The notes: generated from the sequence alone by a model not told the origin. A stretch of DNA of 64,000 bases from Promethearchaeota archaeon (GCA_013375475.1 JABXKD010000001.1:1-64000); one strand, 5' to 3'. Counted from the first letter of the stretch, positions 1 through 64,000 are shown. Numbers and translations are program-made.

Positions 1-1
1 A

Positions 2-1357
2 AAAAACAAACTAGATGGGTACAAGTTCTACCCGTGGCTCAATCAAGACATGTTCGCTCCCATCGAGGATGAGCTATTCATAGATTTTGCCATCTACGGG
101 TTCGAGCAAAAAAGAAAGGGATTTAACTTCTATAAAGCGCTAGAAGAAAAGGTTCATGAGCTCAGGGGAATGAAAACCCTGATAACTCACAATTTCTACG
201 AGGAAGACTTGTTCTGGAAGATATATAACCAGGAATTTTACGATAAAGTGAAAGAACGAACGGATCCCAAGAACCTATTTCGAAACTTGTACGAAAAGAC
301 GAATTATAAGAAAAAGACTGAAAAAACTGAAAAGACGAAAAGACTGAAGGTAGGTATACCACGTTCCTTGTATTTCTACAAGTATTTTCCATTATGGGAA
401 GGTATGCTTACAAGTCTTGGTTGCGAAGTTATTGTGAGTCCAGAAACAAACAAAGAAATTCTTACAAACGGATCTAATCAATCTGCAACCGATTTATGCA
501 TTCCAGTCAAGATTCATTATGGTCACGTGAATTATTTATCGAGAAATCACCCCGATCTAGATTTTATATTTGTTCCAAGACTCATTAGTAGTAGTAAAGA
601 TCATTATTATTGTCCGAAATTCCTGATCCTTCCAGATGTCACTCAACACTCAGCAGTTTCTAATATTCCCGTTATTGAATGGATTTTTAATACCAGGGAA
701 CAATCAATGATGAAATCAGCAATAGATTTTGGAAAAACATTAGATAAATCAAAAGAAGAATCAAAACTTGCATACGAGAATGGAAATAAAAAACTTGAAG
801 AATTCCATGAGTTGATTGAGGATGGAATTCTTGTTCCTGATGCACTTTCCAAAATGTATCCTCTTGAAAAATATCCAAATTATAAGTTTAAGAAAAAATT
901 TCGGGCTAAACTTAACAAAGATTATGAAAATTATCCACTTTCATTAATGGTTCTTGGTCATCCATACAATACTTATGAATCAATTATTAATCATGGATTA
1001 ATGGATATTCTCAAATCTAATTTTGTTGATGTTGTAACTGTTGAAAATGCTCCAAAGGAAATCTTCTCAAGAAGAGTTGAAATTGATGATAATCTTTGCA
1101 ATTTCTGGGATAATGAAGATGAATTGATGCAATTATCTGATTACGTTATCAATAATAAAGAGATTGATGGGGGTATTTTCTTGATTTCCTTCGCATGTGG
1201 TCCTGATTCTTTAATTCAAGAATTGGTAATGCAAGACTTTGACATGAAAGATAAGCCTTATATAGATCTCACATTAGATGAACACACGGGAGAATCTCAA
1301 ATAACTACAAGAGTAGAATCTTTTGTCGAAATGATAAGGAGGAAGAAATACAAATGA
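2..1357 (+). CDS. 5'-partial fusion: C-terminus of a FAD-binding oxidoreductase (DHCR24/Rv3719-like) joined to a DUF2229 acyl-CoA dehydratase activase-related subunit
   Basis: Frame is open from base 2 (KNKLDGYKFYPWLNQDMF...). LEEKVHELRGMKTL..NFYEE..FW..Y...FYDKVK..TDP.NLFRNLYEK resembles the DHCR24-like C-terminus. A K/T/E linker is followed by KVGIPRSLYFYKYFPLW, LCIPVKIHYGHV, CPKF, GHPYN, SFACGPDS and LDEHTGE..ITTRVESF. Confidence 0.75.
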   Translation, partial: KNKLDGYKFYPWLNQDMFAPIEDELFIDFAIYGFEQKRKGFNFYKALEEKVHELRGMKTLITHNFYEEDLFWKIYNQEFYDKVKERTDPKNLFRNLYEKTNYKKKTEKTEKTKRLKVGIPRSLYFYKYFPLWEGMLTSLGCEVIVSPETNKEILTNGSNQSATDLCIPVKIHYGHVNYLSRNHPDLDFIFVPRLISSSKDHYYCPKFLILPDVTQHSAVSNIPVIEWIFNTREQSMMKSAIDFGKTLDKSKEESKLAYENGNKKLEEFHELIEDGILVPDALSKMYPLEKYPNYKFKKKFRAKLNKDYENYPLSLMVLGHPYNTYESIINHGLMDILKSNFVDVVTVENAPKEIFSRRVEIDDNLCNFWDNEDELMQLSDYVINNKEIDGGIFLISFACGPDSLIQELVMQDFDMKDKPYIDLTLDEHTGESQITTRVESFVEMIRRKKYK

Positions 1358-2385
1358 TTGAACCAGAATTTATCAAGAATATTCTTACAGATGATATGGA
1401 CGACAAGTTATTTCTAGGAATCGATGTCGGAAGTGTCTCCACGAAATGTGCAATAATTAATGAGAGAAATGAATTATTGTTTGCTACTTGGACCAGAAAT
1501 GATGGTTCTCCCATTGTTTCTACACAAGAAAATCTAAAATACATGGAAGAAGTCCTTCCCGATAACATTGAAAAAAGTATTTGTGGTGTTGGGACAACAG
1601 GTTCTGCTAGGTATTTAATAAAAGCTCTTATCGGTGCAGATGTAGCAAGACCTGAAATAATTGCTCATGCAATTGGGGCTTCAACTTATACCCCTGACGT
1701 GAGAACAATTCTTGAAATCGGGGGACAGGACAGTAAAGTTATATTGATGAAAAATGGCATCGTAACAGATTTTAACATGAATAGTGTTTGTGCTGCCGGA
1801 ACTGGCTCTTTTCTAGATCACCAAGCAGTTCGGATCAAGGTTCCAATTGAGGAATTTGGGGATTATGCTCTTCGGGCAGAAGAGGAGGTTTCAATCGCAG
1901 GACGATGCACAGTTTTTGCCGAATCTGATATGATCAGTAAACAACAAGAAGGGTATTCTAAAGAATCAATTATCAAGGGATTGTGTAAAGCTCTTGTTAG
2001 AAACTACTTGAATAATGTGTGCAAGGGTAAAAAACTGGAACCTCCTTTCGTATTCCAGGGAGGAGTCGCAGCTAATTCTGGAATAAAAAATGCTTTTGAA
2101 GAAGAATTGGGGCATGAAATCATTATTCATGAAAACTATTATGTGATGGGAGCATTTGGTTCAGCTATTTTGGCAAAGGAACATGTAAATGGACAGATAT
2201 CTTCTTTTCATGGCCTAAAAGTAAGTGAAATGAACTTGGCTCCAGGTTCTTTTGGCTGTGTTGATTGTGCAAATAGATGTACAATTAAATACCTTGTCAG
2301 ACAAGAAGATAAAAGTAGAGTAACTGGAAGAGAAAAGGATGATGCAATATTTGCGCGATGGAATAGTAGGTGCGGTAAATGGTAA
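1354..2385 (+). CDS. acyl-CoA dehydratase activase (HgdC/BadF-BcrA/D ASKHA ATPase, [4Fe-4S])
   Basis: GIDVGSVSTK, EIGGQDSK, MNSVCAAGTGSFLD, RCTVFAESD, FQGGVAAN; C-terminal CxxCxNxC...RCGKW; ATGA-type overlap with the upstream gene. Confidence 0.92.
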   Translation: MIEPEFIKNILTDDMDDKLFLGIDVGSVSTKCAIINERNELLFATWTRNDGSPIVSTQENLKYMEEVLPDNIEKSICGVGTTGSARYLIKALIGADVARPEIIAHAIGASTYTPDVRTILEIGGQDSKVILMKNGIVTDFNMNSVCAAGTGSFLDHQAVRIKVPIEEFGDYALRAEEEVSIAGRCTVFAESDMISKQQEGYSKESIIKGLCKALVRNYLNNVCKGKKLEPPFVFQGGVAANSGIKNAFEEELGHEIIIHENYYVMGAFGSAILAKEHVNGQISSFHGLKVSEMNLAPGSFGCVDCANRCTIKYLVRQEDKSRVTGREKDDAIFARWNSRCGKW

Positions 2386-3713
2386 ATGTTAGACTTGCAT
2401 TTTCACGCATGGGTTGGAGCTATATTTTTTTCAAAGGTTTATTCTATGATCTTCCTGGTATTGAAGTTGTTGAACCCCCTCTAGTAAACACTGAAATCGT
2501 TAGTGATGGAGTTAAAGTTTCTCCTGAATTCGTTTGCTTTCCTTTTAAAGTCATTCTTGGTGAAATGATAAACCTGTATCGTAATTATGATGTTAAAGAT
2601 TTTGCGATGATTGCTGACTACGGCCCCTGTCGAGCAGGAATCTATGCTGTTGTCCAGAAAAGAATCCTGAAAAACATGGGATTCAAAGATGTTAGTATGT
2701 TTTATCTGCGTCAAGATGATTTTAGAAATCTTGAATGGCTAAGGATATTTCGTGATTTAGAAGAAAGAACAGGAACAAAAATCGATGACTATAAAGTTGT
2801 AAGAAACACACTCTTGTTCTTGGTCAAAGCATACTATGTTGAAAGAATAACCCATATTGAAGGACTTGTTAGATGTCGAGAAAAAAACAAAGCGATGACT
2901 ACCAAAGTAGTTCATACTTTGATGAATTTACTTGATAACGAAAATAATTTGATGAAATTATCTAATTTTGAAAGAACGATTGATGAACATTTTCGCAAGA
3001 TTCCTATTGACAAGGAAATGGAACCTTTGAGGGTTTGTTATACTGGGGAAATCCAAGTCATGTTGGAGAAATGGGTTAATTATGATATGATGGGAGAATT
3101 AGGCGTTATGGGTATCGAGGTTCACAAGCAGTATGATGTTTTTGATTGGGTCATGTACAAACTTGACGCCAGCAAGCGAAGAAGACGGCTTGAACATAGT
3201 GCAAGAAAGTATATTCCAATGGATATAGGTGGTGAAGCAGTATGGAACATGGGAAGTTATCTTGAATCTCAAGGAAAAGGTTTTGATGGTTTTGTCCATG
3301 TATTCCCGTTTACTTGTCTCCCCGAAATATCCTTCATGGGAATGTTAGAAGCTGAGAAAAACATGGACAAGTTTTACATGCCCCACATTCATTTTAGTCT
3401 TGATGGAAGTTCAGGTTTCGAAGGACTTAGAACAAGAATCGAGGCGTTTCACGATTTAATGGTTGGCAACAAGAAATCTAATCCCTTGTTTAGAGATGTC
3501 AAGTATGAGGTCCCGGATGAAATAAAAAATATATATTTTAAGCCGAAATCCAATTTTGAATATTTCGTGTCTAGTATTAAAAAACCAATGTCAATAGTTT
3601 TAACAATGCTGAATCCATCAAAGAAATTAGACGTAGGATTCGCCGTTAAGAATGGACTCGAGTTTTTTTCAAGAAATTCGTTTTTTGGTATCGGATCTCT
3701 TTTTAAAAACTAA
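2379..3713 (+). CDS. DUF2229/2-hydroxyacyl-CoA dehydratase-like (PlsR-like) subunit
   Basis: SPEFVCFPFK, GPCRAGIY, TGEI, IGGEA, PFTCLPE, GLRTRIEAFHDL. Confidence 0.82.
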   Translation: MVNVRLAFSRMGWSYIFFKGLFYDLPGIEVVEPPLVNTEIVSDGVKVSPEFVCFPFKVILGEMINLYRNYDVKDFAMIADYGPCRAGIYAVVQKRILKNMGFKDVSMFYLRQDDFRNLEWLRIFRDLEERTGTKIDDYKVVRNTLLFLVKAYYVERITHIEGLVRCREKNKAMTTKVVHTLMNLLDNENNLMKLSNFERTIDEHFRKIPIDKEMEPLRVCYTGEIQVMLEKWVNYDMMGELGVMGIEVHKQYDVFDWVMYKLDASKRRRRLEHSARKYIPMDIGGEAVWNMGSYLESQGKGFDGFVHVFPFTCLPEISFMGMLEAEKNMDKFYMPHIHFSLDGSSGFEGLRTRIEAFHDLMVGNKKSNPLFRDVKYEVPDEIKNIYFKPKSNFEYFVSSIKKPMSIVLTMLNPSKKLDVGFAVKNGLEFFSRNSFFGIGSLFKN

Positions 3714-3767
3714 TTTACATGTTATTTCAATTATATAAATGAACATCTTGAAAGAGAGTTTAATTTA

Positions 3768-3812
3768 TCATACGATTGATAATCTGTTTATAATTGGTAA
3801 ATTTTTATTTTA
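3768..3812 (+). repeat. 45-bp direct repeat, copy A (TCATAC-N22-GGTAAATT-TTTATTTTA)
   Basis: tcatacgattgataatctgtttataattggtaaatttttatttta; 44/45 identical to copy C at 5643-5687. Confidence 0.9.
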
Positions 3813-3983
3813 AATTGTGTTCTTTTGTTTAAATAATCACTTAAGTAAAATAGGAAGTGTAAATATTACATTCCCCTTTGTCATTAAACCAATATAAATT
3901 AAATGGACATTTTAGTTAGAGCAATAGACATAAATGTAAGACGAAAAATTTAAATAGTGTTGGATGCTGAGGCTGAGCGTAAA

Positions 3984-4005
3984 TTTAAATATCATCTAAG
4001 ATGAT
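3984..4005 (+). promoter_or_regulatory. TATA-like box with adjacent 7-1-7 palindrome upstream of the 4045 gene
   Basis: TTTAAATA at 3984-3991 overlaps ATCATCT-A-AGATGAT (3991-4005), 40 bp before the ATG. Confidence 0.35.
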
Positions 4006-4044
4006 TGAGATTTAATGATAAAAATTTAGCAGTGAGGATATTTT

Positions 4045-5217
4045 ATGAATTCAAGATCTCGTCAAAATTTGCAGAAAATGTTTTTAATGTTGGTAATTTT
4101 ATGTCTGATTTTTCCATTGGGTAGTCTAGTTCTAAATACTCCAAGTTTCCAATCAAATAAATACACAGAAGAAGACCAGAGTGAAAAACTTCACATATCT
4201 GCTATGACTAATCTTAATCATGATGAGTGGGAAGAAACACATGGTTCAGCGAATGATTATATTTTCTGGAGCTTTTCTACTTCACCATCGCAGGTAATCA
4301 ATGTATGGGTATTAACTTCTTCTGAATATTCGTCTTTTATTTCTTCAGGTTTTGCTACAGGGTATCATCAAACAACGAGTGCTAGTGGTTCTGGTAGTTT
4401 TGATGTTTCTTCTTATTTGAAACAAACTTGGTACGTACTTTTTTGGAACGATGAATCTGGAAGTCAATCTACAACACTCTCTTATTTCGTTTATTTTCAT
4501 GATGATACACTCACACCCGATATAACCGTTACTGAGCCAACTTCTTCATCGAATTACGTAAGAGATAGAGATTATACTGTTAGATGGACAAGTATTAGTG
4601 CTGGAGTTGCCGTAAAAATTGAATTATTTAAAGAAAATTTATTTTATTCAACTTTAGTAACAAACACTCGCAATGATGGACAAGAACTTGTTCATATTCC
4701 CTCATCGTGTCTTGAGAGCTCTAATTATAGCATAAAAATAACCAGTATTTCGTATCCTGTTTTTGGTTTTAGTGCAAACTTTACAATCCAACCATATAAA
4801 TATTGTAGAGTTATTTCTCCAGATTTAGGTGAAGTTTATAAACCTGGAGATGTAATACCTATAACTTGGGAAACTAATTGCCAAAGTACAGAGGTAGAAA
4901 TTGAACTAAAAACATTTGATGATTGGGATTATATATATTATATTGATATGAATGCTCTTAATAATGGTAATTATAATTGGACTATTACAGCACAAGATTT
5001 ACCTGAGACTGAGAGGTGGTTTTTTATCACTGTTCGACCAACGGATTGTACCGCAAATATTACTGCTAGTAGGTTTTTTACAATACAAAAACCTCCTACA
5101 ATTCCTACAATTCCTAGTTATAATGTATCAATTGTAATTTGGACAGGAATTTGGATTACTATAGCAGCAATTATTTTTATAAAAAAGAAGTACCATAACA
5201 AATGTATTGTTATATAA
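4045..5217 (+). CDS. secreted, membrane-anchored surface protein with two Ser/Thr-rich Ig-like (Kre9/GPI-anchored family-like) domains and a Loki-CTERM-like tail
   Basis: N-terminal hydrophobic segment; two ITVTEP..Y.VRW / VISP..GEVY.PGD.I.ITW...NNGNYNW units; IPSY motif followed by a TM helix and KKK. Confidence 0.7.
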   Translation: MNSRSRQNLQKMFLMLVILCLIFPLGSLVLNTPSFQSNKYTEEDQSEKLHISAMTNLNHDEWEETHGSANDYIFWSFSTSPSQVINVWVLTSSEYSSFISSGFATGYHQTTSASGSGSFDVSSYLKQTWYVLFWNDESGSQSTTLSYFVYFHDDTLTPDITVTEPTSSSNYVRDRDYTVRWTSISAGVAVKIELFKENLFYSTLVTNTRNDGQELVHIPSSCLESSNYSIKITSISYPVFGFSANFTIQPYKYCRVISPDLGEVYKPGDVIPITWETNCQSTEVEIELKTFDDWDYIYYIDMNALNNGNYNWTITAQDLPETERWFFITVRPTDCTANITASRFFTIQKPPTIPTIPSYNVSIVIWTGIWITIAAIIFIKKKYHNKCIVI

Positions 5218-5358
5218 TATTAAACTAAGCTTAAACTCTCCACTAAAAGGTTTTATTTGGAATTTTTTTATTTTTTTTCTTTTTATTTGATACTTTAAAA
5301 CCTACCGCAGTCGAAGAAGTTGAGTAAAAAAGAGATGAATTAAGGAGTGTATAAACAT

Positions 5359-5403
5359 TCATACTTTTGCGATTATGTTTGAAATGGGTAAATTTATATT
5401 TTA
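5359..5403 (+). repeat. 45-bp direct repeat, copy B (diverged)
   Basis: tcatacttttgcgattatgtttgaaatgggtaaatttatatttta; ungapped 35/45 to copy A and 37/45 to copy D (hand count). Confidence 0.7.
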
Positions 5404-5642
5404 AATTTAGAAATAAATTTCTCAAATAGGATAGATTTTAGAATCTGGATATCGTGATCCATTAAACTCCTCTAAATAAATAAAATCTCGCAGATATTGT
5501 GAAATAACACCAAACTCTATAAAATTCGTCTTAAAACGCTCTAGCCCTTTCAAAGGATTATTAATAAATAAAGTTTTTATTATTAAGTAAAAAATTAGGC
5601 AGTAGAAATTATTAATCTTTACTGAGGTTTTTAATAAAAGAG

Positions 5643-5687
5643 TCATACGATTGATAATCTGTTTATAATGGGTAAATTTTTATTTTA
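5643..5687 (+). repeat. 45-bp direct repeat, copy C
   Basis: tcatacgattgataatctgtttataatgggtaaatttttatttta; one mismatch to copy A. Confidence 0.9.
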
Positions 5688-5753
5688 GAGTGAGTTATTT
5701 GATTTCATAGGTTTGATCAAATACTTGACTAGGTAAAATTTCTTAGAATTAAG

Positions 5754-6944
5754 ATGTTAATTTCCTTCCCTAATATGGGCCCCAATTGGGTCGCCTTTAA
5801 AACACTCTTTACAAGCCTTGATTTAGATGTGGTCGTTCCTGATCCCACAAATCGTGAGGCAATCAAAATCGGCGTTAAGCATTCTCCAGAGTTCGTTTGT
5901 TTTCCATTCAAGGCGACAATAGGGGATTTTGTAAACGCAATTGAGAAAGGAGCAGATACATTAGTCATGGCGATTGACTGTGGACCTTGTAGGTTCGGAT
6001 TTTATGCTTCCGTGCAGGAGAGAATTCTAAAGGATATGGGATATAAGAATATAACATTAATACCCCTTGACCAGGCCGACCTGCTTGAATTTCACTGGGT
6101 AAAAACCCTCCAAGAAGTAAGTGGTAGGAGAGATTTATTCATTTATTCTAAATTTGTAAAAGCAATCATCTTTTTCTTAAAAAAAGCCAAACTCTTAAAC
6201 GATATGCAGACAGCTGAGGGTGTGTTTCGAGCTTACGAGCGAAATCAAGGAGATACAACAAAGATTTTTATCAATTTGTTAACTAAACTTGACGAAGCTA
6301 ACACACTCCCAGAGCTGAGAAAATTCAAGAAGGTAATCAAAGAAGACTTTAATAGTCTCGATATTGATAAATCTCTAAGTCCTTTAAAGGTTGGACTTTC
6401 GGGTGAGATTCACATTAGTTTAGAACCTTATGTGAACCTTGATATTAGAAGGAAATTAGGTGAAATGCAAATTGAAATTCATCAATCTCTAAGCCTTTAT
6501 GATTGGGTTGTGCACAAATTTCACCTTAATTATCACAGAAAATGGTTGGAGCATCTTTCGCGTCCCTATATGCCCATGGACATTGGCGGTGAGGCGCAAT
6601 GGGTTTTAGGAGAATATATCGATAAGGCTCAAGCGGGTTTTGACGGCTTTGTACACGAATATCCGTTCTTGTGTATGCCAGAAGTGACTGCTCGAACCAT
6701 TATTACAAACAAGCTTAAAAAAATTTACGACCTTCCTATAATATATTTCTCTTTCGATGAACAGAGTGGTATGGAAGGATTCCGAACTCGTCTGGAAGCA
6801 TTTAGTGACTTAATGCATGGTCGTAGGAATAAAGAAATTAAAAATAATGCCAAATTTAAGTCAAATGGCAACAAAAAGATTTATCCTCACTACGGCGACA
6901 CTTTCTATAACGAGTGCTTTCAAATCATACAGAATTCGGCTTAA
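5754..6944 (+). CDS. DUF2229/2-hydroxyacyl-CoA dehydratase-like (PlsR-like) subunit, paralog of 2379-3713
   Basis: SPEFVCFPFK, CGPCRFGFY, SGEIH, MDIGGEA, PFLCMPE, FDEQSG.EGFRTRLEAF. Confidence 0.85.
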   Translation: MLISFPNMGPNWVAFKTLFTSLDLDVVVPDPTNREAIKIGVKHSPEFVCFPFKATIGDFVNAIEKGADTLVMAIDCGPCRFGFYASVQERILKDMGYKNITLIPLDQADLLEFHWVKTLQEVSGRRDLFIYSKFVKAIIFFLKKAKLLNDMQTAEGVFRAYERNQGDTTKIFINLLTKLDEANTLPELRKFKKVIKEDFNSLDIDKSLSPLKVGLSGEIHISLEPYVNLDIRRKLGEMQIEIHQSLSLYDWVVHKFHLNYHRKWLEHLSRPYMPMDIGGEAQWVLGEYIDKAQAGFDGFVHEYPFLCMPEVTARTIITNKLKKIYDLPIIYFSFDEQSGMEGFRTRLEAFSDLMHGRRNKEIKNNAKFKSNGNKKIYPHYGDTFYNECFQIIQNSA

Positions 6945-7167
6945 TTATTCTAAAATCATATTTCAAGGACAATTTTTATTGATATTTATTTTATCGGTTT
7001 TTTCTCATTCAATGATACTAAATTAAGACTAAAAAAGATATTATTCTGTTACAATTATTATAGGTTAGGAGAGAAATTAATATGCAACTGATTAATATAA
7101 ATTAATAGATAAAAATTTTCAATATAGGAAATAAGAAGGAGTAAAAAATTATAAGTATAGTAAACAC

Positions 7168-8904
7168 ATGATAACTAACATCATAATAAAAGGTTTTCGA
7201 GGTATTTCAAATAAATTAGAAATAAATCTTGAAAAAGAAAACCAGAAAAAATCCGCATCATTAATCATTTTTGGAGATAATGGAACAGGGAAGTCATCGA
7301 TAATTGATGCTATTGAAATTTGTCTTGTAGGCAAAATCAATAACAGAAGATTTCAATATTTAAAAACCAGATCTAATTCATATATAAATTTTAATCAGAA
7401 AGAATCAGAAATCATTATTGAATTGAATGATGGGAGTATCCATCACCAGATCATTAAGAAAGAAGAAAATAACACTATAGTATTAAGTTCGCTTCCACAT
7501 AAACTTTTTAGTTTAGCTCCTTTTATTTTAAGGAGATCAGACATTTTAAGATTTTGGAATACCCCTATGTATCGAAGACAAATTACAATATATAAATTCT
7601 TAAATAATATCTCTAAAAAAGAGGAGAAAATTGAAGAAATTGAATTGGAATGTTTAAAATTTGATAACGCTTTAAAGGAAATCCAAAAAGAAAATCTGGA
7701 TTTAATCTTAAATTTTAAGAGCATATGTAAGGTTGATGATGAGACACTAAAGAAAAAACATCATTCTTCTTCTTTTATGAGATTTATTGAGAAACATTAT
7801 GATTTCGAAAAAAAAATGTTAAAAGAAAAATCAATTTTTAAGAATATTGAAGGGATTGAAAAAAAAATTGAAATAGTATCTAATAAATTATCAGAAAATC
7901 AAAAAAAAATTGAAAAACTGAGAAAAAAAAGTAAGAAAATATTTTATATCTGGAGAGGAAAAAGACTTGCAAAAGATGAATTGGTTGAGGAATTAAATCA
8001 AATAGGAAAGTATGTCACTAAAGCATTCTTTAAAATTTTTAAAATATATGATTTCATAAGTGAAATTAAATTTATATTTGGGAAAAAGACTGAACGTTCA
8101 TTGCAGATTCTAGTTAGTACCAAAGATGGGATTATGTTTAATCCAACCGATTTTTTTAGTGAAGGTATGTTAGATTTAATATCTTTCCTAATTTTTCTAA
8201 GCTTAATAAAAAAATCTTCTGAAAGGGGGTTACCAAAAGTTTTAATAATTGATGATGCATTGAATAGTATTGACTCATCATTCCAGGTCCTATTAATGGA
8301 CTTTATTCTTAAGGAATTTTCTGATTGGCAGTTGATATTTGTGGTTCATAATCAACTATGGTTTGAGCAACTATCTCACTTATTTAATATAAATAAACAT
8401 AAATTTAAACAATTGGAACTTACTGATTGGTGTTATGATGATGGACCTTCATATATTACGGATATTGACTCAAGTTTGAGATCAAGTCTAAAAGATTGTT
8501 TATCTTCGGGTAATAATATAAAAATCTGTTCACTTTCGGGACTATTATTGGAAAAGAGTTGTCATGAATTGAGTTTTAGATTACCTATAAGTTTAATAAG
8601 AAAACAAAGAGATAAATATACTTTAGGTGATTTGTGGCCAAGTATTTACAAAAATTTAAAAAATACAAACCTAGAAAACATAATAAACTGCGTAAATATA
8701 TGGATAGTGACTCGGAACTTAATTGGAGCTCATTATAATAAATGGGCTTTGTCTCTCTCAAAGAATGAAGCGAAAGAATTTGGTGAATCAATATTAGCAT
8801 TATATGAATCAATCAAATGTGATCTTTGCTTCCGTTTCATTGAAATAGATACAAGTCTTGACAATAAGTGGAGATGCCGATGCGGAAATATAAAAATCTT
8901 TTAA
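7168..8904 (+). CDS. SMC/Rad50-like ABC ATPase with C-terminal HEPN-like domain and Zn finger (RloC-like, putative defence protein)
   Basis: IKGFRG, Walker A GDNGTGKS, coiled coil, FSEG signature, Walker B LIIDD, H-loop VVH, RNLIGAH (Rx5H), CDLC...CRC; very AT-rich. Confidence 0.7.
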   Translation: MITNIIIKGFRGISNKLEINLEKENQKKSASLIIFGDNGTGKSSIIDAIEICLVGKINNRRFQYLKTRSNSYINFNQKESEIIIELNDGSIHHQIIKKEENNTIVLSSLPHKLFSLAPFILRRSDILRFWNTPMYRRQITIYKFLNNISKKEEKIEEIELECLKFDNALKEIQKENLDLILNFKSICKVDDETLKKKHHSSSFMRFIEKHYDFEKKMLKEKSIFKNIEGIEKKIEIVSNKLSENQKKIEKLRKKSKKIFYIWRGKRLAKDELVEELNQIGKYVTKAFFKIFKIYDFISEIKFIFGKKTERSLQILVSTKDGIMFNPTDFFSEGMLDLISFLIFLSLIKKSSERGLPKVLIIDDALNSIDSSFQVLLMDFILKEFSDWQLIFVVHNQLWFEQLSHLFNINKHKFKQLELTDWCYDDGPSYITDIDSSLRSSLKDCLSSGNNIKICSLSGLLLEKSCHELSFRLPISLIRKQRDKYTLGDLWPSIYKNLKNTNLENIINCVNIWIVTRNLIGAHYNKWALSLSKNEAKEFGESILALYESIKCDLCFRFIEIDTSLDNKWRCRCGNIKIF

Positions 8905-9647
8905 ATTTAAATGCGGTATCTAACTCATGGATAGATATCAGGTTATGATTAAATCCGAAATAATTTTCGAATAAAAAAATCCTACTACTGATGAGGAGAT
9001 CGGTCAAAATAATGATAAAGTATGGAATGTATAAAGATTATATAAATATATATATATCCTTCCTAATTTAATAGAATATAAGGAGATTCAGATATTATTC
9101 AGAAATATTAATAATATTAGTGAATATTAATAATTTTGAAATGAACAGTGAAAACAGTATTAAAAAGGATATATATGAACCTTTAAATAAAGATTTATTA
9201 AAGTTTATTAAGTTTATTGCAGAGAAGACTAAATTTGATTATTAACTATTTTTATAATGGAATGATAAATATCGTTTATATCTGGCAAATTAGAACGTAT
9301 AAAATGGATTTTATCAAGGTAAACAATACTATTGTTTTCAAGGTCAATCTTTTGTAAGAGATTTTGATTTCTCTTTTATGTCTTTTATTATAAAATAGTC
9401 TTCCATTAAATATCTTCGAATTATAGATTTTAAGCTTGGTTTAAATTTGTTTTTATTTCTTTTCCATCACAATCAAATGCTTACTTACAACTTGTCTAAT
9501 AGTTAGGAGAATTTAGGCTACGAGTATTAACCTATGAGACTCTTTAAATATTTTTAACAATATTTATATATGAATTAATAATTTGTTGATGTATTGTGTA
9601 TTTTCATATGCACAAAATTACTAAGTAAAAAATTAAAGGTCAAAAAT

Positions 9648-11570
9648 ATGGAAAAAAAAAAATTTTATCTAGTATTATTGATATCAGCCATAATTGTAGG
9701 TTCTCTTGGCACAGTAATTATTATTTTAATAAGTTCAACTGAAATTCCTGAAGAAATTGATACAACAAACCCAAAAGTGCAATTAATTAGCCTTTCTAAT
9801 ACAACATATCATGAAACTATGTTATTACTGGAAATCAATGCAACTGACAACAAAGGAATAGATACAATATGGTATAACTGGAATGGTGAAGATGTTATTT
9901 GTAGTTCAGCACAATATGTTAAATTTAGAAATGGTTCAAATACAATATATGTATGGGCTAATGATTCTGCAGGAAATACTGGAAATGCATCAGTTACCTT
10001 CTCTATAGATACATTTTTTAACTCTGTATGGGATACTACATTAACAAGCTCAGGTTCGAGCTCTAGTAATCAAGTTGCATTACCATTGGAATCAACTGGA
10101 ATCTATAATTTTACAATTGATTGGGGTGATGGAAATAACGATACGATAATAAGCTGGAACCAATCAGAAGTAAATCATACATATACTTCAGAAGGCGTAT
10201 ATGATATTTCAATAAATGGGACAATCAATGGTTGGAGGTTTCATAATACTGGAGATAGATTAAAACTACTTGAGATTAAAGATTGGGGCTCATTACAATT
10301 AGGGAATCTTGGAAGTAATTTTTATGGATGTGCTAATCTAAGTCTTACTGCAACTGATAAACTAAATTTAAAAGGAACAACTACCTTAACTGATACATTT
10401 AGGGGATGCGAAAATTTGGGAAGTAATGGATATATGAACAATTGGGATTTGACTAATGTAATAAATTTAAGCTATATGTTTTATGGTACAACCACCTTTA
10501 GTCAGCCCATCGATAACTGGGATGTATCGAGTGTAACAATCATGGAGAGTATGTTCCATGGCGCTTCTTCTTTCAATCAAAATATTGGTAGCTGGGATGT
10601 TTCAAGCGTGACAACAATGGAGAATATGTTCCGTGATGCTTCTTCTTTCAATTATCATATTGGTAGCTGGGATGTTTCAAGCGTAACAACAATGGCGAGT
10701 ATGTTCCGTGGTGCTTCATCTTTCAATCAACCTATTGGTAGCTGGGACACCTCAAGCGTTACTACTATGCGTGCTATGTTTTTAGGTGCTTCTTCTTTCA
10801 ATCAACCTATTGGTAGCTGGGACATCTCAAGCGTTTCAGATATGCGTACTATGTTTTCTGGTGCCTCTTCTTTTAATCAACCGATTAGTGGCTGGAATGT
10901 CTCGAGTGTTGCAAATATGGCCGGTATGTTCTCTGGTGCTTCTTCCTTTAATCAATCTCTGGATAGTTGGAACGTCTCGAGTGTCACAAACATGGATGGT
11001 ATGTTCCAGGCTGCTTCATCATTTAACCAGCCCCTGAATAGTTGGAATGTTTCTAGGGTAACAGGCATGGAGGCCATGTTCCAAGGTGCTTCATCCTTTA
11101 ACCAACCCATCAATAACTGGGATGTCTCGAGTGTGACAGAAATGATTGTCATGTTCCATTATGCTTCATCCTTTAACCAACCCATCGATAGCTGGGATGT
11201 ATCAAGTGTTATAAGTATGGCTGCTATGTTCCAAGGTGCTTCATCCTTTAACAAAGACATTGGCAATTGGAACGTGTTGGGTGTAATAATTATGGCGAGT
11301 ATGTTCAGTGCAGCAACTTCCTTTGACCAAAACATTGGTAATTGGGATGTTTCAACCGTTAGTAATATGTGGGATATGTTTGAGGGGGTAACTTTATCAA
11401 CAACTAATTATGATAGTTTGTTAATTGGTTGGTCTCAATTAAATTTACAAAATGGCGTCACCTTTCATGGGGGTTATTCACAATATAGCTCAGGTGCCGC
11501 TACAACTGCAAGACAGAGTATTATAAATAATGATAGTTGGACTATTATAGATGGTGGACAAGTTCCGTAA
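9648..11570 (+). CDS. BspA-type/DUF285 repeat surface protein with N-terminal membrane anchor, Ig-like and PKD-like domains
   Basis: MEKKK plus a TM helix (ATG 9648 preferred to TTG 9594); DTTNP..ANDSAGN Ig-like unit; IDWGDG..HTY PKD-like unit; 13 [17 protein letters not shown] repeats; NYDSLLIGW...WTIIDGG C-cap. Confidence 0.88.
10437..11387 (+). repeat. intragenic tandem repeat, about 13 x 75 bp (25-aa DUF285 unit)
   Basis: recurring tggga(t/c)gt.tc.ag.gt ... atgttc ... gcttc.tc.tt.aa.ca with a 75-nt period. Confidence 0.9.
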
Positions 11571-11624
11571 ACAAATAATATAGTTGAAATAAAATTCTTT
11601 TTTTTTCTAATTTAAATGTTCTTT

Positions 11625-11669
11625 TCATACTATTGCGAGTTTGATTGTAATAGGTAAATTTTTATTTTT
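11625..11669 (+). repeat. 45-bp direct repeat, copy D (diverged; similarity to A and C extends to about 11710)
   Basis: tcatactattgcgagtttgattgtaataggtaaatttttattttt; 36/45 to copy A. Downstream taaatacttgtttaagcaaaatag matches A (taaataatcacttaagtaaaatag) and C (caaatacttgactaggtaaaat). Confidence 0.75.
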
Positions 11670-11741
11670 GAACGGATTATTCAATTAAATACTTGTTTAA
11701 GCAAAATAGATCATGGTTTTTTTTTTTACTTGAAAAATGGT

Positions 11742-11810
11742 AAAATCTATCCTCATTATGGGGATGTATTTTACAACGAATGTTATCAATTAATACAAAA
11801 TTCGGTTTAA
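11742..11810 (+). pseudogene. orphan 3' tail of a second allele of the 5754-6944 gene
   Basis: KIYPHYGDVFYNECYQLIQNSV* versus KIYPHYGDTFYNECFQIIQNSA* (6876-6944): 18/22 aa and 51/69 nt identical, same stop position. Confidence 0.9.
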
Positions 11811-11822
11811 TGGTTAGTATAA

Positions 11823-12848
11823 ATGGAAGATGTTATTGAAAAAGTAGTAAAAGAAGAAGATTTAAAGGATGCGTTCCTTGGAATTGACATAGGAAGCGTT
11901 AGTTGCAAATTTGTGTTAATGGATTCAGATGGGAATTTACTCACTAGCGTATTTTTACAAAATAGAGGTTCTCCCATCGATTCAGCAAAAGCAGGGATGG
12001 GTGAATTACGAGATAAAATAGAACAGAGTGAAAACTTACACGAGTATGCGATACGCTGTTGTGGGACAACTGGTTCTGCAAGGTATTTAACTAAAGCCAT
12101 CGTTGGTGCTGACCTCGCGAAAACTGAAATAATCGCTCATGCTGTTGCTGCCCAAACTCTGTATCCAGATGTTAGAACGATATTAGAAATTGGAGGTCAA
12201 GATTCGAAAATCATCCTTTTGCGAGATGGTATTATTGTAGATTTTGCTATGAATTCTATTTGCGCAGCTGGAACGGGATCGTTTCTCGATCACCAAGCAG
12301 CGCGACTTGGGATTGCCATAGAAGACTTTGGCGATTATGCTATAAAGTCAAAAAATCCAGTGAGTATTGCTGGAAGGTGCACGGTTTTTGCGGAATCTGA
12401 TATGATTCACAAACAAAACGCGGGTTATACAAAAGAAGATATAATTGCCGGATTATGTGATTCACTCGTTCGAAATTATATGAACAACGTTGGAAAGGGT
12501 AAAGATTTAGAAGAACCTATTGTCTTTCAGGGAGGAGTTTCGTATAATCAAGGAATTATAGAAGCTTTCGAAAGACACTTAGGTTGTAAGGTTATTGTTC
12601 CTAAATATAACGTATTGATGGGAGCTCTTGGAATGGCTATTCTCGTTCGAGATTATTATATAGAACACGAAGATGAGACAGAATTTAGAGGTCTTGAAGT
12701 AGCTGAAATCCAATTCACCACTTCAGCATTTAACTGTGGTGATTGCCCAAACAATTGCGAAATAGTCCAAGTAAAAATGCCTGAGTATGGAAATGAAGTA
12801 ATTGCTCGTTGGGGTTCACGATGTGGTAAGTGGGATCAATTAACTTAA
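11823..12848 (+). CDS. second acyl-CoA dehydratase activase (HgdC-like ATPase)
   Basis: GIDIGSVSCK, EIGGQDSK, MNSICAAGTGSFLD, RCTVFAESD, CGDCPNNC...RCGKW. Confidence 0.92.
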   Translation: MEDVIEKVVKEEDLKDAFLGIDIGSVSCKFVLMDSDGNLLTSVFLQNRGSPIDSAKAGMGELRDKIEQSENLHEYAIRCCGTTGSARYLTKAIVGADLAKTEIIAHAVAAQTLYPDVRTILEIGGQDSKIILLRDGIIVDFAMNSICAAGTGSFLDHQAARLGIAIEDFGDYAIKSKNPVSIAGRCTVFAESDMIHKQNAGYTKEDIIAGLCDSLVRNYMNNVGKGKDLEEPIVFQGGVSYNQGIIEAFERHLGCKVIVPKYNVLMGALGMAILVRDYYIEHEDETEFRGLEVAEIQFTTSAFNCGDCPNNCEIVQVKMPEYGNEVIARWGSRCGKWDQLT

Positions 12849-12879
12849 ATAATAATAAAAAAAGTAGAGGAATAAAACA

Positions 12880-13074
12880 ATGTCAGACTTTTTTAACCAA
12901 TTGAAGCACTTAGGTGAGGAATTTCTTGAGTCGCTTCAACATAAAACGAAATTATCAACAATTTTTGATATTTATTTAGAAAAAGTAATTCCTTCGTTTG
13001 TTTCCGAAAAAGACTTAAAGGAATATTACGAGAAACGGATGGAGGAAGTTAGTAATTTTATAGACAGATTATAA
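12880..13074 (+). CDS. small helical hypothetical protein
   Basis: GAGG RBS upstream; operonic spacing with both neighbours; amphipathic pattern. Confidence 0.7.
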   Translation: MSDFFNQLKHLGEEFLESLQHKTKLSTIFDIYLEKVIPSFVSEKDLKEYYEKRMEEVSNFIDRL

Positions 13075-13087
13075 AAGAGGGAATAAA

Positions 13088-13777
13088 ATGGTTGAAACAT
13101 CAACAGAAGAAAAAAAAACTGAAGGAAAAGATAAGGTAGTCAGTAAGGATTTGATGAAAGATATTCTATACGCAGCGGTCAAGGGTTTAGGAGGATTTGG
13201 CTTAGAAGCATTCGCTGATTTGAAGATTGAAGGCAGAGAAAACGTACCAATAAGAGGGAAAGCTATATTAACTACGATAAGTGATAATACTTTAAGAGAT
13301 TTAGCGATCATCAGTCAAGTTTCTGGTCGTAGAATTCATTTCATGGTTCATCATAAATTAATGAAGCATCAAGTGTATGGTCCTGTTCTTAAATCGTTAG
13401 GTATGTTCCGTAGCACTCTTGATAAAGACGATACTGTACCTATCGATAAAGTTTTCCATTATCTCAATGAGGTTGGGGACCTTGTAGCTATGACCCCAGA
13501 ATCGAAGCTTACACCAGAGGTTCAAGTAAAAGCAATGGCAGGTATTATTAAATTTGCAGTTGCAGCAATGGCTCCCATCATTCCGATAGCAATCTATACT
13601 GAAAAAGCGCGGATTTTAAATACAATTAAAACAACAGGTATAAGAGTGAAAATTGGAACTCCCCTTAAAGTAGAAAAACGATTAACTCGCGAAAAATATC
13701 GAGATGAGAGATACGAACTTGCTGAGGACATAATTAATATTATTGATTCCCTTAAAGTTCGACCAGAAGAAGAATAA
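13088..13777 (+). CDS. PlsC/lysophospholipid acyltransferase-fold protein with degenerate catalytic motifs
   Basis: IEGRENVP..GKAIL, IHFM, MTPESK (block III), APIIPIAI, IRVKIGTPL; HX4D replaced by SDNTLRD. Confidence 0.75.
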   Translation: MVETSTEEKKTEGKDKVVSKDLMKDILYAAVKGLGGFGLEAFADLKIEGRENVPIRGKAILTTISDNTLRDLAIISQVSGRRIHFMVHHKLMKHQVYGPVLKSLGMFRSTLDKDDTVPIDKVFHYLNEVGDLVAMTPESKLTPEVQVKAMAGIIKFAVAAMAPIIPIAIYTEKARILNTIKTTGIRVKIGTPLKVEKRLTREKYRDERYELAEDIINIIDSLKVRPEEE

Positions 13778-13793
13778 AAAAGAGGTAAAAAAA

Positions 13794-14057
13794 ATGGAAA
13801 ATAATCAAAATCCTGAATTGAATGAAATTGATAGCAGTTTGAAAGATCTCAATAAGCAACTTAAGCAGAGAAAAGAAGAGCTTATAAATGAGTTAAACGA
13901 CGTTAACGATTGTGAAGTTTGTTTGGAATCGGATAAGAAAATGAGCGAATTTATAGGAGATATCTTCTATAAATCTATGAAGAACTTATTTGATGTTGGT
14001 ACTAAGCTTGCTAAAAATTTAACACACGAATTTTTACCTGATAACGGGAATAAGTAA
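13794..14057 (+). CDS. small coiled-coil hypothetical protein with CxxC
   Basis: GAGGT RBS before ATG 13794; heptad pattern; CEVC. Confidence 0.65.
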   Translation: MENNQNPELNEIDSSLKDLNKQLKQRKEELINELNDVNDCEVCLESDKKMSEFIGDIFYKSMKNLFDVGTKLAKNLTHEFLPDNGNK

Positions 14058-14316
14058 ACAAATATTCTAGCGCCTGAGATCATTTAATGCTATAGAGTAA
14101 TATTTCTATCAGTTTGTGTTATTTCAATTAACATAAATCAAAAATTTAAAAGATTCCCCTTTATATTCACCACCACTAAACGCTTCAAGCATAAAGCCGT
14201 TACGTTCGTGCCAATAAACGGATGCTTTATTAAATATTGGTTTCTTTCGTTATTGGAGCGTTTGCCATATACCGAGATCAAGAGAAAAAACAATAAAAAA
14301 ATTAAAAAATTATTAA

Positions 14317-14805
14317 TTAATATCTTGTTCTTGTAGCTTGGATTCGTAATTTTGCTTTCGTTTGTTCCTTAGAGTCTTGCAAAACATCGTATCGCGTTTT
14401 AGAGGGAAGATTTATTACGTATTCTTCTTCTGCAATCGTTTCGTTCCTCTTTAAATGGTCTTGTTCTCTCAATATTATTGTTACTCGTTCTACAGCCTTA
14501 GCTCCTGCCTTCACTGTTTTAAATTGACTCCACAAGTTCATGTCTGCTTTGGATGTAAAGTTCTGGTTTCGTTGAAGCTTAATTGTTCCTTTATTTGGAA
14601 ATCTCGCCTTAAAGACTTTAGGACCGTCCGCTTTGAAATAGAACTCTCCTCGCCACCCCATTATATCGTAATCCTTTAGAGTTTTTAAGCTCATTAAATC
14701 AATACTAATAAGATAACGTTCCTTTTCTTCTCCGAGTTGGTCTTGTTCAAAGTTCTGATCCTTAGCGTATGTTTTTTTACCTTTTGCGTAATATCTTCTA
14801 GACAT
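14317..14805 (-). CDS. hypothetical protein, possible C2-like beta sandwich
   Basis: LKTLKDYDIMGWRGEFYF and IILREQDHLKRNETI resemble C2 loop 1 and loop 3 patterns. Confidence 0.55.
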   Translation of the reverse strand: MSRRYYAKGKKTYAKDQNFEQDQLGEEKERYLISIDLMSLKTLKDYDIMGWRGEFYFKADGPKVFKARFPNKGTIKLQRNQNFTSKADMNLWSQFKTVKAGAKAVERVTIILREQDHLKRNETIAEEEYVINLPSKTRYDVLQDSKEQTKAKLRIQATRTRY

Positions 14806-15031
14806 AATATATCACTTTTACAATATCAAATTATTTTGAGATTCTGATTTTAAATTTAATATGGTGTACGAGTTTATATTTCTTTTTTAGTTAAATAATC
14901 TGGTAATAATGGAATAATAATTAAGGGCTTAGAATATATCACTTTCTTTTCTCTTTTGAAATCCGAAATTTTAATTAGCTAACGCAGATAATGTTAAAAT
15001 TATACAGAAAAAGTTTTTAGGAGATAATAAA

Positions 15032-15679
15032 TTGGCGCAAGAGCAATTTTATAAAGAAATTTCTGATGCTATTGTAAATTTAGAAAAGGAAAAAGCAATT
15101 GAATTAGCACATAGGTCGGTAAATGAAAACATGAATTTACTCGAGGTAATCGAAAAAGGATTTGGGGATGGTATACGTAGAATTGGAGATCTATGGGAAG
15201 AGGGAGAATTTTTCTTACCCGAATTGATGCTTGGTGGTACTATAATGCAAGAATCCATGGATATTCTCTTACCAATGTTAAAAAGCGCTGGAGAGAATAT
15301 AAGTTCAGGAACAGTAGTGATAGCAACAATAGAAGGAGACATTCATTCGATAGGAAAGACTATCGTAGGTACAATGTTAAGCGCTAATGGTTTTGAAGTT
15401 TACGACTTGGGTGCTGACGTACCTGCTGAGCAAATAATAGAGACTGCTATTGAAAAGAATGCTGATGTGATCGGTGTTTCTGCATTACTTACTACAACAA
15501 TGTTTGGTCAAAAAAAAATAGTTGAAATTTTGGAGGAAAAGGGAATAAGAAATAAATTTAAAGTAATCATTGGAGGAGCTCCCGTCAACAAATCCTGGAC
15601 TGAAGAATGTAAAGCAGACGGATTCGCCGGGAGCGCTGTAGAAGCTGTCAAATTGGTTAAAGAATTATTGAATAAATAA
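15032..15679 (+). CDS. corrinoid (cobalamin-binding) protein, MttC/MtgC family
   Basis: GEFFLPEL cap domain, GDIHSIGK (DxHxxG), SALLTTT, IIGGAP; TTG start after GGAG. Confidence 0.93.
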   Translation: MAQEQFYKEISDAIVNLEKEKAIELAHRSVNENMNLLEVIEKGFGDGIRRIGDLWEEGEFFLPELMLGGTIMQESMDILLPMLKSAGENISSGTVVIATIEGDIHSIGKTIVGTMLSANGFEVYDLGADVPAEQIIETAIEKNADVIGVSALLTTTMFGQKKIVEILEEKGIRNKFKVIIGGAPVNKSWTEECKADGFAGSAVEAVKLVKELLNK

Positions 15680-15701
15680 AAAATAGTTAGATGAGGTTAA
15701 A

Positions 15702-16583
15702 ATGTTATTTCACGATTGGTTAAAAGATGATTCAAAAATCATATTATTTGATGGAGGAATGGGATCAGAGATATTCAAGCGTGGTATTAAGCCTGGAAAG
15801 CTTCCTGATACGTATAATATCGAAAAACCCGCCATCATCTATGAAATTCATAAAGCATATTATGATGCGGGAGCAGATATGTGCCAATCTAACACGTTTG
15901 GAGCGAGCTATTTAAACTTACAAAATTATAAAGTGGAAGATCAAATTAGAGAAATAAATGAAAGGGCATTAGAAAACATTAAAAAAGCTCGTCCTTCCAA
16001 TCGTTTAATAGTAGCTGATATTGGTCCATCTGGGCAATTCCGACCTCCCGTAGGTAATGCTAAGCCAGATCAATGGGTATCGAGTTTTGTAAAACAGGTA
16101 AATGTTTTAGAAGAAGGCGTAGATCTTTGGCATATTGAGACAATGTCCGATATTGAGGAAATGATAGCTGCAATAGAAGCGATAAAGAGTATTTCAACAA
16201 AACCAATAATTAGTTCTATGACATATAAAAAAACGAAGAGAGGTTTTTTTACCATAATGGGCGATTCATTGGAAAAATGCGTTGATATACAAGAAAAAGC
16301 TAATGTCGACGTAATAGGTGCTAACTGCACCTTAGGATCAGATGAGATGGTACTTCTAATAAAAGAACTAAAAAACCTTACCGATAGACCAGTATCTGCA
16401 AAACCGAACGCTGGACAGCCAAGAATTGATAATAATAATAGAGCACATTACGACCAACCCATTAAGGATTTTGTTAGTGATATTCACAAAATAATTCAAT
16501 TGGGTGCTAAAGTTGTTGGTGGTTGTTGTGGAACGTCTCCAGATACGATATGTGAAATAAAAAAAGTTATTGATTCATTATAG
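15702..16583 (+). CDS. homocysteine S-methyltransferase domain protein (stand-alone MetH Hcy-binding domain)
   Basis: FDGGMGS, GANC, KPNAGQP and GGCCGT Zn ligands. Confidence 0.92.
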   Translation: MLFHDWLKDDSKIILFDGGMGSEIFKRGIKPGKLPDTYNIEKPAIIYEIHKAYYDAGADMCQSNTFGASYLNLQNYKVEDQIREINERALENIKKARPSNRLIVADIGPSGQFRPPVGNAKPDQWVSSFVKQVNVLEEGVDLWHIETMSDIEEMIAAIEAIKSISTKPIISSMTYKKTKRGFFTIMGDSLEKCVDIQEKANVDVIGANCTLGSDEMVLLIKELKNLTDRPVSAKPNAGQPRIDNNNRAHYDQPIKDFVSDIHKIIQLGAKVVGGCCGTSPDTICEIKKVIDSL

Positions 16584-16611
16584 AAATTAATAATAGAATG
16601 TGAACATAAAA

Positions 16612-18036
16612 ATGGGAATATTAAGACCAAAAATACAAGTATTAGACGAACAATACAAAAATAAGATATATACTGAAGCTAAAGAAATATTAGAAAATTT
16701 AGGTATCTTTTTAGAAAATGAAGATGCTCAAGAATTGTTTAATAACGAGGGTATTCGTCATGATGGCTCTCGATATTTCATTCCTTCCGATTTAGTAGAA
16801 AAGTGCCTCAAAACGGTTCCAAACGAAATTAAATTATTTGATAGAGAAGGAAAAGAGCACATCACTCTGGCAGGGGATAATGTTCACTTCGATCCTGGTT
16901 CCGCAGCAATTTTGTACTTTGACGAGACTACGGGAGAAATTAGAAACGCAATTAAGGAAGACTTCGTGCGATTTTCAAAAGTGGTTGAGCATCTAAAATA
17001 CATAGAAGCTCAAAGTACAGCATTAATTTATCAAGATGTGCCGAAAGAAGCCCAGGATTGGCATCGATTGGCTACAGCATTAACGAATTGCTATAAACCC
17101 GTTGTAACAGGAACATTTCGAAAAGAAAGTTTTCTAATTATGAAGGAATTATTACTGAGTTGTAGACTTTCTGAAGACGATTTAGCGAGGAAACCATTAG
17201 CTATTTTCGATGCGTGCCCTAGTCCTCCTTTGAAATGGTCCGATCTCACCACTCAATCTCTTATAGATGCTGCAGCAAGTATGATACCCTCTGAGTTCGT
17301 TTCAATGCCATTAGCAGGAGCGAATGCTCCAATGAGTTTAATAGGTTCGATAACTCAACATTGTGCTGAGTCTCTTGCGGGGGTTGTAATTGTACAATTA
17401 GCAAAATCAGGCGCTCCCTTGATATGGGGAGGATCACCTGCAATTTTAGATATGAAGCAAGGAACCACTCCAATGGGAGCAATTGAAACCATGATGATTA
17501 ATTTAGGAGATGTAGAAATGGGTCGTTCTTTTAACATACCAACTCACGCGTATATGGGTTTAAGCGATTCTAAAGTTCCAGACGCTCAATCTGGTTTCGA
17601 AGCAGGCATGGGTTCTCTTTTAGCGGGACTTGCGGGAGTTAACATGGTTTCAGGAGCAGGGATGTTAGATTTTGAATCCACACAAAGCATTGAAAAATTA
17701 ATAATAGATAACGAAATAGCAGGAATGGTAAAAAGACTTATAAGAGGAGTAGAAGACCACGGAACTCCGTTTGCGTTTGATATCCTTATGGATTACGATG
17801 ATAAAGAGGAATTACTTTCGCATCCCTCCACATTAAAATTATTCAGAAAAGAGCTTTTTATGACTGGTCCGGTAATAGACCGCATGTCTCGGGACATGTG
17901 GAAAGAAGCCGGTGCGAAATCTACACGAAAAAGAGCGAGAGATCATGCTTTGAAATTAATTGAAAAAGGTTCTCTAAAACCTATTGATGACAATCTGGCC
18001 AAAGAATTAGAAGCTGTGTCTTCAAAACATCTATAG
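16612..18036 (+). CDS. mttB: trimethylamine methyltransferase superfamily protein, non-pyrrolysine (MtgB-like)
   Basis: SPPLKW, AGANAPMSLIG, GLSDSKVPDAQSGFE (Leu at the inferred Pyl position), GAGMLDF; no in-frame TAG. Confidence 0.88.
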   Translation: MGILRPKIQVLDEQYKNKIYTEAKEILENLGIFLENEDAQELFNNEGIRHDGSRYFIPSDLVEKCLKTVPNEIKLFDREGKEHITLAGDNVHFDPGSAAILYFDETTGEIRNAIKEDFVRFSKVVEHLKYIEAQSTALIYQDVPKEAQDWHRLATALTNCYKPVVTGTFRKESFLIMKELLLSCRLSEDDLARKPLAIFDACPSPPLKWSDLTTQSLIDAAASMIPSEFVSMPLAGANAPMSLIGSITQHCAESLAGVVIVQLAKSGAPLIWGGSPAILDMKQGTTPMGAIETMMINLGDVEMGRSFNIPTHAYMGLSDSKVPDAQSGFEAGMGSLLAGLAGVNMVSGAGMLDFESTQSIEKLIIDNEIAGMVKRLIRGVEDHGTPFAFDILMDYDDKEELLSHPSTLKLFRKELFMTGPVIDRMSRDMWKEAGAKSTRKRARDHALKLIEKGSLKPIDDNLAKELEAVSSKHL

Positions 18037-18075
18037 TAATTCTTTTTATTATTTTATTTTCTATCATTAATAAAA

Positions 18076-18774
18076 TTATAGAAGAAAGTCTAAAATTTTA
18101 GATATTTCTCTACAATATATCTTTGCCCCTTTACTATTAAGGTGTCCACCATCGATAGTCAACCGAAGGTTTCTTTTACTACTTATTTTGTCAGCCCATA
18201 CTGATTTTTTAGACCTGAGGTAATCGAATATTAGATTTATGAGATTATCCAAAAGATAACTGCTTGAATTACTATTTAAAATGATTTCGTCAAAGATGGA
18301 GGCTACATCAGCAATGTATGCGTCATAGCGATAACCGATTAGCTTAATTTGATCGTTAACTAATCTTCTTTTTTGGTTTAGTTGAGAATTAAAGATTTCT
18401 CCTAAACAACTTAGAGTAGTTAAAATTATTTTTGCGTCTGTAAGGGATATAATTGATCTTAGCATTTGATCAAGAACTATACCAATTTGAGGCACTAAAG
18501 TGACCCACTTATTTCTCAGGAAAGGCCATCTTAATTTAAGGTAAGGTAAAAGAATATCGTTATGACCAGCTTCAATTACTATAGTAGAATATTTGTGATT
18601 ATCTTCTTTTAAAATTTTTATAAGTCGTGTATTTATTTCTAGTAGAGTTTCTCCACCGTGACCTTTGTTATGGCAAATTATATCTGGGATTCTGCGCTTA
18701 ATCATGTCTACAAAATTAATTCCTAATTTCCCTTCTGTTATACTATCCCCAATAAAAAGTATATGATTGCTCAC
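18076..18774 (-). CDS. SGNH/GDSL hydrolase
   Basis: FIGDSITEG, NKGHGG, AGHND, DGGHLN. Confidence 0.9.
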   Translation of the reverse strand: MSNHILFIGDSITEGKLGINFVDMIKRRIPDIICHNKGHGGETLLEINTRLIKILKEDNHKYSTIVIEAGHNDILLPYLKLRWPFLRNKWVTLVPQIGIVLDQMLRSIISLTDAKIILTTLSCLGEIFNSQLNQKRRLVNDQIKLIGYRYDAYIADVASIFDEIILNSNSSSYLLDNLINLIFDYLRSKKSVWADKISSKRNLRLTIDGGHLNSKGAKIYCREISKILDFLL

Positions 18775-18904
18775 AAAATTAATTATTCATAACTACTCTT
18801 TTATAACTTTTGGTATATAACTTTTAAACCATTGTTCTCATGACTTTTTCAAGATTAGTAGTTATAAAAACGAAATAGGATAGGTCTTTATGTCAGATTC
18901 ATTA

Positions 18905-19834
18905 TTAATTGTAATTTATTATTAACACGGCAGCCAATACAATAAAACCTCCAACAAGATTCCAAATTAGAATTGTTTCGGGTCTATTCAAAAGTGTTGA
19001 AAAAATTAAAGTTAAGAAAGGTTCTATGTACAAGAATGAAGCGCCTTTCGAAGATTTAAGTTCCTTTTGGGATTTTTGCCAGATAAAATACCCAATAATA
19101 TAGCAACCAATTCCTAAATATAGGCCAGTTATTAAAACAAAAATTTTGGTTAAATTTTGAATAAAAATCAATAATTCATTATTTAGTAAAACAAAAACAA
19201 ATAATTCCACAGTCCCAAAATAAGCTATATATTTGAGCGTAATTAAGTTAGACTTCTCTTTAGATATTTTTTTAGTCGCAATTGTATATATCGCCCACAA
19301 CAAAGGGGTTATAAGAGCGTATAAATATCCTATGAAATTAGGTGCTTTAGGAGTAAGCGTTCCTAAATCACCTCCCGTCACTAATAGAAAACCTCCAATG
19401 GTAGCGATTATAAAACCTATTAACTTGACGCTCGTTAACTTTTCCTTAAAAAAAATTAAAGCTAAAACAGTGATTAGTACTGGAGATAATAGACATACAA
19501 ATAATGCGGGTAAGGTAGGTCCGATTAGGCCTATAGCAGTATACTGAATAACGAAAAAAAGTGTAGTTCCGCAAAAACTGGCAATGATGATGTATATCCA
19601 TTCTCTTTTAGAGTAAAATACTTTTTCTTTTCGCTCTTCTATTTTATTAGTTCGTATTTTTCGATTAATGAAGAAGTATATATCAACAATAATAAACACT
19701 AACGAGGCTATTAGAAATCTAGTTAACGCTAGAGACATTGCTGGCATAAATAATTCCACAGTAATATCTACAAGAACAAATGAAAAGCTCCAGATTACTA
19801 CCATTAATACTAGCAATCCATAAATTATCAGCAT
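18905..19834 (-). CDS. DMT/EamA family transporter
   Basis: about 10 TM helices in two EamA repeats; IWSFSF, LSPV..LA.IFFKEKL, YIEP. Confidence 0.9.
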   Translation of the reverse strand: MLIIYGLLVLMVVIWSFSFVLVDITVELFMPAMSLALTRFLIASLVFIIVDIYFFINRKIRTNKIEERKEKVFYSKREWIYIIIASFCGTTLFFVIQYTAIGLIGPTLPALFVCLLSPVLITVLALIFFKEKLTSVKLIGFIIATIGGFLLVTGGDLGTLTPKAPNFIGYLYALITPLLWAIYTIATKKISKEKSNLITLKYIAYFGTVELFVFVLLNNELLIFIQNLTKIFVLITGLYLGIGCYIIGYFIWQKSQKELKSSKGASFLYIEPFLTLIFSTLLNRPETILIWNLVGGFIVLAAVLIINYN

Positions 19835-19928
19835 AATGTCAAGATACTTTAATCAATATTTTATATTTGCTTTATTTTATTATATTATTAAATTAAAACC
19901 CATAATTATTTTTTTTTAAACAGTAATC

Positions 19929-20513
19929 TTGAAGGACATTACATTTTCCATTAATCTAGGTTTGATAGGAACTGAAGATTCGAGGTTAGATATATTTATA
20001 GATTATCTGAAAGAAAAAGCTTTTAAATTTACATCAGAAAACTTAATATATGAATTCAATCTCCAATTTGAGGGTATTCCTATGAAACTAAAAATTGCAA
20101 TTGCTAATAAATTTGAGGATCTAATCCATAGAATTGATGATTTTAAGCATTTTGATGCAATAATAACTGCGGTGAATATTTACAATGACAATTCGATTTC
20201 AAATTATACGCTTCAAGAATATACCGATTTTCGAAATTATTTCATTTTCAACGGTATATCTGTTTTAGTGGGTGTAGATCCCTTTTTAGCTTTTCATAAA
20301 GAACCTCCGAATAAGAGAAATATAACAGAGTTTACCTTAATCCAAAAAACTAAGGAACTTGAATTTTTATATTGCTTTAAAATTCAAGATATAAAGAAAG
20401 ATATTTCTGACATTTTTAACAAAGTTTTAAATTACATTAACCTAAAATTGAAATTTTTAAATCCTGAATTGTTTAAACGAGCAAAATCAAATAAGGATGA
20501 ATTTAATGGATGA
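19929..20513 (+). CDS. Ras/Rab-like small GTPase fold protein with degenerate P-loop
   Basis: INLGLIG (no GKS/T), FDAIITAVNIYNDNSI, SVLVGVD, final ISDIFNKVL helix. Confidence 0.55.
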   Translation: MKDITFSINLGLIGTEDSRLDIFIDYLKEKAFKFTSENLIYEFNLQFEGIPMKLKIAIANKFEDLIHRIDDFKHFDAIITAVNIYNDNSISNYTLQEYTDFRNYFIFNGISVLVGVDPFLAFHKEPPNKRNITEFTLIQKTKELEFLYCFKIQDIKKDISDIFNKVLNYINLKLKFLNPELFKRAKSNKDEFNG

Positions 20514-20666
20514 CCAATTATCAAAAAATACCATAATGGTTAGACTCATCCCTTTTTAAAATTGAATAGTAAATTTTTCTGAGAAGAGTTTATTAACAAA
20601 GACTTTATTATATTATCAAATATAAAGATTATATCAATAATTCCTTCTCTTTATAGATGAAATACT

Positions 20667-20855
20667 ATGGAAGAAGATAAGATCCTATCGATTGAGAAAA
20701 CAGAAGGTCGTCGTCGTTGTCCATCGTGCTCCGAGGAAAATAAAAATATGATTCATGAATCTACTGATAAAAATCGAATTATCAGTGATTATCCACGCGT
20801 ATATGGAAAAAAATATCGCTGTGGGCGATGTGGACAGGAATGGAAAGAAAATTAG
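20667..20855 (+). CDS. small Zn-ribbon protein
   Basis: CPSC...CGRCG.EW; 31/48 identical to the C-terminus of 56229-56744. Confidence 0.8.
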   Translation: MEEDKILSIEKTEGRRRCPSCSEENKNMIHESTDKNRIISDYPRVYGKKYRCGRCGQEWKEN

Positions 20856-21058
20856 AAGAAATTCCTCATCAACAAGTTAATTTTCCTTTTAATCAACGCG
20901 CTACCCTTTAAAATTTCCTCGAAAAAAGAAATATTTAGGAAAAAAAATGTTTATGTTTTTTCCTCCTTTCTCGCTAGTTTAAATTACAATTAAATAAGAG
21001 AACTACAATTAATATTAATAACAATAAAAAAAATTGTCAAAACAAATGTGATTATAAT

Positions 21059-21784
21059 ATGGGTTTATTTCAACTAACATTTGCTCGAATTTTAACAGTT
21101 TATATAGCCCAAGGCGTTATTTTGGTTGTTTTTCTGTATTTGGCTATAAGAATCTTGCTAAGAGATAGAAAACGATTAAACGTTATTTTCGCAGGACTTT
21201 ACATTTCTCCCGTCGTGGGAGTTCTTATGAACTTCATATATGCACCTTTAACTGACGAAACTATCGTACTACTGCTGAATTTTTTTACCAACATCGGTAG
21301 CATCTACGCCCCAATATTTATCGTAGTTTTTGATCTAATCCTCTTAAAATCTGAAAAGATAATATCTACGAGCAAGCAATTAGCAATTCTTATTGGTTAC
21401 GGTATAGCTGTTCTTTGCATGGGAATTTTCTTATTTATTCCGGGCTACGGTGTAACTATTAACGTTGGAACTAATTGGACCCCTGTTTGGAGTTTTCCAT
21501 TTTTTATTTATGTAGTAATCATTTTAACTTCTTTCGCTACAATTCCAGCGTTTTACTTCTCAATAAAGATTTATCAGAAGTTCGAGGACGAACATTTGAA
21601 GAAGAAGTGGAGATTCTTCATATATGGATATATTGCACTCATGACTTTCATGTACGCTATTTTTATTTCTAATATTTTAAACAATACAACTTTTAGATTA
21701 ATTGCGGGTGTACTAGGCTTAGTATTAGCTCTTCTTGGAGGTTTTTTAATGTATTATGGAGTTGGCCGCCAAATAGAAAAATAA
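21059..21784 (+). CDS. 7-TM membrane protein (HisKA_7TM-like sensor domain, stand-alone)
   Basis: about seven hydrophobic helices; WTPVWS loop; LKKKWRFF. Confidence 0.65.
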   Translation: MGLFQLTFARILTVYIAQGVILVVFLYLAIRILLRDRKRLNVIFAGLYISPVVGVLMNFIYAPLTDETIVLLLNFFTNIGSIYAPIFIVVFDLILLKSEKIISTSKQLAILIGYGIAVLCMGIFLFIPGYGVTINVGTNWTPVWSFPFFIYVVIILTSFATIPAFYFSIKIYQKFEDEHLKKKWRFFIYGYIALMTFMYAIFISNILNNTTFRLIAGVLGLVLALLGGFLMYYGVGRQIEK

Positions 21785-21961
21785 TTTTCAAATCAATTTT
21801 TTCTTTTTTTTATGATGATATAAAATTTTATCTGTTAGAATTACCATTATTTATTATAATATCACAATTTCAAAATATTTGAAGGTTAAAATTCATTTTA
21901 ATCCATTTAAGAAGTAATATTTATCATTCTCAAGCAAACTTTATAGCTTCAAGTGTTTCTT

Positions 21962-22309
21962 ATGTCGAACGAGCTCGAACGGGTTAGTGGGATTGGACCT
22001 ATTGCTGCCATTAACTTGAATAAAGCGGGAGTTAAAACTATTGAAGAAATCGCGGAGGCTAAACCAGAAGATCTGGCTTGGATTAAAGGAATTGGAATAA
22101 TTTCTGCGAAAAAAATAATTGAGAATGCAAATAATTTACTAAAATTAGAAAAAAATATTCAATTCGTCTTAAATTCAATAAAAGAAAACTTTGTGAAAAA
22201 TTGTCCAAAATGTGGAGGAGCTATGAAAAACAAGTATATCATTCTCGGACCTGAAAGACGATTAAAGGTAATACAATGCACAGTATGTAAATTTTACTTG
22301 CCTGAATAA
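21962..22309 (+). CDS. helix-hairpin-helix protein with C-terminal Zn ribbon
   Basis: VSGIGP..A..L.KAG and IKGIG...AKKII; CPKCGG...CTVC. Confidence 0.85.
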   Translation: MSNELERVSGIGPIAAINLNKAGVKTIEEIAEAKPEDLAWIKGIGIISAKKIIENANNLLKLEKNIQFVLNSIKENFVKNCPKCGGAMKNKYIILGPERRLKVIQCTVCKFYLPE

Positions 22310-22334
22310 AAAAAAATCATAAAAATATTATAGC

Positions 22335-23294
22335 TCAGACTATAAAAATAAAAAGCAGAAAATACGCAGTAAAATAGAGAAAAATAAAGAGAACTCCTGC
22401 TTTTCTGTCCATTTTCTTTCTTACGGCTATGATAACAATAACAATTATACTAGCCATAAGCGTATATAACACCGTTGGAACCGCTAATTCTGCTGTGATA
22501 GATTGGGGAAAGAAAACTTGACCGATACCAATAGATAGCGTAGAATCAACAATACAAGAACCAACTATATCCCCAATAGCTATACCATGGTGACCACATC
22601 TAAGCGCGTTAATATCAACTACGAGCTCTGGAATGGATGTGCCGATAGCTAAAACGAAGAAACTAATAATATATTCGTGAATGTTAATAGCCTGTGATAT
22701 GAAAATTACCGATTCTACAATCATATATGCGCTAATGGTCACACCAACAAAACCAACAACAGCAATTAAAAAGTGGTATCTTTTCTTTTTAGTTGGTTGG
22801 CTTATTTCTAATATTTCTATTCTATGCTTTATGCTCTCTTTATTAGAGTTGTAAATCAACCAAATATAAATAATTAGACTAAAAACCATAAAAATTGCAT
22901 TTAGGCGTGTAATATATCCTTTTTCAACAATTGAAAATATAACAATAAGAGATAAAACTTCACAGGAACCTAGAATTATTATGTCTTTTCTGTGAATATG
23001 AAACGAACCGCAAACTATTGGCAAGATTCCGAAGATCAACGTGAGTTGGGTAAGATCTGAGCCTACAGAATCCCCTACATCAATGTCTCCATGACCTAAA
23101 GAGCAAGAGATAATCGAATTAAATATTTCAGAAATATCAGTACCTATTGATACTAAAGTTACTCCAATTATTAAAGGAGATATTCCTAAAGCTGTGGCGA
23201 GCATTGCTGAGTGCTTTACAGCATATTTACTTGAAAAGATTACAAGAACTATTCCACCTATGAAAATAACACTAGCTAAGATTAAACCGATCAT
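22335..23294 (-). CDS. sodium/calcium exchanger family (YrbG-like) antiporter
   Basis: SIGTDISE..GD.VGS and AIGTSIPE..GDIVGS alpha repeats. Confidence 0.9.
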   Translation of the reverse strand: MIGLILASVIFIGGIVLVIFSSKYAVKHSAMLATALGISPLIIGVTLVSIGTDISEIFNSIISCSLGHGDIDVGDSVGSDLTQLTLIFGILPIVCGSFHIHRKDIIILGSCEVLSLIVIFSIVEKGYITRLNAIFMVFSLIIYIWLIYNSNKESIKHRIEILEISQPTKKKRYHFLIAVVGFVGVTISAYMIVESVIFISQAINIHEYIISFFVLAIGTSIPELVVDINALRCGHHGIAIGDIVGSCIVDSTLSIGIGQVFFPQSITAELAVPTVLYTLMASIIVIVIIAVRKKMDRKAGVLFIFLYFTAYFLLFIFIV

Positions 23295-23472
23295 TAAATG
23301 ATATCCTCTTTAAAAATTTCCAGATACGTTGTTACGCCCTAATTTGAATTTATCAGATTTTCTCAAATAAACTTATTGAGTTTACTTTGATTTGATATTA
23401 AAAGAATAATTATTCGAATTAGTACTCCATTCTTATATCAAATATGTAAATATTTAAATTTTGCTAAAAACA

Positions 23473-24156
23473 TCAAAAATTATAATATTTACCAATATCT
23501 TCAAAATTGTAGCTAGCGTAAGTCCAAGTTCGTATCTTGCGTAGATATCGTGAGTACATTTTCCAAGTCCATTTCAATTTTGCTTGAGATTGATAGATTT
23601 CTAACCATTCCTTCAGAATTTTAGCAATTTCCTCATCGATCGTATATTCAAACTGTTTTTCTTTAGAATCCTCTTTAAATTTACCATAGGAGGCTATGAA
23701 ATAAACAAAATATTCAATTTTTGTTAGATTGAGTTCTTTAGCAGCACCCATTGCAATATCATGAGTAGCTTGATGATCAATATGAAGATTATTGGTGCTA
23801 GGTAAGACAATTCTATCTAAGTCTTTGATAATAGGTATGGCTTTTTTGATCCCTTCCCTTACGTAGTTTCTTCCTTCAGCGTCGTGGAAATGGAAAAGAT
23901 GATGATTATCTGAGGGAAGTCCCAAAAACTCGATTGATTGTTTAGCTTCGTTAATTCTCATATCAGCGACATCATCTTCAGTCATAGTAGCAACATCTTC
24001 GGAAAAAATGTCATCTGTAGCCCTATAACACGCCCTTCCATCTGTTACTGTTATGACATGAATATCGTGCTCTCCTTCATTTATCCATTCTAAAAGAATT
24101 GGTCCAGGTCCGAACAATAAATCGTCTGGATGAGGTTCAAAAATAACAATTTTCAT
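23473..24156 (-). CDS. PIG-L/LmbE family deacetylase
   Basis: PHPDD, VTDG, R..EA, HIDHQAT, YQSQ. Confidence 0.88.
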   Translation of the reverse strand: MKIVIFEPHPDDLLFGPGPILLEWINEGEHDIHVITVTDGRACYRATDDIFSEDVATMTEDDVADMRINEAKQSIEFLGLPSDNHHLFHFHDAEGRNYVREGIKKAIPIIKDLDRIVLPSTNNLHIDHQATHDIAMGAAKELNLTKIEYFVYFIASYGKFKEDSKEKQFEYTIDEEIAKILKEWLEIYQSQAKLKWTWKMYSRYLRKIRTWTYASYNFEDIGKYYNF

Positions 24157-24252
24157 ATTTTTTAAACTCTTATATAGTAGATTGATTAATTAAATATTAA
24201 AAATTACAAAAAATTATTGTTTTCCTAATAAAAATAAATTAAGTGATATAAT

Positions 24253-25692
24253 ATGACAGAGCAGAAAAAAAGAGAAGTACGCGAGAATTCAATTCCAATA
24301 ATGATAAGCTATGGTGCGAATCAAACTTTCTCACAATGGATCACAGGTGCTTTTGGTCTTTATGTTTTCTTCTTCTATGAAGTGGAAATTGGTTTAAATG
24401 TCGGAATTGCAGCAATTGCTCTAATAATATATTCCATATGGAACGCGGTAAATGATCCTCTCATTGGTTATCTAATGGAGCGGATTAACATGCCCTGGGA
24501 AAAAAGATGGGGAAAACGCTTTCCATGGGTTTTTCTGGGGGCAATACCTTGGCTTTTCTCATATCTAGCAATATTCTTTGTACCTTTAAGTTGGCATCCT
24601 GTCAATGATCAATGGTTAATATTTCTTTGGTTTGTATTAACGCTTATTCTTTATGACACATTATTTACTCTCTGGAATGTAAATGCCACAGCACAGTATC
24701 CTGATAAATTTAAAGGTAGCTCTGAACGTAGACTAGCAACGGGAATAGGAACATTAATGGGAATGATAGGGATCGCTGTAGGTTCGATCATCCCCCCTAT
24801 GTTTATAAATACAGGCTTTCCTGAGACTTATCGTATTATGGCTTGGGCTGGTGTTGGGATCGGATTAATTCTGTTTTTTTTAATGTTACCTGGTACTAGA
24901 GAGAACCCAAAGATGAGAACTCGATACCAAGAATACAAGGAAGCTGCTAGAAATTTAGATCGTGAACCATTCTTTAAAACCGCTAAAAAAGCTATTACAG
25001 ATCGCCGCTTTATGTTAAAAGTAATTTATTTCTTTGGATACCAAGCTGCAGTTGCGTTACTCTCTGCTTCTGGACCTTATATGATAACTTATGTAATTCA
25101 AGGAGATGCTGGTACTTTAGGAATATTAATGGCTTTTATGTTAATAGGTGCTCTTGTCTCTATGCCGATTTGGACAATCTTGGGACAAAAGGTGAACAAT
25201 AATAAAAATATGAGCTTAGTAGCTGGAGTTGTGATGGTTCTAACCTTTCTACCTATATTTTTCGTCAACGATTTTCTGTTTTTTATGATAGCTCTGTTTT
25301 TATTTGGGATAGGACTTGGAGGACAATGGTTTATGGATCCTCCTACGATGGGGGATGTCCTTGATGATGTTGCATTAAGATCAGGAAAAAGAGAAGCAGC
25401 AATTTATTATGGATATCAAGCGTTCTTCATTAGGTTAAGTGGCTCATTTCAAGCGTTGCTTTTTGCGATTGTACACACTTTAACTGGATTTCCTGCAGGA
25501 GTAACAAATTATGCAGATTTATTAATTCAAAGTCCAACACCCGAGTTAGCTTTAATAGGCATTAGAGCGCATACTGCCCTTATTCCCGCTATAATAGTGC
25601 TTATCACCATTTTCATCTTTTGGAAATGGTATGACCTAACACCAGAGAAAGTAGCATTAAATAAAGAAAAACTAAAGGAACTTGGATTATAG
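24253..25692 (+). CDS. MFS glycoside-pentoside-hexuronide (MelB-like) transporter
   Basis: WNAVNDPLIG, WGKRFPW, DV.DD...SGKRE..YYG; about 12 TM helices. Confidence 0.9.
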   Translation: MTEQKKREVRENSIPIMISYGANQTFSQWITGAFGLYVFFFYEVEIGLNVGIAAIALIIYSIWNAVNDPLIGYLMERINMPWEKRWGKRFPWVFLGAIPWLFSYLAIFFVPLSWHPVNDQWLIFLWFVLTLILYDTLFTLWNVNATAQYPDKFKGSSERRLATGIGTLMGMIGIAVGSIIPPMFINTGFPETYRIMAWAGVGIGLILFFLMLPGTRENPKMRTRYQEYKEAARNLDREPFFKTAKKAITDRRFMLKVIYFFGYQAAVALLSASGPYMITYVIQGDAGTLGILMAFMLIGALVSMPIWTILGQKVNNNKNMSLVAGVVMVLTFLPIFFVNDFLFFMIALFLFGIGLGGQWFMDPPTMGDVLDDVALRSGKREAAIYYGYQAFFIRLSGSFQALLFAIVHTLTGFPAGVTNYADLLIQSPTPELALIGIRAHTALIPAIIVLITIFIFWKWYDLTPEKVALNKEKLKELGL

Positions 25693-25850
25693 TATTTTCT
25701 AGAAATTGTATTTTCTAAAAATCCTTTTTTTTTATTATTAGGATGCTTTTTATCATTCTTTAAATTAACTAGAGAATTAGGAATTTAAGAAACAAAGTTT
25801 TTCTTTTTATTTTTGTTAAAACTAATATTTTGGGCGTTAGAAGATTTTTT

Positions 25851-27374
25851 TCAGAGTTCTTTGAACATTTTTAGAATACAATTTCGCGTTCCCGCAACCA
25901 CTCCTGCAACTCCACCACCGGATTCACTTTGTGCTCCAATATACCATAATCCTTGAATCGGAGTCCGATGAGGTGGATTCTGCTGGTTCATAATTGGAGC
26001 TAAACCTCCAAAACTATGTTTTTCAACGAAAATGCGAGATTTAAAATCCAAAGGAGTCATAATTATTTCTGTTTTTGAGCGTTCTCGGAGACCAGGAATA
26101 ATTTTTTCGGCTTCTATAAGGAGTTTATCAGCGAGTTCTTCCCTACGTGAATTCCAATTGCCTTTGCTAAGTACATAGGGAGCAATTGTGTAAACGGTAA
26201 TAGCTTGATGCCCTAGTGGAGCCATTTCAGGTGAGTGCAATGAAGGTATATATATTAGAAATCCTTGTTTTCCATCGTGAAAATCACCAGACCTACAACG
26301 ATCAACTGCACCTTCAATGTCGTATGTACCATAATAGTAGCATAAGGCTGCACGTTGGTGTGGTGTCGGATCAAAATCTATACCCAGATGAACCATTAAC
26401 ACGGACTCCATGTGAACTAAATTTTCAACACTCTTTACGAATTCTGATGGTAGGTTTTCTTTTCCTATTAAACTGAAGAATATTTTGTGAGCCCCACCAC
26501 TTGCGATTATTATATCTGCAGATTTTTCTTCTCCGTTTCTTAATTTAATCCCAATTGCTTTATTGTTTTCTATTAAAATCTCTTCAACTAAACTATTTGT
26601 ATGAATTTTTCCTCCATTATCTTTAATGTATTCTGCAAACGCATTTACTAACTGTTCACATCCATTTTGTATATAATGATAAATAGGTAATTTGCCACCT
26701 TTAATTTTTTTAGGAATACGTTTATCAAAAGCAGTCTCGATATTTGATAAGGGCACTCCCAATCCTGGGAACTCACTTGGTTTTACAACGAAATCAGCAA
26801 GGATCCCCATAAAAACCGCTTTTAATTTTGGTTCATCAAAAAAAGAATCCATTATATCGGCAGCACTTTTATCCCTGTATTTCTTAACTTTCAGAAATTT
26901 AGGAAAAATCTTTAACTTCAACCAAATAGCTTCTAAACCTTTTGCCCTTTCTAACCGAGTGTTAATAGCCATAAGGGTCATTACTTGGTCATAGTAGCGA
27001 TAATATCTGTCTAATCCCTTACTTTCGGATGGAAATAACTGTTTAAAGTATTCTCTTCGCCAATACTTTCCTTTATAATCTTTTGGTCTCCAAATCTCAA
27101 AATCAGGAAGAATTTGGCCTCGATCCTCTTGAATTATTCTTATCTTATCAGAAATCCCTAATTCAGCTAAGACTAATCCAAGCTTTTCGTCGGGAGCCAA
27201 ACCTTCTAACAAAAGAGGTCCAATATCCCAAGAATACCCATCCTTATGAATGGTGGCAGTTACACCTCCAATTTCTGAAAATTGTTCATAGATTGTTACA
27301 TCATAGCCTTCACGACATATATAAGCTGCAGCAGTAAGTCCGGCTAAGCCGGAACCAATAACAATGACTTTCAT
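25851..27374 (-). CDS. phytoene desaturase (CrtI)-like FAD-dependent oxidoreductase
   Basis: IGSGLAGL, GYSWDIGP, APLGH, TPLDF, TPIQGLWYIG..S..GGGV. Confidence 0.85.
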   Translation of the reverse strand: MKVIVIGSGLAGLTAAAYICREGYDVTIYEQFSEIGGVTATIHKDGYSWDIGPLLLEGLAPDEKLGLVLAELGISDKIRIIQEDRGQILPDFEIWRPKDYKGKYWRREYFKQLFPSESKGLDRYYRYYDQVMTLMAINTRLERAKGLEAIWLKLKIFPKFLKVKKYRDKSAADIMDSFFDEPKLKAVFMGILADFVVKPSEFPGLGVPLSNIETAFDKRIPKKIKGGKLPIYHYIQNGCEQLVNAFAEYIKDNGGKIHTNSLVEEILIENNKAIGIKLRNGEEKSADIIIASGGAHKIFFSLIGKENLPSEFVKSVENLVHMESVLMVHLGIDFDPTPHQRAALCYYYGTYDIEGAVDRCRSGDFHDGKQGFLIYIPSLHSPEMAPLGHQAITVYTIAPYVLSKGNWNSRREELADKLLIEAEKIIPGLRERSKTEIIMTPLDFKSRIFVEKHSFGGLAPIMNQQNPPHRTPIQGLWYIGAQSESGGGVAGVVAGTRNCILKMFKEL

Positions 27375-27437
27375 AATTTTAAATCTCCAATTTTTTTAAT
27401 ATTCAAAAAAGTTTAAAGAAATTAAAATATTTTTAAA

Positions 27438-28118
27438 ATGAATACGAAAAATTTAACCGCGAGTCGCTTGTTAATGGATGTTATTAAAGAATTAGGTAAA
27501 TTGAGATTAGTTCCAGTAGCTGTAATAGAAGAATCGAAAATGGCTATACCTTTAGGAAACGCGTTAATAGAAGCAGGATTACCAGTTGTTGAAGTAACAT
27601 TTCGAACTGTTGAAGCCGCAGAATCTATCTCGTTATTGAAAAAAGAATTTCCAGAACTAATAATAGGGGCTGGAACAGTTCTATCAATAGAACAAGTTAA
27701 AGCAGCTGTAGATGCTGGTTCTAAATTCATTGTTACTCCTGGTTTTAATCCAACTATAGTCGATTTTTGTATAGAAAAAAATATTACCATAGTGCCGGGA
27801 ATTAATAATCCTTCTTTTATTGAATGGGGATTAGAAAGGGGACTTTATTTCTTCAAATTTTTTCCAGCTGAACTCTCGGGAGGAATAAAAATGCTAAATG
27901 CATTTTCTGGTCCGTATCCCACAGCCCGATTCATGCCAACAGGCGGAATAAACGATAGGAACTTGACGGATTATCTTAAGTTAAAAAATGTTATAGCCTG
28001 CGGAGGAAGCTGGATTGTAAAAAAAGATTTAATATCTTCGGGAAATTTTGAAGAAATAAAAACATTGACAAAAAGTGCCCTTTCACTTATAAAATCAGAA
28101 TTGGGTAATATCGAATAA
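27438..28118 (+). CDS. eda: KDPG/KHG aldolase (bacterial type); alternative start at 27474
   Basis: VEVTFRT, IGAGTV, FIVTPG, KFFPAE..GG, FMPTGGI, CGGSW. Confidence 0.93.
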   Translation: MNTKNLTASRLLMDVIKELGKLRLVPVAVIEESKMAIPLGNALIEAGLPVVEVTFRTVEAAESISLLKKEFPELIIGAGTVLSIEQVKAAVDAGSKFIVTPGFNPTIVDFCIEKNITIVPGINNPSFIEWGLERGLYFFKFFPAELSGGIKMLNAFSGPYPTARFMPTGGINDRNLTDYLKLKNVIACGGSWIVKKDLISSGNFEEIKTLTKSALSLIKSELGNIE

Positions 28119-28154
28119 ATAATTATTCAAATTATAGAGTAGAAATTAAAGATT

Positions 28155-29189
28155 TTACCAGCGCCAGTAAATGTCTTCAGCGTGTCCTAACATATTTTCA
28201 ATCTTGAGTCTTTCTCCATTATCCAGAACTACTTCTCCAGAGTATAATCCATGAAGCAAGGAAGAATTTAAATAGATCAATCCAAAATTGAGTTTTTCTC
28301 TATGAGGGATGATTGGATCTAAAGTCATATTAAATCGATCATCGTTGCTCGTGAACTTCCAAGGTTTAGTAGGATCTCGATCTTCGTGATGGAATTCTAC
28401 TTCATCAATTTTATGTGCTTTACCATCGTAAAAAATGATGTTTTCGGTGTGAGTAGATAAATCTCCGAAACCGTATCCAATATTGAAAGCGACAGGAACA
28501 CCATCAACGAGCCCACAACCAGAACCCCATAACCAATGAGTCCTATACGGCCATATTCCACGCCCCCAATCCATGAGTCCAAACGAAGTTTCAGGTTTGA
28601 ATGAATATGATTTATCTCCAATTGTAAGAGATCCTTCTGCTGCCATATAATTAATCTTATGATTATAATAGAATAATCTTGGGTCTTCTTTATAACCAGT
28701 CACAACAACGGTATTATCAGCTTTGGAATCATCTTGTAGAACAATTTTTCCCTTTATACCTTTTTCTTGAAAAGAAGGATCGTCAATAGTCAGTACTCTT
28801 GTATTCTTTTCTCTTGAAATTGTAGCTTTGAATTTTTTAGTAGGAAATTCAATTTCACTTTCTTCCAATGAATTTAGGGGGAGGAGCTTTGATTTTGTAA
28901 GAAATTTCATTAAACTATTGCCATCTCTTTTTTTTTCTTTAAAGTCTAACCATACATAACTCATTTGAGTTAAATATCCAATATCGCCCAATGTTAACTG
29001 AAACCCAAAGTCTTTATTCAAAACTGAAAAGTGATCCCATTCCTTAATACGGGACCAGCCTTTTCCAATTTTATCCTTATTGTATTTCAGTACCGGCTTT
29101 CTTGCCCATCCCCGTTGAACAAGGGAGCCATCATCGTTGAACAGATTAGACGATTCTGTTATCTCATTCTGATTATCCATAACATTCAC
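28155..29189 (-). CDS. DUF2804 family protein
   Basis: GWARKP, RIKEWD, FYYNHKIN, DWGRGIWPY.T.W.W, GYGFGD...TEN, HAE....RW. Confidence 0.8.
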   Translation of the reverse strand: MNVMDNQNEITESSNLFNDDGSLVQRGWARKPVLKYNKDKIGKGWSRIKEWDHFSVLNKDFGFQLTLGDIGYLTQMSYVWLDFKEKKRDGNSLMKFLTKSKLLPLNSLEESEIEFPTKKFKATISREKNTRVLTIDDPSFQEKGIKGKIVLQDDSKADNTVVVTGYKEDPRLFYYNHKINYMAAEGSLTIGDKSYSFKPETSFGLMDWGRGIWPYRTHWLWGSGCGLVDGVPVAFNIGYGFGDLSTHTENIIFYDGKAHKIDEVEFHHEDRDPTKPWKFTSNDDRFNMTLDPIIPHREKLNFGLIYLNSSLLHGLYSGEVVLDNGERLKIENMLGHAEDIYWRW

Positions 29190-29313
29190 CTTAATTTTGT
29201 TTTAGAATATGTATAATTCGAGTTTAGATATATTAAAGTTTATGATTTGTTACTGCCTACAGAGGCTTAATTTAATTAAAAAATAAGAATTTTAATTTTG
29301 GCAGAGAAAAAAT

Positions 29314-30711
29314 TTAGGCAATTTTTTGACAAATATTGTCTATTTTTTGAACCGTCTCGTCGATTATCTCGTCAGAATGGAGAATACACATGTAAAATCG
29401 ACTTCCTGCGACAGAAATTATTTCCTGATCTACTAAAGCTGCTCCCATGTGTTCCATAAACTTTTTCCTTAATGGAAGTTGTCCTACTTGATCGGGGATG
29501 TCAAAACTCAATCCAAATAGGCACGATGTATGAAAATGAACTGTACCGCCTAAATTGTATGAAAACCATGGTAGTTCGTGTTTTTCGAACACTTTATTTA
29601 AACCATTCGCTAAGCGAGCTCCTGCTTTACCAGCTTTTTCTGTTGCGCCAGTTTCTTCAACTAATTTAATAGCATGATATGCAGCAGCACAAGTTAAAGG
29701 ATTTGCTGCTAAAGTTCCACCACTATAAGCTCTTTTACCACCACCAACTCCTGCTGCACAAAATTTCATATATTCTTCTTTACCCCCAATAGCTGCAGCG
29801 GAGGGATACCCATGTCCAACAATTTTACCAAATACGGATAAATCCGGCTCATAACCATAATAAGCTTGACCACCACCCATATGCAATCTAAAAGCACACA
29901 CAACTTCATCGGAAATCAAAAGAGTTTTATTTTCATGGCAAAGTTCTTCCACTTCTTTATTAAATCCTGGTCTAACTGGATTTGCTCCAGATTCACCTCC
30001 CATAGGCTCAATTATGACGGCAGCAACTTTTCGTTTGTCCTTAAACATTTGTCGTAATGTTTCGATATCGTTTGGAGGACAAGAATCGGTAAATTTAAAT
30101 ATGTTCTTAGGAATTCCATGTGACTCTAACAGCTTTGTTCCGGGTACGTGCATATCGTAAACTAATTGATCTGACCACCCATGGTAACTACCCCCTATTT
30201 TAATTATCCACTTACGATTAGTAGCAACTCTAGCTATTCTTATAGCAAGCATATCTGCTTCTGTACCTGTTTGAAGCCACCTTATAATTTCACAAGAAGG
30301 GAAATGTTTTTGTAGTTGTTCTGCCGCAAGATATTCGTATTCATGAGTTATCCCATGACAAGGTCCAATCTCCCGGATAACTTCAATAATCTTTTCTGTC
30401 AAAACGGGATGATTATGTCCAAGAATGATAGGTCCTCCGTCCATTAGATAATCCGTTAAGATAACATCGTCGATAGTTTCCATGTAGCAATCAAAAACTC
30501 GTTTACTTTCTAAGGGAAAAGGATAATTAAAAGCGAGGTTATGTTCAACTCCTCCCGGTATGATCTTCCTCGCTCTTTCAAAAGCCTTCTTAGATTTAGC
30601 GTGGTTCTTTTCGTATCTTTCAAGGATTCCATTCAATTCTTCAGATTTGAACTTGCTAATAGGCAAATTCACAATATTTTTAATTTTAGCTAATTTTTCC
30701 TCATAATCCAT
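29314..30711 (-). CDS. class III PLP aminotransferase (GSA aminomutase-like)
   Basis: IPGGV, GPIILGH, TGTEA, YHGWSD, LISDEV..AFR, FGKIVGHG, GGTLAANP. Confidence 0.88.
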   Translation of the reverse strand: MDYEEKLAKIKNIVNLPISKFKSEELNGILERYEKNHAKSKKAFERARKIIPGGVEHNLAFNYPFPLESKRVFDCYMETIDDVILTDYLMDGGPIILGHNHPVLTEKIIEVIREIGPCHGITHEYEYLAAEQLQKHFPSCEIIRWLQTGTEADMLAIRIARVATNRKWIIKIGGSYHGWSDQLVYDMHVPGTKLLESHGIPKNIFKFTDSCPPNDIETLRQMFKDKRKVAAVIIEPMGGESGANPVRPGFNKEVEELCHENKTLLISDEVVCAFRLHMGGGQAYYGYEPDLSVFGKIVGHGYPSAAAIGGKEEYMKFCAAGVGGGKRAYSGGTLAANPLTCAAAYHAIKLVEETGATEKAGKAGARLANGLNKVFEKHELPWFSYNLGGTVHFHTSCLFGLSFDIPDQVGQLPLRKKFMEHMGAALVDQEIISVAGSRFYMCILHSDEIIDETVQKIDNICQKIA

Positions 30712-31070
30712 TAAACATCATCAACTAATACCATAATTTCCTTAATTAGAATATAAGAAGCAACACTAATTAACTTAATTAGATAAGCTTTCGATTGAAA
30801 ATTAAATTTGCCTTTTGTTGTCTTTAACTTATAATCTAAATAAGAAAACTGATATTAGTATGGAACCTACTTTCTTAATTGTTTTTGAGTTTGAGATTAC
30901 CTCTACACCTCTGCAATAAATCTGAAGAATAGATACCTTAACCCTTATCTGAGCAAAGAAATGATAATACTTAAAATATTTATATTTATGGGTTTTTTAC
31001 AGTTTTATCAACCGGCTGCAATCCATTGTTGAAATAATCTTTATTTACCTTAACAACATTTATATTAAAT

Positions 31071-32696
31071 ATGTCAGACTCAGAAAAAAAATACATTCTT
31101 GCGATAGATCATGGCACGGGAGGACCTAAGACCGCTATAGTCTCAACCCATGGTGAAGTTATTGATTGGGCATTTCAAGAAGTTCCTTTACATGTAGAAA
31201 AGGGAGGGGGGGTTGAACAAGACCCAAATGATTGGTGGAATGCCATTCTGAAAACATCAAAAAAGGTTATAGATAATGGGCTCGTCTCAGTTAGAGATAT
31301 TGTGGGGGTTTCTAATACGAGTCAGTGGAGCGGCACAGTACCTTTAGATAAGAATGGAAATCATTTAATGAATTCGATAATTTGGATGGATACGCGAGGA
31401 GCTCCATATATCAAAGATGTTTATAAAGGTTTAATAAAATTCTCTGGAATGAATATACTCAAAGCGTTAAAATGGGTAAAAAGAACCGGTGCAGCTCCTG
31501 GTTTAAGCGGTAAAGATCCAATAGCACATATGTTATTAATAAAGCACGAATATCCTGAAATTTTTGAAAAAACTTACATGTTTTTGGAACCACAAGACTA
31601 TATAAATCTTAAATTATCTGGTAAGTTTGCTTCTTCTTACACAACTATAGGAGCACATTGGTTAACAGATATAAGAAAGATCAATAACATAAAATATTCT
31701 AAAAAGCTAATTAAAATGTGCAAATTAGATCAGAATAAATTACCCTCTGAATTAGTAAATTCTACTGACATTCTTGGGCAAATAACAAACGAAGTTGCTA
31801 ACGAATTAGGATTGGAAAAGAATGTTAAAGTTATAGCAGGAGCTCCTGATCTTGCAACCGCTGCAATTGGATCGGGTGCCGTTAAAAACTACGATACACA
31901 TATTTATATTGGCACGAGTGACTGGGTAATTTGCCACGTACCCTTTAAAAAGACAGATATTTTCCATGGTATTGGAACAATTTTATCTGGAATCCCTGGT
32001 AGATATTTTGCAATTAATGAACAAGAAATTGCTGGAGGAGCATTATCATTTCTAAGGGATAAAATTCTATATCATAAAGATGAATTGTTAAGAGAAGAAG
32101 CTGTGCCAGATGTCTATAAAATTTTCGATAGGATGGTAGAAAATGTGCCTGCTGGTTCAAACAATCTTATTTTTACCCCTTGGCTTATTGGAGAAAGATC
32201 ACCTGTAGATGATCACACGGTTAGAGGTGGATTTTATAACCTCTCTTTAGAAATGTCAAGAGAGCATTTGATTAGAGCTATATTTGAAGGTGTCGCTTAT
32301 AATATAAATTGGGTATTTATTTATCTTGAGAAACTTATCCAAAAAACGAAAATGAAAGAGACTCCAGGAATGACAAAAAAAGACATTATAATACCAGATG
32401 TAAGCATGATTGGTGGCGGGGCTACTAGTAATATCTGGTGTCAAATATTTGCGGATGTTCTCAACAGAACTGTCAAGCAAGTAAAAGATCCTATTCAAGC
32501 AAACGCTCGTGGAGCTGCTTTTATTGCTTCAGTAGGTCTAGGCTACCTTACATGGGATCAAATCCCTGAATTAATCCAATACTCAAATATTTTCAAACCT
32601 AATCCAGAAAATAGAGCGATTTACGATAAGCTCTTTAGTGAATTCACAAACATTTACAAAATTATGAAAAAAACATATAAACGATTAAACGAATAA
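31071..32696 (+). CDS. FGGY-family carbohydrate kinase (xylulokinase-like)
   Basis: IDHGTGGPK, EQDP..WW, IIWMDTR, GERSP, RAIFEGVA, IGGGA. Confidence 0.9.
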   Translation: MSDSEKKYILAIDHGTGGPKTAIVSTHGEVIDWAFQEVPLHVEKGGGVEQDPNDWWNAILKTSKKVIDNGLVSVRDIVGVSNTSQWSGTVPLDKNGNHLMNSIIWMDTRGAPYIKDVYKGLIKFSGMNILKALKWVKRTGAAPGLSGKDPIAHMLLIKHEYPEIFEKTYMFLEPQDYINLKLSGKFASSYTTIGAHWLTDIRKINNIKYSKKLIKMCKLDQNKLPSELVNSTDILGQITNEVANELGLEKNVKVIAGAPDLATAAIGSGAVKNYDTHIYIGTSDWVICHVPFKKTDIFHGIGTILSGIPGRYFAINEQEIAGGALSFLRDKILYHKDELLREEAVPDVYKIFDRMVENVPAGSNNLIFTPWLIGERSPVDDHTVRGGFYNLSLEMSREHLIRAIFEGVAYNINWVFIYLEKLIQKTKMKETPGMTKKDIIIPDVSMIGGGATSNIWCQIFADVLNRTVKQVKDPIQANARGAAFIASVGLGYLTWDQIPELIQYSNIFKPNPENRAIYDKLFSEFTNIYKIMKKTYKRLNE

Positions 32697-32718
32697 AAAT
32701 AAAAAAAATTTAAAAAAA

Positions 32719-34578
32719 TTAACCTTTTATTTCCTTTCCCTTTTCCAATTTTGCTATGTCTTTTTCTTGAAGATCTCTTCTTTGTACTTTTCCAGTCATA
32801 CTTACGGGAAGACTCCGGACAACTTCAATTAATCTTGGGCTTTTCCATTTTGCCATGTTTTCTAAGCACCACTTCTTTATGTCTTCAATCTCCACATTTT
32901 TACCGACTTTATATCCTTTTTTAAGCGTAATCCATGCCTTAACTTTCTCTCCAGTAGATTCGTCTGGTAGTCCAGCAACAGCAACTTCGTCAATTATAGG
33001 ATGATGTCCCATTAAATCTTCTACTTCTTTTGGAAAAACGGAATGTCCTGAAACTTTAATTAAAGATTTCTTTCTATCTCTTATTTCACAGAAACCGTGT
33101 TCGTCCATGAATCCAATATCTCCAGATAGTAGCCATCTCTTACCGTTCCACATTTTTAAGTTATCTTCTTGCTCTTTTTGTACTCCAAGGTAACCAAGCA
33201 TAATATGCGGACCTGCGATACAAATTTCACCAGTATGTTCTACTCCAAAATTATTTCTTTCAGGCGTACCATCGCAAATCGGTCCAGCTTCGAAATTATT
33301 TGAATCAAATATGGCCCAATCTACTCCTGGAACAGGTAAACCTAGTTTTCCTGTTTTGTTAGGTCCCCAAAAGGGTGCTATGCTAGTTACTGGCGAGGTT
33401 TCTGTTAATCCATAACCAACTCGTATTGGACAGAAGATCTCTTCAAACGGAACGCGTATATGATCGTGAAGTGGTCCAGCACCTTGTGAAGCATATTTCA
33501 ATTTCTCTGTAAAGCTGTATTTTTTCTTATATTCTTCAACTCCTACTTCATGAACGTAATCTGTTAATCTCTTGAATAGCATTTCTACTCCTACATACAT
33601 AATTCCTTGAGGGGCATCAAATTTATTAATTGTTTCTGATAAAACATCGTCTGGAGGCGGTTTGGGAAAGAGTAACATTTGCATTCCTAAGGACAAAGCT
33701 CCATTCATAACACAAGTTAACCCAAAACTATGGAAAAATGGAAGACTTCCAATTGTGATCATTCCCGGTTGTAGGTTGACCCAAGGTTTAATCATGTGTA
33801 AATTTGAAATAAGGTTCGCGTGACTGAGCATTGCTACTTTAGGAAGACCTGTTGTGCCTCCTGTCATCAAATAAACTGCGGGATCTTTCCAAGCATCTAT
33901 TTCAACTGAAATATCTTTTGGTTCAGTAGTTTCTATTATATCATTCATCCAATATATTTTATAATCTTCTGTTTCTTTCGGAATCTTGTCCTTTGCATTT
34001 GGTACTCCAAGTTTTTGGATTGTTTCATCATCAGCTGTGAAAAAATCAACAAAGTTGGAAGGAATAAGGTATTTTACGTCAGTTTTTGGTAGAATAGTAG
34101 CAGGCCCTGCTATGTAAAGCATATCCATTAAAACTAATACCTTCGCTTTTGTCATAGTTAGCGAGTGCAGTAATTCCATTGGTTTGTAAGTAGGATTAAT
34201 GCCTTGAGCGATTGCTCCTATATACATACAACCCATATAAGCTACAACAAAGTTTATTGAATTAGGGAGATCGATTGCTACTACATCTCCTTTTCTAATA
34301 CCTAATTTGTCGTATAGAAAGGTACCAAATTTTTTACCATATTCAAATAGAGTTCTTAGTTTTACTCGTTCCATGTATGGGCCATATACGAATACGCAAA
34401 TATCGTTATCCCAGATTCCAGAATCGTCAGCGGATTTTATAAAACCTTCCCACATAGGGAGCATTTCAATACCTTCAACATCTTTAAGTTGATGAGGAAC
34501 GCCTTCAGGCCAATATCCTCCAGTAAACCACACTTTGTTCTCATCAACCAAAAACTCTGGATCATTTAAACTCGTCAT
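32719..34578 (-). CDS. long-chain fatty-acid--CoA ligase (AMP-binding)
   Basis: MTGGTTGLPK, GYGLTETSP, SGDIG, DRKK..IKVSG, TGKVQRR. Confidence 0.92.
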   Translation of the reverse strand: MTSLNDPEFLVDENKVWFTGGYWPEGVPHQLKDVEGIEMLPMWEGFIKSADDSGIWDNDICVFVYGPYMERVKLRTLFEYGKKFGTFLYDKLGIRKGDVVAIDLPNSINFVVAYMGCMYIGAIAQGINPTYKPMELLHSLTMTKAKVLVLMDMLYIAGPATILPKTDVKYLIPSNFVDFFTADDETIQKLGVPNAKDKIPKETEDYKIYWMNDIIETTEPKDISVEIDAWKDPAVYLMTGGTTGLPKVAMLSHANLISNLHMIKPWVNLQPGMITIGSLPFFHSFGLTCVMNGALSLGMQMLLFPKPPPDDVLSETINKFDAPQGIMYVGVEMLFKRLTDYVHEVGVEEYKKKYSFTEKLKYASQGAGPLHDHIRVPFEEIFCPIRVGYGLTETSPVTSIAPFWGPNKTGKLGLPVPGVDWAIFDSNNFEAGPICDGTPERNNFGVEHTGEICIAGPHIMLGYLGVQKEQEDNLKMWNGKRWLLSGDIGFMDEHGFCEIRDRKKSLIKVSGHSVFPKEVEDLMGHHPIIDEVAVAGLPDESTGEKVKAWITLKKGYKVGKNVEIEDIKKWCLENMAKWKSPRLIEVVRSLPVSMTGKVQRRDLQEKDIAKLEKGKEIKG

Positions 34579-34729
34579 TTTTTATCCTCTAATTTTTTTA
34601 AATAAATATTTTTAAAATTATATTAGGAAAACTTTCGATTAATTATAATATTTTTGATATACTATAGTATAATAATTTAACTTGATTTCAATTAAGAACA
34701 ACTTTAGTATCTTACTTATTTGATAATTT

Positions 34730-35587
34730 ATGGGGTTTAAAGATAAGCTTAAGAACGCGTTGGTAGGAATCCTAACCAATGAAGAATTATCAGCTCTTCC
34801 GAGAGGATTTCAAACCATTGGTGATGTAGCAATAATAAAACTAAATTCTATTTTGCTTGAAAAAAAAAATCTAATTGCTGAGAAATACTTAGAACTATTA
34901 CCAAGTATAAATTCCGTTTATTTGAACTCAGGAAGAGTAAAAGGACAGTTTAGAACTCCAGAAAAGATAGAATATTTAGTTGGTGTAGAAAATTCCGTTG
35001 TTAAACATAAAGAGCATGGAGTACTCTATAAATTTGATTTTACAAAAATAATGTTTAGTATGGGAAATCTCAGCGAGAGGAAATTTTTGGCAACTTTAGT
35101 AAAAGACGGTGAAACGATTGTTGATATGTTTGCTGGTATTGGTTATTTCTCTTTACCTATAGCTAAACACTCAAAACCTAAAAGGATTTATAGTATAGAG
35201 CTGAATCCAGAGTCTTTTAAGTATTTAACTGAGAATATCAAACTCAATCATTTTGAGGATATTATTATGCCAATTAATGGCGACAGTAAGGAAGAAGTAA
35301 TAGAGCTAAGCCAATCAGGAGTTAAAGCTGATCGCGTTATTATGGGTGTATTTCCTGCCCCAAAGGATTTCATAAGAGAAGCGTTAACCTTAACAAAAGT
35401 TGAAGGTACGGTTTATCATTATGAGGGGATTGTTGATAAGGAAAAGTACTTAGCTTTATTTGATGAGTTTAAAGAAATCGCGGAAACAAGCGATTTCAAA
35501 TGCGATCTTTTAGGTAAAAGATTTGTAAAAAGTTACGGACCTAGGTTATACCACGCTGTTTTTGATATAAAAGTATATAAAAAATGA
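34730..35587 (+). CDS. taw2: Met-10+/Trm5-Taw2 family SAM-dependent tRNA modification enzyme (Taw2/TYW2-like)
   Basis: FQTIGD, MFSMGNLSER, VDMFAGIGYF, ELNP, ADRVIMG, VKSYGP. Confidence 0.75.
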   Translation: MGFKDKLKNALVGILTNEELSALPRGFQTIGDVAIIKLNSILLEKKNLIAEKYLELLPSINSVYLNSGRVKGQFRTPEKIEYLVGVENSVVKHKEHGVLYKFDFTKIMFSMGNLSERKFLATLVKDGETIVDMFAGIGYFSLPIAKHSKPKRIYSIELNPESFKYLTENIKLNHFEDIIMPINGDSKEEVIELSQSGVKADRVIMGVFPAPKDFIREALTLTKVEGTVYHYEGIVDKEKYLALFDEFKEIAETSDFKCDLLGKRFVKSYGPRLYHAVFDIKVYKK

Positions 35588-35700
35588 TTTTAAAAATCAT
35601 AACCAATTTTTGATAAAAATAAATTTAAATTACTTTAATTGTGTTAAGTAAGTAATTACAATATCAATTAGAAAACTAACTGAATTTAAAGGTAGAGAAT

Positions 35701-36480
35701 ATGTATTTTCAAGTTTTAAGTGAATTAGCAAAAATTTCAGGTTTGACCGCCTTAATTGCTGTATCAATAACTTATCTTTTAGGTTTAATTGTTCTGATAA
35801 AGTATATTAAAACTAGGCAGTTTTTAATACTTAACTTCTTTTTATGCATCATTTTTACAGCATCTCCTTGGTATCCAAGTGGATTTGGATATTTGATCTG
35901 GATTATCACGGGAGAATTTCTAATTTATCAGGTATATGTTCTTATTGGCACTGTAGCCGTACCCATTGCTATTATAGCTTGGTTAAATGTATATATGTCT
36001 ACATTAAATCCAAAAAAAAAGAAGCTAGTCCTAATCATATACGGAATATTATCGATTTTTTTTGAATTGTATTTATTTTATTTCCTCATATTAGCTCCTG
36101 GAGCACCAGTTGATTCGTTATTAGGAGTTATTAACGATCCAACTAATCCGATGGACATAGATTATAAGGGTTTCGTATTGATCTTCTTAGGTTTGAGTAT
36201 TTTGACTGCTTGCATAACAGGATTTCATTTTGCTGCAAAATCTCTGAATAAAGATGAACTTCCTGAAATAAGATGGAAAGGAAGGTTTCTTCTGATTGCT
36301 TTTTTATTTTTTGGAATCTCTGCTATATTTGACGCTATAGTTGAAATGACTCCGTTTTTATTAGTTTTAATGAGAGGTATCTTAGTGGTAGCGAATTTCT
36401 TCTTCTATCTCGGATTTATTCTTCCAAAATGGAGTAAAAAACTCCTTAAAATTAAAGAAGAATCACAGCTGACGACTTAA
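35701..36480 (+). CDS. 7-TM membrane protein (Lokiarchaeal type)
   Basis: seven hydrophobic segments; SPW, EIRWKGRFLL, FYLGFILPKW. Confidence 0.7.
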   Translation: MYFQVLSELAKISGLTALIAVSITYLLGLIVLIKYIKTRQFLILNFFLCIIFTASPWYPSGFGYLIWIITGEFLIYQVYVLIGTVAVPIAIIAWLNVYMSTLNPKKKKLVLIIYGILSIFFELYLFYFLILAPGAPVDSLLGVINDPTNPMDIDYKGFVLIFLGLSILTACITGFHFAAKSLNKDELPEIRWKGRFLLIAFLFFGISAIFDAIVEMTPFLLVLMRGILVVANFFFYLGFILPKWSKKLLKIKEESQLTT

Positions 36481-36485
36481 AATTA

Positions 36486-37943
36486 TTACTGGGATTCCTC
36501 TGGTTGTATTTTTTTTAATGAAGATGCTCTATTTTTCATAGCCTCATTTATTTCTAGATAATCTTTTTTAGCTGTGAAGAAAAGGGGAATCCATAAACAA
36601 GTAGAGAATATCCCAAATATTAGAAATGACCAAAAAATTGTTGCAGAAAAGCTACCAGTTAATGTTACCACGAAGCCACCTATAACTGCGCCTAAGGCTC
36701 GTCCGATGGAATCAATAAAAGCCCCAATTGCAACCATAGTTCCTCGATTCTCTGGGAAATTGACATCAATTAGAGAAGAATAATAGTTAGGACCAATTCC
36801 CATTGTGAAAGCAAGTCCTACGCCTAAAAAGGCACAATAGATTAACCATAAAATCCAAAATCCTATATCGTTGACAAGTAGATTCCCAAAGAAAAATGTT
36901 GAGTTTGCTACATTAGGGGTCATAGCAAATCCAAATAAAAAGAAGGGTAAATTCAAAATCGAACAAACAACTGCTACTTTCAATCTACCAGAAAGATCTC
37001 CTCGTTTGACTTTTCTATCTCCTAAATGTGCGAGCCAAAATTGTCCAACTATTAATCCCAGAACAATTATGAAGAGAAATAGAATAATAACCTTGAAATC
37101 AATAACGCTAACACCAATTTCAAGCTGGATATAGGGGAAAATATAAGCTAAAACCAACCCTGAAGCGATAACATCAAAAAAATTAAATATTAAAAAGAAG
37201 TTTGATTTCCTTTTGAAAATGAATTTTAAATCTGATAATTTGATCTTGTAAGAATATTGTATTTTCTCATCTGAAAAAACTTCCTCTAATTGTTTTTCTT
37301 TTGCTGCTCTTTTTGGCTCTACGATAACGAAATAATTAATGATAGTAAAAACAAGAGCAACGACACCTAGGTAAAAATACGGTAAACGCCAAGTATAGAG
37401 TATATCGGGATAAGTTAGAGCAATAAAGTCGATTTTATCACTGATATCTTCAATAGCTATAGCTTCAAAATCAATTATGTTAAACGCCAGTGCTAATATT
37501 CCTGCTACTAAGGAACCAATGTTGGTGAGCAATCCCCAAAATGCGAAAGATTTAGAGCGTGAATCAGAGGATATTATGTCCGCGAAATATGAAATTACAA
37601 GTGGAGTAGTTACGCTTACGGCAATTGCTGCTACGATCCTGACAAGAACAAGTTGCCAGAACTCTTCTACAAATATATGCAATACAGCCGTTAACGACCA
37701 TAATACACCAGCAAGGATTAAAATCTTTTTTCTCTCTATCCTATCGGCTAAATATCCGAATATTAAAATAGAGATACCATTAACAATCGTATAAGTACTT
37801 ATAATAATACCTAGAGCGTCAAAATATATTCCCAAATCAGCTGCAATTAGTACTTCGTTAGGGAGGAACAAAGCACTGTCCATTGCGATGATTAAAATCA
37901 ACGACAAAAAGAAAAATAACGAAATTAGCTCCTTCTTCTTCAT
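36486..37943 (-). CDS. MFS transporter
   Basis: FGYLADRIERKK motif A; DVNFPENRG; about 12 TM helices. Confidence 0.9.
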   Translation of the reverse strand: MKKKELISLFFFLSLILIIAMDSALFLPNEVLIAADLGIYFDALGIIISTYTIVNGISILIFGYLADRIERKKILILAGVLWSLTAVLHIFVEEFWQLVLVRIVAAIAVSVTTPLVISYFADIISSDSRSKSFAFWGLLTNIGSLVAGILALAFNIIDFEAIAIEDISDKIDFIALTYPDILYTWRLPYFYLGVVALVFTIINYFVIVEPKRAAKEKQLEEVFSDEKIQYSYKIKLSDLKFIFKRKSNFFLIFNFFDVIASGLVLAYIFPYIQLEIGVSVIDFKVIILFLFIIVLGLIVGQFWLAHLGDRKVKRGDLSGRLKVAVVCSILNLPFFLFGFAMTPNVANSTFFFGNLLVNDIGFWILWLIYCAFLGVGLAFTMGIGPNYYSSLIDVNFPENRGTMVAIGAFIDSIGRALGAVIGGFVVTLTGSFSATIFWSFLIFGIFSTCLWIPLFFTAKKDYLEINEAMKNRASSLKKIQPEESQ

Positions 37944-38111
37944 ATTTAATATCCCTTATAATAATTTGTAAAATTAATTTTATTTCGTTGTAATCTTATA
38001 ATAAGTTTGCTTTTTTTCGGAGAGATACTTTTAAATGTATAAGGAACAAAAATAGTAAATGCAAAATATATTTTAATAAATATATATGACAAATTAAGGT
38101 TTTGACGAAAA

Positions 38112-39200
38112 ATGTCCGAGGAAAAAGTGGAAGTAGAGTCTGAAGGGAAGAAAAGACTACACGTACGTTACGAGTGGTTAGATCAATTTCGAGGATTAAT
38201 AATAATTTTCCTCATCATATCGGTGATTACATGGCCGTTATCTGGGGAATTTCCGACTACAATCGCTCCAATAGGGCCTCCTCTTTTAAACCATGGCTTT
38301 CAATATTACGATGGAAATCCCGCACTAATCACTATAATTGATATAGGTCAACAAATATTTATGTTCATTTTAGGATTTGTTGCGTATATAGCTTTTACTA
38401 GTAGGAAAGAAAAAAAAGGTGTGGGAGCTGCGTGGAAGCATGGTTTGATACGTGTGGCCATATTATATGGCTTAGCCTTCTTAGATGATGGATTAATCGG
38501 GGGTTTACTGTTTGGTGATGGTATTCCATGGGATGAAGTGTTATGGTATGGAACTTTAGCTAATTTAGCAATAGGTACTTTTGCAGCGTATTTGTTTACA
38601 TATCTAATTTCTAAAAGTGCGGATACAAGATTGTACATATGCATTGTAATAATGGTAGTTCACGCAATTTTATATGCAATTCCTATATTCGACCATAAAG
38701 GATTTGGCGGTGGCACTATTCCTTTTCCTTTTAATTCCCTGAATCATGCTGCAATTGCTATAGCTGGGACTTGTTTCTCTCAATGGTATAAAATGGATTC
38801 GAATGACCCTAACGTTGGTTTTAAAAAGAGAATATTACCGGTAGCGACAATTTTTATAATTGTATTTTATTGTTTAGATTGGATACAACCTGCAGAACAC
38901 CACGATGCCACAACATCCCTTGCGTTCCTCGCAATTGCGGCTTCTGGTTTTTTAATAGCAGTTTTCTACGGTTTCGAGAAAATGAAATTTAAAGTTCCAG
39001 TCCTTTCAGAAATGGGTAAAAATATGCTCATATTGTTTATATTGGCTTTTGTATTTGATGTTGCTATAGGCCTTTTTGAAACAGAGATTCGTATGGCAAA
39101 TCCAATAATAGTAATGCTCTTAGTAGGAGTATTACCAATCGTAATTGAAGCAGGAATCGCATTATTGTTAGCTAGGTGGGATATAAAGATTAAAATCTAA
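38112..39200 (+). CDS. HGSNAT/DUF1624-like membrane acyltransferase family protein
   Basis: RYEWLDQFRGL, H...ITIID...FMF..G, GTL, MGKN; multiple TM helices. Confidence 0.65.
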   Translation: MSEEKVEVESEGKKRLHVRYEWLDQFRGLIIIFLIISVITWPLSGEFPTTIAPIGPPLLNHGFQYYDGNPALITIIDIGQQIFMFILGFVAYIAFTSRKEKKGVGAAWKHGLIRVAILYGLAFLDDGLIGGLLFGDGIPWDEVLWYGTLANLAIGTFAAYLFTYLISKSADTRLYICIVIMVVHAILYAIPIFDHKGFGGGTIPFPFNSLNHAAIAIAGTCFSQWYKMDSNDPNVGFKKRILPVATIFIIVFYCLDWIQPAEHHDATTSLAFLAIAASGFLIAVFYGFEKMKFKVPVLSEMGKNMLILFILAFVFDVAIGLFETEIRMANPIIVMLLVGVLPIVIEAGIALLLARWDIKIKI

Positions 39201-39361
39201 TTTTTTTTACTAAATTTTTACTTTTTTTTTTTGTAAAATGACTATATCACATAATCTTATTATAATATAAATTGAGTGGAGATGTAAAAATTATACTGTA
39301 AATATATAAAAGTAGAAAATATTATATTTTTGAATACAATTACAATTAGGATGAATTACTT

Positions 39362-40627
39362 ATGAAAAACGATATTACTGTTGGTTTAGATTATAGCCAT
39401 AATAATATGTTAACTTTAGAAGCGTCAAGTTACGCTGATTTTACTCAATTCCTATTTACTTCTGCTTATAAGTTGGGGAAAATTGAAGCGGGATTCCATT
39501 CTTTAGAAAAAATTAAGAATTACAACGCTATTATTATGTCAATACCTAAGAATATAAATTTAGCCCCGAAAGAAATAGAAGTTTTAGAAGAATTTGTGAG
39601 AACAGGAGGTAGTTTACTCATCATCGGTTCTCAGGGTGGAGAATATGCAAATAGAACGAACATTAATGAATTAACGAGAAAGTTTGGATTTGAATTTGTC
39701 ACCGATGAAATAAACGATTCAGTTAATTATGTGAACTTACAGAAAAGGCCTTTGTTAGCTAACTTCAAACCACATTACATCACAGAAAACGTAAAAAAAA
39801 TAATCCTATCAAGCGCTTGTTCATTAGGGACTATAAAACTTACACCAAAAGAAGCAAAGGATATAAAGGTCGAAGTTCTTGTTAGAGGGGGTTTAAATTG
39901 TTGGAGAAGACGATTCGATGGAACAGATTGGATCGAAGAAGACTGCCCTAAAGTTCCACTACTGGTTACTTCAGAGTATTATCATGGTCAAGTGGTGTCG
40001 TTCGGAACGCTCTCGATTTTTTCGTCTCTTGGAAGAGAATATGGGTTTTCTGCTTTTGATAATGACATTATTATAGCAAATATCTTAAGATGGCTTACTT
40101 TAGATATCACGGCTGAAGGAAAAGTTATAACAATTGAGATACAAAGAGATTTATTCCACTGGGCCGATTCTGTTGTCAAGCGAAAGAAATGGGAAAATTT
40201 TTCTGATGTTGTTAATGTTGGTTTAAAGTATTTTAAAGATAATTATAATACGATAATGAAAGAATTAGAAAGCAAACAGCAAGATAGATACCAAATAACA
40301 AGCCGACCTAAAAAAGTAGAGGAAGAAAAGGAAGAAGAAAAAGTAATTGATTTGATTCCTAAAAGAAAAGTAGAAGATTTAGATGACATTATAAGTGCTA
40401 TCGAAGATATTTCGGGAGAAAAGTATGAGCGAACTCTTACTGGAGATGAAGAAGAAGATATTTTGGAAAAAGAAAGTGAGTTTATTGGAGAGCTACCAGG
40501 GGACCTAAATTCTTTAACTGTGAAAGAATTAAAAAGGTTTTGTGCTAAGAACGACATTAATCTGCCTGTTAATTCTCGAAAGGCAGATATCATAAAAATC
40601 ATTAAATATGTTATAGATAATGATTGA
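39362..40627 (+). CDS. GIFT (GldG/IFT52/DUF4350)-like domain, ribbon-helix-helix-like segment and C-terminal SAP/Rho-N-like domain
   Basis: DYSHN, EIEVLEEFVRTGGSLLIIG, NINEL..KFG, DNDIIIANILRWL; VITIEI..DLFHWADSVV..KKWENFSDVV..GL; LNSLTVKELKRFC....I......RKADII. Confidence 0.65.
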   Translation: MKNDITVGLDYSHNNMLTLEASSYADFTQFLFTSAYKLGKIEAGFHSLEKIKNYNAIIMSIPKNINLAPKEIEVLEEFVRTGGSLLIIGSQGGEYANRTNINELTRKFGFEFVTDEINDSVNYVNLQKRPLLANFKPHYITENVKKIILSSACSLGTIKLTPKEAKDIKVEVLVRGGLNCWRRRFDGTDWIEEDCPKVPLLVTSEYYHGQVVSFGTLSIFSSLGREYGFSAFDNDIIIANILRWLTLDITAEGKVITIEIQRDLFHWADSVVKRKKWENFSDVVNVGLKYFKDNYNTIMKELESKQQDRYQITSRPKKVEEEKEEEKVIDLIPKRKVEDLDDIISAIEDISGEKYERTLTGDEEEDILEKESEFIGELPGDLNSLTVKELKRFCAKNDINLPVNSRKADIIKIIKYVIDND

Positions 40628-40702
40628 TTATTTATTTTTAACCTAAAACTAAAAATAACATGCTTCTTTTTTCTAAACTAAGTACCTTGTTTTTAATTAA
40701 TT

Positions 40703-42106
40703 ATGAATCGATTCATATTTGTGTTAGGATCAAACTGGCAGTTATCACTAGCCGAACTTGATAATTTTTTGAAGAATTCGCAAATTAAAGGACGAATTAC
40801 AGATTACTCCGCGAATATCGCTGTGGTTGAGTTTGATGATCTGCATAAAAATAAATATTATATCAATGATTTAATGGAACTTCAATATTTATTAGGAGGA
40901 TGTCAAAAAATTGCTGAAATTTATGATTTTGTGGATATTCAAACATTATTTAGCGCATTCCCACAACAAGTTGAGAAGTTTAAGCTAATTGAAACTAAAA
41001 GAAAAGAAATCCTTAAGGTTATAAACAATTCCCTTCCAAAAATATTTCCAAATATTAAAAATGAAAGTATTTTTTTTGCGGTTTCAATCTATCCTAATCT
41101 TTATGATGACATTTATTACTCCGAAGTAATAGTAAAACACTTCCTTCCCTTTTTGAATACAGAAATAATGGCGCTTATAAATGAAAATGGTGCTAAAAAA
41201 TCGCTTTATTATAAGTATCCCGAGGAAAACTTTAAATCGGGTAATTTAAATCCAATATTTCCACATCATGTTATAAAGTATGGATTATTCAATAAGGATC
41301 GCGCTGAAATCATATTTGGTATCACAGAAGAAGGTTGTTATATAGCAAGAACATTTACTTGTGATGATCCTAATTTTAAAAAGAAAACAGATGAGGAAAG
41401 ACCTTTCAAAGAGTTTAAAAGCGCTATCTCGCCAAAATTAGCGTTAATTATGCTGAATTTTTTAAATTTATTCGAGGAAAGAGAAAAGAAAAAAATTTTA
41501 GATCCATTTGTGGGAAATGGAACCATTTTGTTATTTGGGTTAATTGAAGATTTCCAAGTTTATGGCTCTGACATCGACGATGTTAAAGTTAAAAATACAT
41601 TACGTAATCTTAACTGGTTATTAAACGAACTTGAAGAACCTATTCCTTATATGCTAAATGAAAATATTAGACAAACAGATATCAATAAGTTATCCTCTAT
41701 TTTTGATAGAGAACAATTTGATGGGATTACGACTGAGCCGGATTTAGGCCCTTTTTATAATGAAAGACCCTACTATACCGAAGTAAAAAAACTAATCGAT
41801 TTAAAATTAAACCAGAAATATGAAGCTACATTTCGAGAAGCTTATAAAGTTTTAAAACCAAATGCTAGAATTAGTATTGTTGCACCTATTTTCAGTACAG
41901 TCGATGGCGGTGATATAACACTTAACATGGAGGAACTCGCCAGGAAACATAATTTTAAACCTATCCCCCTACTCGACTTAAATAGGATCGCAAATAAATC
42001 GAATCAAAAGCTCCAGTTTCAGCAAAAACACGTGAAAGCTATGATAGATGCTAAAAAAGGCCAAATTGTGAAAAGAAAAATATATGTTTTTGAGAAAGTG
42101 AATTAA
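40703..42106 (+). CDS. Trm11/UPF0020-type RNA methyltransferase
   Basis: LS.AEL, ISPKLA.IMLN, ILDPFVGNGT, TEPDLG. Confidence 0.78.
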   Translation: MNRFIFVLGSNWQLSLAELDNFLKNSQIKGRITDYSANIAVVEFDDLHKNKYYINDLMELQYLLGGCQKIAEIYDFVDIQTLFSAFPQQVEKFKLIETKRKEILKVINNSLPKIFPNIKNESIFFAVSIYPNLYDDIYYSEVIVKHFLPFLNTEIMALINENGAKKSLYYKYPEENFKSGNLNPIFPHHVIKYGLFNKDRAEIIFGITEEGCYIARTFTCDDPNFKKKTDEERPFKEFKSAISPKLALIMLNFLNLFEEREKKKILDPFVGNGTILLFGLIEDFQVYGSDIDDVKVKNTLRNLNWLLNELEEPIPYMLNENIRQTDINKLSSIFDREQFDGITTEPDLGPFYNERPYYTEVKKLIDLKLNQKYEATFREAYKVLKPNARISIVAPIFSTVDGGDITLNMEELARKHNFKPIPLLDLNRIANKSNQKLQFQQKHVKAMIDAKKGQIVKRKIYVFEKVN

Positions 42107-42118
42107 TCTGAAAGAATC

Positions 42119-42787
42119 ATGGACTATAAAGAATTCCTAGATACTATCAGTGAAGCAATTAAAGGTGAAGCACATCTAGACCAGCTAGCACGAAAAAAAC
42201 AAGATCCATTTAAAATCCTAATTTCTACAATTTTATCAGCCAGAACGAGAGATTCTAACACAGAAGAAGCAACCAAAACTTTGTTTAATAAATATAGCAC
42301 TCCTGAACGTATCGCTAATGCTGATGTTGAGGAATTGGAAAAGTTAATTTATAAGGCTGGGTTCTACAAGGTAAAAGCAGCTCGCATTAAAGAAGTATCT
42401 CGATTAATAAAAGAGGAATTCGATAGTGTAGTTCCTGACGACTTTGAAGATTTAATCTCCTTACCTGGTGTCGGGGCAAAAACAGCGAACTGTGTATTAG
42501 TCTACGCTTTTAAAACTCCAGCAATACCCGTAGATACTCATGTGCATAGAATTCCAAACAGATTAGGGTGGATTAAGACGAAAAAACCAGAAGAAACCGA
42601 AAAGGAATTAAAAAAGATCATTCCCAAAGATCAATGGATTCGCATAAACAGGGTATTTGTAAGATTTGGTCAAGAAATTTGCCTTCCAAATCACCCTAAA
42701 TGTGATTTATGTCCGATTAATTCTACATGTAAAAAAGATTTCTCAATGGAACTAGCCTTAAAAAACAAGAAAAAGAAGAAGAGCTAA
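42119..42787 (+). CDS. nth: endonuclease III
   Basis: ISTILSARTRD, LPGVGAKTA, VDTHVHRI, C-X6-C-X2-C-X5-C Fe-S motif. Confidence 0.95.
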   Translation: MDYKEFLDTISEAIKGEAHLDQLARKKQDPFKILISTILSARTRDSNTEEATKTLFNKYSTPERIANADVEELEKLIYKAGFYKVKAARIKEVSRLIKEEFDSVVPDDFEDLISLPGVGAKTANCVLVYAFKTPAIPVDTHVHRIPNRLGWIKTKKPEETEKELKKIIPKDQWIRINRVFVRFGQEICLPNHPKCDLCPINSTCKKDFSMELALKNKKKKKS

Positions 42788-43368
42788 TATTGGTATCCGG
42801 CAGTGGATTTTTTGTTTCTTTTAAAAAGATATCCCATTAAAAATCCACCTAATAAGCCAAAAATATGAGCAAAATAGTTAATTCCAGGAGCAAAGGAAGA
42901 AAATACAAAATAAAAAACATACATCAAACCAAGAAATATTAATGGAGTGTCTCGCTGTATAATTAAAATTGAGAATGCGGCCCCAATTAATCCAAAAATC
43001 GCACCTGATGCACCAAGACTTATCGTGTTTAAAGGTAAAAATAACATTGAGAAAAAACTCCCAATTAACCCTGATGTGAAGTAAATAATAATAAACTGAT
43101 ATTTAAAAAAGCTGCGCTCAACATAAGCTCCAAAAATCAAAAGTGATACCATGTTCGAGAAGAGATGAAAAGCATTTCCATGTAAGAACATTGAAGTAAA
43201 AAGACGCCATACCTCTAAATCGTTTATTATTTTAGAATTGATCTGAACTAAGAGATAAAAGACATCTTCGAATGCAAATGAAAAGAATAAGAATAAGAGC
43301 GTGTTTATAGAAATTAGAAATATTGTTATCCTTGCTTTTTTAATATTTGACGCGTCTAAGATAAACAT
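42784..43368 (-). CDS. rhomboid intramembrane serine protease
   Basis: WRLFTSMFLH, HLFSNM, GASGAIFG, AHIFG. Confidence 0.95.
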   Translation of the reverse strand: MFILDASNIKKARITIFLISINTLLFLFFSFAFEDVFYLLVQINSKIINDLEVWRLFTSMFLHGNAFHLFSNMVSLLIFGAYVERSFFKYQFIIIYFTSGLIGSFFSMLFLPLNTISLGASGAIFGLIGAAFSILIIQRDTPLIFLGLMYVFYFVFSSFAPGINYFAHIFGLLGGFLMGYLFKRNKKSTAGYQY

Positions 43369-43468
43369 ACAAGAATCTCAAATTATAAGTGACGGAATTA
43401 GATGTATATTATATTTAAATATAAAAAGGTATAATAAGTATAAAATTTATCATTATTTTGTTGATACT

Positions 43469-44587
43469 ATGGAAAATAGGAGATTGTTTCGGTCAAAAAT
43501 ACAGCTATTATTTTCGCTCCATTTTAATGGCTATCTGAGAGATATTAGGTTATTTAAGGCTTTTTTAGATGTTCCTCTAAAGGAATTTATACCAAACGAA
43601 ATACAAGACCAAGTTAGAATTTATAGTGACGCTCCAGTCTTATTTTACCTAGATAAAGAGAACCCTGCGTCCCTTAGAACAATTTCTGCCCCCCATATGA
43701 TTTCAATTATGTTACAAGAATTAATTTTAAACGATGACGATGACTTACTTATTTTAGGAGCCAAAAGTGGATATATTGCCGTTTTAGCTCATAAGTTAGC
43801 TCCAAAGGGCAAGATTGTAATTTTGGAAGCTAATTCGAAAATAGCTAAAATTACTGCTGAAAACTTAAAAAATCAAAATATAAACGGAGAGATAGAAGTT
43901 ATAGTAAAAAATCCGCTTGATGGGTTTTCGGAGTTAAGCCCGTGGCAAAAAATTCTTGTAACTGGCGCTATAGCGCAAGAACGGATTTATCCCTTACTAA
44001 AGCAATTAGATTCTGAAGGTGTATTATTTGCTCCCATTGGAGAAAATTACTTGCAAACATATACTCAGATCATTCGCTTTGAGAACGAATTCTATGGAAA
44101 AAAATACCTTCAAGTACGATTTACACCTCTTATCACTCAAATTGAGTTAGAGGAATTAAAACTTATAACTGATATAGACGAACTTGAAGCACATACCGAT
44201 TCACATAAAACTGATAAACTGAAAAATGCATTTCACAGTGGAAATATTAACATTAACTACACTTCTGATGTTTTAGATGAAGTGAGATTAGAACCTTACT
44301 CAAAAAAAAATTCGTACGAGATCAACGATGAGAGTATTTACGATGCCATTAAAGAACATATGGAACACTCTATCAATACAAAAAACAAAAAGGAAAACCG
44401 AGAATATTTAGAAAATATAAACATTTCTTTAGAACAAATTAAGGAACTAATTGGTAGACTAAAGAGAGACATTAGAGAAAAGGGTATTGTTGATCCGAGA
44501 TTTGTTGAAAAAAAAGTTGAACTTATAGAAAAATACCAATTCGAAGTGAATAGTGTACAAGATAGGTTAATAAAAGATATACCTTAA
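43469..44587 (+). CDS. protein-L-isoaspartate O-methyltransferase-like protein with C-terminal helical extension
   Basis: AF.DVP..EFIP, TISAPHM, LILGAKSGY, PW.KI.VTGA, QL...G.L.APIG, VRFTPL; ATG 43469 avoids overlap with the rhomboid gene. Confidence 0.75.
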   Translation: MENRRLFRSKIQLLFSLHFNGYLRDIRLFKAFLDVPLKEFIPNEIQDQVRIYSDAPVLFYLDKENPASLRTISAPHMISIMLQELILNDDDDLLILGAKSGYIAVLAHKLAPKGKIVILEANSKIAKITAENLKNQNINGEIEVIVKNPLDGFSELSPWQKILVTGAIAQERIYPLLKQLDSEGVLFAPIGENYLQTYTQIIRFENEFYGKKYLQVRFTPLITQIELEELKLITDIDELEAHTDSHKTDKLKNAFHSGNININYTSDVLDEVRLEPYSKKNSYEINDESIYDAIKEHMEHSINTKNKKENREYLENINISLEQIKELIGRLKRDIREKGIVDPRFVEKKVELIEKYQFEVNSVQDRLIKDIP

Positions 44588-44613
44588 TTATATATACCCC
44601 AAATTATGTTTTG

Positions 44614-45462
44614 ATGGATCAAAATAACGAATACTTTTGGAGTATTATCTCGCAATTTAATAGTTATATGAAATCTGCGATTGACGGTCCAAATTGTATA
44701 AATCCTCAGATTTGTAAAGGTGATTGTTGTTCCATTAAAATTGATGTTCCTAAGGTTCTTGCTAAAGAATATATTCGAAATGGATATGCAAAAATAAATG
44801 ATTTTATTAGAAGTAATATTTTTTCGTTTCAATTAAGATTTAATGAGAAAACTGGGAAATGTTTCTTATTTGATAAAGAAATTAACGGATGCTCAATTCA
44901 CAATTCTGGAATAAAACCACCCCAATGCTGGATTTATCCAACAGGTTTCTCAAATCCAAATAATGAACAAATAAAGTGTAAGAAAACAGCAGGATGGAAA
45001 ATTATCGATTTTTATAAAGCAAAGCAAGCTGAAAGCCTCTTACAGTATTTTATCTTCTTATGTAAAATTGAAGCCAAAAAAGAGCTAAAACTTATTCAAA
45101 GAAGATTAAATAATTCATATAATTCACAAAACCAAGCATTTTCTCTTAAGGAGGAATTGCGAAAGATTCCTCCAAGTAACTTAGGAGGTTTTAATGATCT
45201 ATGGGATCACATAAGCCTTCTACCAGCAGAAGGGTTATCCTTACAAATGAAAAAATTTTGTGCTCACTATAATAAAAATTGCACGTATCTTGCAGATAAT
45301 TTCATTAATTGTCCTAATATTTGCGAAGTGATATCGACTAAGTTAGTAGAATTTTTACATTATAATTTGTTTAACTATATTAAGGAAGAAGGCGCTGATG
45401 TAAGCGGTGAATACCCCTTGTATAAATTATTCAAATTCAAGAAATTCCCCTTTTTTCAGTAA
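44614..45462 (+). CDS. YkgJ/UPF0153 cysteine-cluster (Zn/Fe-S) protein
   Basis: C....CKGDCC, CFLFD....CSIH...KPPQCWIYP; extra C-terminal Cys cluster. Confidence 0.75.
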   Translation: MDQNNEYFWSIISQFNSYMKSAIDGPNCINPQICKGDCCSIKIDVPKVLAKEYIRNGYAKINDFIRSNIFSFQLRFNEKTGKCFLFDKEINGCSIHNSGIKPPQCWIYPTGFSNPNNEQIKCKKTAGWKIIDFYKAKQAESLLQYFIFLCKIEAKKELKLIQRRLNNSYNSQNQAFSLKEELRKIPPSNLGGFNDLWDHISLLPAEGLSLQMKKFCAHYNKNCTYLADNFINCPNICEVISTKLVEFLHYNLFNYIKEEGADVSGEYPLYKLFKFKKFPFFQ

Positions 45463-45640
45463 AATTGTTTTTAAAAGATTTTTGTCGGTAAGTCCGAGGG
45501 CTGTAAATTTTTTTGTAATACGAGTATTCCAGTGATAATATCTATGTATTACTTATTTTTAAGATTGGTTTTCATGTCTATCTAAATAACACTTATATAT
45601 TACTTAAGAAATATATTTATATAAAACTCAAAGTGATTTT

Positions 45641-46009
45641 ATGGAATTAGGGGATAAAACCTTATCAGAGTTAACCGAAAAAGTATTTTCTGAGAAATAC
45701 GATTTTATTGACGGTCCACAAAAATTAAAAGGGAGATCGGGAAAATTTTGGACATTTAATGCTGTTATTAGCGATAAAAAATACGGTAAATATGGAGTTT
45801 TCGTCCGAGACTGGAAAAGGGAAATTTCTATTACACAGTTGCGTCAACTTCATAAAGCTTGCGTTGATATCCCTGACATTGAAGGGGGGATTATGGTATG
45901 TAACATTGCCACCGATTTTTCTCGGGATTATAGTTCTCAATTTGGAATTCAGTTACTTTCAAGAGGACACCTAGTTTCTAAGCTCAGAAATAGAGAATAT
46001 CAATTTTAA
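45641..46009 (+). CDS. Mrr-like PD-(D/E)xK fold protein, probably catalytically degenerate
   Basis: KGRSG...FN, VFVRDWKREI, GGIMVC....DFSRDY...GIQLL. Confidence 0.6.
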   Translation: MELGDKTLSELTEKVFSEKYDFIDGPQKLKGRSGKFWTFNAVISDKKYGKYGVFVRDWKREISITQLRQLHKACVDIPDIEGGIMVCNIATDFSRDYSSQFGIQLLSRGHLVSKLRNREYQF

Positions 46010-46122
46010 AATTTATTAATTCTTCTACATATTTTCGTAAGAACAAAAATTTATTTAATTCTTATTCTGTACAGTTAAGTGTACTATATAGGATAATTTT
46101 TAAATTTCCAAAGTGGACAAAA

Positions 46123-47307
46123 TTGCTTACTAATAGAGTTAAAGGCGTTGAGTATGCGATAAGAGAAATCGCTGCTGTTGCTCATGAAGTAGCTAAAAGT
46201 GGTAAACAAGTATACCATTTAAATATTGGAGATCCCGTTTCTTATGACTTCCCTACCCCAGAATTTATATCTGAGGCGTTATTCAACGCAAGTAAAAAAG
46301 GTAAAAATTTTTATGTCAATTCACTAGGCGTTGTTGAACTAAGAGAAGAACTAAGTAAAAATCTTAAAAAAAATCAAAATCTCGATATTGGAGCTGATGA
46401 CATTCTCGTTACTTCTGGAGTTACAGAAGGAATTAATTTTATTGTTTCAAGTTTAATAGAAAATGGTAGAGAATTACTAATACCAGGTCCTTCTTATCCC
46501 CTGTATATAAATTACACAAATTTTTACGATGGAAAGCCTGTAGAATACGAACTTGATGAGGATCAAGGTTGGGAACCTAATATTGAAGATTTGAGGAAAA
46601 AAATCACAGACAAAACGCAAGCAATTTTGATCTGTTCTCCTAATAACCCTACCGGTGTTCTTTATGGAGAACAAAAAATCAAAGAGATCATAGATTTAGC
46701 AGGAGAATATGATCTACCCGTTTTATCCGATGAGATTTACGACCAGATTACTTATGATAAACCGTATGTATGTCCTGCATCGCTAAGTAAAGATGTGCCC
46801 GTAATCGGATTGAATGGTTTTTCAAAAACTCATTTAGTAACGGGATGGAGGCTAGGATATCTCTATTATCACGATCCTGAAAATAAACTTGAAGAACTCA
46901 AGAATGGTATAGCCAAACTGGCAAGGGCTAGATTATCGTCCAGCTCAGTGGCTCAATTTGCCGCAGTGGATATTTTAAAGACGCCAAGCAATCACACTGT
47001 AGACATGGTAAGAAAATTAAAGGAACGACGAGATTATTCCTATGATAGACTCAGAAGAATTGAAGGAATCAGCTGTGTTAAGCCTAATGGGGCGTTTTAT
47101 CTTTTTCCTAAATTAGATTTAACTGAATTAGGAAGATGGAAGACTGATAAGGAATTAGTTGTAGAATTGCTAAAGGAAACAGGTGTATGTGGTGTCTACG
47201 GTTCTGGTTTTGGAAACTACGGAAAGGGACATATGAGATTAACCTTCTTGCCTAAAAAAGAAATTCTTGAAACCGTTTACAACCTAATAGAAGATTTTCT
47301 ACAGTAA
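46123..47307 (+). CDS. class I/II PLP aminotransferase (alanine aminotransferase-like)
   Basis: VEYAIRE, LNIGDP, SPNNPTG, SDEIYD, GFSK..LVTGWRLG, GAFY; TTG start. Confidence 0.92.
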   Translation: MLTNRVKGVEYAIREIAAVAHEVAKSGKQVYHLNIGDPVSYDFPTPEFISEALFNASKKGKNFYVNSLGVVELREELSKNLKKNQNLDIGADDILVTSGVTEGINFIVSSLIENGRELLIPGPSYPLYINYTNFYDGKPVEYELDEDQGWEPNIEDLRKKITDKTQAILICSPNNPTGVLYGEQKIKEIIDLAGEYDLPVLSDEIYDQITYDKPYVCPASLSKDVPVIGLNGFSKTHLVTGWRLGYLYYHDPENKLEELKNGIAKLARARLSSSSVAQFAAVDILKTPSNHTVDMVRKLKERRDYSYDRLRRIEGISCVKPNGAFYLFPKLDLTELGRWKTDKELVVELLKETGVCGVYGSGFGNYGKGHMRLTFLPKKEILETVYNLIEDFLQ

Positions 47308-47490
47308 AGCGTTTCTAACTTGGTTTTAAAAACTATTAAATTGCTAAAGTCCCACAAAATTAAAAAAGATAAAACCTAAATAATTTAAAAGAACAGAAAA
47401 TCTCCTAACTAGGGATTAATAGCATTCTTTATTTATATAGATCGAATAATTATTATATTAATTAAAAATATAACTCGATGGTAAATTGCC

Positions 47491-49239
47491 ATGATTATTA
47501 GAATCAACTCTATAGAAAGCACTATTGAAGTTTTTCACGAACATTACTTACATCTTCATGGGTTTTTAAAAATAAGTGCTGAAGATAAAAAAAATAACAA
47601 AGAGTATACGATTATTGTTCAAGTACTTAACGTGCAAACAATCTCAGATTACATCATGACGCGCCAACAATTAAGAAATGTAGAAATAAGTGACTATATC
47701 AAAGATTTATTGGAAATGGAATTACAATACATTATTCAAGGGCGTCCAATTGTTTGCATTGAAAAAGATACAATAACTAAGAAAGAGAGAGCGAATGTGA
47801 TTAATGTCTTTTTCTTAATTGAAGATTTAATGGAAAAAGGGATATTAAAACCTCACACAATGGAAGTGTCAGCAGTACAAAGCGATAAAGCAGAGTATCT
47901 AAAAGCCATCTTTACTCCCGATGGAATTTTTATGGGCACTTTAGCTTCCGAAAGAAACGTTAATGTTTATTTTCCCTTTAAATTTCTAAATTATCACTTT
48001 TTCATAGCGGGAGCAACAGGATCCGGAAAGTCAAATTTAAACCAAGTTTTTATTGATGGATTGCTTCAGCATAACGCTAATGTCATTATGAGCGGAAAAG
48101 GTAATAGAGCTTCGATGTTAGCGATTGATGTGCACGATGAGTACGCTTTAGGGTGCGTAGAATATGGGATTTACGACATTTATAATGCGTCTGAAAATAA
48201 TAAGCAATTATTTGGTAAATGGTTTTATTTATATCCTAACAAAGGAGAACCCCCCGCAGAACTTAAAAGCATGTCGGAACCGTGTATCATCAATCTTCAA
48301 GAGATTAAACCAGAGGATTTATTTTCTACTGGTACATTTAACGACCTACAAGTAGGTGCTGTCCATTCTGCCTATCGAGATAAAAAGGAAGACTTTATTG
48401 AAAATTTATTAGATGAGTTATATATTCCTCCAGGAAATCACAACGAAAGAACAATAGCTGCTGTACGAAGAAGATTACATTGGTTAACTTATTCAAACAT
48501 GTTTCAGTCGAAAGCTAGCAGTAAATTGCCTAAGATTATTAAAAAACTAGAAAAAGGACAGTTAATCGTCTTTAACGTTTCAATGATTTCTGATCTTGAA
48601 CAATTTCTTTTTAACAGCGTTTTAGCGAGAACATTGTTTGATATTAGAAAATCCTTAAAATCGTCAACAGATTTCACTTCCTTTGAGCACAAATTAGAAC
48701 GGAATTTACCAAAGCCCTTCTACGATGTGTTTAAAAAAAATTTACCAAAGTTATATGTTAAAGCCGGAAACAAACTCAAAGACTCTTTAGATTTACCTAT
48801 CGTAATTTTTACAATTGAAGAAGCTCCAAGCTTGTTAAGACCAGATATGATGAGATACAGTAATGTATTCAAAGACATATCCCGTCAAGGAAGAAAGTTC
48901 AATTTGGCTCTTGAAGTGATTTCTCAACAATATTCCCCTATAGATGATACGATCTTATCTAATATGAATACTGTCATAAATTTACCGCTCCGATCAGAAA
49001 AAGAAAAATCTCTTGCTGCAAAAACTTTGGGTGGGGGTATCCAACAATCAGATCTCGAATCGTTAACGGGGACGAGAGGAATAGGATTAATCTCTGCAAT
49101 ATGGTTGACAAATTTTCAAAAATTAAGAATTCCGTTGTATGATGAGTATTTTGAAGAAGTCTCAGAAAAATTTTACATAGATTTTGCTAATATAATGAAA
49201 AAGAAAAATCCATCTCCCCCACCAACAAGTTTGCCTTAA
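47491..49239 (+). CDS. herA: HerA helicase/translocase
   Basis: HFFIAGATGSGKS, IDVHDEY, IEEAP, RQGRKF..L.VISQ, ILSNMNT; operon context. Confidence 0.88.
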   Translation: MIIRINSIESTIEVFHEHYLHLHGFLKISAEDKKNNKEYTIIVQVLNVQTISDYIMTRQQLRNVEISDYIKDLLEMELQYIIQGRPIVCIEKDTITKKERANVINVFFLIEDLMEKGILKPHTMEVSAVQSDKAEYLKAIFTPDGIFMGTLASERNVNVYFPFKFLNYHFFIAGATGSGKSNLNQVFIDGLLQHNANVIMSGKGNRASMLAIDVHDEYALGCVEYGIYDIYNASENNKQLFGKWFYLYPNKGEPPAELKSMSEPCIINLQEIKPEDLFSTGTFNDLQVGAVHSAYRDKKEDFIENLLDELYIPPGNHNERTIAAVRRRLHWLTYSNMFQSKASSKLPKIIKKLEKGQLIVFNVSMISDLEQFLFNSVLARTLFDIRKSLKSSTDFTSFEHKLERNLPKPFYDVFKKNLPKLYVKAGNKLKDSLDLPIVIFTIEEAPSLLRPDMMRYSNVFKDISRQGRKFNLALEVISQQYSPIDDTILSNMNTVINLPLRSEKEKSLAAKTLGGGIQQSDLESLTGTRGIGLISAIWLTNFQKLRIPLYDEYFEEVSEKFYIDFANIMKKKNPSPPPTSLP

Positions 49240-49290
49240 AAATTAAATCCGAGGTGTAACCGAATTTCTTTTGATTTTGAATTAATCTCA

Positions 49291-50460
49291 TTGGATGATT
49301 CACTAAAGAAGAGACCAAAAACTTCACCCGATCAAATTATTAAAAGATTTAAGGAAAGTATGAAAGGGCGAATTACAAACTGGACTAAAGATGAAAAGGT
49401 TGAACTAGAAGCGGATAACCTTGATATTCCTCTGGAAAACTCTACTAAGTTATGTATTGATATGGCACACCAAATAGTAAAAGGAGATTTAAGCGATTAC
49501 ATAGATGACGACTTTAAAATTATAGGTTTTGATGAGAGTTCATATACTAATACAGGAACATATGGAAAAATCGCTGGTTTTAAATTTGGAGAATGTCAAC
49601 TCAGCTATAAAAACGGAAAATACAAGAAAAATTTGATTATGTATAAGCCAATTTTTGCTTACATTGAAGACAACGTACATAAACTTGTTATTTATAGAGA
49701 TGTTATTGAAAATTTCATTAAAAAATTGAAAGATGAATTTTATCATGGCAGTTTAAAATACAATATTGACGATATTGAAGATTGGTTTGAGAACACCTAT
49801 AAGAAAAAAATTGATAAATACATTAATGAACACAATTACTATTATCCTTCACTAGGTCATGTTGTGGACAGAATTCGAACAGCAGATGAAGTATTAAAAT
49901 CATTAATTCGTATAAAAGACGAATCCAATTGGGGAAAAAATAAAAAAGTCGTTTTCTTAGGCGATGGAATTCACATGTTCCGCCAACACATCTTTCCTCC
50001 CGAAAGCTTCATAAAATTTTTTTATAATTTCATACAAACATATGATATTAATTATTTTAGTTTTTCAAAAACGAGTCGCCTTAGGGATGCTCAAGGCAAT
50101 TTCATTTTATTATATTGGGATGATAAAATAAAAACAGACCCTTATATCGTGGAACTACCAGAATTATCAAAATATACAAAAAGTTGGACTTATATTGTGA
50201 GACTTATTGAAGACAGTGCCTCCTTACGCTTTGACATTCCTGATTATTACGACACAAGCGACGCTAAAACATTTCTCAAAAGGCTAATCCCATTTTCGCC
50301 TTATGGCTACCCTTTAAGCTTAACGGGCGCTCATGAAGCAAGCACAATGCTTCCTGTAGAACAACATAACTTTGAGGCTCAATTTGTAACACTTCAACAC
50401 GATCCTAACACAAAAAGATTTATGCAAGTTCGTAGACATAAAGTTATCCCCCCTAAATAA
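49291..50460 (+). CDS. nurA: NurA nuclease
   Basis: IIGFDES, LGDG, FSKTS, GYPLSL..AHE; lies between herA and mre11. Confidence 0.8.
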   Translation: MDDSLKKRPKTSPDQIIKRFKESMKGRITNWTKDEKVELEADNLDIPLENSTKLCIDMAHQIVKGDLSDYIDDDFKIIGFDESSYTNTGTYGKIAGFKFGECQLSYKNGKYKKNLIMYKPIFAYIEDNVHKLVIYRDVIENFIKKLKDEFYHGSLKYNIDDIEDWFENTYKKKIDKYINEHNYYYPSLGHVVDRIRTADEVLKSLIRIKDESNWGKNKKVVFLGDGIHMFRQHIFPPESFIKFFYNFIQTYDINYFSFSKTSRLRDAQGNFILLYWDDKIKTDPYIVELPELSKYTKSWTYIVRLIEDSASLRFDIPDYYDTSDAKTFLKRLIPFSPYGYPLSLTGAHEASTMLPVEQHNFEAQFVTLQHDPNTKRFMQVRRHKVIPPK

Positions 50461-50486
50461 TATTTTAAAATAAGGTGTAAATAAAG

Positions 50487-51797
50487 ATGGTAAGAATTAT
50501 ACAAATGGCGGATACCCATCTAGGATATAGAGCACGAAGAGGTACTATAAATAAATGGGCAATACAGAATTACTCAAGGCCATACGAACAGGAGCTCTAC
50601 GATACTTTTTTAAAAGTTATGGAAGATGTGTCGAGGGTTAAAGATTTAGATTTTTTAGTTCATTGTGGAGACATGTTTCATCACCCCTTTTTGTTTAGCT
50701 CGTATCCCCCTCCAGAACCTGCTAGAAGAACTTTTAAAAAAGGATTAGAAATATTTTTTAGGAATACTCATGGTCAAGTTCCACTTATCTATATCGAAGG
50801 AAATCATGGTATTTTCAGAGGATACGAATATACGCCATTTGAATCTCATATTAAAGAAGGGGAATTTCCGAATCTTTATTATTTTAAAGAGAGGGATTTG
50901 ATTACTGCTATAAAAGAAGGAAAAGCTCTTGATTTAGAATTTCCTACTAAAAAAACTCGTTTCTATTTATTTCCATACTTTGAATTTAAAGGCTTTGAAA
51001 TCTATCAGCAACAATATGACAATTGGATAGATAATCAACTCCCCCCGAAGGGAGATGGATTTATTAATATAGCTATTGCTCATGGCTCTGCAGGTGATGA
51101 CACCTTGCATAATAAAGTTAATAGTGATGACTTAGGTTATGACTATGTAGCGTTGGGGCATGAACATGGCTTAAAAATGTTGTCTAAAAATCATTTTTAT
51201 TCTGGAAGTTTACTGCCATTGAATTTTAAAGAAGCATACGAGAAACAAGGATATCTAATCATAGATATTGATGCTAAAACCAAAAGCTTGAATGTCGAAA
51301 AAGTGTTTACCAATGAATTATTACAACGAACCTTTACAATTATAACGATTGATGTTTATCCTAACCAACCCTCGATAGAATTAGAGAATAAAATAAAAAC
51401 TGAATTAGATAGTTATGTAAATGATAAAGGTTTTAATCCAAAAACTGCTGCTAGATTAAAAATTAATTTTAGTGGAGAAATAACCTTTGAAAAAAATTGG
51501 CAGATAAACGAGATGATGTCCAGAATTAGAAGGGATTGTTTTTCTGAGCTTGATAAGTATAATATATTACAGTTATTATGGAATATTTTAGATATTTCTG
51601 AAAATCTTGAAGACGACATCAGTGCAGGTAGAATCCAAGATTATATATTAGAAAAACCAGATGAAGAGTTTAAAACATTTGTGAACGAGAAGCTAAACGA
51701 GGAACATAGTAATTTTAACGTAGATAAATTAACGCAGATTGGAATGAGAGCTTTGAAAAAGGCGCTAAGAACAATAGAGCGAGAAAAGGAGGTATAA
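50487..51797 (+). CDS. mre11: Mre11/SbcD nuclease
   Basis: ADTHLG, GDMFH, GNHG, AHG, YVALGHEH, YSGS...F.E. Confidence 0.93.
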   Translation: MVRIIQMADTHLGYRARRGTINKWAIQNYSRPYEQELYDTFLKVMEDVSRVKDLDFLVHCGDMFHHPFLFSSYPPPEPARRTFKKGLEIFFRNTHGQVPLIYIEGNHGIFRGYEYTPFESHIKEGEFPNLYYFKERDLITAIKEGKALDLEFPTKKTRFYLFPYFEFKGFEIYQQQYDNWIDNQLPPKGDGFINIAIAHGSAGDDTLHNKVNSDDLGYDYVALGHEHGLKMLSKNHFYSGSLLPLNFKEAYEKQGYLIIDIDAKTKSLNVEKVFTNELLQRTFTIITIDVYPNQPSIELENKIKTELDSYVNDKGFNPKTAARLKINFSGEITFEKNWQINEMMSRIRRDCFSELDKYNILQLLWNILDISENLEDDISAGRIQDYILEKPDEEFKTFVNEKLNEEHSNFNVDKLTQIGMRALKKALRTIEREKEV

Positions 51798-51804
51798 CTT
51801 ATCA

Positions 51805-53910
51805 ATGCAAATTACTAAGCTTGTTTTTAAAAATTTCATGGGTTACAAGCAATTAGAACTACCAAAGGCTAATGAGGAATTACCTAAAGGATTAGTACTT
51901 ATTAGTGGGCAAAATTCTTATGGAAAATCTACAATCCTTGAGGGTGTTCTGTTTGCGTTTTTTGGTCCCAAAATCTTTAGCGGGAGAAATGCTTCTTCCT
52001 TTATTACTTATGGTGAGGCAAAAGCAGAAGTAACAATCTATTTTTCATTAGATAATAAAAAGTATAATATTTATCGTAAATGGAGCAGGACTGGGGCCAC
52101 AACTACTAAATTATTCGAATGGATAAAAAATACTTATCGTGAAATCAAGAATTTTAATATTGAAAACTTTTTTGAAATTTCTACCGAACAGGCATTGAAT
52201 ACCGTTTTCGTAAGGCAAGGCGAGGTAGAAGAGTTAGCAAATAAAAAAGGCGCGGACTTAAGAGAGATGATAATTGATCTTTTTAGACTTAATATAATTG
52301 ACGATGCTTTATCCTACCTCGATAATGAATCTAAAAATGAAAAATATCAAAAAGAAAAACTAGAAAAGAAGAGAATACCAAGTGAACGAATTGAAAAAGA
52401 TATTAATACTGTCACAATCGAGAATTCAGAATTGGAAAAAGAATTAATTGAAATTAAAATAAAAAAAGAGCAACTTGAACAAAAAATCGCAACCCTTCCT
52501 TCAGATGAATTGATTTCTAATTTAGAAAAATTATACCGTCAAAAAGATAAATTAGAAGGATATATCCTCTCCAATAAAAATGATTTTCAAGCTAAAATTA
52601 AGAAAACCTCACTAAACATAAATGATTTTCAACCAATAGAAAACATTATCGAGAAAGTTGACCTTCTAAAGAAAAACAAGAATGATATGATAGTTAAAAA
52701 AAATGTGATTGAAGAAAGACGAGCTGCTACATTTAGAGGATTAGGAAAAACTAAGGGCCGTATTGATGATTCTAAAGCAAAAATAAAACAAATGGAAGAT
52801 AGTTTAAATTTTACTTTAAAAGAAAATGGTATAAAGATAGCTCTCTGTCCTACATGCCAAAATGAGTTAACGAAAGAACACCATGATGAGATGGTTGCAA
52901 AATTTAATAAAGAAATCAAAATCAGTCAGGATAAAATTAAGAGTATTACTAAAATACTTGATAACTTGGATTCAGAAATTAAGTCATTTCAAACTAAACT
53001 AGATGCAATTAAAAATCGAATCACTATAATACAAGGATTAAAAGAAGATTATAACAATTATCAGAAATATGAAATAGGGCTTATAAAAGCTATTGAAGAT
53101 ATAAAGAGTTTCCTTAAAAAAAGTAATTTAAAATTTACAGATTATAGTGCTGAAAAGGTTAACCTACTTTCTATCGAAAAAAAAACACATACAATTGAAT
53201 TACAAGCAAAAGAAAAAGAGTATATTGACAAACAAAAGAAATTTAAGATTAACCAAGATAAACTTGTTAATTTGGAAGAAGAGAAAAGACATATGAAAGA
53301 GTTACAAAAATCTATCGGAGAACTCGAAATTGAAATTGACCATATAAATAAAGCTAAAGAATTTGTCAGAAGGTTTGTGACTGAATACATGGTTGTAAAA
53401 CGTTTAGTAAAAAACATCGCACTAACTACAAATAAGTACATAAAAGATTTTACTTCTGGCCAATATAGCGATTTACTTCTAGATCTATCAGGAACAAGAA
53501 AGACAGGACTATCTCTTAAAATTAAAGACAATTTTAATGGAGTTCATGAATCAATTGAGGTTCTCTCGGGAGGAGACAAAACTGCGTTAGGGATTGCTCT
53601 TCGATTAGCTATATCAGAATTGATGAGTAAAATTCGACCGATAAAAGAATCTCCTAAGAAAAATCCTAAGGTCGATATTTTACTATTAGACGAGCCCTTA
53701 GCCGCACTTGACGCAACTCGAAGAGAGAGAATTCTTAAACATTTAATAAAATCAAAAACATTTTCACAAATTTTTCTTATTACGCATACAGATATCCCCT
53801 CAGATATCAACGCGCATAAAATATTTGTGAGCAAGGACCATTCAACTGGTATAAGCACTGCAAATTTTAAGAGAGAAACTAAACCAATTAGTTCCTTGTT
53901 AAATCCTTAA
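51805..53910 (+). CDS. rad50: Rad50/SbcC ATPase
   Basis: GQNSYGKST, Q-loop VRQGE, CPTC zinc hook, LSGG, LLLDEP, ITH. Confidence 0.93.
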   Translation: MQITKLVFKNFMGYKQLELPKANEELPKGLVLISGQNSYGKSTILEGVLFAFFGPKIFSGRNASSFITYGEAKAEVTIYFSLDNKKYNIYRKWSRTGATTTKLFEWIKNTYREIKNFNIENFFEISTEQALNTVFVRQGEVEELANKKGADLREMIIDLFRLNIIDDALSYLDNESKNEKYQKEKLEKKRIPSERIEKDINTVTIENSELEKELIEIKIKKEQLEQKIATLPSDELISNLEKLYRQKDKLEGYILSNKNDFQAKIKKTSLNINDFQPIENIIEKVDLLKKNKNDMIVKKNVIEERRAATFRGLGKTKGRIDDSKAKIKQMEDSLNFTLKENGIKIALCPTCQNELTKEHHDEMVAKFNKEIKISQDKIKSITKILDNLDSEIKSFQTKLDAIKNRITIIQGLKEDYNNYQKYEIGLIKAIEDIKSFLKKSNLKFTDYSAEKVNLLSIEKKTHTIELQAKEKEYIDKQKKFKINQDKLVNLEEEKRHMKELQKSIGELEIEIDHINKAKEFVRRFVTEYMVVKRLVKNIALTTNKYIKDFTSGQYSDLLLDLSGTRKTGLSLKIKDNFNGVHESIEVLSGGDKTALGIALRLAISELMSKIRPIKESPKKNPKVDILLLDEPLAALDATRRERILKHLIKSKTFSQIFLITHTDIPSDINAHKIFVSKDHSTGISTANFKRETKPISSLLNP

Positions 53911-53969
53911 CATTTTAGATTTAGTTCAAATATTAAAAAAAAGAAAGATTGAAATTTTTTTAAAATTGT

Positions 53970-54164
53970 TTATAAATCTCGTGCTTTTACTGTTTTTCGA
54001 CCGTTGCCCTTAGCGCGTTCGCAAGCTTTGTCAAGAATCCAAACGATCATTTCATTTAACGCTTCTCCGTCAAGAACACCAGAGCTTGTATTAAGATTGT
54101 TAGATTTAATATATTCCCGAACTTTAGATTTTACAAATAAGGGTTCTACCTTTTTCTTAGCCAT
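53970..54164 (-). CDS. histone-fold protein, face-to-face (HTkC-like) type
   Basis: LFVKSKVREYIK...ALNE....ILDKACERAK.NGRKTVKARDL; ends directly after RDL, so alpha3 is truncated. Confidence 0.85.
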   Translation of the reverse strand: MAKKKVEPLFVKSKVREYIKSNNLNTSSGVLDGEALNEMIVWILDKACERAKGNGRKTVKARDL

Positions 54165-54497
54165 TATTTTCTTCCTCTTCTTATACTTTTATTAAATTCT
54201 AGTGAAAAGTAGTAAAAAATCAGAATAAAATTGATTTTTTATTATTTAATATTATTACAATATGAGTTTTTAAATCTTATTACAAACCCTTAATAATTCT
54301 TCTATTTCTACCATCCTTGAACCTATTTGAAAGTCCAACCATTCATTTTAAATCTATAATTCTGTTGGCGTGGAGTTAATTAAAGAAAAATATCACATCC
54401 AATTAGAATAACCCAAGCAAAAACTTCAATAATAATTAAGAAAAAAAAGAGAGATTTTTTGTTTTAGCGAAGGGAAATTAAAGTTTAATTTCACTAT

Positions 54498-54794
54498 TTA
54501 TTTTGGTGGAGCAAGCACTATTTCAATACTTGAAACATTGTTGCTTTGTCCATTTTCTCCTTCAAGTTGTTCTGTGGAGAGCCTGATTTCTTTGTATTCA
54601 GTTCCTTTTAAGAATCGGTTTCTTAAAATTTCACACACATCAACTGCGTGGGAAATAGCTCTACCTCGGGCCTTGACGGTACAATCCTCACCCTTGTTAA
54701 GGATCATCATTGTAGCCATTACATAATTCATGGTAGGGCGTCGACCAACAAAAACACTATTTTCTTCTTTTGACCTACTTGCATCTTTTGCCAT
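54498..54794 (-). CDS. albA: DNA/RNA-binding protein Alba
   Basis: VFVGRRPTMNYV, VKARGRAIS.AVDV.E, NVSSIEIVL. Confidence 0.95.
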   Translation of the reverse strand: MAKDASRSKEENSVFVGRRPTMNYVMATMMILNKGEDCTVKARGRAISHAVDVCEILRNRFLKGTEYKEIRLSTEQLEGENGQSNNVSSIEIVLAPPK

Positions 54795-55033
54795 AATATT
54801 TACCTCTATGCTTTATTTTATGTTGTTTTAATTTTGTATATCTTGTTATACTGTATTGATGTTCTCTCGTAATTTTTTTATTACGATTTTATATTACATT
54901 TTTTTAAAATATTCTCTTTCATAAAAATATTATTGTCATCTTAATAACTTGATCTAATATTCTGTACTTAATTTAGATTTGTTACAAGTGAGTTTCTTCT
55001 AGAAATTTGTCTTAAAAAAAAAAATAATTAGTC

Positions 55034-55261
55034 CTACATACCTTTCATTCTTACGCCTAAAAACATCAGAAACCACGCAAGAAAAACACAGGTCATTCCA
55101 ATAATTCCATACCATTCATCGGAACTGAATGTTCCAATAGCTATAGGTGGTAATATGCCAGTAAGGTGTCCAAATATAATATCAACTAAAAGAAACAAAC
55201 CTATTGCTAAGAACAAGAATGATATTGTTACGGTAAATTTTGAAGGTGGAGTCCAAGCCAT
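55034..55261 (-). CDS. small 2-TM membrane protein
   Basis: MAWTPP followed by two hydrophobic helices, ending GVRMKGM. Confidence 0.75.
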   Translation of the reverse strand: MAWTPPSKFTVTISFLFLAIGLFLLVDIIFGHLTGILPPIAIGTFSSDEWYGIIGMTCVFLAWFLMFLGVRMKGM

Positions 55262-55344
55262 TTAATTTCACTAATTTCATTATTAAATTTGGTATCTAGG
55301 AAAAATGCATAATAACTATAAATACTTAATTTTAGAAGATAATT

Positions 55345-55980
55345 CTATTCCTCTTCTTGAGGTTGCGTATCAATATCTTTCTTATCTTTCTTATTATCTT
55401 TGACTTCTTCCTCGTGTTGCTCTTTGATAACATCGCTAACTATGCTAATAATAAGAAGTACTGAAATTACAACTAGTAATGGAATCAATAAACCAGATTC
55501 AGTTAAAAAGATTTTCACCCAACCTATATATGGTATACCTCCTATAACCACTCCTATTACTCGAGATTCTGGGATATCGACTGCATCCGGTAAGGAGTTA
55601 GCATCCCCTTTAGTTCTGAAATACCAGGTATCGCCTATCTGATACTTATCGATAACGCGATGAACAATAGGTTCTTGAGGAGCACCGGGCCACAAACCTC
55701 TAGCGTCAAACACTATCACATCTCCGTCTTTATCTACGGCAGTTCCATTTTTTATATCATCTGCGTCCATTCCCGCTACGAATAATAGGTCTCCTTTGTG
55801 GATATTAGGTTCCATTGAGCCACTAATTACTACTACAATAGGAGACTCCGTATTAAAAGAAACTTGTAAGATAAAATACACCAGATAAGAACCAAAGAAC
55901 GCTGTAATTATCAATACTACTGCTATAATTATTTTTTTGTGAGGTATCGGTTTTTTAACTTTTTCGCTTGCGTTCTTCAT
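55345..55980 (-). CDS. sec11: archaeal signal peptidase I (Sec11/SipW type)
   Basis: VVISGSMEP, GDLL, PIVHRV, TKGDAN, IPYIGW. Confidence 0.93.
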   Translation of the reverse strand: MKNASEKVKKPIPHKKIIIAVVLIITAFFGSYLVYFILQVSFNTESPIVVVISGSMEPNIHKGDLLFVAGMDADDIKNGTAVDKDGDVIVFDARGLWPGAPQEPIVHRVIDKYQIGDTWYFRTKGDANSLPDAVDIPESRVIGVVIGGIPYIGWVKIFLTESGLLIPLLVVISVLLIISIVSDVIKEQHEEEVKDNKKDKKDIDTQPQEEE

Positions 55981-56228
55981 GTATTACTCAATCGATTTTT
56001 ACATATACTCTTTCTCTTGTCTAAATAAATAAATATGCTAATATAAATTTTGTTCTAACAAGCTGATAGGATTTGATATATTATGTTGGGAGAATAGAGT
56101 CGATTTTTGATCAAATAGGTGTCTAGTAAATTTTGAGATAGTATTTTATAGTATACCATCTTAATCTACTAGTATTGTTTTCGTAATAACACAATTATTA
56201 AGAACTTTATTGGGTGAGGTGTTTCTAG

Positions 56229-56744
56229 ATGATTATGGAAGATCCTGTTTTAAAAGATTACATTATAGGAGATATTGTTAGAGAAGCTGAAGAAAAAGGA
56301 TTAGTCATAGAAAAAGTTTTTGTCGAAAATTTTATAAGTAATTTCATTAATGAATACGAACGATTACCAAAAAAGAACGAAATTAAACCTATTGTTTCAA
56401 GTTACCTTAAAATGCTTGAATCTAGTTCACCTGTTACAGAGATTCACCACGAATCTACTGTTCTTAAAGACAATTCTACTGTGATCGATCCAGTTGTTAA
56501 AAAATTCATTCAGAAAAAGAACTTGATTAATTCTATCAAGAACGAAGGGCTCTTTACCCACTCAGGAGAAATTTTAACAGTCCCAAAACCAATAGGACGC
56601 CGGTTATGTCCAATATGTACCAACGAAAATTGGTACAAAATTCACGAATCGATTGATAAAAACGATATCATAAGTCACTTTCCGCGAGTATATGGCAAAA
56701 TTTATACTTGCAGTGGCTGTGGTTGTGTATGGAAAGAAAGATGA
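56229..56744 (+). CDS. hypothetical protein with C-terminal Zn ribbon shared with 20667-20855
   Basis: GRRLCPIC..IHES.DKN.IIS..PRVYGK.Y.C..CG..WK. Confidence 0.75.
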   Translation: MIMEDPVLKDYIIGDIVREAEEKGLVIEKVFVENFISNFINEYERLPKKNEIKPIVSSYLKMLESSSPVTEIHHESTVLKDNSTVIDPVVKKFIQKKNLINSIKNEGLFTHSGEILTVPKPIGRRLCPICTNENWYKIHESIDKNDIISHFPRVYGKIYTCSGCGCVWKER

Positions 56745-56925
56745 ATCCACGAATGTGAAGGATTCAATTTTTTACTCGTTCTATAAGGTTTTACTCATTA
56801 CTTAATGAAAAATTTTAGTTAGGATTCCTATGTTTTTAAACTATAATTTTTAAATAGTTCTAGATTTAAAATTATAATATATTCAAATAAAGAAATTTAA
56901 GTATCAAGAATTAGGTGTATGAAAT

Positions 56926-57885
56926 ATGGAAGCCGATTATGCCATTATTCATAATCCCACTGCTGGGGGCTCAAACCAAGCAGTGAAAGATATGGAATAT
57001 GCAAAAAAGTGTTTAGACGATCTTAAACTGTCCTACAAATTTTTTAAAACGGAATATGCTGGTCATGCAATAGAACTAGCGTCTCAATTAGCTAAGGAAG
57101 GATATCGAGTAATTGGTGCGGGAGGAGATGGAACATGTAATGAAGTCCTCCATGGAGCAATTAGCTCAAAATCCGGTGCTTTATGCGGTTTCATTCCTAT
57201 GGGATCAGGAAATGATATTCCTGCAGTAATAGGAATAACTCCTGATATAAAGAGGGCTTGTGAAATAATTGCTGAAGGATATTCTAGTAAATCGGATATA
57301 GGATTCGCTAAGACTGATGAAGGTGTCGAAAGATACTTTCTAGGAGTTGGATCACAAGGTTTTGATGCTGAAGTGGCGAGAAGAGCAAATGAGAATCAAG
57401 AAAAAAATTATAATGCGATTGTTATCAAAACTTTATTCGCTTGGAAGAGTAGAGAAATTAAAGTTATAATGGATAACGATAGTTTTGAAGGAATGGCAAA
57501 TCTAACTGCAGTAGGAAATGGAGGTGCGTATGGAGGGGGAATGTATGTGTGTCAAAAGGCAAGTATAGAAGACGGGTTATTTGATATAAGCGTAGTAGAC
57601 ATAGGAAAAATAAAGCTCCTCTTTCAATTTAAAAGAATGTATAGCGGCTCGCTATTACCCCATCCTGATGTTTATGAGTATCAGAGCAAAAAGGTTCGAA
57701 TTGAGATGTTAAAATCTGAAGATAAGCCATATCTTTGCCAAGTTGATGGTGAAGTGTTAGGTAGTTTACCAGTTACTTACGAAACTATAAAAGATGGTTA
57801 CGAATTTATTCGTCCAAAAATTAATGAAGTCGCAGAAGCTTTTAAAGAGAAGTATGGACACTATTATTACGAATGTGATCATTGA
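56926..57885 (+). CDS. diacylglycerol/lipid kinase family (YegS/DgkB)
   Basis: NPTAG, GGDGT.NEV, PMGSGND, GFDA, YGGG, QVDGE. Confidence 0.92.
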   Translation: MEADYAIIHNPTAGGSNQAVKDMEYAKKCLDDLKLSYKFFKTEYAGHAIELASQLAKEGYRVIGAGGDGTCNEVLHGAISSKSGALCGFIPMGSGNDIPAVIGITPDIKRACEIIAEGYSSKSDIGFAKTDEGVERYFLGVGSQGFDAEVARRANENQEKNYNAIVIKTLFAWKSREIKVIMDNDSFEGMANLTAVGNGGAYGGGMYVCQKASIEDGLFDISVVDIGKIKLLFQFKRMYSGSLLPHPDVYEYQSKKVRIEMLKSEDKPYLCQVDGEVLGSLPVTYETIKDGYEFIRPKINEVAEAFKEKYGHYYYECDH

Positions 57886-57912
57886 ACTAAAAGCATTAAC
57901 CTAAAGAGAATC

Positions 57913-58539
57913 ATGCCTGACTGGGACGACATATTCGCTAAAAAAGGTAAATATTTCACAAAATCTCACCCCGATATGGAGAGAATAGCGAATATTTTTA
58001 GCGAAAATGGGATAAGACGAGTCTTAGATTTGGGTTGCGGAACTGGGAGGCATCTTTTATTTTTACTAAAAAAAGGGTTCGAAGTTTATGGTCTTGATGG
58101 GTCTCCGAGTGGTATAGAAATAGCAAAAAATTGGTTAGCTGAAGAGAATCTATCTTCGGAACTAGTTTGTCAAAAAATTGAACATAAATTTCCCTATATT
58201 GACGGGTTTTTTGATGCTGTAATCTCAATACAAGTAATGCACCATAATTTAATGAAGGATGTTCTGTTTACCGTCAATGAAATAATTCGCGTTTTAAAAC
58301 CAGGCGGCCATATGTTTCTTACATTCCCACTACTTCAAGGCTTTTACATTAACAAGCAAGACATGAAAAGGGTTGAGACGAGAACTTATATTCCATTAAC
58401 AGGTCAAGAAAAAGGACTTCCTCATCATTTTTTTACAGTTTCAGAAATAAAAAGAGTTTTTGGGGCTTTTCATCTATCGGAGATATACATTGATAAAACT
58501 AACCATCGCGCAATCTTAGGACAAAAAATTGAGACATAA
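57913..58539 (+). CDS. class I SAM-dependent methyltransferase
   Basis: VLDLGCGTGRH, FDAVIS, RVLKPGG. Confidence 0.9.
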   Translation: MPDWDDIFAKKGKYFTKSHPDMERIANIFSENGIRRVLDLGCGTGRHLLFLLKKGFEVYGLDGSPSGIEIAKNWLAEENLSSELVCQKIEHKFPYIDGFFDAVISIQVMHHNLMKDVLFTVNEIIRVLKPGGHMFLTFPLLQGFYINKQDMKRVETRTYIPLTGQEKGLPHHFFTVSEIKRVFGAFHLSEIYIDKTNHRAILGQKIET

Positions 58540-58567
58540 TATTTTTGGTCAATTAACGACTATTAAT

Positions 58568-59737
58568 TTATTTAATATCTTTATTTGATCGCGAACGTAA
58601 ATACAATACAACAACAGCTATACCTACTATTGGGATAATAATTATAACGAATATGAATAATTCAGAGTCTAAGAGGTCAAGATCACCGCTCCACGGAAAG
58701 CTCCCTTGAAATGGATTGGTCCCTTCATAGTAATTATTATAAATAAATTGTTCTACAGTTTTCCCAGTTATCTCTAGACTGGTACTTGAGATATGAGAGA
58801 GATCGTCGCCGGTAGTGTGATGATATGGCCATTCAGCCGGAGTGTCCCAAAATTTAATAATTAAATCAGCTGATGGAATCCCATAATCTACGAATGCTAC
58901 ATGGTCGTCATATATTCTGTTAACTGTAGGATAAGAAGGAAACGCACTTGTAAAGCCTAATTGCCTTCCAGTCTCAAATAGTTCATCTAACAGTGAGGAT
59001 GTTGAATATGTCTCACTAATAAAACGGAGATTATCTCCTCCAACCATGTCTAATAAAATCATTGCATCAAAAGTTTCAGCAGAAGAATTATGAAAATTTT
59101 CTATATCTTGTACAAACTTACTAGAACCTTCACACCAATCCCAACCTGATAAACCAATACCAAAATCATAACCTTGATCCTCTGCATCAAAAAAGAGAAA
59201 CCAAATTTGAACAGAAAGATTATGTCTTTTTTCATATAACACCCTGGCAAGTTCTATTAAAACTGCGCTTCCACTCGCCCCATCATTTGCTCCAGGTACG
59301 GGCAAATCAGGATTTGTCGAATCCTTAGTAGCTTTAGCCCTAGAATCATAGTGAGTGCCTAGGATTAGGATGTTTGAATAATTTTCGTTCATTTTAAACA
59401 GAACATTTTGACAACCGATGGATTGAACTGTAAAATTATGAAGCGTAAAACTAATCATAGGATCGATTAATTGAAATTTATTTATAAAATATTGAGCACA
59501 ATCTTCCCTACCTTGAGTACCAGGTATTCTATAGTGTGTTGTGTTGATGTTTATTTGGTCGGCTACATAATTGTATGCAGTATCGCCATCGAATTGCAAT
59601 TCAATATTAATATTTGTGATCTCATTATCGTTAAATAAAAGGAAAATTGGAACGGTGATAGGTATAACTACTGCTAACGCAATTAATGTGATTACAATTA
59701 TTTTGTTAGATTTTTTTATTAAAACCACCAATACCAT
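58568..59737 (-). CDS. M28 peptidase (glutaminyl-peptide cyclotransferase-like), membrane-anchored at both ends
   Basis: HYDSR, GANDGASG, FDAED, LLDMVG, DDH, YHHT..D; N- and C-terminal TM helices. Confidence 0.88.
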   Translation of the reverse strand: MVLVVLIKKSNKIIVITLIALAVVIPITVPIFLLFNDNEITNINIELQFDGDTAYNYVADQININTTHYRIPGTQGREDCAQYFINKFQLIDPMISFTLHNFTVQSIGCQNVLFKMNENYSNILILGTHYDSRAKATKDSTNPDLPVPGANDGASGSAVLIELARVLYEKRHNLSVQIWFLFFDAEDQGYDFGIGLSGWDWCEGSSKFVQDIENFHNSSAETFDAMILLDMVGGDNLRFISETYSTSSLLDELFETGRQLGFTSAFPSYPTVNRIYDDHVAFVDYGIPSADLIIKFWDTPAEWPYHHTTGDDLSHISSTSLEITGKTVEQFIYNNYYEGTNPFQGSFPWSGDLDLLDSELFIFVIIIIPIVGIAVVVLYLRSRSNKDIK

Positions 59738-59799
59738 TTCGTGAAATTATTATATATTACCTGACAAAATTAAAATAAAAAAAAATAAAAAAATTGTGT

Positions 59800-60222
59800 T
59801 TAAGCGGGTTCGAAACCTAAATCAACTCTAGTTTCTCCTTTTAAATCTGTTTCAAGGAATTTAACTTTTACAGAAGTGCCAATTTTGATAGTTTCTGGAT
59901 GCTTTTCGTCAACCCCAATCAATTGTCCAGAAATCATTGGTCCTTCGTCAAGTTTAATAACTGAAAAGCAATAAGGATTTTTAATAGAATATCCTTTATC
60001 AGACATAAAAGTTGCTCCTACACCAATGCAAGAAAAGGCGGCTAGTTTTCCGTTACCTGACATTTCTATCCATTCGAGATTCGTGGAATTGCATTTAATG
60101 CATAGCTTTCTTGAGGGTACATAAGTTTCACCACAATCCTTGCATTTCGAGCCCATTAGTTTTCTACTTTGTAAATATTCTAAATAACTTTCCATTGTAA
60201 ACTCTTTTTCATTTTCTGACAC
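59800..60222 (-). CDS. DUF35 Zn-ribbon/OB-fold protein (thiolase partner)
   Basis: CKDCG....P.R..C..C, PY...IKLDEGP; GTG start at 60222 after a GAGGTG RBS. Confidence 0.9.
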   Translation of the reverse strand: MSENEKEFTMESYLEYLQSRKLMGSKCKDCGETYVPSRKLCIKCNSTNLEWIEMSGNGKLAAFSCIGVGATFMSDKGYSIKNPYCFSVIKLDEGPMISGQLIGVDEKHPETIKIGTSVKVKFLETDLKGETRVDLGFEPA

Positions 60223-60233
60223 GATATACACCT

Positions 60234-61493
60234 CTATTTTTGATAAATTGTCACCACGCAAGTCGCTCCACTACCACCTAAATTATGTGTGAGCGCTTTC
60301 TCTACATCAAATTTTACTTGACGATTTCTTTCAGCGATACCTCTCATTTGTTTGAATATTTCCACGGCTTGAGCTGCACCAGTGGCACCTACAGGATGTC
60401 CTTTAGATTTAAGCCCTCCGGAAGTGTTCAAGGGTAAGCGCCCATCCAATTTAGATTCACCGTCACGAACGGCATCAACCGCTTTACCTTTTTCATAGAA
60501 ATCTAAATCTTCCATTGCTACCAATTCAGCAATTGTGAAGCAATCGTGTAATTCCGCAATCTGAATGTCTTTCGGACCAAGGTTTGCCATTTGATAAGCT
60601 TGTTTTGCAGCTTCTTTTGTTGCTACAAAACTCGTCAAACTATCTCGATCGTGTAAAGATAACGCAGCGCTGCCTTGACCTGTTCCAGTTATCCATATAG
60701 GTGTGTCGGTGAATTGTTTAGCTACTTCCTCTGCAGCTAAAAATACACAAGCGGCTCCATCGGTCACTAACGAACAGTCAAATAGTCTAAGCGGACTAGC
60801 GATCATAGGATTAGAAGAACTTTTGAGGAAATCGAATTCATCTTTCCAATCTGGAAGATCTTTACCCTGTTTTTCTAATTTAGCTAATTTATTATTCATT
60901 AAATCTTTTATAGATATTTGCATTTGAGCGAACGGATTCTGGGTTCCATTTTCATGATTTTTGATTCCAATTCTCATTAAATCTTCAGCAGTAGTTCCAT
61001 ATTTGTGGAAATGAGCCGAAGCGACAGCAGCATACAATCCCGGAAACGTTGCTCCAGCAGGATACTCAAATAAATTATCTGACGCTGTAGCTAAAGTATC
61101 CGTTACTAAGGTTGTAGATACCTCATTCATCGTTTCACACCCACCAACAGCGACTACATCATGAATTCCTGATGCTATTGCTAAAACTCCTTGTCTTAGA
61201 GCAATACCGCTACTAGCACATGCCCCTTCAAATCGAGATGCTGGTTTTGGAGATAATCCAACTAAATTTGCCATTTGGGGTGCGAGGTGTCCTTGATGGT
61301 TAAATAGATCTGAAGAATAGTTTCCGATATAGCACGCATCTACATTTTTAGGTTCAATTCCGTTATCTACCGTTTTGACCGCACTTAGCCAAGCATCGAC
61401 CCACAAATCGGGATTTCTCTTAAGAGGGAACAGTTTTCCAAATTGTGACATTCCAGCCCCAACTATCGCGACTCTTTTTGATAATTTTCCCAT
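60234..61493 (-). CDS. thiolase / acetyl-CoA C-acyltransferase (SCP2/archaeal type)
   Basis: EGACASSG, ELHDCF, SGGLKSKGHPVGATG, HNLGG. Confidence 0.93.
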   Translation of the reverse strand: MGKLSKRVAIVGAGMSQFGKLFPLKRNPDLWVDAWLSAVKTVDNGIEPKNVDACYIGNYSSDLFNHQGHLAPQMANLVGLSPKPASRFEGACASSGIALRQGVLAIASGIHDVVAVGGCETMNEVSTTLVTDTLATASDNLFEYPAGATFPGLYAAVASAHFHKYGTTAEDLMRIGIKNHENGTQNPFAQMQISIKDLMNNKLAKLEKQGKDLPDWKDEFDFLKSSSNPMIASPLRLFDCSLVTDGAACVFLAAEEVAKQFTDTPIWITGTGQGSAALSLHDRDSLTSFVATKEAAKQAYQMANLGPKDIQIAELHDCFTIAELVAMEDLDFYEKGKAVDAVRDGESKLDGRLPLNTSGGLKSKGHPVGATGAAQAVEIFKQMRGIAERNRQVKFDVEKALTHNLGGSGATCVVTIYQK

Positions 61494-61673
61494 TTTTTCA
61501 TCCTTACTTTTATTTTATATAAATTGATTTGAATTCATAGAATTGAATTTTCGAAAAATTATATTTGTTATTGTTTTTAGAATAAATTAAATTATTCATC
61601 ATGCCTTAGAATTTGTTAAGAGTGCTCTAATAAGATCATTAACATTTTTATCTATAACTTCATATAATAACTT

Positions 61674-62108
61674 ATGTCAAATTTAGAGCCAGTTAAATAC
61701 GAAGACTATAAGATTGGAGATTCGGCAAAATTTACAAAGACTATAACAGAGGAAGATGTAATGAAATTTGCTGAAGTTACAGGGGATTTTAATCCGATTC
61801 ATGTAAATCCTGAATACGCAAAGACTCAAATGTTTGGAAAGCAAGTTGCCCATGGAGCATTGAGCTCAGGTTTAATCTCAGCTGTTCTAGGAACTAAATT
61901 ATTTGGTCCGGGCATTCTATATGGTGGACAAACTGTCAAATTCATAAAACCCGTTTTTTTTGGTGATACATTAACAGCTATTGGTACTGTAAAAGAAAAA
62001 TTTACTAAAAAAGATGGAAAATTAAAATTCATCATCGCTGAAACAATTGTAAAAAATCAGAATGATGAAGTTGTAACTTCGGGAGAAGGTACTATAGTAT
62101 TCATTTAA
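61674..62108 (+). CDS. MaoC-family (R)-specific enoyl-CoA hydratase
   Basis: FA.VTGDFNPIH, AHG, GPG, FIKPVFFGDT. Confidence 0.93.
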   Translation: MSNLEPVKYEDYKIGDSAKFTKTITEEDVMKFAEVTGDFNPIHVNPEYAKTQMFGKQVAHGALSSGLISAVLGTKLFGPGILYGGQTVKFIKPVFFGDTLTAIGTVKEKFTKKDGKLKFIIAETIVKNQNDEVVTSGEGTIVFI

Positions 62109-62112
62109 TTAC

Positions 62113-62124
62113 TTTTTTTTTTTT
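62113..62124 (+). terminator. oligo-T archaeal terminator after the MaoC gene
   Basis: run of 12 T beginning a few bases after the TAA. Confidence 0.5.
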
Positions 62125-62260
62125 CTACATAAGTTAGCTGATAATTACAATAATTATTATTAGTTAAATTTTGAACACAAAAGTTAACAAAAACAAGTTT
62201 AAATATTTGTAGAATATGTTTTTATTAATTGCTACAATGGTTAAAAGAAGATAATTGAAA

Positions 62261-63433
62261 ATGGAAAATAAGGATAATAATTATCGTAGAGTAAAATGCG
62301 ACCATTGTGGTTATACTTTTTACCCACCTTATCAAGATGACTGTACCTGCGGAAATTGTAAGCAATTTTCTAAAAACCTCTTTAAGCTCGTATATGGGAA
62401 AAACAATGTTACAAATAAAGTAGAAACTGAAGACACTAAAATCGAAACAACAAAGAAAACCAAAGGAACCGTTAAGAAAAAGATTCCTGATGAGCCTAAG
62501 AAGCTATTTTTTTACGGAATTGTTTCAAAGGAGAGAGTTCCAATATTTTATAACGATAAAAAATGCAAGTATATTTTAGCGTTAACAAATGATTTGGACA
62601 TTATTTCTTCGAGTATTTTATCTGGAACACTTGATAAAATGTTGATTTTTTTAGGAAACGGGAAAGAAGAAGAAGAAGAAAAAAAGTTAATAGCTCATTT
62701 TCTTGAAAGAAATGGAGTCATTCACGTTCTCGTAGGTAACTTTTCAGATAAAGATAGCAGTTGGATATTTACTCAAGTTTCGATGTTTTTCGATGATATG
62801 TTAAAAAAAGATAAAATTAAAATCAAAAAATTGTCTGAATTTGAAAAGCGTGAGATTTCCATCAAAATGAATATATATTTAAACCATATTGAAAAAGCAG
62901 TTGAATTAAAAGTTAAATTCGAAAAACCAAATTTCAAATATATAGACAATTGGCTTAGATTACATTATGTAGGATTATCCTCTGAATCGGTTGGGGTTAT
63001 TTCACTTCTTTTAGATAAAAAGAACATTCTAAAATTTGAAGAACAAAAACATTTTCAGCCGAATTCTGAACAACATATTTCTCGGATAGTTGAAGAAATT
63101 ATTGATTTTAGCGAATCAGTCATGACTGCAAAAATTGAAGTGATTTTAGCGAGTATTCTTGGTAATATGAAAGGATATCCAAGATGGATTTCAATAAAAT
63201 CAGGTTTTCAAAAATATTATTTCTTATCGTTTAAGAAACTCGATAATCAATACTTTTTATATTGTATTACAGAAGGAAATATTGAAAAACTGGAATCAAT
63301 GGAATCACTTTTATATTTATATCTAAAAGACGGCGTATGCAATAAATTTGGTAGTTCACTAAAAATTTTTAACCAAATGAAAAATAAAATTCGAGACATC
63401 CTGGAACCTTTTCCAGAAAGAAAATTTTATTAA
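62261..63433 (+). CDS. hypothetical protein: N-terminal Zn finger and two putative longin-like domains
   Basis: CDHC...CGNC; Lys/Thr linker; two inferred beta-beta-alpha-beta3-alpha modules. Confidence 0.55.
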   Translation: MENKDNNYRRVKCDHCGYTFYPPYQDDCTCGNCKQFSKNLFKLVYGKNNVTNKVETEDTKIETTKKTKGTVKKKIPDEPKKLFFYGIVSKERVPIFYNDKKCKYILALTNDLDIISSSILSGTLDKMLIFLGNGKEEEEEKKLIAHFLERNGVIHVLVGNFSDKDSSWIFTQVSMFFDDMLKKDKIKIKKLSEFEKREISIKMNIYLNHIEKAVELKVKFEKPNFKYIDNWLRLHYVGLSSESVGVISLLLDKKNILKFEEQKHFQPNSEQHISRIVEEIIDFSESVMTAKIEVILASILGNMKGYPRWISIKSGFQKYYFLSFKKLDNQYFLYCITEGNIEKLESMESLLYLYLKDGVCNKFGSSLKIFNQMKNKIRDILEPFPERKFY

Positions 63434-63480
63434 ATTACCACGGAAAACACGAAATCCTTATAAATTTTATAGATAAAAGG

Positions 63481-63999
63481 TTATCCTATTATTCTCCGCC
63501 AATTTGAACTGATTTTGATATCTTCGATATCCTGAATCTGAATCGATGATGTCCACTTATAATTTTTTAACCACAATTTTCCAGGAAATGGTTGCCAACC
63601 TTTGGTTGGGGTAATAGAAAACTCAATAATATCTCTAGTACGAGCTAAATAGTATTCTCCGGCAAAAATCCCCTTTTTTTCATCGATTATACAGGAAAAT
63701 CTACCTTTTATTTTCGTTTTACTTCTTAGAGAGAATAAATTCGGAACTGCTGGAGAAAACTCGAAAGAGATCGTGTGATCCTCTTCGTTTCTTCCGGAGA
63801 TTTTATTTATCTCGTAATAACCAGAGTTATTTTTAAGGACAAAGTCAATGTTATTATCCGAAATCTTTAGGGATGGTGCATTTATTATTATTGGATCTAT
63901 ACTCCCGGTAAAGACGTTATTCCAATTACTAATTATCGTTTGTAAAGAATAATGAGCGGTATAAACGTCTCTTCCATTGATTTGAACGGGCATTTCTGT
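63481..63999 (-). CDS. hypothetical protein, probably 5'-partial
   Basis: frame is open to the window end; no recognisable motif. Confidence 0.6.
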   Translation of the reverse strand, partial: TEMPVQINGRDVYTAHYSLQTIISNWNNVFTGSIDPIIINAPSLKISDNNIDFVLKNNSGYYEINKISGRNEEDHTISFEFSPAVPNLFSLRSKTKIKGRFSCIIDEKKGIFAGEYYLARTRDIIEFSITPTKGWQPFPGKLWLKNYKWTSSIQIQDIEDIKISSNWRRIIG

Positions 64000-64000
64000 T

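Follow-up and report, generated by a model that had tools for sequence, protein, structure and literature searches.

The window, a 64,000-nucleotide stretch of Promethearchaeota archaeon DNA (GCA_013375475.1, JABXKD010000001.1:1-64000), contains two paralogous three-component systems within its first 14,057 positions. They belong to the DUF2229 branch of the benzoyl-CoA-reductase/2-hydroxyacyl-CoA-dehydratase family, the branch that also includes PlsA/PlsR and Ger. We propose, with moderate confidence, that both are split radical enzymes in which an ATP-driven Fe-S reductase would act on acyl-glycerolipid esters, with a flavin domain possibly saturating the vinyl ether. The predicted parts and their correspondence to the fused enzymes are supported by sequence and a fold model, whereas the ester-to-ether chemistry of the split systems is what we infer.

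Two paralogous systems at one locus

The two activase genes and three DUF2229/HGD-D-like genes described in an earlier note on this DNA were all found, motifs included (Table 1). The five genes do not form one operon for a single five-subunit system, as the note had claimed; they are two paralogous systems of three components each, with beta1 and beta2 41% identical and activases A and B 52% identical. System 2 is complete in the window, with alpha' (truncated at its 5' end by the start of the contig), activase A and beta1; activase A shares a few bases with the gene on either side. The best match of each of the three genes is in the relative locus L118, with identities of 57, 66 and 56%, respectively. 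System 1 is represented in part, by beta2, activase B, a degenerate PlsC-like gene and a small conserved ORF. Its alpha subunit and the true acyltransferases are absent from this assembly, and in relatives they lie upstream of where the contig starts. In these relatives the beta2 orthologs (66-93% identity) come after a stand-alone alpha, and activase B directly follows beta2, as it also does in one RNA-library contig.

Three unrelated, strain-specific genes lie between the systems and are missing from the same-genus locus L044; one RNA-library contig joins position 6890 straight to 11757, omitting the second and third of them. Contigs of four RNA libraries from four studies span positions 1-3700, and one contig additionally spans beta2, activase B and the PlsC-like gene; such contigs attest presence in RNA libraries and are not proof of transcription. 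The small ORF has counterparts of 63-71% identity at the same position in two same-genus loci, and matches of 49%, 47% (over 38 aa only) and 34% in three other loci. Its only Pfam match is a weak one to a CdvA-like coiled coil.

Table 1. Genes and motifs of the two systems, with positions in the window
Feature	Positions	Strand	Description
FAD-alpha' (system 2)	2-1357	+	DUF2229 and HGD-D-like C-terminus; C-terminal ~112 aa of DHCR24-like FAD domain
GIPRSLYFYKYFPLW in alpha'	353-397		
Three invariant Cys of alpha'	491-511, 605-622, 1190-1210		
Activase A (system 2)	1354-2385	+	HgdC/HadI-type ATPase, extra C-terminal Cys4 motif
Cluster Cys of activase A	1786-1812, 1900-1929		
CxxCxNxC...RC of activase A	2257-2280, 2365-2382		C-terminal end
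beta1 (system 2)	2379-3713	+	Red2/PlsR-like subunit
Intervening genes	4045-5217, 7168-8904, 9594-11570		Unrelated, strain-specific
beta2 (system 1)	5754-6944	+	Paralog of beta1
Activase B (system 1)	11823-12848	+	BcrAD_BadFG
CxxCxNxC...RC of activase B	12735-12758, 12816-12833		C-terminal end
Degenerate PlsC-fold protein (system 1)	13088-13777	+	PF01553; last enzyme-like gene of operon
Small conserved ORF	13794-14057	+	87 aa from internal Met; after PlsC-like gene

Structure and phylogeny of the subunits

The alpha' subunit matches DUF2229 over profile positions 1-216 of 218 (154.6 bits, 3.9e-45; cut-off 29.4) and HGD-D over the last 80 profile positions (263-342) only (30.3 bits, 4.2e-07). 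Its three cysteines are invariant across 50 alpha sequences. Three full-length relatives (P0007-P0009; 803-815 aa, 87-95% identical) consist of FAD_binding_4, DUF2229 and HGD-D. The fold model of alpha, with a pLDDT of 93.7, has HadBC, DCCP and BzdNO/MbdON as its best PDB folds, the top match being 3O3N_B (E 6.5e-9, TM ~0.55), with an identity of only 14-17% in the fold alignment to the HadBC type.

Both beta subunits carry the GPCR.G and F.C.PE motifs. Their Pfam matches are weak: the N-terminal part of DUF2229 scores 24.9 bits with beta1 (1.8e-05, below the cut-off) and 40.1 bits with beta2 (4.2e-10), and HGD-D scores 17.6 and 16.9 bits, below its cut-off of 28.4 (E 0.0031 for beta1). Cys53, Cys84 and Cys313 of beta1 are invariant in all 67 split beta proteins. 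Activases A and B score 160.9 (5.9e-47) and 167.5 bits (5.6e-49) with BcrAD_BadFG, against a cut-off of 31.5; activase A also matches TIGR00241 (7.3e-56), and activase B matches HadI (4EHT, 1.3e-37) and HgdC (1HUX, 3.5e-35) in the PDB. Compared to HadI and HgdC, which are chains of 270-276 aa, the activases here extend past the aligned region by a tail of ~70 aa bearing the Cys4 motif, which a regular expression recovered in 54 of 55 split activases. A single 19-residue hydrophobic stretch was found in activase B and another in the PlsC-like protein, and no transmembrane segment was predicted in alpha', beta1, beta2, activase A or two PlsC proteins tested.

In a quick IQ-TREE phylogeny of alpha/Red1 (82 rows), all 22 PlsC-adjacent clusters fall together with alpha' within one clade of 26 (SH-aLRT 100), where alpha' is sister to the PlsC309-linked alpha of L118 (100). 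The split alphas and all 22 fused rows occupy opposite sides of this tree.

Comparison with fused PlsA/PlsR/Ger-type proteins

The PlsA/PlsR/Ger-like nature of the parts, as first suggested, was borne out. The published architecture of these enzymes comprises Act1, Act2, Red1 and Red2 (PMC13159169, PMC12838417), and alpha, beta and activase correspond piecewise to the Red1, Red2 and Act domains of fused 1400-aa proteins of this type, with identities of 20-47%. The targets of this BLAST comparison were fused proteins of 984-1470 aa from unnamed clusters. The alpha' subunit aligns to residues ~616-1140 of the fused proteins and the betas to the C-terminal third, residues ~945-1440 (beta1 ~1039-1438; E down to 3.9e-17). 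The activases align to both N-terminal ATPase domains, and their identity to whichever of the two matches better is 34-47%. No cluster cysteine is lost, the matching columns being conserved in an alignment of 12 fused proteins, and the Cys4 motif is nearly invariant in the linker of the fused proteins.

Plasmalogen synthase consists of PlsA/PlsR in Clostridium perfringens and of a single fused PlsA in Enterococcus and Lactococcus. The C. perfringens pair has the same module set as described here, namely two activase units, a DUF2229 Red1 and a Red2/PlsR (PMC12838417), and a two-gene form with this layout (977-985 aa plus 466-474 aa) occurs in the same Lokiarchaeal locus of some relatives. By contrast, the modules of the present systems are each encoded by a gene of their own, every system having a single activase gene; a flavin domain is present on one alpha, and PlsC genes are adjacent. 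In addition to their opposite positions in the tree, the split subunits differ from fused PlsA/PlsR-type proteins in sequence (alpha and beta identity of only 20-27% to the fused proteins compared). Ger of Thermotoga maritima (Tmari_0479) and Desulfatibacillum alkenivorans (SHJ90043) likewise combines the domains of activase, alpha and beta (Pfam BBDHDDH), but it is one ~1400-aa chain that produces saturated ethers alone (PMC13159169). According to a 2026 paper, PlsA and Ger are indistinguishable by sequence (PMC13274423).

As to membership in the 2-hydroxyacyl-CoA dehydratases (HgdAB/HadBC), no subunit had a full-length HGD-D match, and the score with the HadC equivalog model was below its cut-off.

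The DHCR24-like flavin domain

The FAD domain said to be fused to the first subunit is real, and the window holds only its last ~112 residues because the contig (C111) begins inside the gene. The full-length relatives match FAD_binding_4 with 54-56.7 bits (cut-off 26.4). The domain keeps 77 of 80 family-invariant columns, and the window fragment all 17 of those it covers. Stand-alone homologs of 45-62% identity exist, and the family consists of ~445-aa proteins. Delta(24)-sterol reductase is the automatic name of its nearest Atlas clusters, and a 563-aa protein of Anaeramoeba flamelloides with the source name 24-dehydrocholesterol reductase is 56% identical; these names are database labels for predicted functions. 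Unlike in the DHCR24 family, the domain is here fused to an Fe-S subunit, and no sterol pathway is implied. Its matches to solved structures are confined to the FAD-binding part (cytokinin oxidases, 2.9e-19).

Among 44 assessable stand-alone bacterial homologs on metagenome contigs, 11 follow a same-strand gene for a fused PlsA/Ger-like protein at a distance of -3 to 47 nt. Together with the fusion in alpha', this neighbourhood suggests that the most likely task of the domain would be to saturate a vinyl ether, and the database names of its relatives point to a putative C=C reductase. The known systems do not require a separate vinyl-ether reductase, since Ger alone is reported to yield saturated ethers in E. 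coli (PMC13159169).

Acyltransferase genes beside the systems

The adjacent PlsC-fold gene had been taken to favour a lipid substrate. The fold gene is present (PF01553, 31 bits against a cut-off of 23) and PlsC genes are conserved by the system, but the gene in the window is catalytically degenerate. It scores 31.4 bits with TIGR00530, below the cut-off of 102.95, and lacks the catalytic histidine of HX4D; in 12 orthologs this position is D, K or E, and motif III is reduced to PE. Such a gene lies downstream of 12 distinct activase-B orthologs. In the assembly of this genome it is the only PlsC-family match, PlsY being a 73-aa fragment.

The stronger evidence is provided by tandem PlsC genes outside this contig. 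Both domains of the tandem proteins keep HX4D; these proteins score 151 bits with TIGR00530, above its cut-off, and their closest PDB entry is the T. maritima PlsC (5KYM). A PlsC-family ORF lies within 4 kb on the same strand of 58 of 59 distinct stand-alone alphas (loci L042-L062 and L072-L125, which are kin rather than independent), and near none of 33 alphas in the other Asgard clade and bacteria. Acyltransferase linkage is strongly conserved beside the system across Asgard lineages, contrary to the loss of this neighbour that the earlier note had named as a refuting outcome. It takes five arrangements: HAD-2xPlsC-alpha-beta-act-PlsC-like, the order of system 1 in relatives; PlsC-PlsC-alpha-beta-act; PlsC308-alpha-beta-act, in the cultured Promethearchaeum syntrophicum MK-D1; 3xPlsC-HAD-alpha-beta-act, in Helarchaeota-labelled MAGs; and PlsC309-alpha-act-beta. 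In one relative a 4HBT thioesterase is found directly upstream of the tandem PlsC, and in another an AMP-binding enzyme further upstream. Bacterial split systems (35-40% identity) have housekeeping neighbours only.

Proposed mechanism and alternative readings

We propose that alpha is a Red1-like subunit whose three cysteines would hold one [4Fe-4S] cluster, paired with a Red2/PlsR-like beta that also contributes three cysteines. The HgdC-type activase would act as a dimer, using ATP to drive a low-potential electron into alpha-beta. As putative substrate we suggest an acyl-glycerolipid ester, the lipid being supplied by PlsC-type acyltransferases encoded alongside (in relatives, the tandem PlsC and the HAD phosphatase upstream). 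Reduction and dehydration of this ester, following the chemistry of PlsA/PlsR and Ger, would yield a vinyl or alkyl ether. The alpha' subunit of system 2 would then use its N-terminal flavin domain to reduce the C=C bond of a vinyl-ether intermediate, giving a saturated alkyl ether. The degenerate PlsC-like protein might, speculatively, bind lipid without catalysis.

Published lipids of P. syntrophicum count against this ester-to-ether reading. The organism has the PlsC-alpha-beta-activase operon as well as a fused 1419-aa homolog. Its lipids after ether cleavage are reported to contain only isoprenoid chains, phytane and biphytanes (PMC7015854), and it is described in the published accounts as lacking ester-lipid genes (PMC7015854, PMC11316595). 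Also weighing against it are the low identity of alpha and beta to the fused proteins, the separate place of the split alphas in the tree, a degenerate gene as the sole PlsC-family match in this assembly, the housekeeping neighbours of bacterial split systems, the results on transmembrane segments and, for the flavin step, the saturated ethers made by Ger alone.

An acyl lipid might also undergo a different chemistry, which we regard as unlikely: catabolic opening of scavenged ether lipids or plasmalogens, in which the flavin domain would desaturate alkyl ethers, or reduction or dehydration of another lipid oxygen function, with PlsC re-acylating the products. The PlsC, HAD and thioesterase context points to lipids and leaves the reaction and its direction unfixed, the VAO-type flavoenzymes among the PDB matches are mostly oxidases or dehydrogenases, and the account of P. 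syntrophicum reports no n-alkyl ethers (PMC7015854). However, the ATP-dependent activases of HadI/HgdC-type systems initiate radical chemistry reductively. Moreover, the only characterised members of the DUF2229 branch are described as turning esters into ethers (PMC13159169, PMC12838417).

It is improbable that the systems are acyl-CoA/thioester dehydratases or reductases, similar to the 2-hydroxyacyl-CoA dehydratases of amino-acid fermentation, with the acyltransferases using the modified acyl-CoA. The fold of alpha is best matched by HadBC and the activase sequence is of the HadI and HgdC type, amino-acid fermentation is reported in Asgard archaea (PMC7015854), and the AMP-binding enzyme and 4HBT thioesterase of some relatives would fit. 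Nevertheless, the subunits do not group with the classical dehydratases, the comparison that the earlier note had called for: HGD-D is matched only in part or below threshold, the HadC equivalog gives 19.4 bits where 700 are required, and the alpha profile reaches solved dehydratases over only ~70 C-terminal residues. In addition, no CoA-transferase was seen among the annotated neighbours.

Still less probable are general ATP-dependent, low-potential reductases of small molecules like the double-cubane cluster protein DCCP, with the PlsC linkage incidental or regulatory; despite 7YYL and 6ENO being among the best sequence and fold matches and the bacterial split systems having uninformative neighbours, the double-cubane NCBIfam model gives 19.2 bits where 350 are required, each subunit has three invariant cysteines rather than six, and PlsC adjacency recurs throughout the five arrangements.

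Implications

Ger homologs in Lokiarchaeota, including P. syntrophicum, and their bearing on the lipid divide have already been published, with archaeal hits at e<=1e-50 and 30% coverage (PMC13159169). These hits may be of the fused 1419-aa type seen in P. syntrophicum. We found no account in the literature of the split form linked to PlsC, or of the link to a flavin domain.

A bolder view, which we hold to be doubtful, is that the DHCR24-like flavin module is the missing vinyl-ether-saturating enzyme, which Lokiarchaea carry as part of alpha and bacteria encode directly behind fused PlsA/Ger-like genes, and that Asgard archaea, including P. syntrophicum, make fatty-alkyl glycerol ethers by PlsC-type acylation, radical ester reduction by the split alpha-beta-activase, and flavin-dependent saturation. 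If true, an ester-to-ether route would link the membrane chemistries of bacteria and archaea, and a prokaryotic family of ether-lipid reductases would count DHCR24, the eukaryotic sterol reductase, among its relatives. Altogether, the split systems offer candidate genes with which the idea of bacterial-style ether lipids can be tested in the archaea most closely related to eukaryotes.

Two paralogous PlsA-like reductase systems at the locus

Ten plus-strand ORFs lie in positions 1-14057, among them Red1-like (alpha), Red2 (PlsR)-like (beta) and HgdC-type (activase) subunits that correspond to the domains of fused PlsA/PlsR/Ger-type proteins. The window is the opening 64 kb of contig C111 in a genome of 3.9 Mb and 288 contigs. 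Every motif listed in the earlier note was found in the window, whereas its single five-gene operon gives way, on paralog identities and the gene order of relatives, to two paralogous systems. Beta1 and beta2 share 41% identity, and activases A and B share 52%. System 2 is the cassette FAD-alpha'-activase A-beta1, with overlaps of 4 nt between alpha' and activase A and of 7 nt between activase A and beta1. System 1 comprises alpha, beta2, activase B and a PlsC-like gene.

Open reading frames in window positions 1-14057 and their domain matches
Gene	Position	Strand	Domain match
alpha'	2-1357	+	DUF2229, 154.6 bits; HGD-D C-terminal piece
activase A	1354-2385	+	BcrAD_BadFG
beta1	2379-3713	+	DUF2229 N-terminal part and HGD-D, both weak
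inserted gene	4045-5217	+	Kre9/KNH-type Ig domain
beta2	5754-6944	+	as for beta1
inserted gene	7168-8904	+	SMC/ABC-type ATPase
inserted gene	9594-11570	+	DUF285/PARCEL repeat protein
activase B	11823-12848	+	BcrAD_BadFG
PlsC-like	13088-13777	+	PF01553, 31 bits
small ORF	13743-14057	+	CdvA-like coiled coil, weak

At locus L044, from the same genus, one strand carries tandem PlsC, stand-alone alpha (alpha without the FAD domain), FAD-alpha', activase A, beta1, beta2, activase B and the PlsC-like gene. The cassette stands alone amid unrelated genes at L045, L046 and L049, which come from two other genera, and its proteins there are 85-94% identical to those of the window. A compact operon of HAD-tandem PlsC-alpha-beta2-activase B-PlsC-like without the cassette is found at L050, L058 and L061. 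Taken together, these cassette placements and cassette-free operons identify system 2 as an insert into system 1, located in this genus between system 1 alpha and beta2; the window holds system 2 and the downstream half of system 1. A tblastn search of the whole assembly for system 1 alpha, tandem PlsC, HAD and a 469-aa PlsR-like protein matched only alpha'. Proteins 87-99% identical to alpha' come from sources labelled Promethearchaeota or Lokiarchaeota archaeon, which upholds the Asgard assignment. Near-identical alpha' matches occur in 19 genomes, and in 13 of them the gene is cut at a contig end, mostly in the first ~130 codons, which would fit a cassette lying in differing contexts among co-assembled strains.

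In another locus of the same genus, L047, alpha-like ORFs of 207, 140 and 92 aa flank the cassette on either side (1640-2263, 7147-7780); they are 36-64% identical to parts of alpha' and seem to be what is left of additional alpha paralogs. Some Lokiarchaeal genomes possess, between stand-alone alpha and the cassette, an Act-Act-DUF2229 (Act-Act-Red1) gene of 974-985 aa (865 aa in L082), followed by a beta-like gene of 462-474 aa that had no Pfam match. This pair, recorded at L042 (14975-19335, minus strand), at L048 (9019-13404, plus strand) and at eight named loci, has the two-gene layout of clostridial plsA-plsR, described for C. perfringens as ~4.2 kb together (PMC12838417).

All three inserted genes of the window are absent from L044. 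The N-terminus of the inserted ATPase matches the PtuA, LmuB and AriA defence-system models (E down to 7e-15), and the DUF285/PARCEL-repeat gene encodes a surface protein. Four studies contributed four metatranscriptome libraries whose contigs, 90-99% alike, span window positions 1-3700. One RNA-library contig of 2715 nt carries beta2, jumps from 6890 to 11757 and continues to 13340, indicating close relatives without that 4.9-kb insertion (ATPase and DUF285 gene). Genes of the locus thus occur in RNA libraries, which does not in itself prove transcription. The RNA-library contigs do not cover 3761-5640 or 7051-9870; as these are strain-specific insertions, the gap says nothing on expression.

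The flavin domain of alpha'

The alpha' ORF is open from base 2. The proposed fusion of a FAD domain to this subunit is confirmed by full-length relatives: three database proteins of 803-815 aa span the window's 451 residues with 87-95% identity and contain FAD_binding_4, DUF2229 and HGD-D, and full-length FAD-alpha' copies are present in 6 of the 201 phylum genomes searched. By itself, the 115-aa N-terminal fragment of the window alpha' had no Pfam match at E<=10. The missing 5' end was not found at the eight FAD_binding_4 loci on the other contigs of the genome; the one near the end of contig C215 is a complete GlcD-like gene.

Homology search with the flavin part (residues 1-455) yielded 617 homologs at E<=1e-5, of which the top ones are stand-alone proteins of ~445 aa with 45-62% identity, the first from Sigynarchaeota and the others from Deltaproteobacteria and other bacteria. 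The domain keeps 77 of 80 invariant family columns, and the Atlas clusters closest to it bear the automatic name Delta(24)-sterol reductase (score 0.97). The anaerobic protist Anaeramoeba flamelloides has a 563-aa protein (P0331; longest contig of the record, 16 Mb), named 24-dehydrocholesterol reductase at its source, that shares 56% identity over 98% of the Lokiarchaeal FAD domain and is nearer to it than most bacterial homologs. Among solved structures, the FAD-binding part was matched and the rest was not, with cytokinin oxidases first (2.9e-19). An AGPS-like ether synthase was set aside as the identity of the domain, given an AGPS match of 8.7e-5 against that of the cytokinin oxidases; it is also disfavoured by the Delta(24)-sterol reductase names of the clusters nearest to the whole-domain relatives and of one eukaryotic member.

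PlsC acyltransferases adjacent to stand-alone alpha

The gene preceding stand-alone alpha encodes a protein of 550-580 aa with two PF01553 domains (180.7 bits), and a HAD hydrolase gene lies before it. In this tandem PlsC, HX4D is intact in both domains; the protein scores above the TIGR00530 cut-off, and its sole PDB match is T. maritima PlsC. Loci were scanned for alpha with a profile of an 11-sequence alignment, and PlsC-family ORFs within 4 kb (<=4 kb) on the same strand were counted in loci from the phylum sample and named genome records. Such an ORF lies near 58 of 59 distinct stand-alone alphas (L042-L062, L072-L125), the exception being on a Bathyarchaeota-labelled contig, and near 0 of 33 alphas of a second Asgard clade or bacteria. 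As the loci are kin, 58/59 overstates their independence, and a better argument is the adjacency across five arrangements: HAD-2xPlsC-alpha-beta-act-PlsC-like; PlsC-PlsC-alpha-beta-act; PlsC308-alpha-beta-act in Promethearchaeum syntrophicum MK-D1 (L114); a three-domain 872-aa PlsC and a 490-aa HAD, then alpha-beta-act, on Helarchaeota-labelled contigs; and PlsC309-alpha-act-beta on a contig labelled Woesearchaeota (L118).

In a quick IQ-TREE of alpha with 82 rows, all 22 PlsC-adjacent clusters fall with alpha' in one clade of 26 (SH-aLRT 100), and the L118 alpha is the sister of alpha' (SH-aLRT 100). All three cassette genes find their best match at L118, which shares the alpha-act-beta order. 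In this closest relative of the cassette, therefore, a PlsC gene stands where the cassette has its flavin domain. A second Asgard-only clade of alpha-beta-activase triplets (L063-L071, L152), which includes the second set of P. syntrophicum, has a PlsC neighbour in 0 of 10 cases, and the annotated neighbours of bacterial split systems are housekeeping genes.

In one relative the gene in front of the tandem PlsC encodes a 4HBT thioesterase of 147 aa, and two more have 147-aa ORFs in the same place. In one group of relatives, as at L080 (1263-5387), the stretch upstream of HAD-PlsC-alpha encodes a 562-aa AMP-binding enzyme and a 786-aa glycyl radical enzyme resembling pyruvate formate-lyase; 786-aa ORFs occupy the equivalent site in three further loci.

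The PlsC-fold neighbour in the window, earlier taken to favour a lipid substrate, is kept downstream of 12 distinct activase B orthologs, but its acyltransferase site is degenerate. In all 12 orthologs the HX4D His is replaced by D, K or E, and motif III is reduced. From its sequence, a degenerate protein of acyltransferase fold is the most fitting description. The small ORF that follows recurs within this genus and at three loci that are more distantly related. Among the alpha, beta, activase and PlsC proteins scanned, Kyte-Doolittle hydropathy pointed to no clear membrane anchor. This assembly contains GGGP synthase and no active PlsC; the one PlsY match (PF02660, profile positions 1-56) in the genome, a 73-aa open frame (G000:C155:45788-45952), may represent a gene fragment or a gene truncated in assembly.

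Relation to fused PlsA/PlsR and Ger

The fused forms comprise Act1, Act2, Red1 and Red2 domains, as described in PMC12838417, and T. maritima Ger, for which PMC13159169 gives the architecture BBDHDDH (PF01869, PF09989, PF06050), turns sn-1 esters into alkyl ethers when expressed in E. coli. The BLAST comparison took in 17 PlsA/Ger-like proteins, fused or semi-fused and 927-1470 aa long. Alpha' aligned to residues ~616-1140 (22-27% identity, E down to 3e-23), beta1 and beta2 to ~945-1440 (20-25% identity, E down to 4e-17), and the activases to both N-terminal ATPase domains, continuing into the linker. At the sequence level, the identity of alpha and beta to the fused forms is low.

Four nearly invariant linker cysteines of the fused proteins correspond to the CxxCxNxC...RC tail of the split activases, which a regex matched in 54 of 55; the 55th, an N-truncated ORF, has the tail too. 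Three cysteines are invariant in 50 alphas and three in 67/67 betas, and both sets have counterparts in the invariant Red1 and Red2 cysteines of the fused alignment. The AlphaFold model of alpha' (mean pLDDT 93.7) has HadBC, DCCP and the BzdNO/MbdON benzoyl-CoA reductases as its top folds (E 6.5e-9 to 3e-6, TM ~0.5). By sequence, the alpha profile matched solved structures over its last ~70 positions and no more.

The split form is common, with 2539 cluster representatives at E<=1e-3; the best 150 of them are mostly stand-alone, ~330 aa, with a few alpha-beta fusions of 690-770 aa. A profile of 12 fused proteins gave 7981 matches; among the 120 matches listed, few are named and none comes from an organism with verified PlsA/Ger. 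All 22 fused rows form one side of the alpha tree (SH-aLRT 100). PlsA and Ger are described as indistinguishable by sequence, and the enzyme converting vinyl to alkyl ethers, yet unknown, as an open point (2026, PMC13274423).

Flavoprotein genes beside PlsA/Ger-like genes

When metagenome contigs were scanned with the family of stand-alone flavoproteins, 80 loci emerged, of which 73 have a gene of stand-alone size and 45 of these at least 1 kb of upstream sequence. Twelve of these 45 flavoprotein genes are immediately preceded by a PlsA/Ger-like gene of the same orientation, which is complete in four loci (1421-1435 aa) and elsewhere truncated at the start of the contig. In a single case among the 12, the truncated gene is a Lokiarchaeal fused form that has a stand-alone alpha 1.6 kb upstream of it; with this case set apart, 11 of 44 remain, on bacterial-type contigs rich in GC, and the gap between the two genes is -3 to 47 nt. 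The archaeal fusion and the bacterial operon neighbourhood are two separate signs that the flavoprotein works with PlsA/Ger-type enzymes. Our literature search, which lay outside supplements and most subscription journals, found no report of this neighbourhood, of the flavin fusion, of a vinyl ether reductase or of the split, PlsC-linked clade.

Proposed mechanism and implications

The comparisons establish the modules, their cysteines and their fold. In enzymes of this kind, an activase dimer with a bridging [4Fe-4S] cluster reduces the cluster of the catalytic subunits at the expense of ATP, and the reduced cluster starts ketyl-radical chemistry on a carbonyl. We propose that the carbonyl attacked here would be the ester of an acyl-glycerolipid from the neighbouring PlsC enzymes, that the product would be a vinyl or alkyl ether, and that the DHCR24-like domain would reduce the vinyl-ether double bond. 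Ger is described as needing no separate helper for a saturated ether (PMC13159169).

P. syntrophicum possesses the PlsC-alpha-beta-activase operon, a second alpha-beta-activase set and a fused 1419-aa protein. Against the proposal, ether cleavage in this organism is reported to give phytane and biphytanes only (PMC7015854), and its genome is described as lacking ester-lipid genes (PMC7015854, PMC11316595). The low identity of alpha and beta to the fused forms, and an assembly that contains no active PlsC and a mere 73-aa PlsY frame, likewise speak against it.

It has already been published that Lokiarchaeota and Heimdallarchaeota carry Ger homologs and that these bear on the lipid divide (PMC13159169), and scattered PlsC and PlsY genes in Lokiarchaeota have been published too (PMC6737245). 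Those publications list PlsC and PlsY apart from the Ger homologs, whereas here the acyltransferases and the PlsA-like reductase form one conserved gene cluster. Its presence in five arrangements and in a cultured strain makes the idea testable by expression and targeted lipidomics. An ability of Asgard archaea to make or remodel fatty-acyl lipids would bear on how the archaeal host gained bacterial-type membranes.

Follow-up and report, generated by a model that had tools for sequence, protein, structure and literature searches.

A short sequence that recurs between accessory genes raises the question of whether it is the place at which those genes are inserted or a working part of the operon that received them. 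The window analyzed here, a 64,000-nt stretch of one strand of a Promethearchaeota archaeon genome, poses this question with four similar intergenic sites (A to D) that lie among three accessory genes (cargo1 to cargo3) within a BcrAD/DUF2229 activase cluster. A sequence-only reading had proposed that they are recombination sites used in trans to stack gene cassettes, or ends of a mobile element. Our analysis suggests that the four sites are probably copies of the conserved promoter/operator of the activase cluster, spread by recombination with the accessory genes.

A repeat search of the window recovered a single family, whose four direct copies are ungapped and in register (Table 1). A degenerate 44-nt pattern built from these copies matched the window four times and none of 100 dinucleotide shuffles, and a 52-nt nhmmer profile searched through all 288 contigs (3.92 Mb) of the genome returned A to D as the sole matches (E 1e-11 to 5.5e-10; next E 3.1). 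The shuffle test and the profile search thus establish the four co-oriented copies as real. The site is confined to this locus in the genome, an outcome that counts in part against the earlier proposal on its own terms. Much of the earlier description also held: A and C are identical at 44/45 positions of block 1, B and D have the TTGCGA core in common, A, C and D have a downstream AAATA..TAAG.AAAAT block in common, and B and D lie 142 nt past the cargo1 stop and 55 nt past the cargo3 stop, respectively. Because A, C and D have this further block in common, the repeated unit in the window is ~83-97 nt long; across relatives it is a non-coding module of 85-100 nt. What did not survive was the sharp start at TCATAC, which vanishes once B is set beside its true relatives, alike for 60 nt further upstream; the apparent edge is therefore a mark of constraint and not a cut site. 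A weak fifth genome match (C228, E 0.004-0.1) precedes an unrelated Mg-chelatase/VWA gene and was excluded from the copy count.

Table 1. Features of the window from g3 to g8.
Feature	Position	Strand	Basis or remark
g3, DUF2229/HGD-D-like subunit, last gene of the g1-g2-g3 operon	2379..3713	+	Pfam; 92-95% nt identity to relatives
Spacer allele between g3 and site A	3707..3767	+	61/61 to metagenome contig L082, there before the single site of an empty locus
Site A, hybrid allele	3768..3851	+	left 58 nt as in L082 and C
cargo1, secreted/anchored Ig-like (Kre9_KNH) protein	4045..5217	+	Pfam; own SD-like GTGAGGA
Oligo-T runs past cargo1, putatively terminator-like for archaeal RNA polymerase	5256..5290	+	sequence
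60-nt flank of the B lineage	5299..5358	+	common to L064, L115, L073
Site B, TTGCGA-type allele	5359..5445	+	second half decayed; no gene between B and C
Upstream flank of resident site, TTTTAATAAAAGAG type	5605..5642	+	homologous in G010, G011, G014, G024
Site C, resident copy before g5	5643..5739	+	block 1 45/45 with G010, G011, G014, G024
g5, DUF2229/HGD-D-like subunit, mosaic	5754..6944	+	Pfam; nt identity profile
g5 tail, diverged allele type, direct repeat 1	6876..6945	+	resembles G012 tail by eye, unscored
cargo2, SMC/RecF-type ABC ATPase, defence-associated kind	7168..8904	+	Pfam AAA_15/23/21; PtuA/LmuB/AriA-like in PADLOC
cargo3, DUF285/PARCEL-repeat surface protein	9594..11570	+	75-nt repeats 10474-11373
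T9 run past cargo3, putatively terminator-like	11592..11600	+	sequence
Site D, TTGCGA-type allele	11625..11707	+	then ATCATG (g5 start context of G020) and T11 run
g5 remnant, last 24 codons, allele type of empty relatives, direct repeat 2	11736..11810	+	blastx
g8, acyl-CoA dehydratase activase (BcrAD_BadFG)	11823..12848	+	normally 12 nt behind g5

The site is widespread among relatives, where its position can be compared directly. It occurs in 33/42 genomes of the genus, at 1-3 copies per genome, and also in sister genera; in a sample of the family, 73/121 genomes have it. Among 45 genome loci, 42 carry the site, with 52 copies in total. The next feature is g5 for 29 of these copies, an N-terminal g5 fragment for 4, g1 for 8, and g8 or a tail plus g8 for 2; with the N-terminal fragments counted in, 43/52 copies stand 5' of conserved g5, g1 or g8. 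The rest precede an internal g5 fragment (1), another copy (2), other genes or nothing (4), or a contig end (2). Metagenome loci give a similar distribution: 54/58 carry the site, with 56 copies that precede g5 (33), g1 (11), a contig end (9), cargo1 (1) or nothing (2). Nearly always, the site is directly upstream of, and co-oriented with, the g5-g8-acyltransferase or the g1-g2-g3 operon, in cargo-free genomes too. Block 1 of site C is identical at 45/45 positions with that of four species whose g5 DNA is 82-91% identical. Across 26 genus copies, 6/7 positions of the TTTTTAT run are invariant (site B has TTTATAT) and GGGTAA is nearly so, while sister genera keep TTTTTAT and most of block 1 (in the 17 copies shown, TTTTTAT is exact and GGGTAA varies). 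The invariance of block 1 across species whose coding DNA is 9-25% different, together with retention of the module in several genera, shows purifying selection.

The composition and placement of the module resemble those of archaeal BRE/TATA promoters. A T/A-rich, largely invariant heptamer (TTTTTAT) directly follows a purine-rich hexamer (GGGTAA), and we take these to be TATA and BRE, respectively, by comparison with the archaeal consensus. The copies are co-oriented upstream of the first genes of operons, their orthologous places are conserved, and a palindrome-like element follows downstream. The module is unlike such promoters in that ~45 nt are invariant across species and ~100 nt recognisable across genera, and in that several copies occur in one locus, some beside accessory genes. 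We propose that the site is the promoter/operator of the g5-g8-acyltransferase operon, with a related form serving the g1-g2-g3 operon. Block 1 (45 nt) would consist of a factor-binding stretch, CATAC..TTG.TAAT.TGTTT.TAAT, followed by the putative BRE and TATA elements. Transcription in archaea starts ~25 nt downstream of the box, and blocks 2-3, which contain the palindrome-like ATTTGA-TCAAAT and TAAGTAAAAT, would lie near this expected start. Analysis of 23 tRNA upstream regions and of positional 6-mers from 1542 ORFs gave no clean TATA position and yielded an SD-like GGTGA signal and A-richness alone, so the promoter call rests on the general archaeal consensus. In a relative, an RNA contig begins at 5753 and extends over g5-g8, and RNA depth is 0 over 3724-5709 though C is conserved there; this hints weakly that the transcript lies downstream of block 1. 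Other observations fit a promoter less well. The spacing from block 1 to block 3 differs between copies by 0, ~20 or ~34 nt, which is odd if block 3 is the start; B has no gene of its own before C; and A lies 277 nt ahead of cargo1, which may have its own promoter.

Comparison with relatives bore out the suggestion that the locus is variable, with both empty forms and different cargo found. The empty form, g3-site-g5-g8, occurs in G011, G010, G014, G024 and L082, and DNA and RNA contigs from co-occurring strains skip the cargo. Cargo1 is missing from a relative's contig (joint 3709->5628), and g5-g8 joints that skip cargo are found at 6856->11742 and 6890->11757. Other relatives carry different cargo at the locus: G009 has a toxin-antitoxin pair, G005 a ferredoxin-domain protein, G020 a LAGLIDADG protein, G012 five different ORFs, and G128 SUKH and REase-domain proteins. 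Cargo upstream of the site (G005, G009, G020) comes with no extra site copy, and cargo between g5 and g8 (the window, G012, L115, L073) always with an extra copy before g8; a single site serves both cargo2 and cargo3 together. A second variable spot, from the acyltransferase gene to the 163-aa gene, is without the site. This 163-aa conserved neighbor (14317-14805) was considered as a regulator and set aside, having no Pfam match and no evident DNA-binding feature. Parts of the cargo have little or no contig cover in X4, X6 and X18.

Judged by sequence comparison, C is the resident copy, keeping the upstream flank of the G010/G011/G014/G024-type empty locus, and A, B and D are other allele lineages. 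Site A matches the L082 allele as far as 3825; past this point it belongs to a different lineage, that of the G008 off-locus copy and the G012 copy upstream of g8; its breakpoint is thus inside the site, and a weak trace of a g5 start follows at ~3853-3876. In L064, a resident-type site is cut in block 3, before the same cargo1. The hybrid A with its internal breakpoint and the cut site in L064 mark the site itself as a crossover place. In a tree of the copies, A and the G008 off-locus and G012 pre-g8 copies, all cargo-adjacent, group together (85/81, short alignment), and contig ends lie within 700 nt of 13 of the 50 genus matches listed. The crossovers inside A and the L064 site, the clustering of cargo-adjacent copies and the frequency of nearby contig ends are observations that speak against a promoter.

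The larger, second insertion has its junctions within g5 and not at D. Identity of g5 to G014 is 97-100% through nt 500, drops to 93-95% as far as nt 700 and is 72-85% beyond. The g5 remnant behind D, the sole significant match in a blastx search of five intergenic pieces, agrees with G024 at 23/24 residues, with G014 at 21/24 and with the window's own g5 at 19/24, and its differences from the latter's tail, as read from the sequence, are mostly synonymous. Duplicated stretches differ in extent, from 14 nt to 48 codons of g5 included. Breakpoints in g5 and once in the site fit what homologous recombination would produce between alleles that have diverged. On the promoter interpretation, A, B and D would be further promoter alleles that carry pieces of g5: a start context and the 24-codon tail after D, and the weak start trace after A. 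They may have arrived by general homologous recombination between diverged alleles of related strains or species, by duplication and later deletion, or by both. Each accessory block, ending in oligo-T, would then be followed by a new promoter for the genes behind it, with D serving g8 and the acyltransferase, C serving g5, and A perhaps serving cargo1. We rejected a single crossover of the Campbell type with a resident like L082, as it misfits the right side, where the right part of C and the 5' end of g5 are G014-like. The stretch 5450-5604 was tried as a decayed g3 tail, by which insertion 1 would have resembled insertion 2, and likewise dropped; its local alignment was no better than chance, with 187-284 of 300 shuffles reaching the scores.

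The explanations that invoke recombination differ in how much they ask of the site. It is highly improbable that the site serves a dedicated site-specific recombinase encoded elsewhere, in the manner of attC/attI or an integrative-element att. The copies are indeed co-oriented, bracket cargo and combine conserved ends with a variable middle; against this, the 12 + 42 window ORFs scanned contain no recombinase family, in agreement with the sequence-only reading that no integrase or transposase is in the window, the 43 scanned ORFs of relatives' loci, cargo included, contain none either, and the one PF00589 gene in the whole genome is on another contig, C55. Single-stranded DNA folds of A to D on both strands (z +0.40 to -1.50) revealed no hairpin or dyad. 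The site is held at 1-3 copies per genome in a fixed orthologous place before g5 or g1 in cargo-free genomes, and crossover points scatter in the few cases seen, with duplicated stretches of varying length. The claim of a trans-acting recombination site or mobile-element end is unsupported on these grounds, and also because the second insertion has its junctions in g5 and 3/4 cargo-bearing relatives are without a second copy. Nor does the site look like the end of a MITE or non-autonomous transposon, which would have terminal inverted repeats, target duplications and many dispersed copies: the four copies occupy one locus in 3.9 Mb, none of the best 25 of 324 inverted pairs by length links two site copies, and viral contigs gave 0 matches to a 40-nt degenerate pattern. 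A published survey reports integrons in Archaea, enriched in Asgard, and describes attC as folding into a single-stranded imperfect hairpin (PMC9668308). Our locus is like an integron in its co-oriented genes parted by a recurring site, its accessory cargo and its varying content between relatives. It is unlike one in having no IntI and no single-stranded attC fold (in the folds above or the 26-copy alignment), and its site stands 5' of conserved operon genes, at one locus and also without cargo, rather than once for each of many cassettes, 3' of an ORF that mostly lacks a promoter. The larger insertion recalls attL/attR pairs that restore the 3' end of their target, as it lies between two diverged copies of the last 23-24 g5 codons and leaves g5 intact; unlike these, it has no integrase inside, its repeats are 74% identical over 70 nt with no long identical core at both ends, and the break in g5 identity starts ~500 nt ahead of the tail. 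A and C do agree at 44/45 positions, but cargo-free species conserve this block equally well.

Genomic islets are swapped when homologous recombination takes place in the conserved genes beside them, a form of island transfer anchored in flanking homology. The locus is like such islets in having empty and filled alleles in one population, no need of a recombinase, and mosaic identity profiles that break within conserved flanking sequence, at ~nt 500-700 of g5 and at 3825 in the site. It is unlike them in that one flank is a short promoter module, itself duplicated, and filled alleles carry two to four copies plus g5 remnants. A further proposal, which we regard as unlikely, is that the 45-nt block, whatever its other roles, acts as portable homology for general recombination by which strains gain, lose and exchange accessory blocks, with circles excised between two copies re-entering at a resident copy and stacking in an integron-like way without an integrase. 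The hybrid A, the truncated L064 site before the same cargo1, the cluster formed by cargo-side copies from three species and the frequent contig ends at the site all speak for it, as do the identical 231-nt tandem in G056, the g1-g3 module behind a site and g5 fragment in G005 and G020, and the G128 cargo between two copies that are alike by eye from TCATAC over ~100 nt except for 2 letters. It is opposed by the absence of a second copy from 3/4 relatives whose cargo lies between g3 and the site, by the junctions of the larger insertion in g5, by the site-free variable spot at the acyltransferase and 163-aa genes, and by the lack of an A x C junction among assembled contigs, in which rare forms are invisible and which thus carry no information on excision; moreover, any homologous recombination is expected to break in the most conserved stretch. 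A transcribed element, such as a small RNA, a 5' leader or a riboswitch-like sequence, would account for the conservation of ~100 nt of non-coding DNA across genera, but is very unlikely for a sequence so A+T-rich and unstructured: RNAalifold found 0 consensus pairs in 26 copies and thus no conserved structure with covariation, an Rfam search gave 0 matches at E up to 1, and, as a weak point from one RNA run, no RNA contig lies over block 1. A functionless relic of old local duplications is highly improbable. The decayed B, which drives nothing obvious, and the g5 remnants adjoining A and D would suit it; the invariance of block 1 across species and its retention in several genera, which show purifying selection, do not.

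The promoter interpretation matters in the first place because hardly anything is known about cis-regulatory DNA in uncultured Asgard archaea; a full-text literature search for Asgard transcription start sites, TATA or promoters returned nothing on the subject as judged by title or abstract start. The 45-nt block before two activase operons is a testable candidate promoter that may have a dedicated regulator. The same sediments hold empty, filled and hybrid alleles, which suggests that ordinary recombination moves accessory genes (those for surface proteins, a toxin-antitoxin pair and a defence-type ATPase) into and out of the operon without silencing it. As a tentative extension, to which we give a low probability, the operon's promoter module might double as portable homology, so that gene blocks are gained, lost and stacked in an Asgard lineage without a dedicated recombinase. 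If so, each arriving block would bring or create a new promoter copy, and the host operon would stay expressed; the hybrid A, the truncated L064 site beside the same cargo, the site-flanked cargo of G128 (another genus) and the clade of cargo-side copies are possible traces. The locus also cautions that a recurring intergenic repeat beside cargo need not be a recombination site.

The names first given to the cargo proved partly right. Those that failed were 'Loki-CTERM' for cargo1, which has a Kre9_KNH Ig-like domain and no NCBIfam match, and 'RloC-like' for cargo2, which has no RloC-type family among its matches (all 7 from Pfam and the best 25 of 43 from PADLOC). Cargo1 has a homologue of 60% amino-acid identity in G013, in a different context. 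In L076, the gene for a 2x4Fe-4S protein, a functionally related gene, has its own divergent copy of the site.

Four site copies, A to D, are present as the sequence-only reading had described: the repeat search of the window places them in one ungapped family, and a degenerate 44-nt pattern derived from their sequences matches the window at these four places only, with no match in any of 100 shuffles. Across the complete assembly (3.92 Mb), a profile search returned A–D alone (E 1e-11 to 5.5e-10), the next best match having E 3.1. Rather than ending at 45 nt, the unit extends over ~83–97 nt and has three parts, namely a 45-nt block 1 of fixed spacing, a block 2 that varies, and block 3, AAATAC..TAAGTAAAAT; the second half of B is decayed. 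The locus comprises two conserved activase operons, g1-g2-g3 and g5-g8-acyltransferase, and three accessory genes, cargo1 to cargo3. Oligo-T runs close cargo1 and cargo3, and B and D come next (70 and 25 nt on, respectively), so that the order is gene, T-run, site, next gene.

Features of the locus and its surroundings in window order, with gene assignments from Pfam and NCBIfam
Feature	Window position	Assignment or character
g1		DUF2229/HGD-D, truncated by contig start
g2		acyl-CoA dehydratase activase
g3		DUF2229-like
Site A	3768 (start)	
cargo1		Kre9_KNH Ig-like protein
T-run	5256–5290	ends cargo1
Site B	5359 (start)	
Site C	5643 (start)	
g5	5754–6944	g3 paralogue
g5 tail	6876–6945	first g5-tail copy
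cargo2		SMC/RecF-type ABC ATPase; PtuA/LmuB/AriA-like in PADLOC
cargo2-cargo3 stretch	8905–9593	~690 nt, no ORF of at least 60 aa
cargo3		DUF285/PARCEL repeats
T-run	11592–11600	T9, ends cargo3
Site D	11625 (start)	
Start codon and T-run	11713–11741	g5 context, 11 T
g5-tail remnant	11742–11811	second g5-tail copy, 24 codons
g8		second activase
acyltransferase		
Second variable spot	13777–14317	between acyltransferase and conserved 163-aa gene
Methyltransferase genes	15032–18036	B12-binding protein, S-methyltransferase, MttB-family methyltransferase in a row
HerA/Mre11/Rad50-like genes	47491–53910	HerA-like (DUF87), unassigned 366-aa ORF, Metallophos (Mre11-like), AAA_23/SMC_N (Rad50-like) in a row

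Relatives were searched with a sequence-only covariance model of the site. Within the genus, 33 of the 42 genomes carry it, in 1–3 copies each; this genome holds the most matches, four strong and one weak. The order sample has it in 80 of 141 genomes, among them 36 of the 47 of one sister genus. Neighbors were read in 42 of the 45 genome loci fetched, for 52 copies in all. Of these, 29 directly precede g5, 4 precede a g5 N-terminal fragment, 8 g1, 2 g8 or tail plus g8, 1 an internal g5 fragment, 2 another copy, and 4 other genes or nothing; the remaining 2 are at contig ends. When metagenome contigs were scanned with an exact pattern, 58 loci resulted; 54 of them carry 56 profile matches, of which 33 precede g5, 11 precede g1, 1 precedes cargo1, 2 precede nothing, and 9 are at a contig end. 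The site has the orientation of the following gene in every case read, and the cargo-free arrangement g3-site-g5-g8 occurs in four genomes (G010, G011, G014, and G024) and on contig L082. The site is thus a fixed 5′ part of both operons and not a cassette mark. Among the 50 genus matches listed, 13 are no more than 700 nt away from a contig end, and assembly breaks tend to fall at or beside the site.

Block 1 of C is identical at 45/45 positions in four species, where the g5 DNA is only 82–91% identical. Sister genera keep the heptamer TTTTTAT and the stretch CATAC..TTG.TAAT.TGTTT.TAAT, and the hexamer GGGTAA ahead of TTTTTAT is nearly invariant in the genus but variable beyond it; together, the two motifs fit the archaeal BRE/TATA layout. 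A relative’s RNA contig starts at 5753, and the same RNA run has zero cover over 3724–5709, though C would align. Since transcript starts cannot be read from contigs, these data no more than hint at a position of block 1 upstream of the transcript. A search of Rfam (E up to 1) gave no match to the site, and viral contigs yielded no copy.

We consider it probable that the site is the conserved promoter/operator of these operons, and that it was copied and shuffled when diverged alleles underwent ordinary homologous recombination. The sequence-only reading had proposed instead an undescribed, integron-like recombination site used in trans for cassette stacking. The hotspot itself is borne out by empty alleles (the four cargo-free genomes and L082) and by alternative cargo, e.g., in G009 and G128, and its integrase-less character by the lack of any recombinase at the locus; the single tyrosine recombinase gene of the genome is on a different contig. 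Two results also count for that proposal. The empty locus L082 matches the spacer 3707–3767 at 61/61 positions and A at 57/58 up to 3825, past which L082 goes on with a C-type block 3 and A with another lineage, making A a hybrid with its breakpoint inside the site; in locus L064, the same cargo1 (97% aa) follows a resident-type site that is cut in block 3. A dedicated recombination site is nevertheless not supported, given the fixed 5′ position and the cargo-free loci. Of the four relatives whose cargo sits between g3 and the site, three lack a second copy; the extent of the duplicated stretches differs from case to case, and the second variable spot has no site. The sharp TCATAC start does not mark a cut either: B and loci L064, L115, and L073 have a further 60 nt upstream in common, so it is the limit of conservation between lineages. 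Integrons, by the features described in PMC9668308, differ in three respects: no integrase or transposase family occurs among the 54 ORFs of the window, no single-stranded DNA fold beats shuffles (z +0.40 to −1.50) and the consensus structure has 0 pairs across 26 copies, and the site here lies 5′ of operon genes.

That the promoter module serves as working homology for integrase-free cassette exchange seems to us unlikely. Hybrid A and the cut site of L064 place crossovers at the site, and G128 has SUKH and REase-domain proteins between two copies in which, by eye, just 2 letters differ over ~100 nt from TCATAC onward. The insertion that is larger (cargo2, cargo3, and D), however, is bracketed by two diverged g5-tail copies and not by sites. 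Other rearrangements include an identical 231-nt tandem of the site with 14 nt of g5 (G056) and an entire g1-g3 module behind the site plus 40–48 g5 codons (G005 and G020). For the favored promoter/operator, a simple selection rule fits, by which cargo placed ahead of the promoter requires no additional copy: none is present there, and cargo between g5 and g8 has a site copy before g8 every time. A ferredoxin-domain protein on L076, a plausible partner of the activases, has its own divergent copy, which fits a shared regulatory module.

The resident copy is C, whose 38-nt upstream flank and block 2–3 variant match G010, G011, G014, and G024. The two g5-tail copies are 74% identical, with mostly synonymous differences. 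The g8-adjacent remnant is of the cargo-free relatives’ type (23/24 residues to G024, 19/24 to this genome’s own g5). By eye and unscored, the tail of the own g5 is similar to the G012 tail; G012 likewise has cargo between g5 and g8. Against G014 in 100-nt windows, g5 is 97–100% identical over the first 500 nt, 93–95% to nt 700, and 72–85% beyond; g5 is thus a mosaic, and the drop places the left recombination breakpoint of the larger insertion inside it. Downstream of D come ATCATG (the G020 g5 start context), a T11 run, and the g5 tail, so that the region looks like a site-g5 unit minus the g5 body; D-like builds keep longer tails in L115 and L073 (42–44 codons) and 8 codons in G012. DNA contigs of a co-occurring strain, like the relative’s RNA contig, run straight from g5 into g8 (joints 6856->11742 and 6890->11757), and a DNA contig joint at 3709->5628 lacks A, cargo1, and B. 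A tree of 49 copies, poorly resolved because it has 100 columns only, groups A with two copies, one off-locus in G008 and one ahead of g8 in G012 (85/81); it places B and D with G020, G056, and G044 (92/77), and C with its orthologues (83/93).

The start codon at 11713–11741 is out of frame with the 24-codon tail; one extra T would give a 32-codon micro-ORF ending 12 nt before g8, and the stretch may be a relic or a homopolymer assembly slip. The stretch between cargo2 and cargo3 matches no fetched locus and may represent a partner of the cargo2 ATPase whose gene has decayed. The second variable spot is empty here, in G011, and in G024, and elsewhere (L011, L013, L017, L020, L021, and L027 were compared) holds GNAT, MFS, beta-propeller, or AAT-family genes. 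The genes at 15032–18036 are a corrinoid methyltransferase system with conserved synteny in relatives. Cargo between g3 and the site in G009 (L012, 7165–8776) consists of a DUF2229 fragment and a UPF0175/RHH and DUF3368 pair, apparently a toxin-antitoxin system. In G008, the off-locus copy lies in an accessory region (L016, contig C32, 853–10043), where it adjoins a 2332-aa protein (SpvB/TcdB-type, FG-GAP domains) and an LRR protein; next come an SMC_N/AAA_21 ATPase and five ORFs that have no Pfam hit. Four loci (L022 of G016, L023 of G007, L039 of G042, and L054 of G034) have p356-site-g5-g8 without g1-g2-g3 at this place, and in G011 only 36 nt, free of any site, separate p356 from g1; the g1-g3 module itself is thus present or absent beside site copies.
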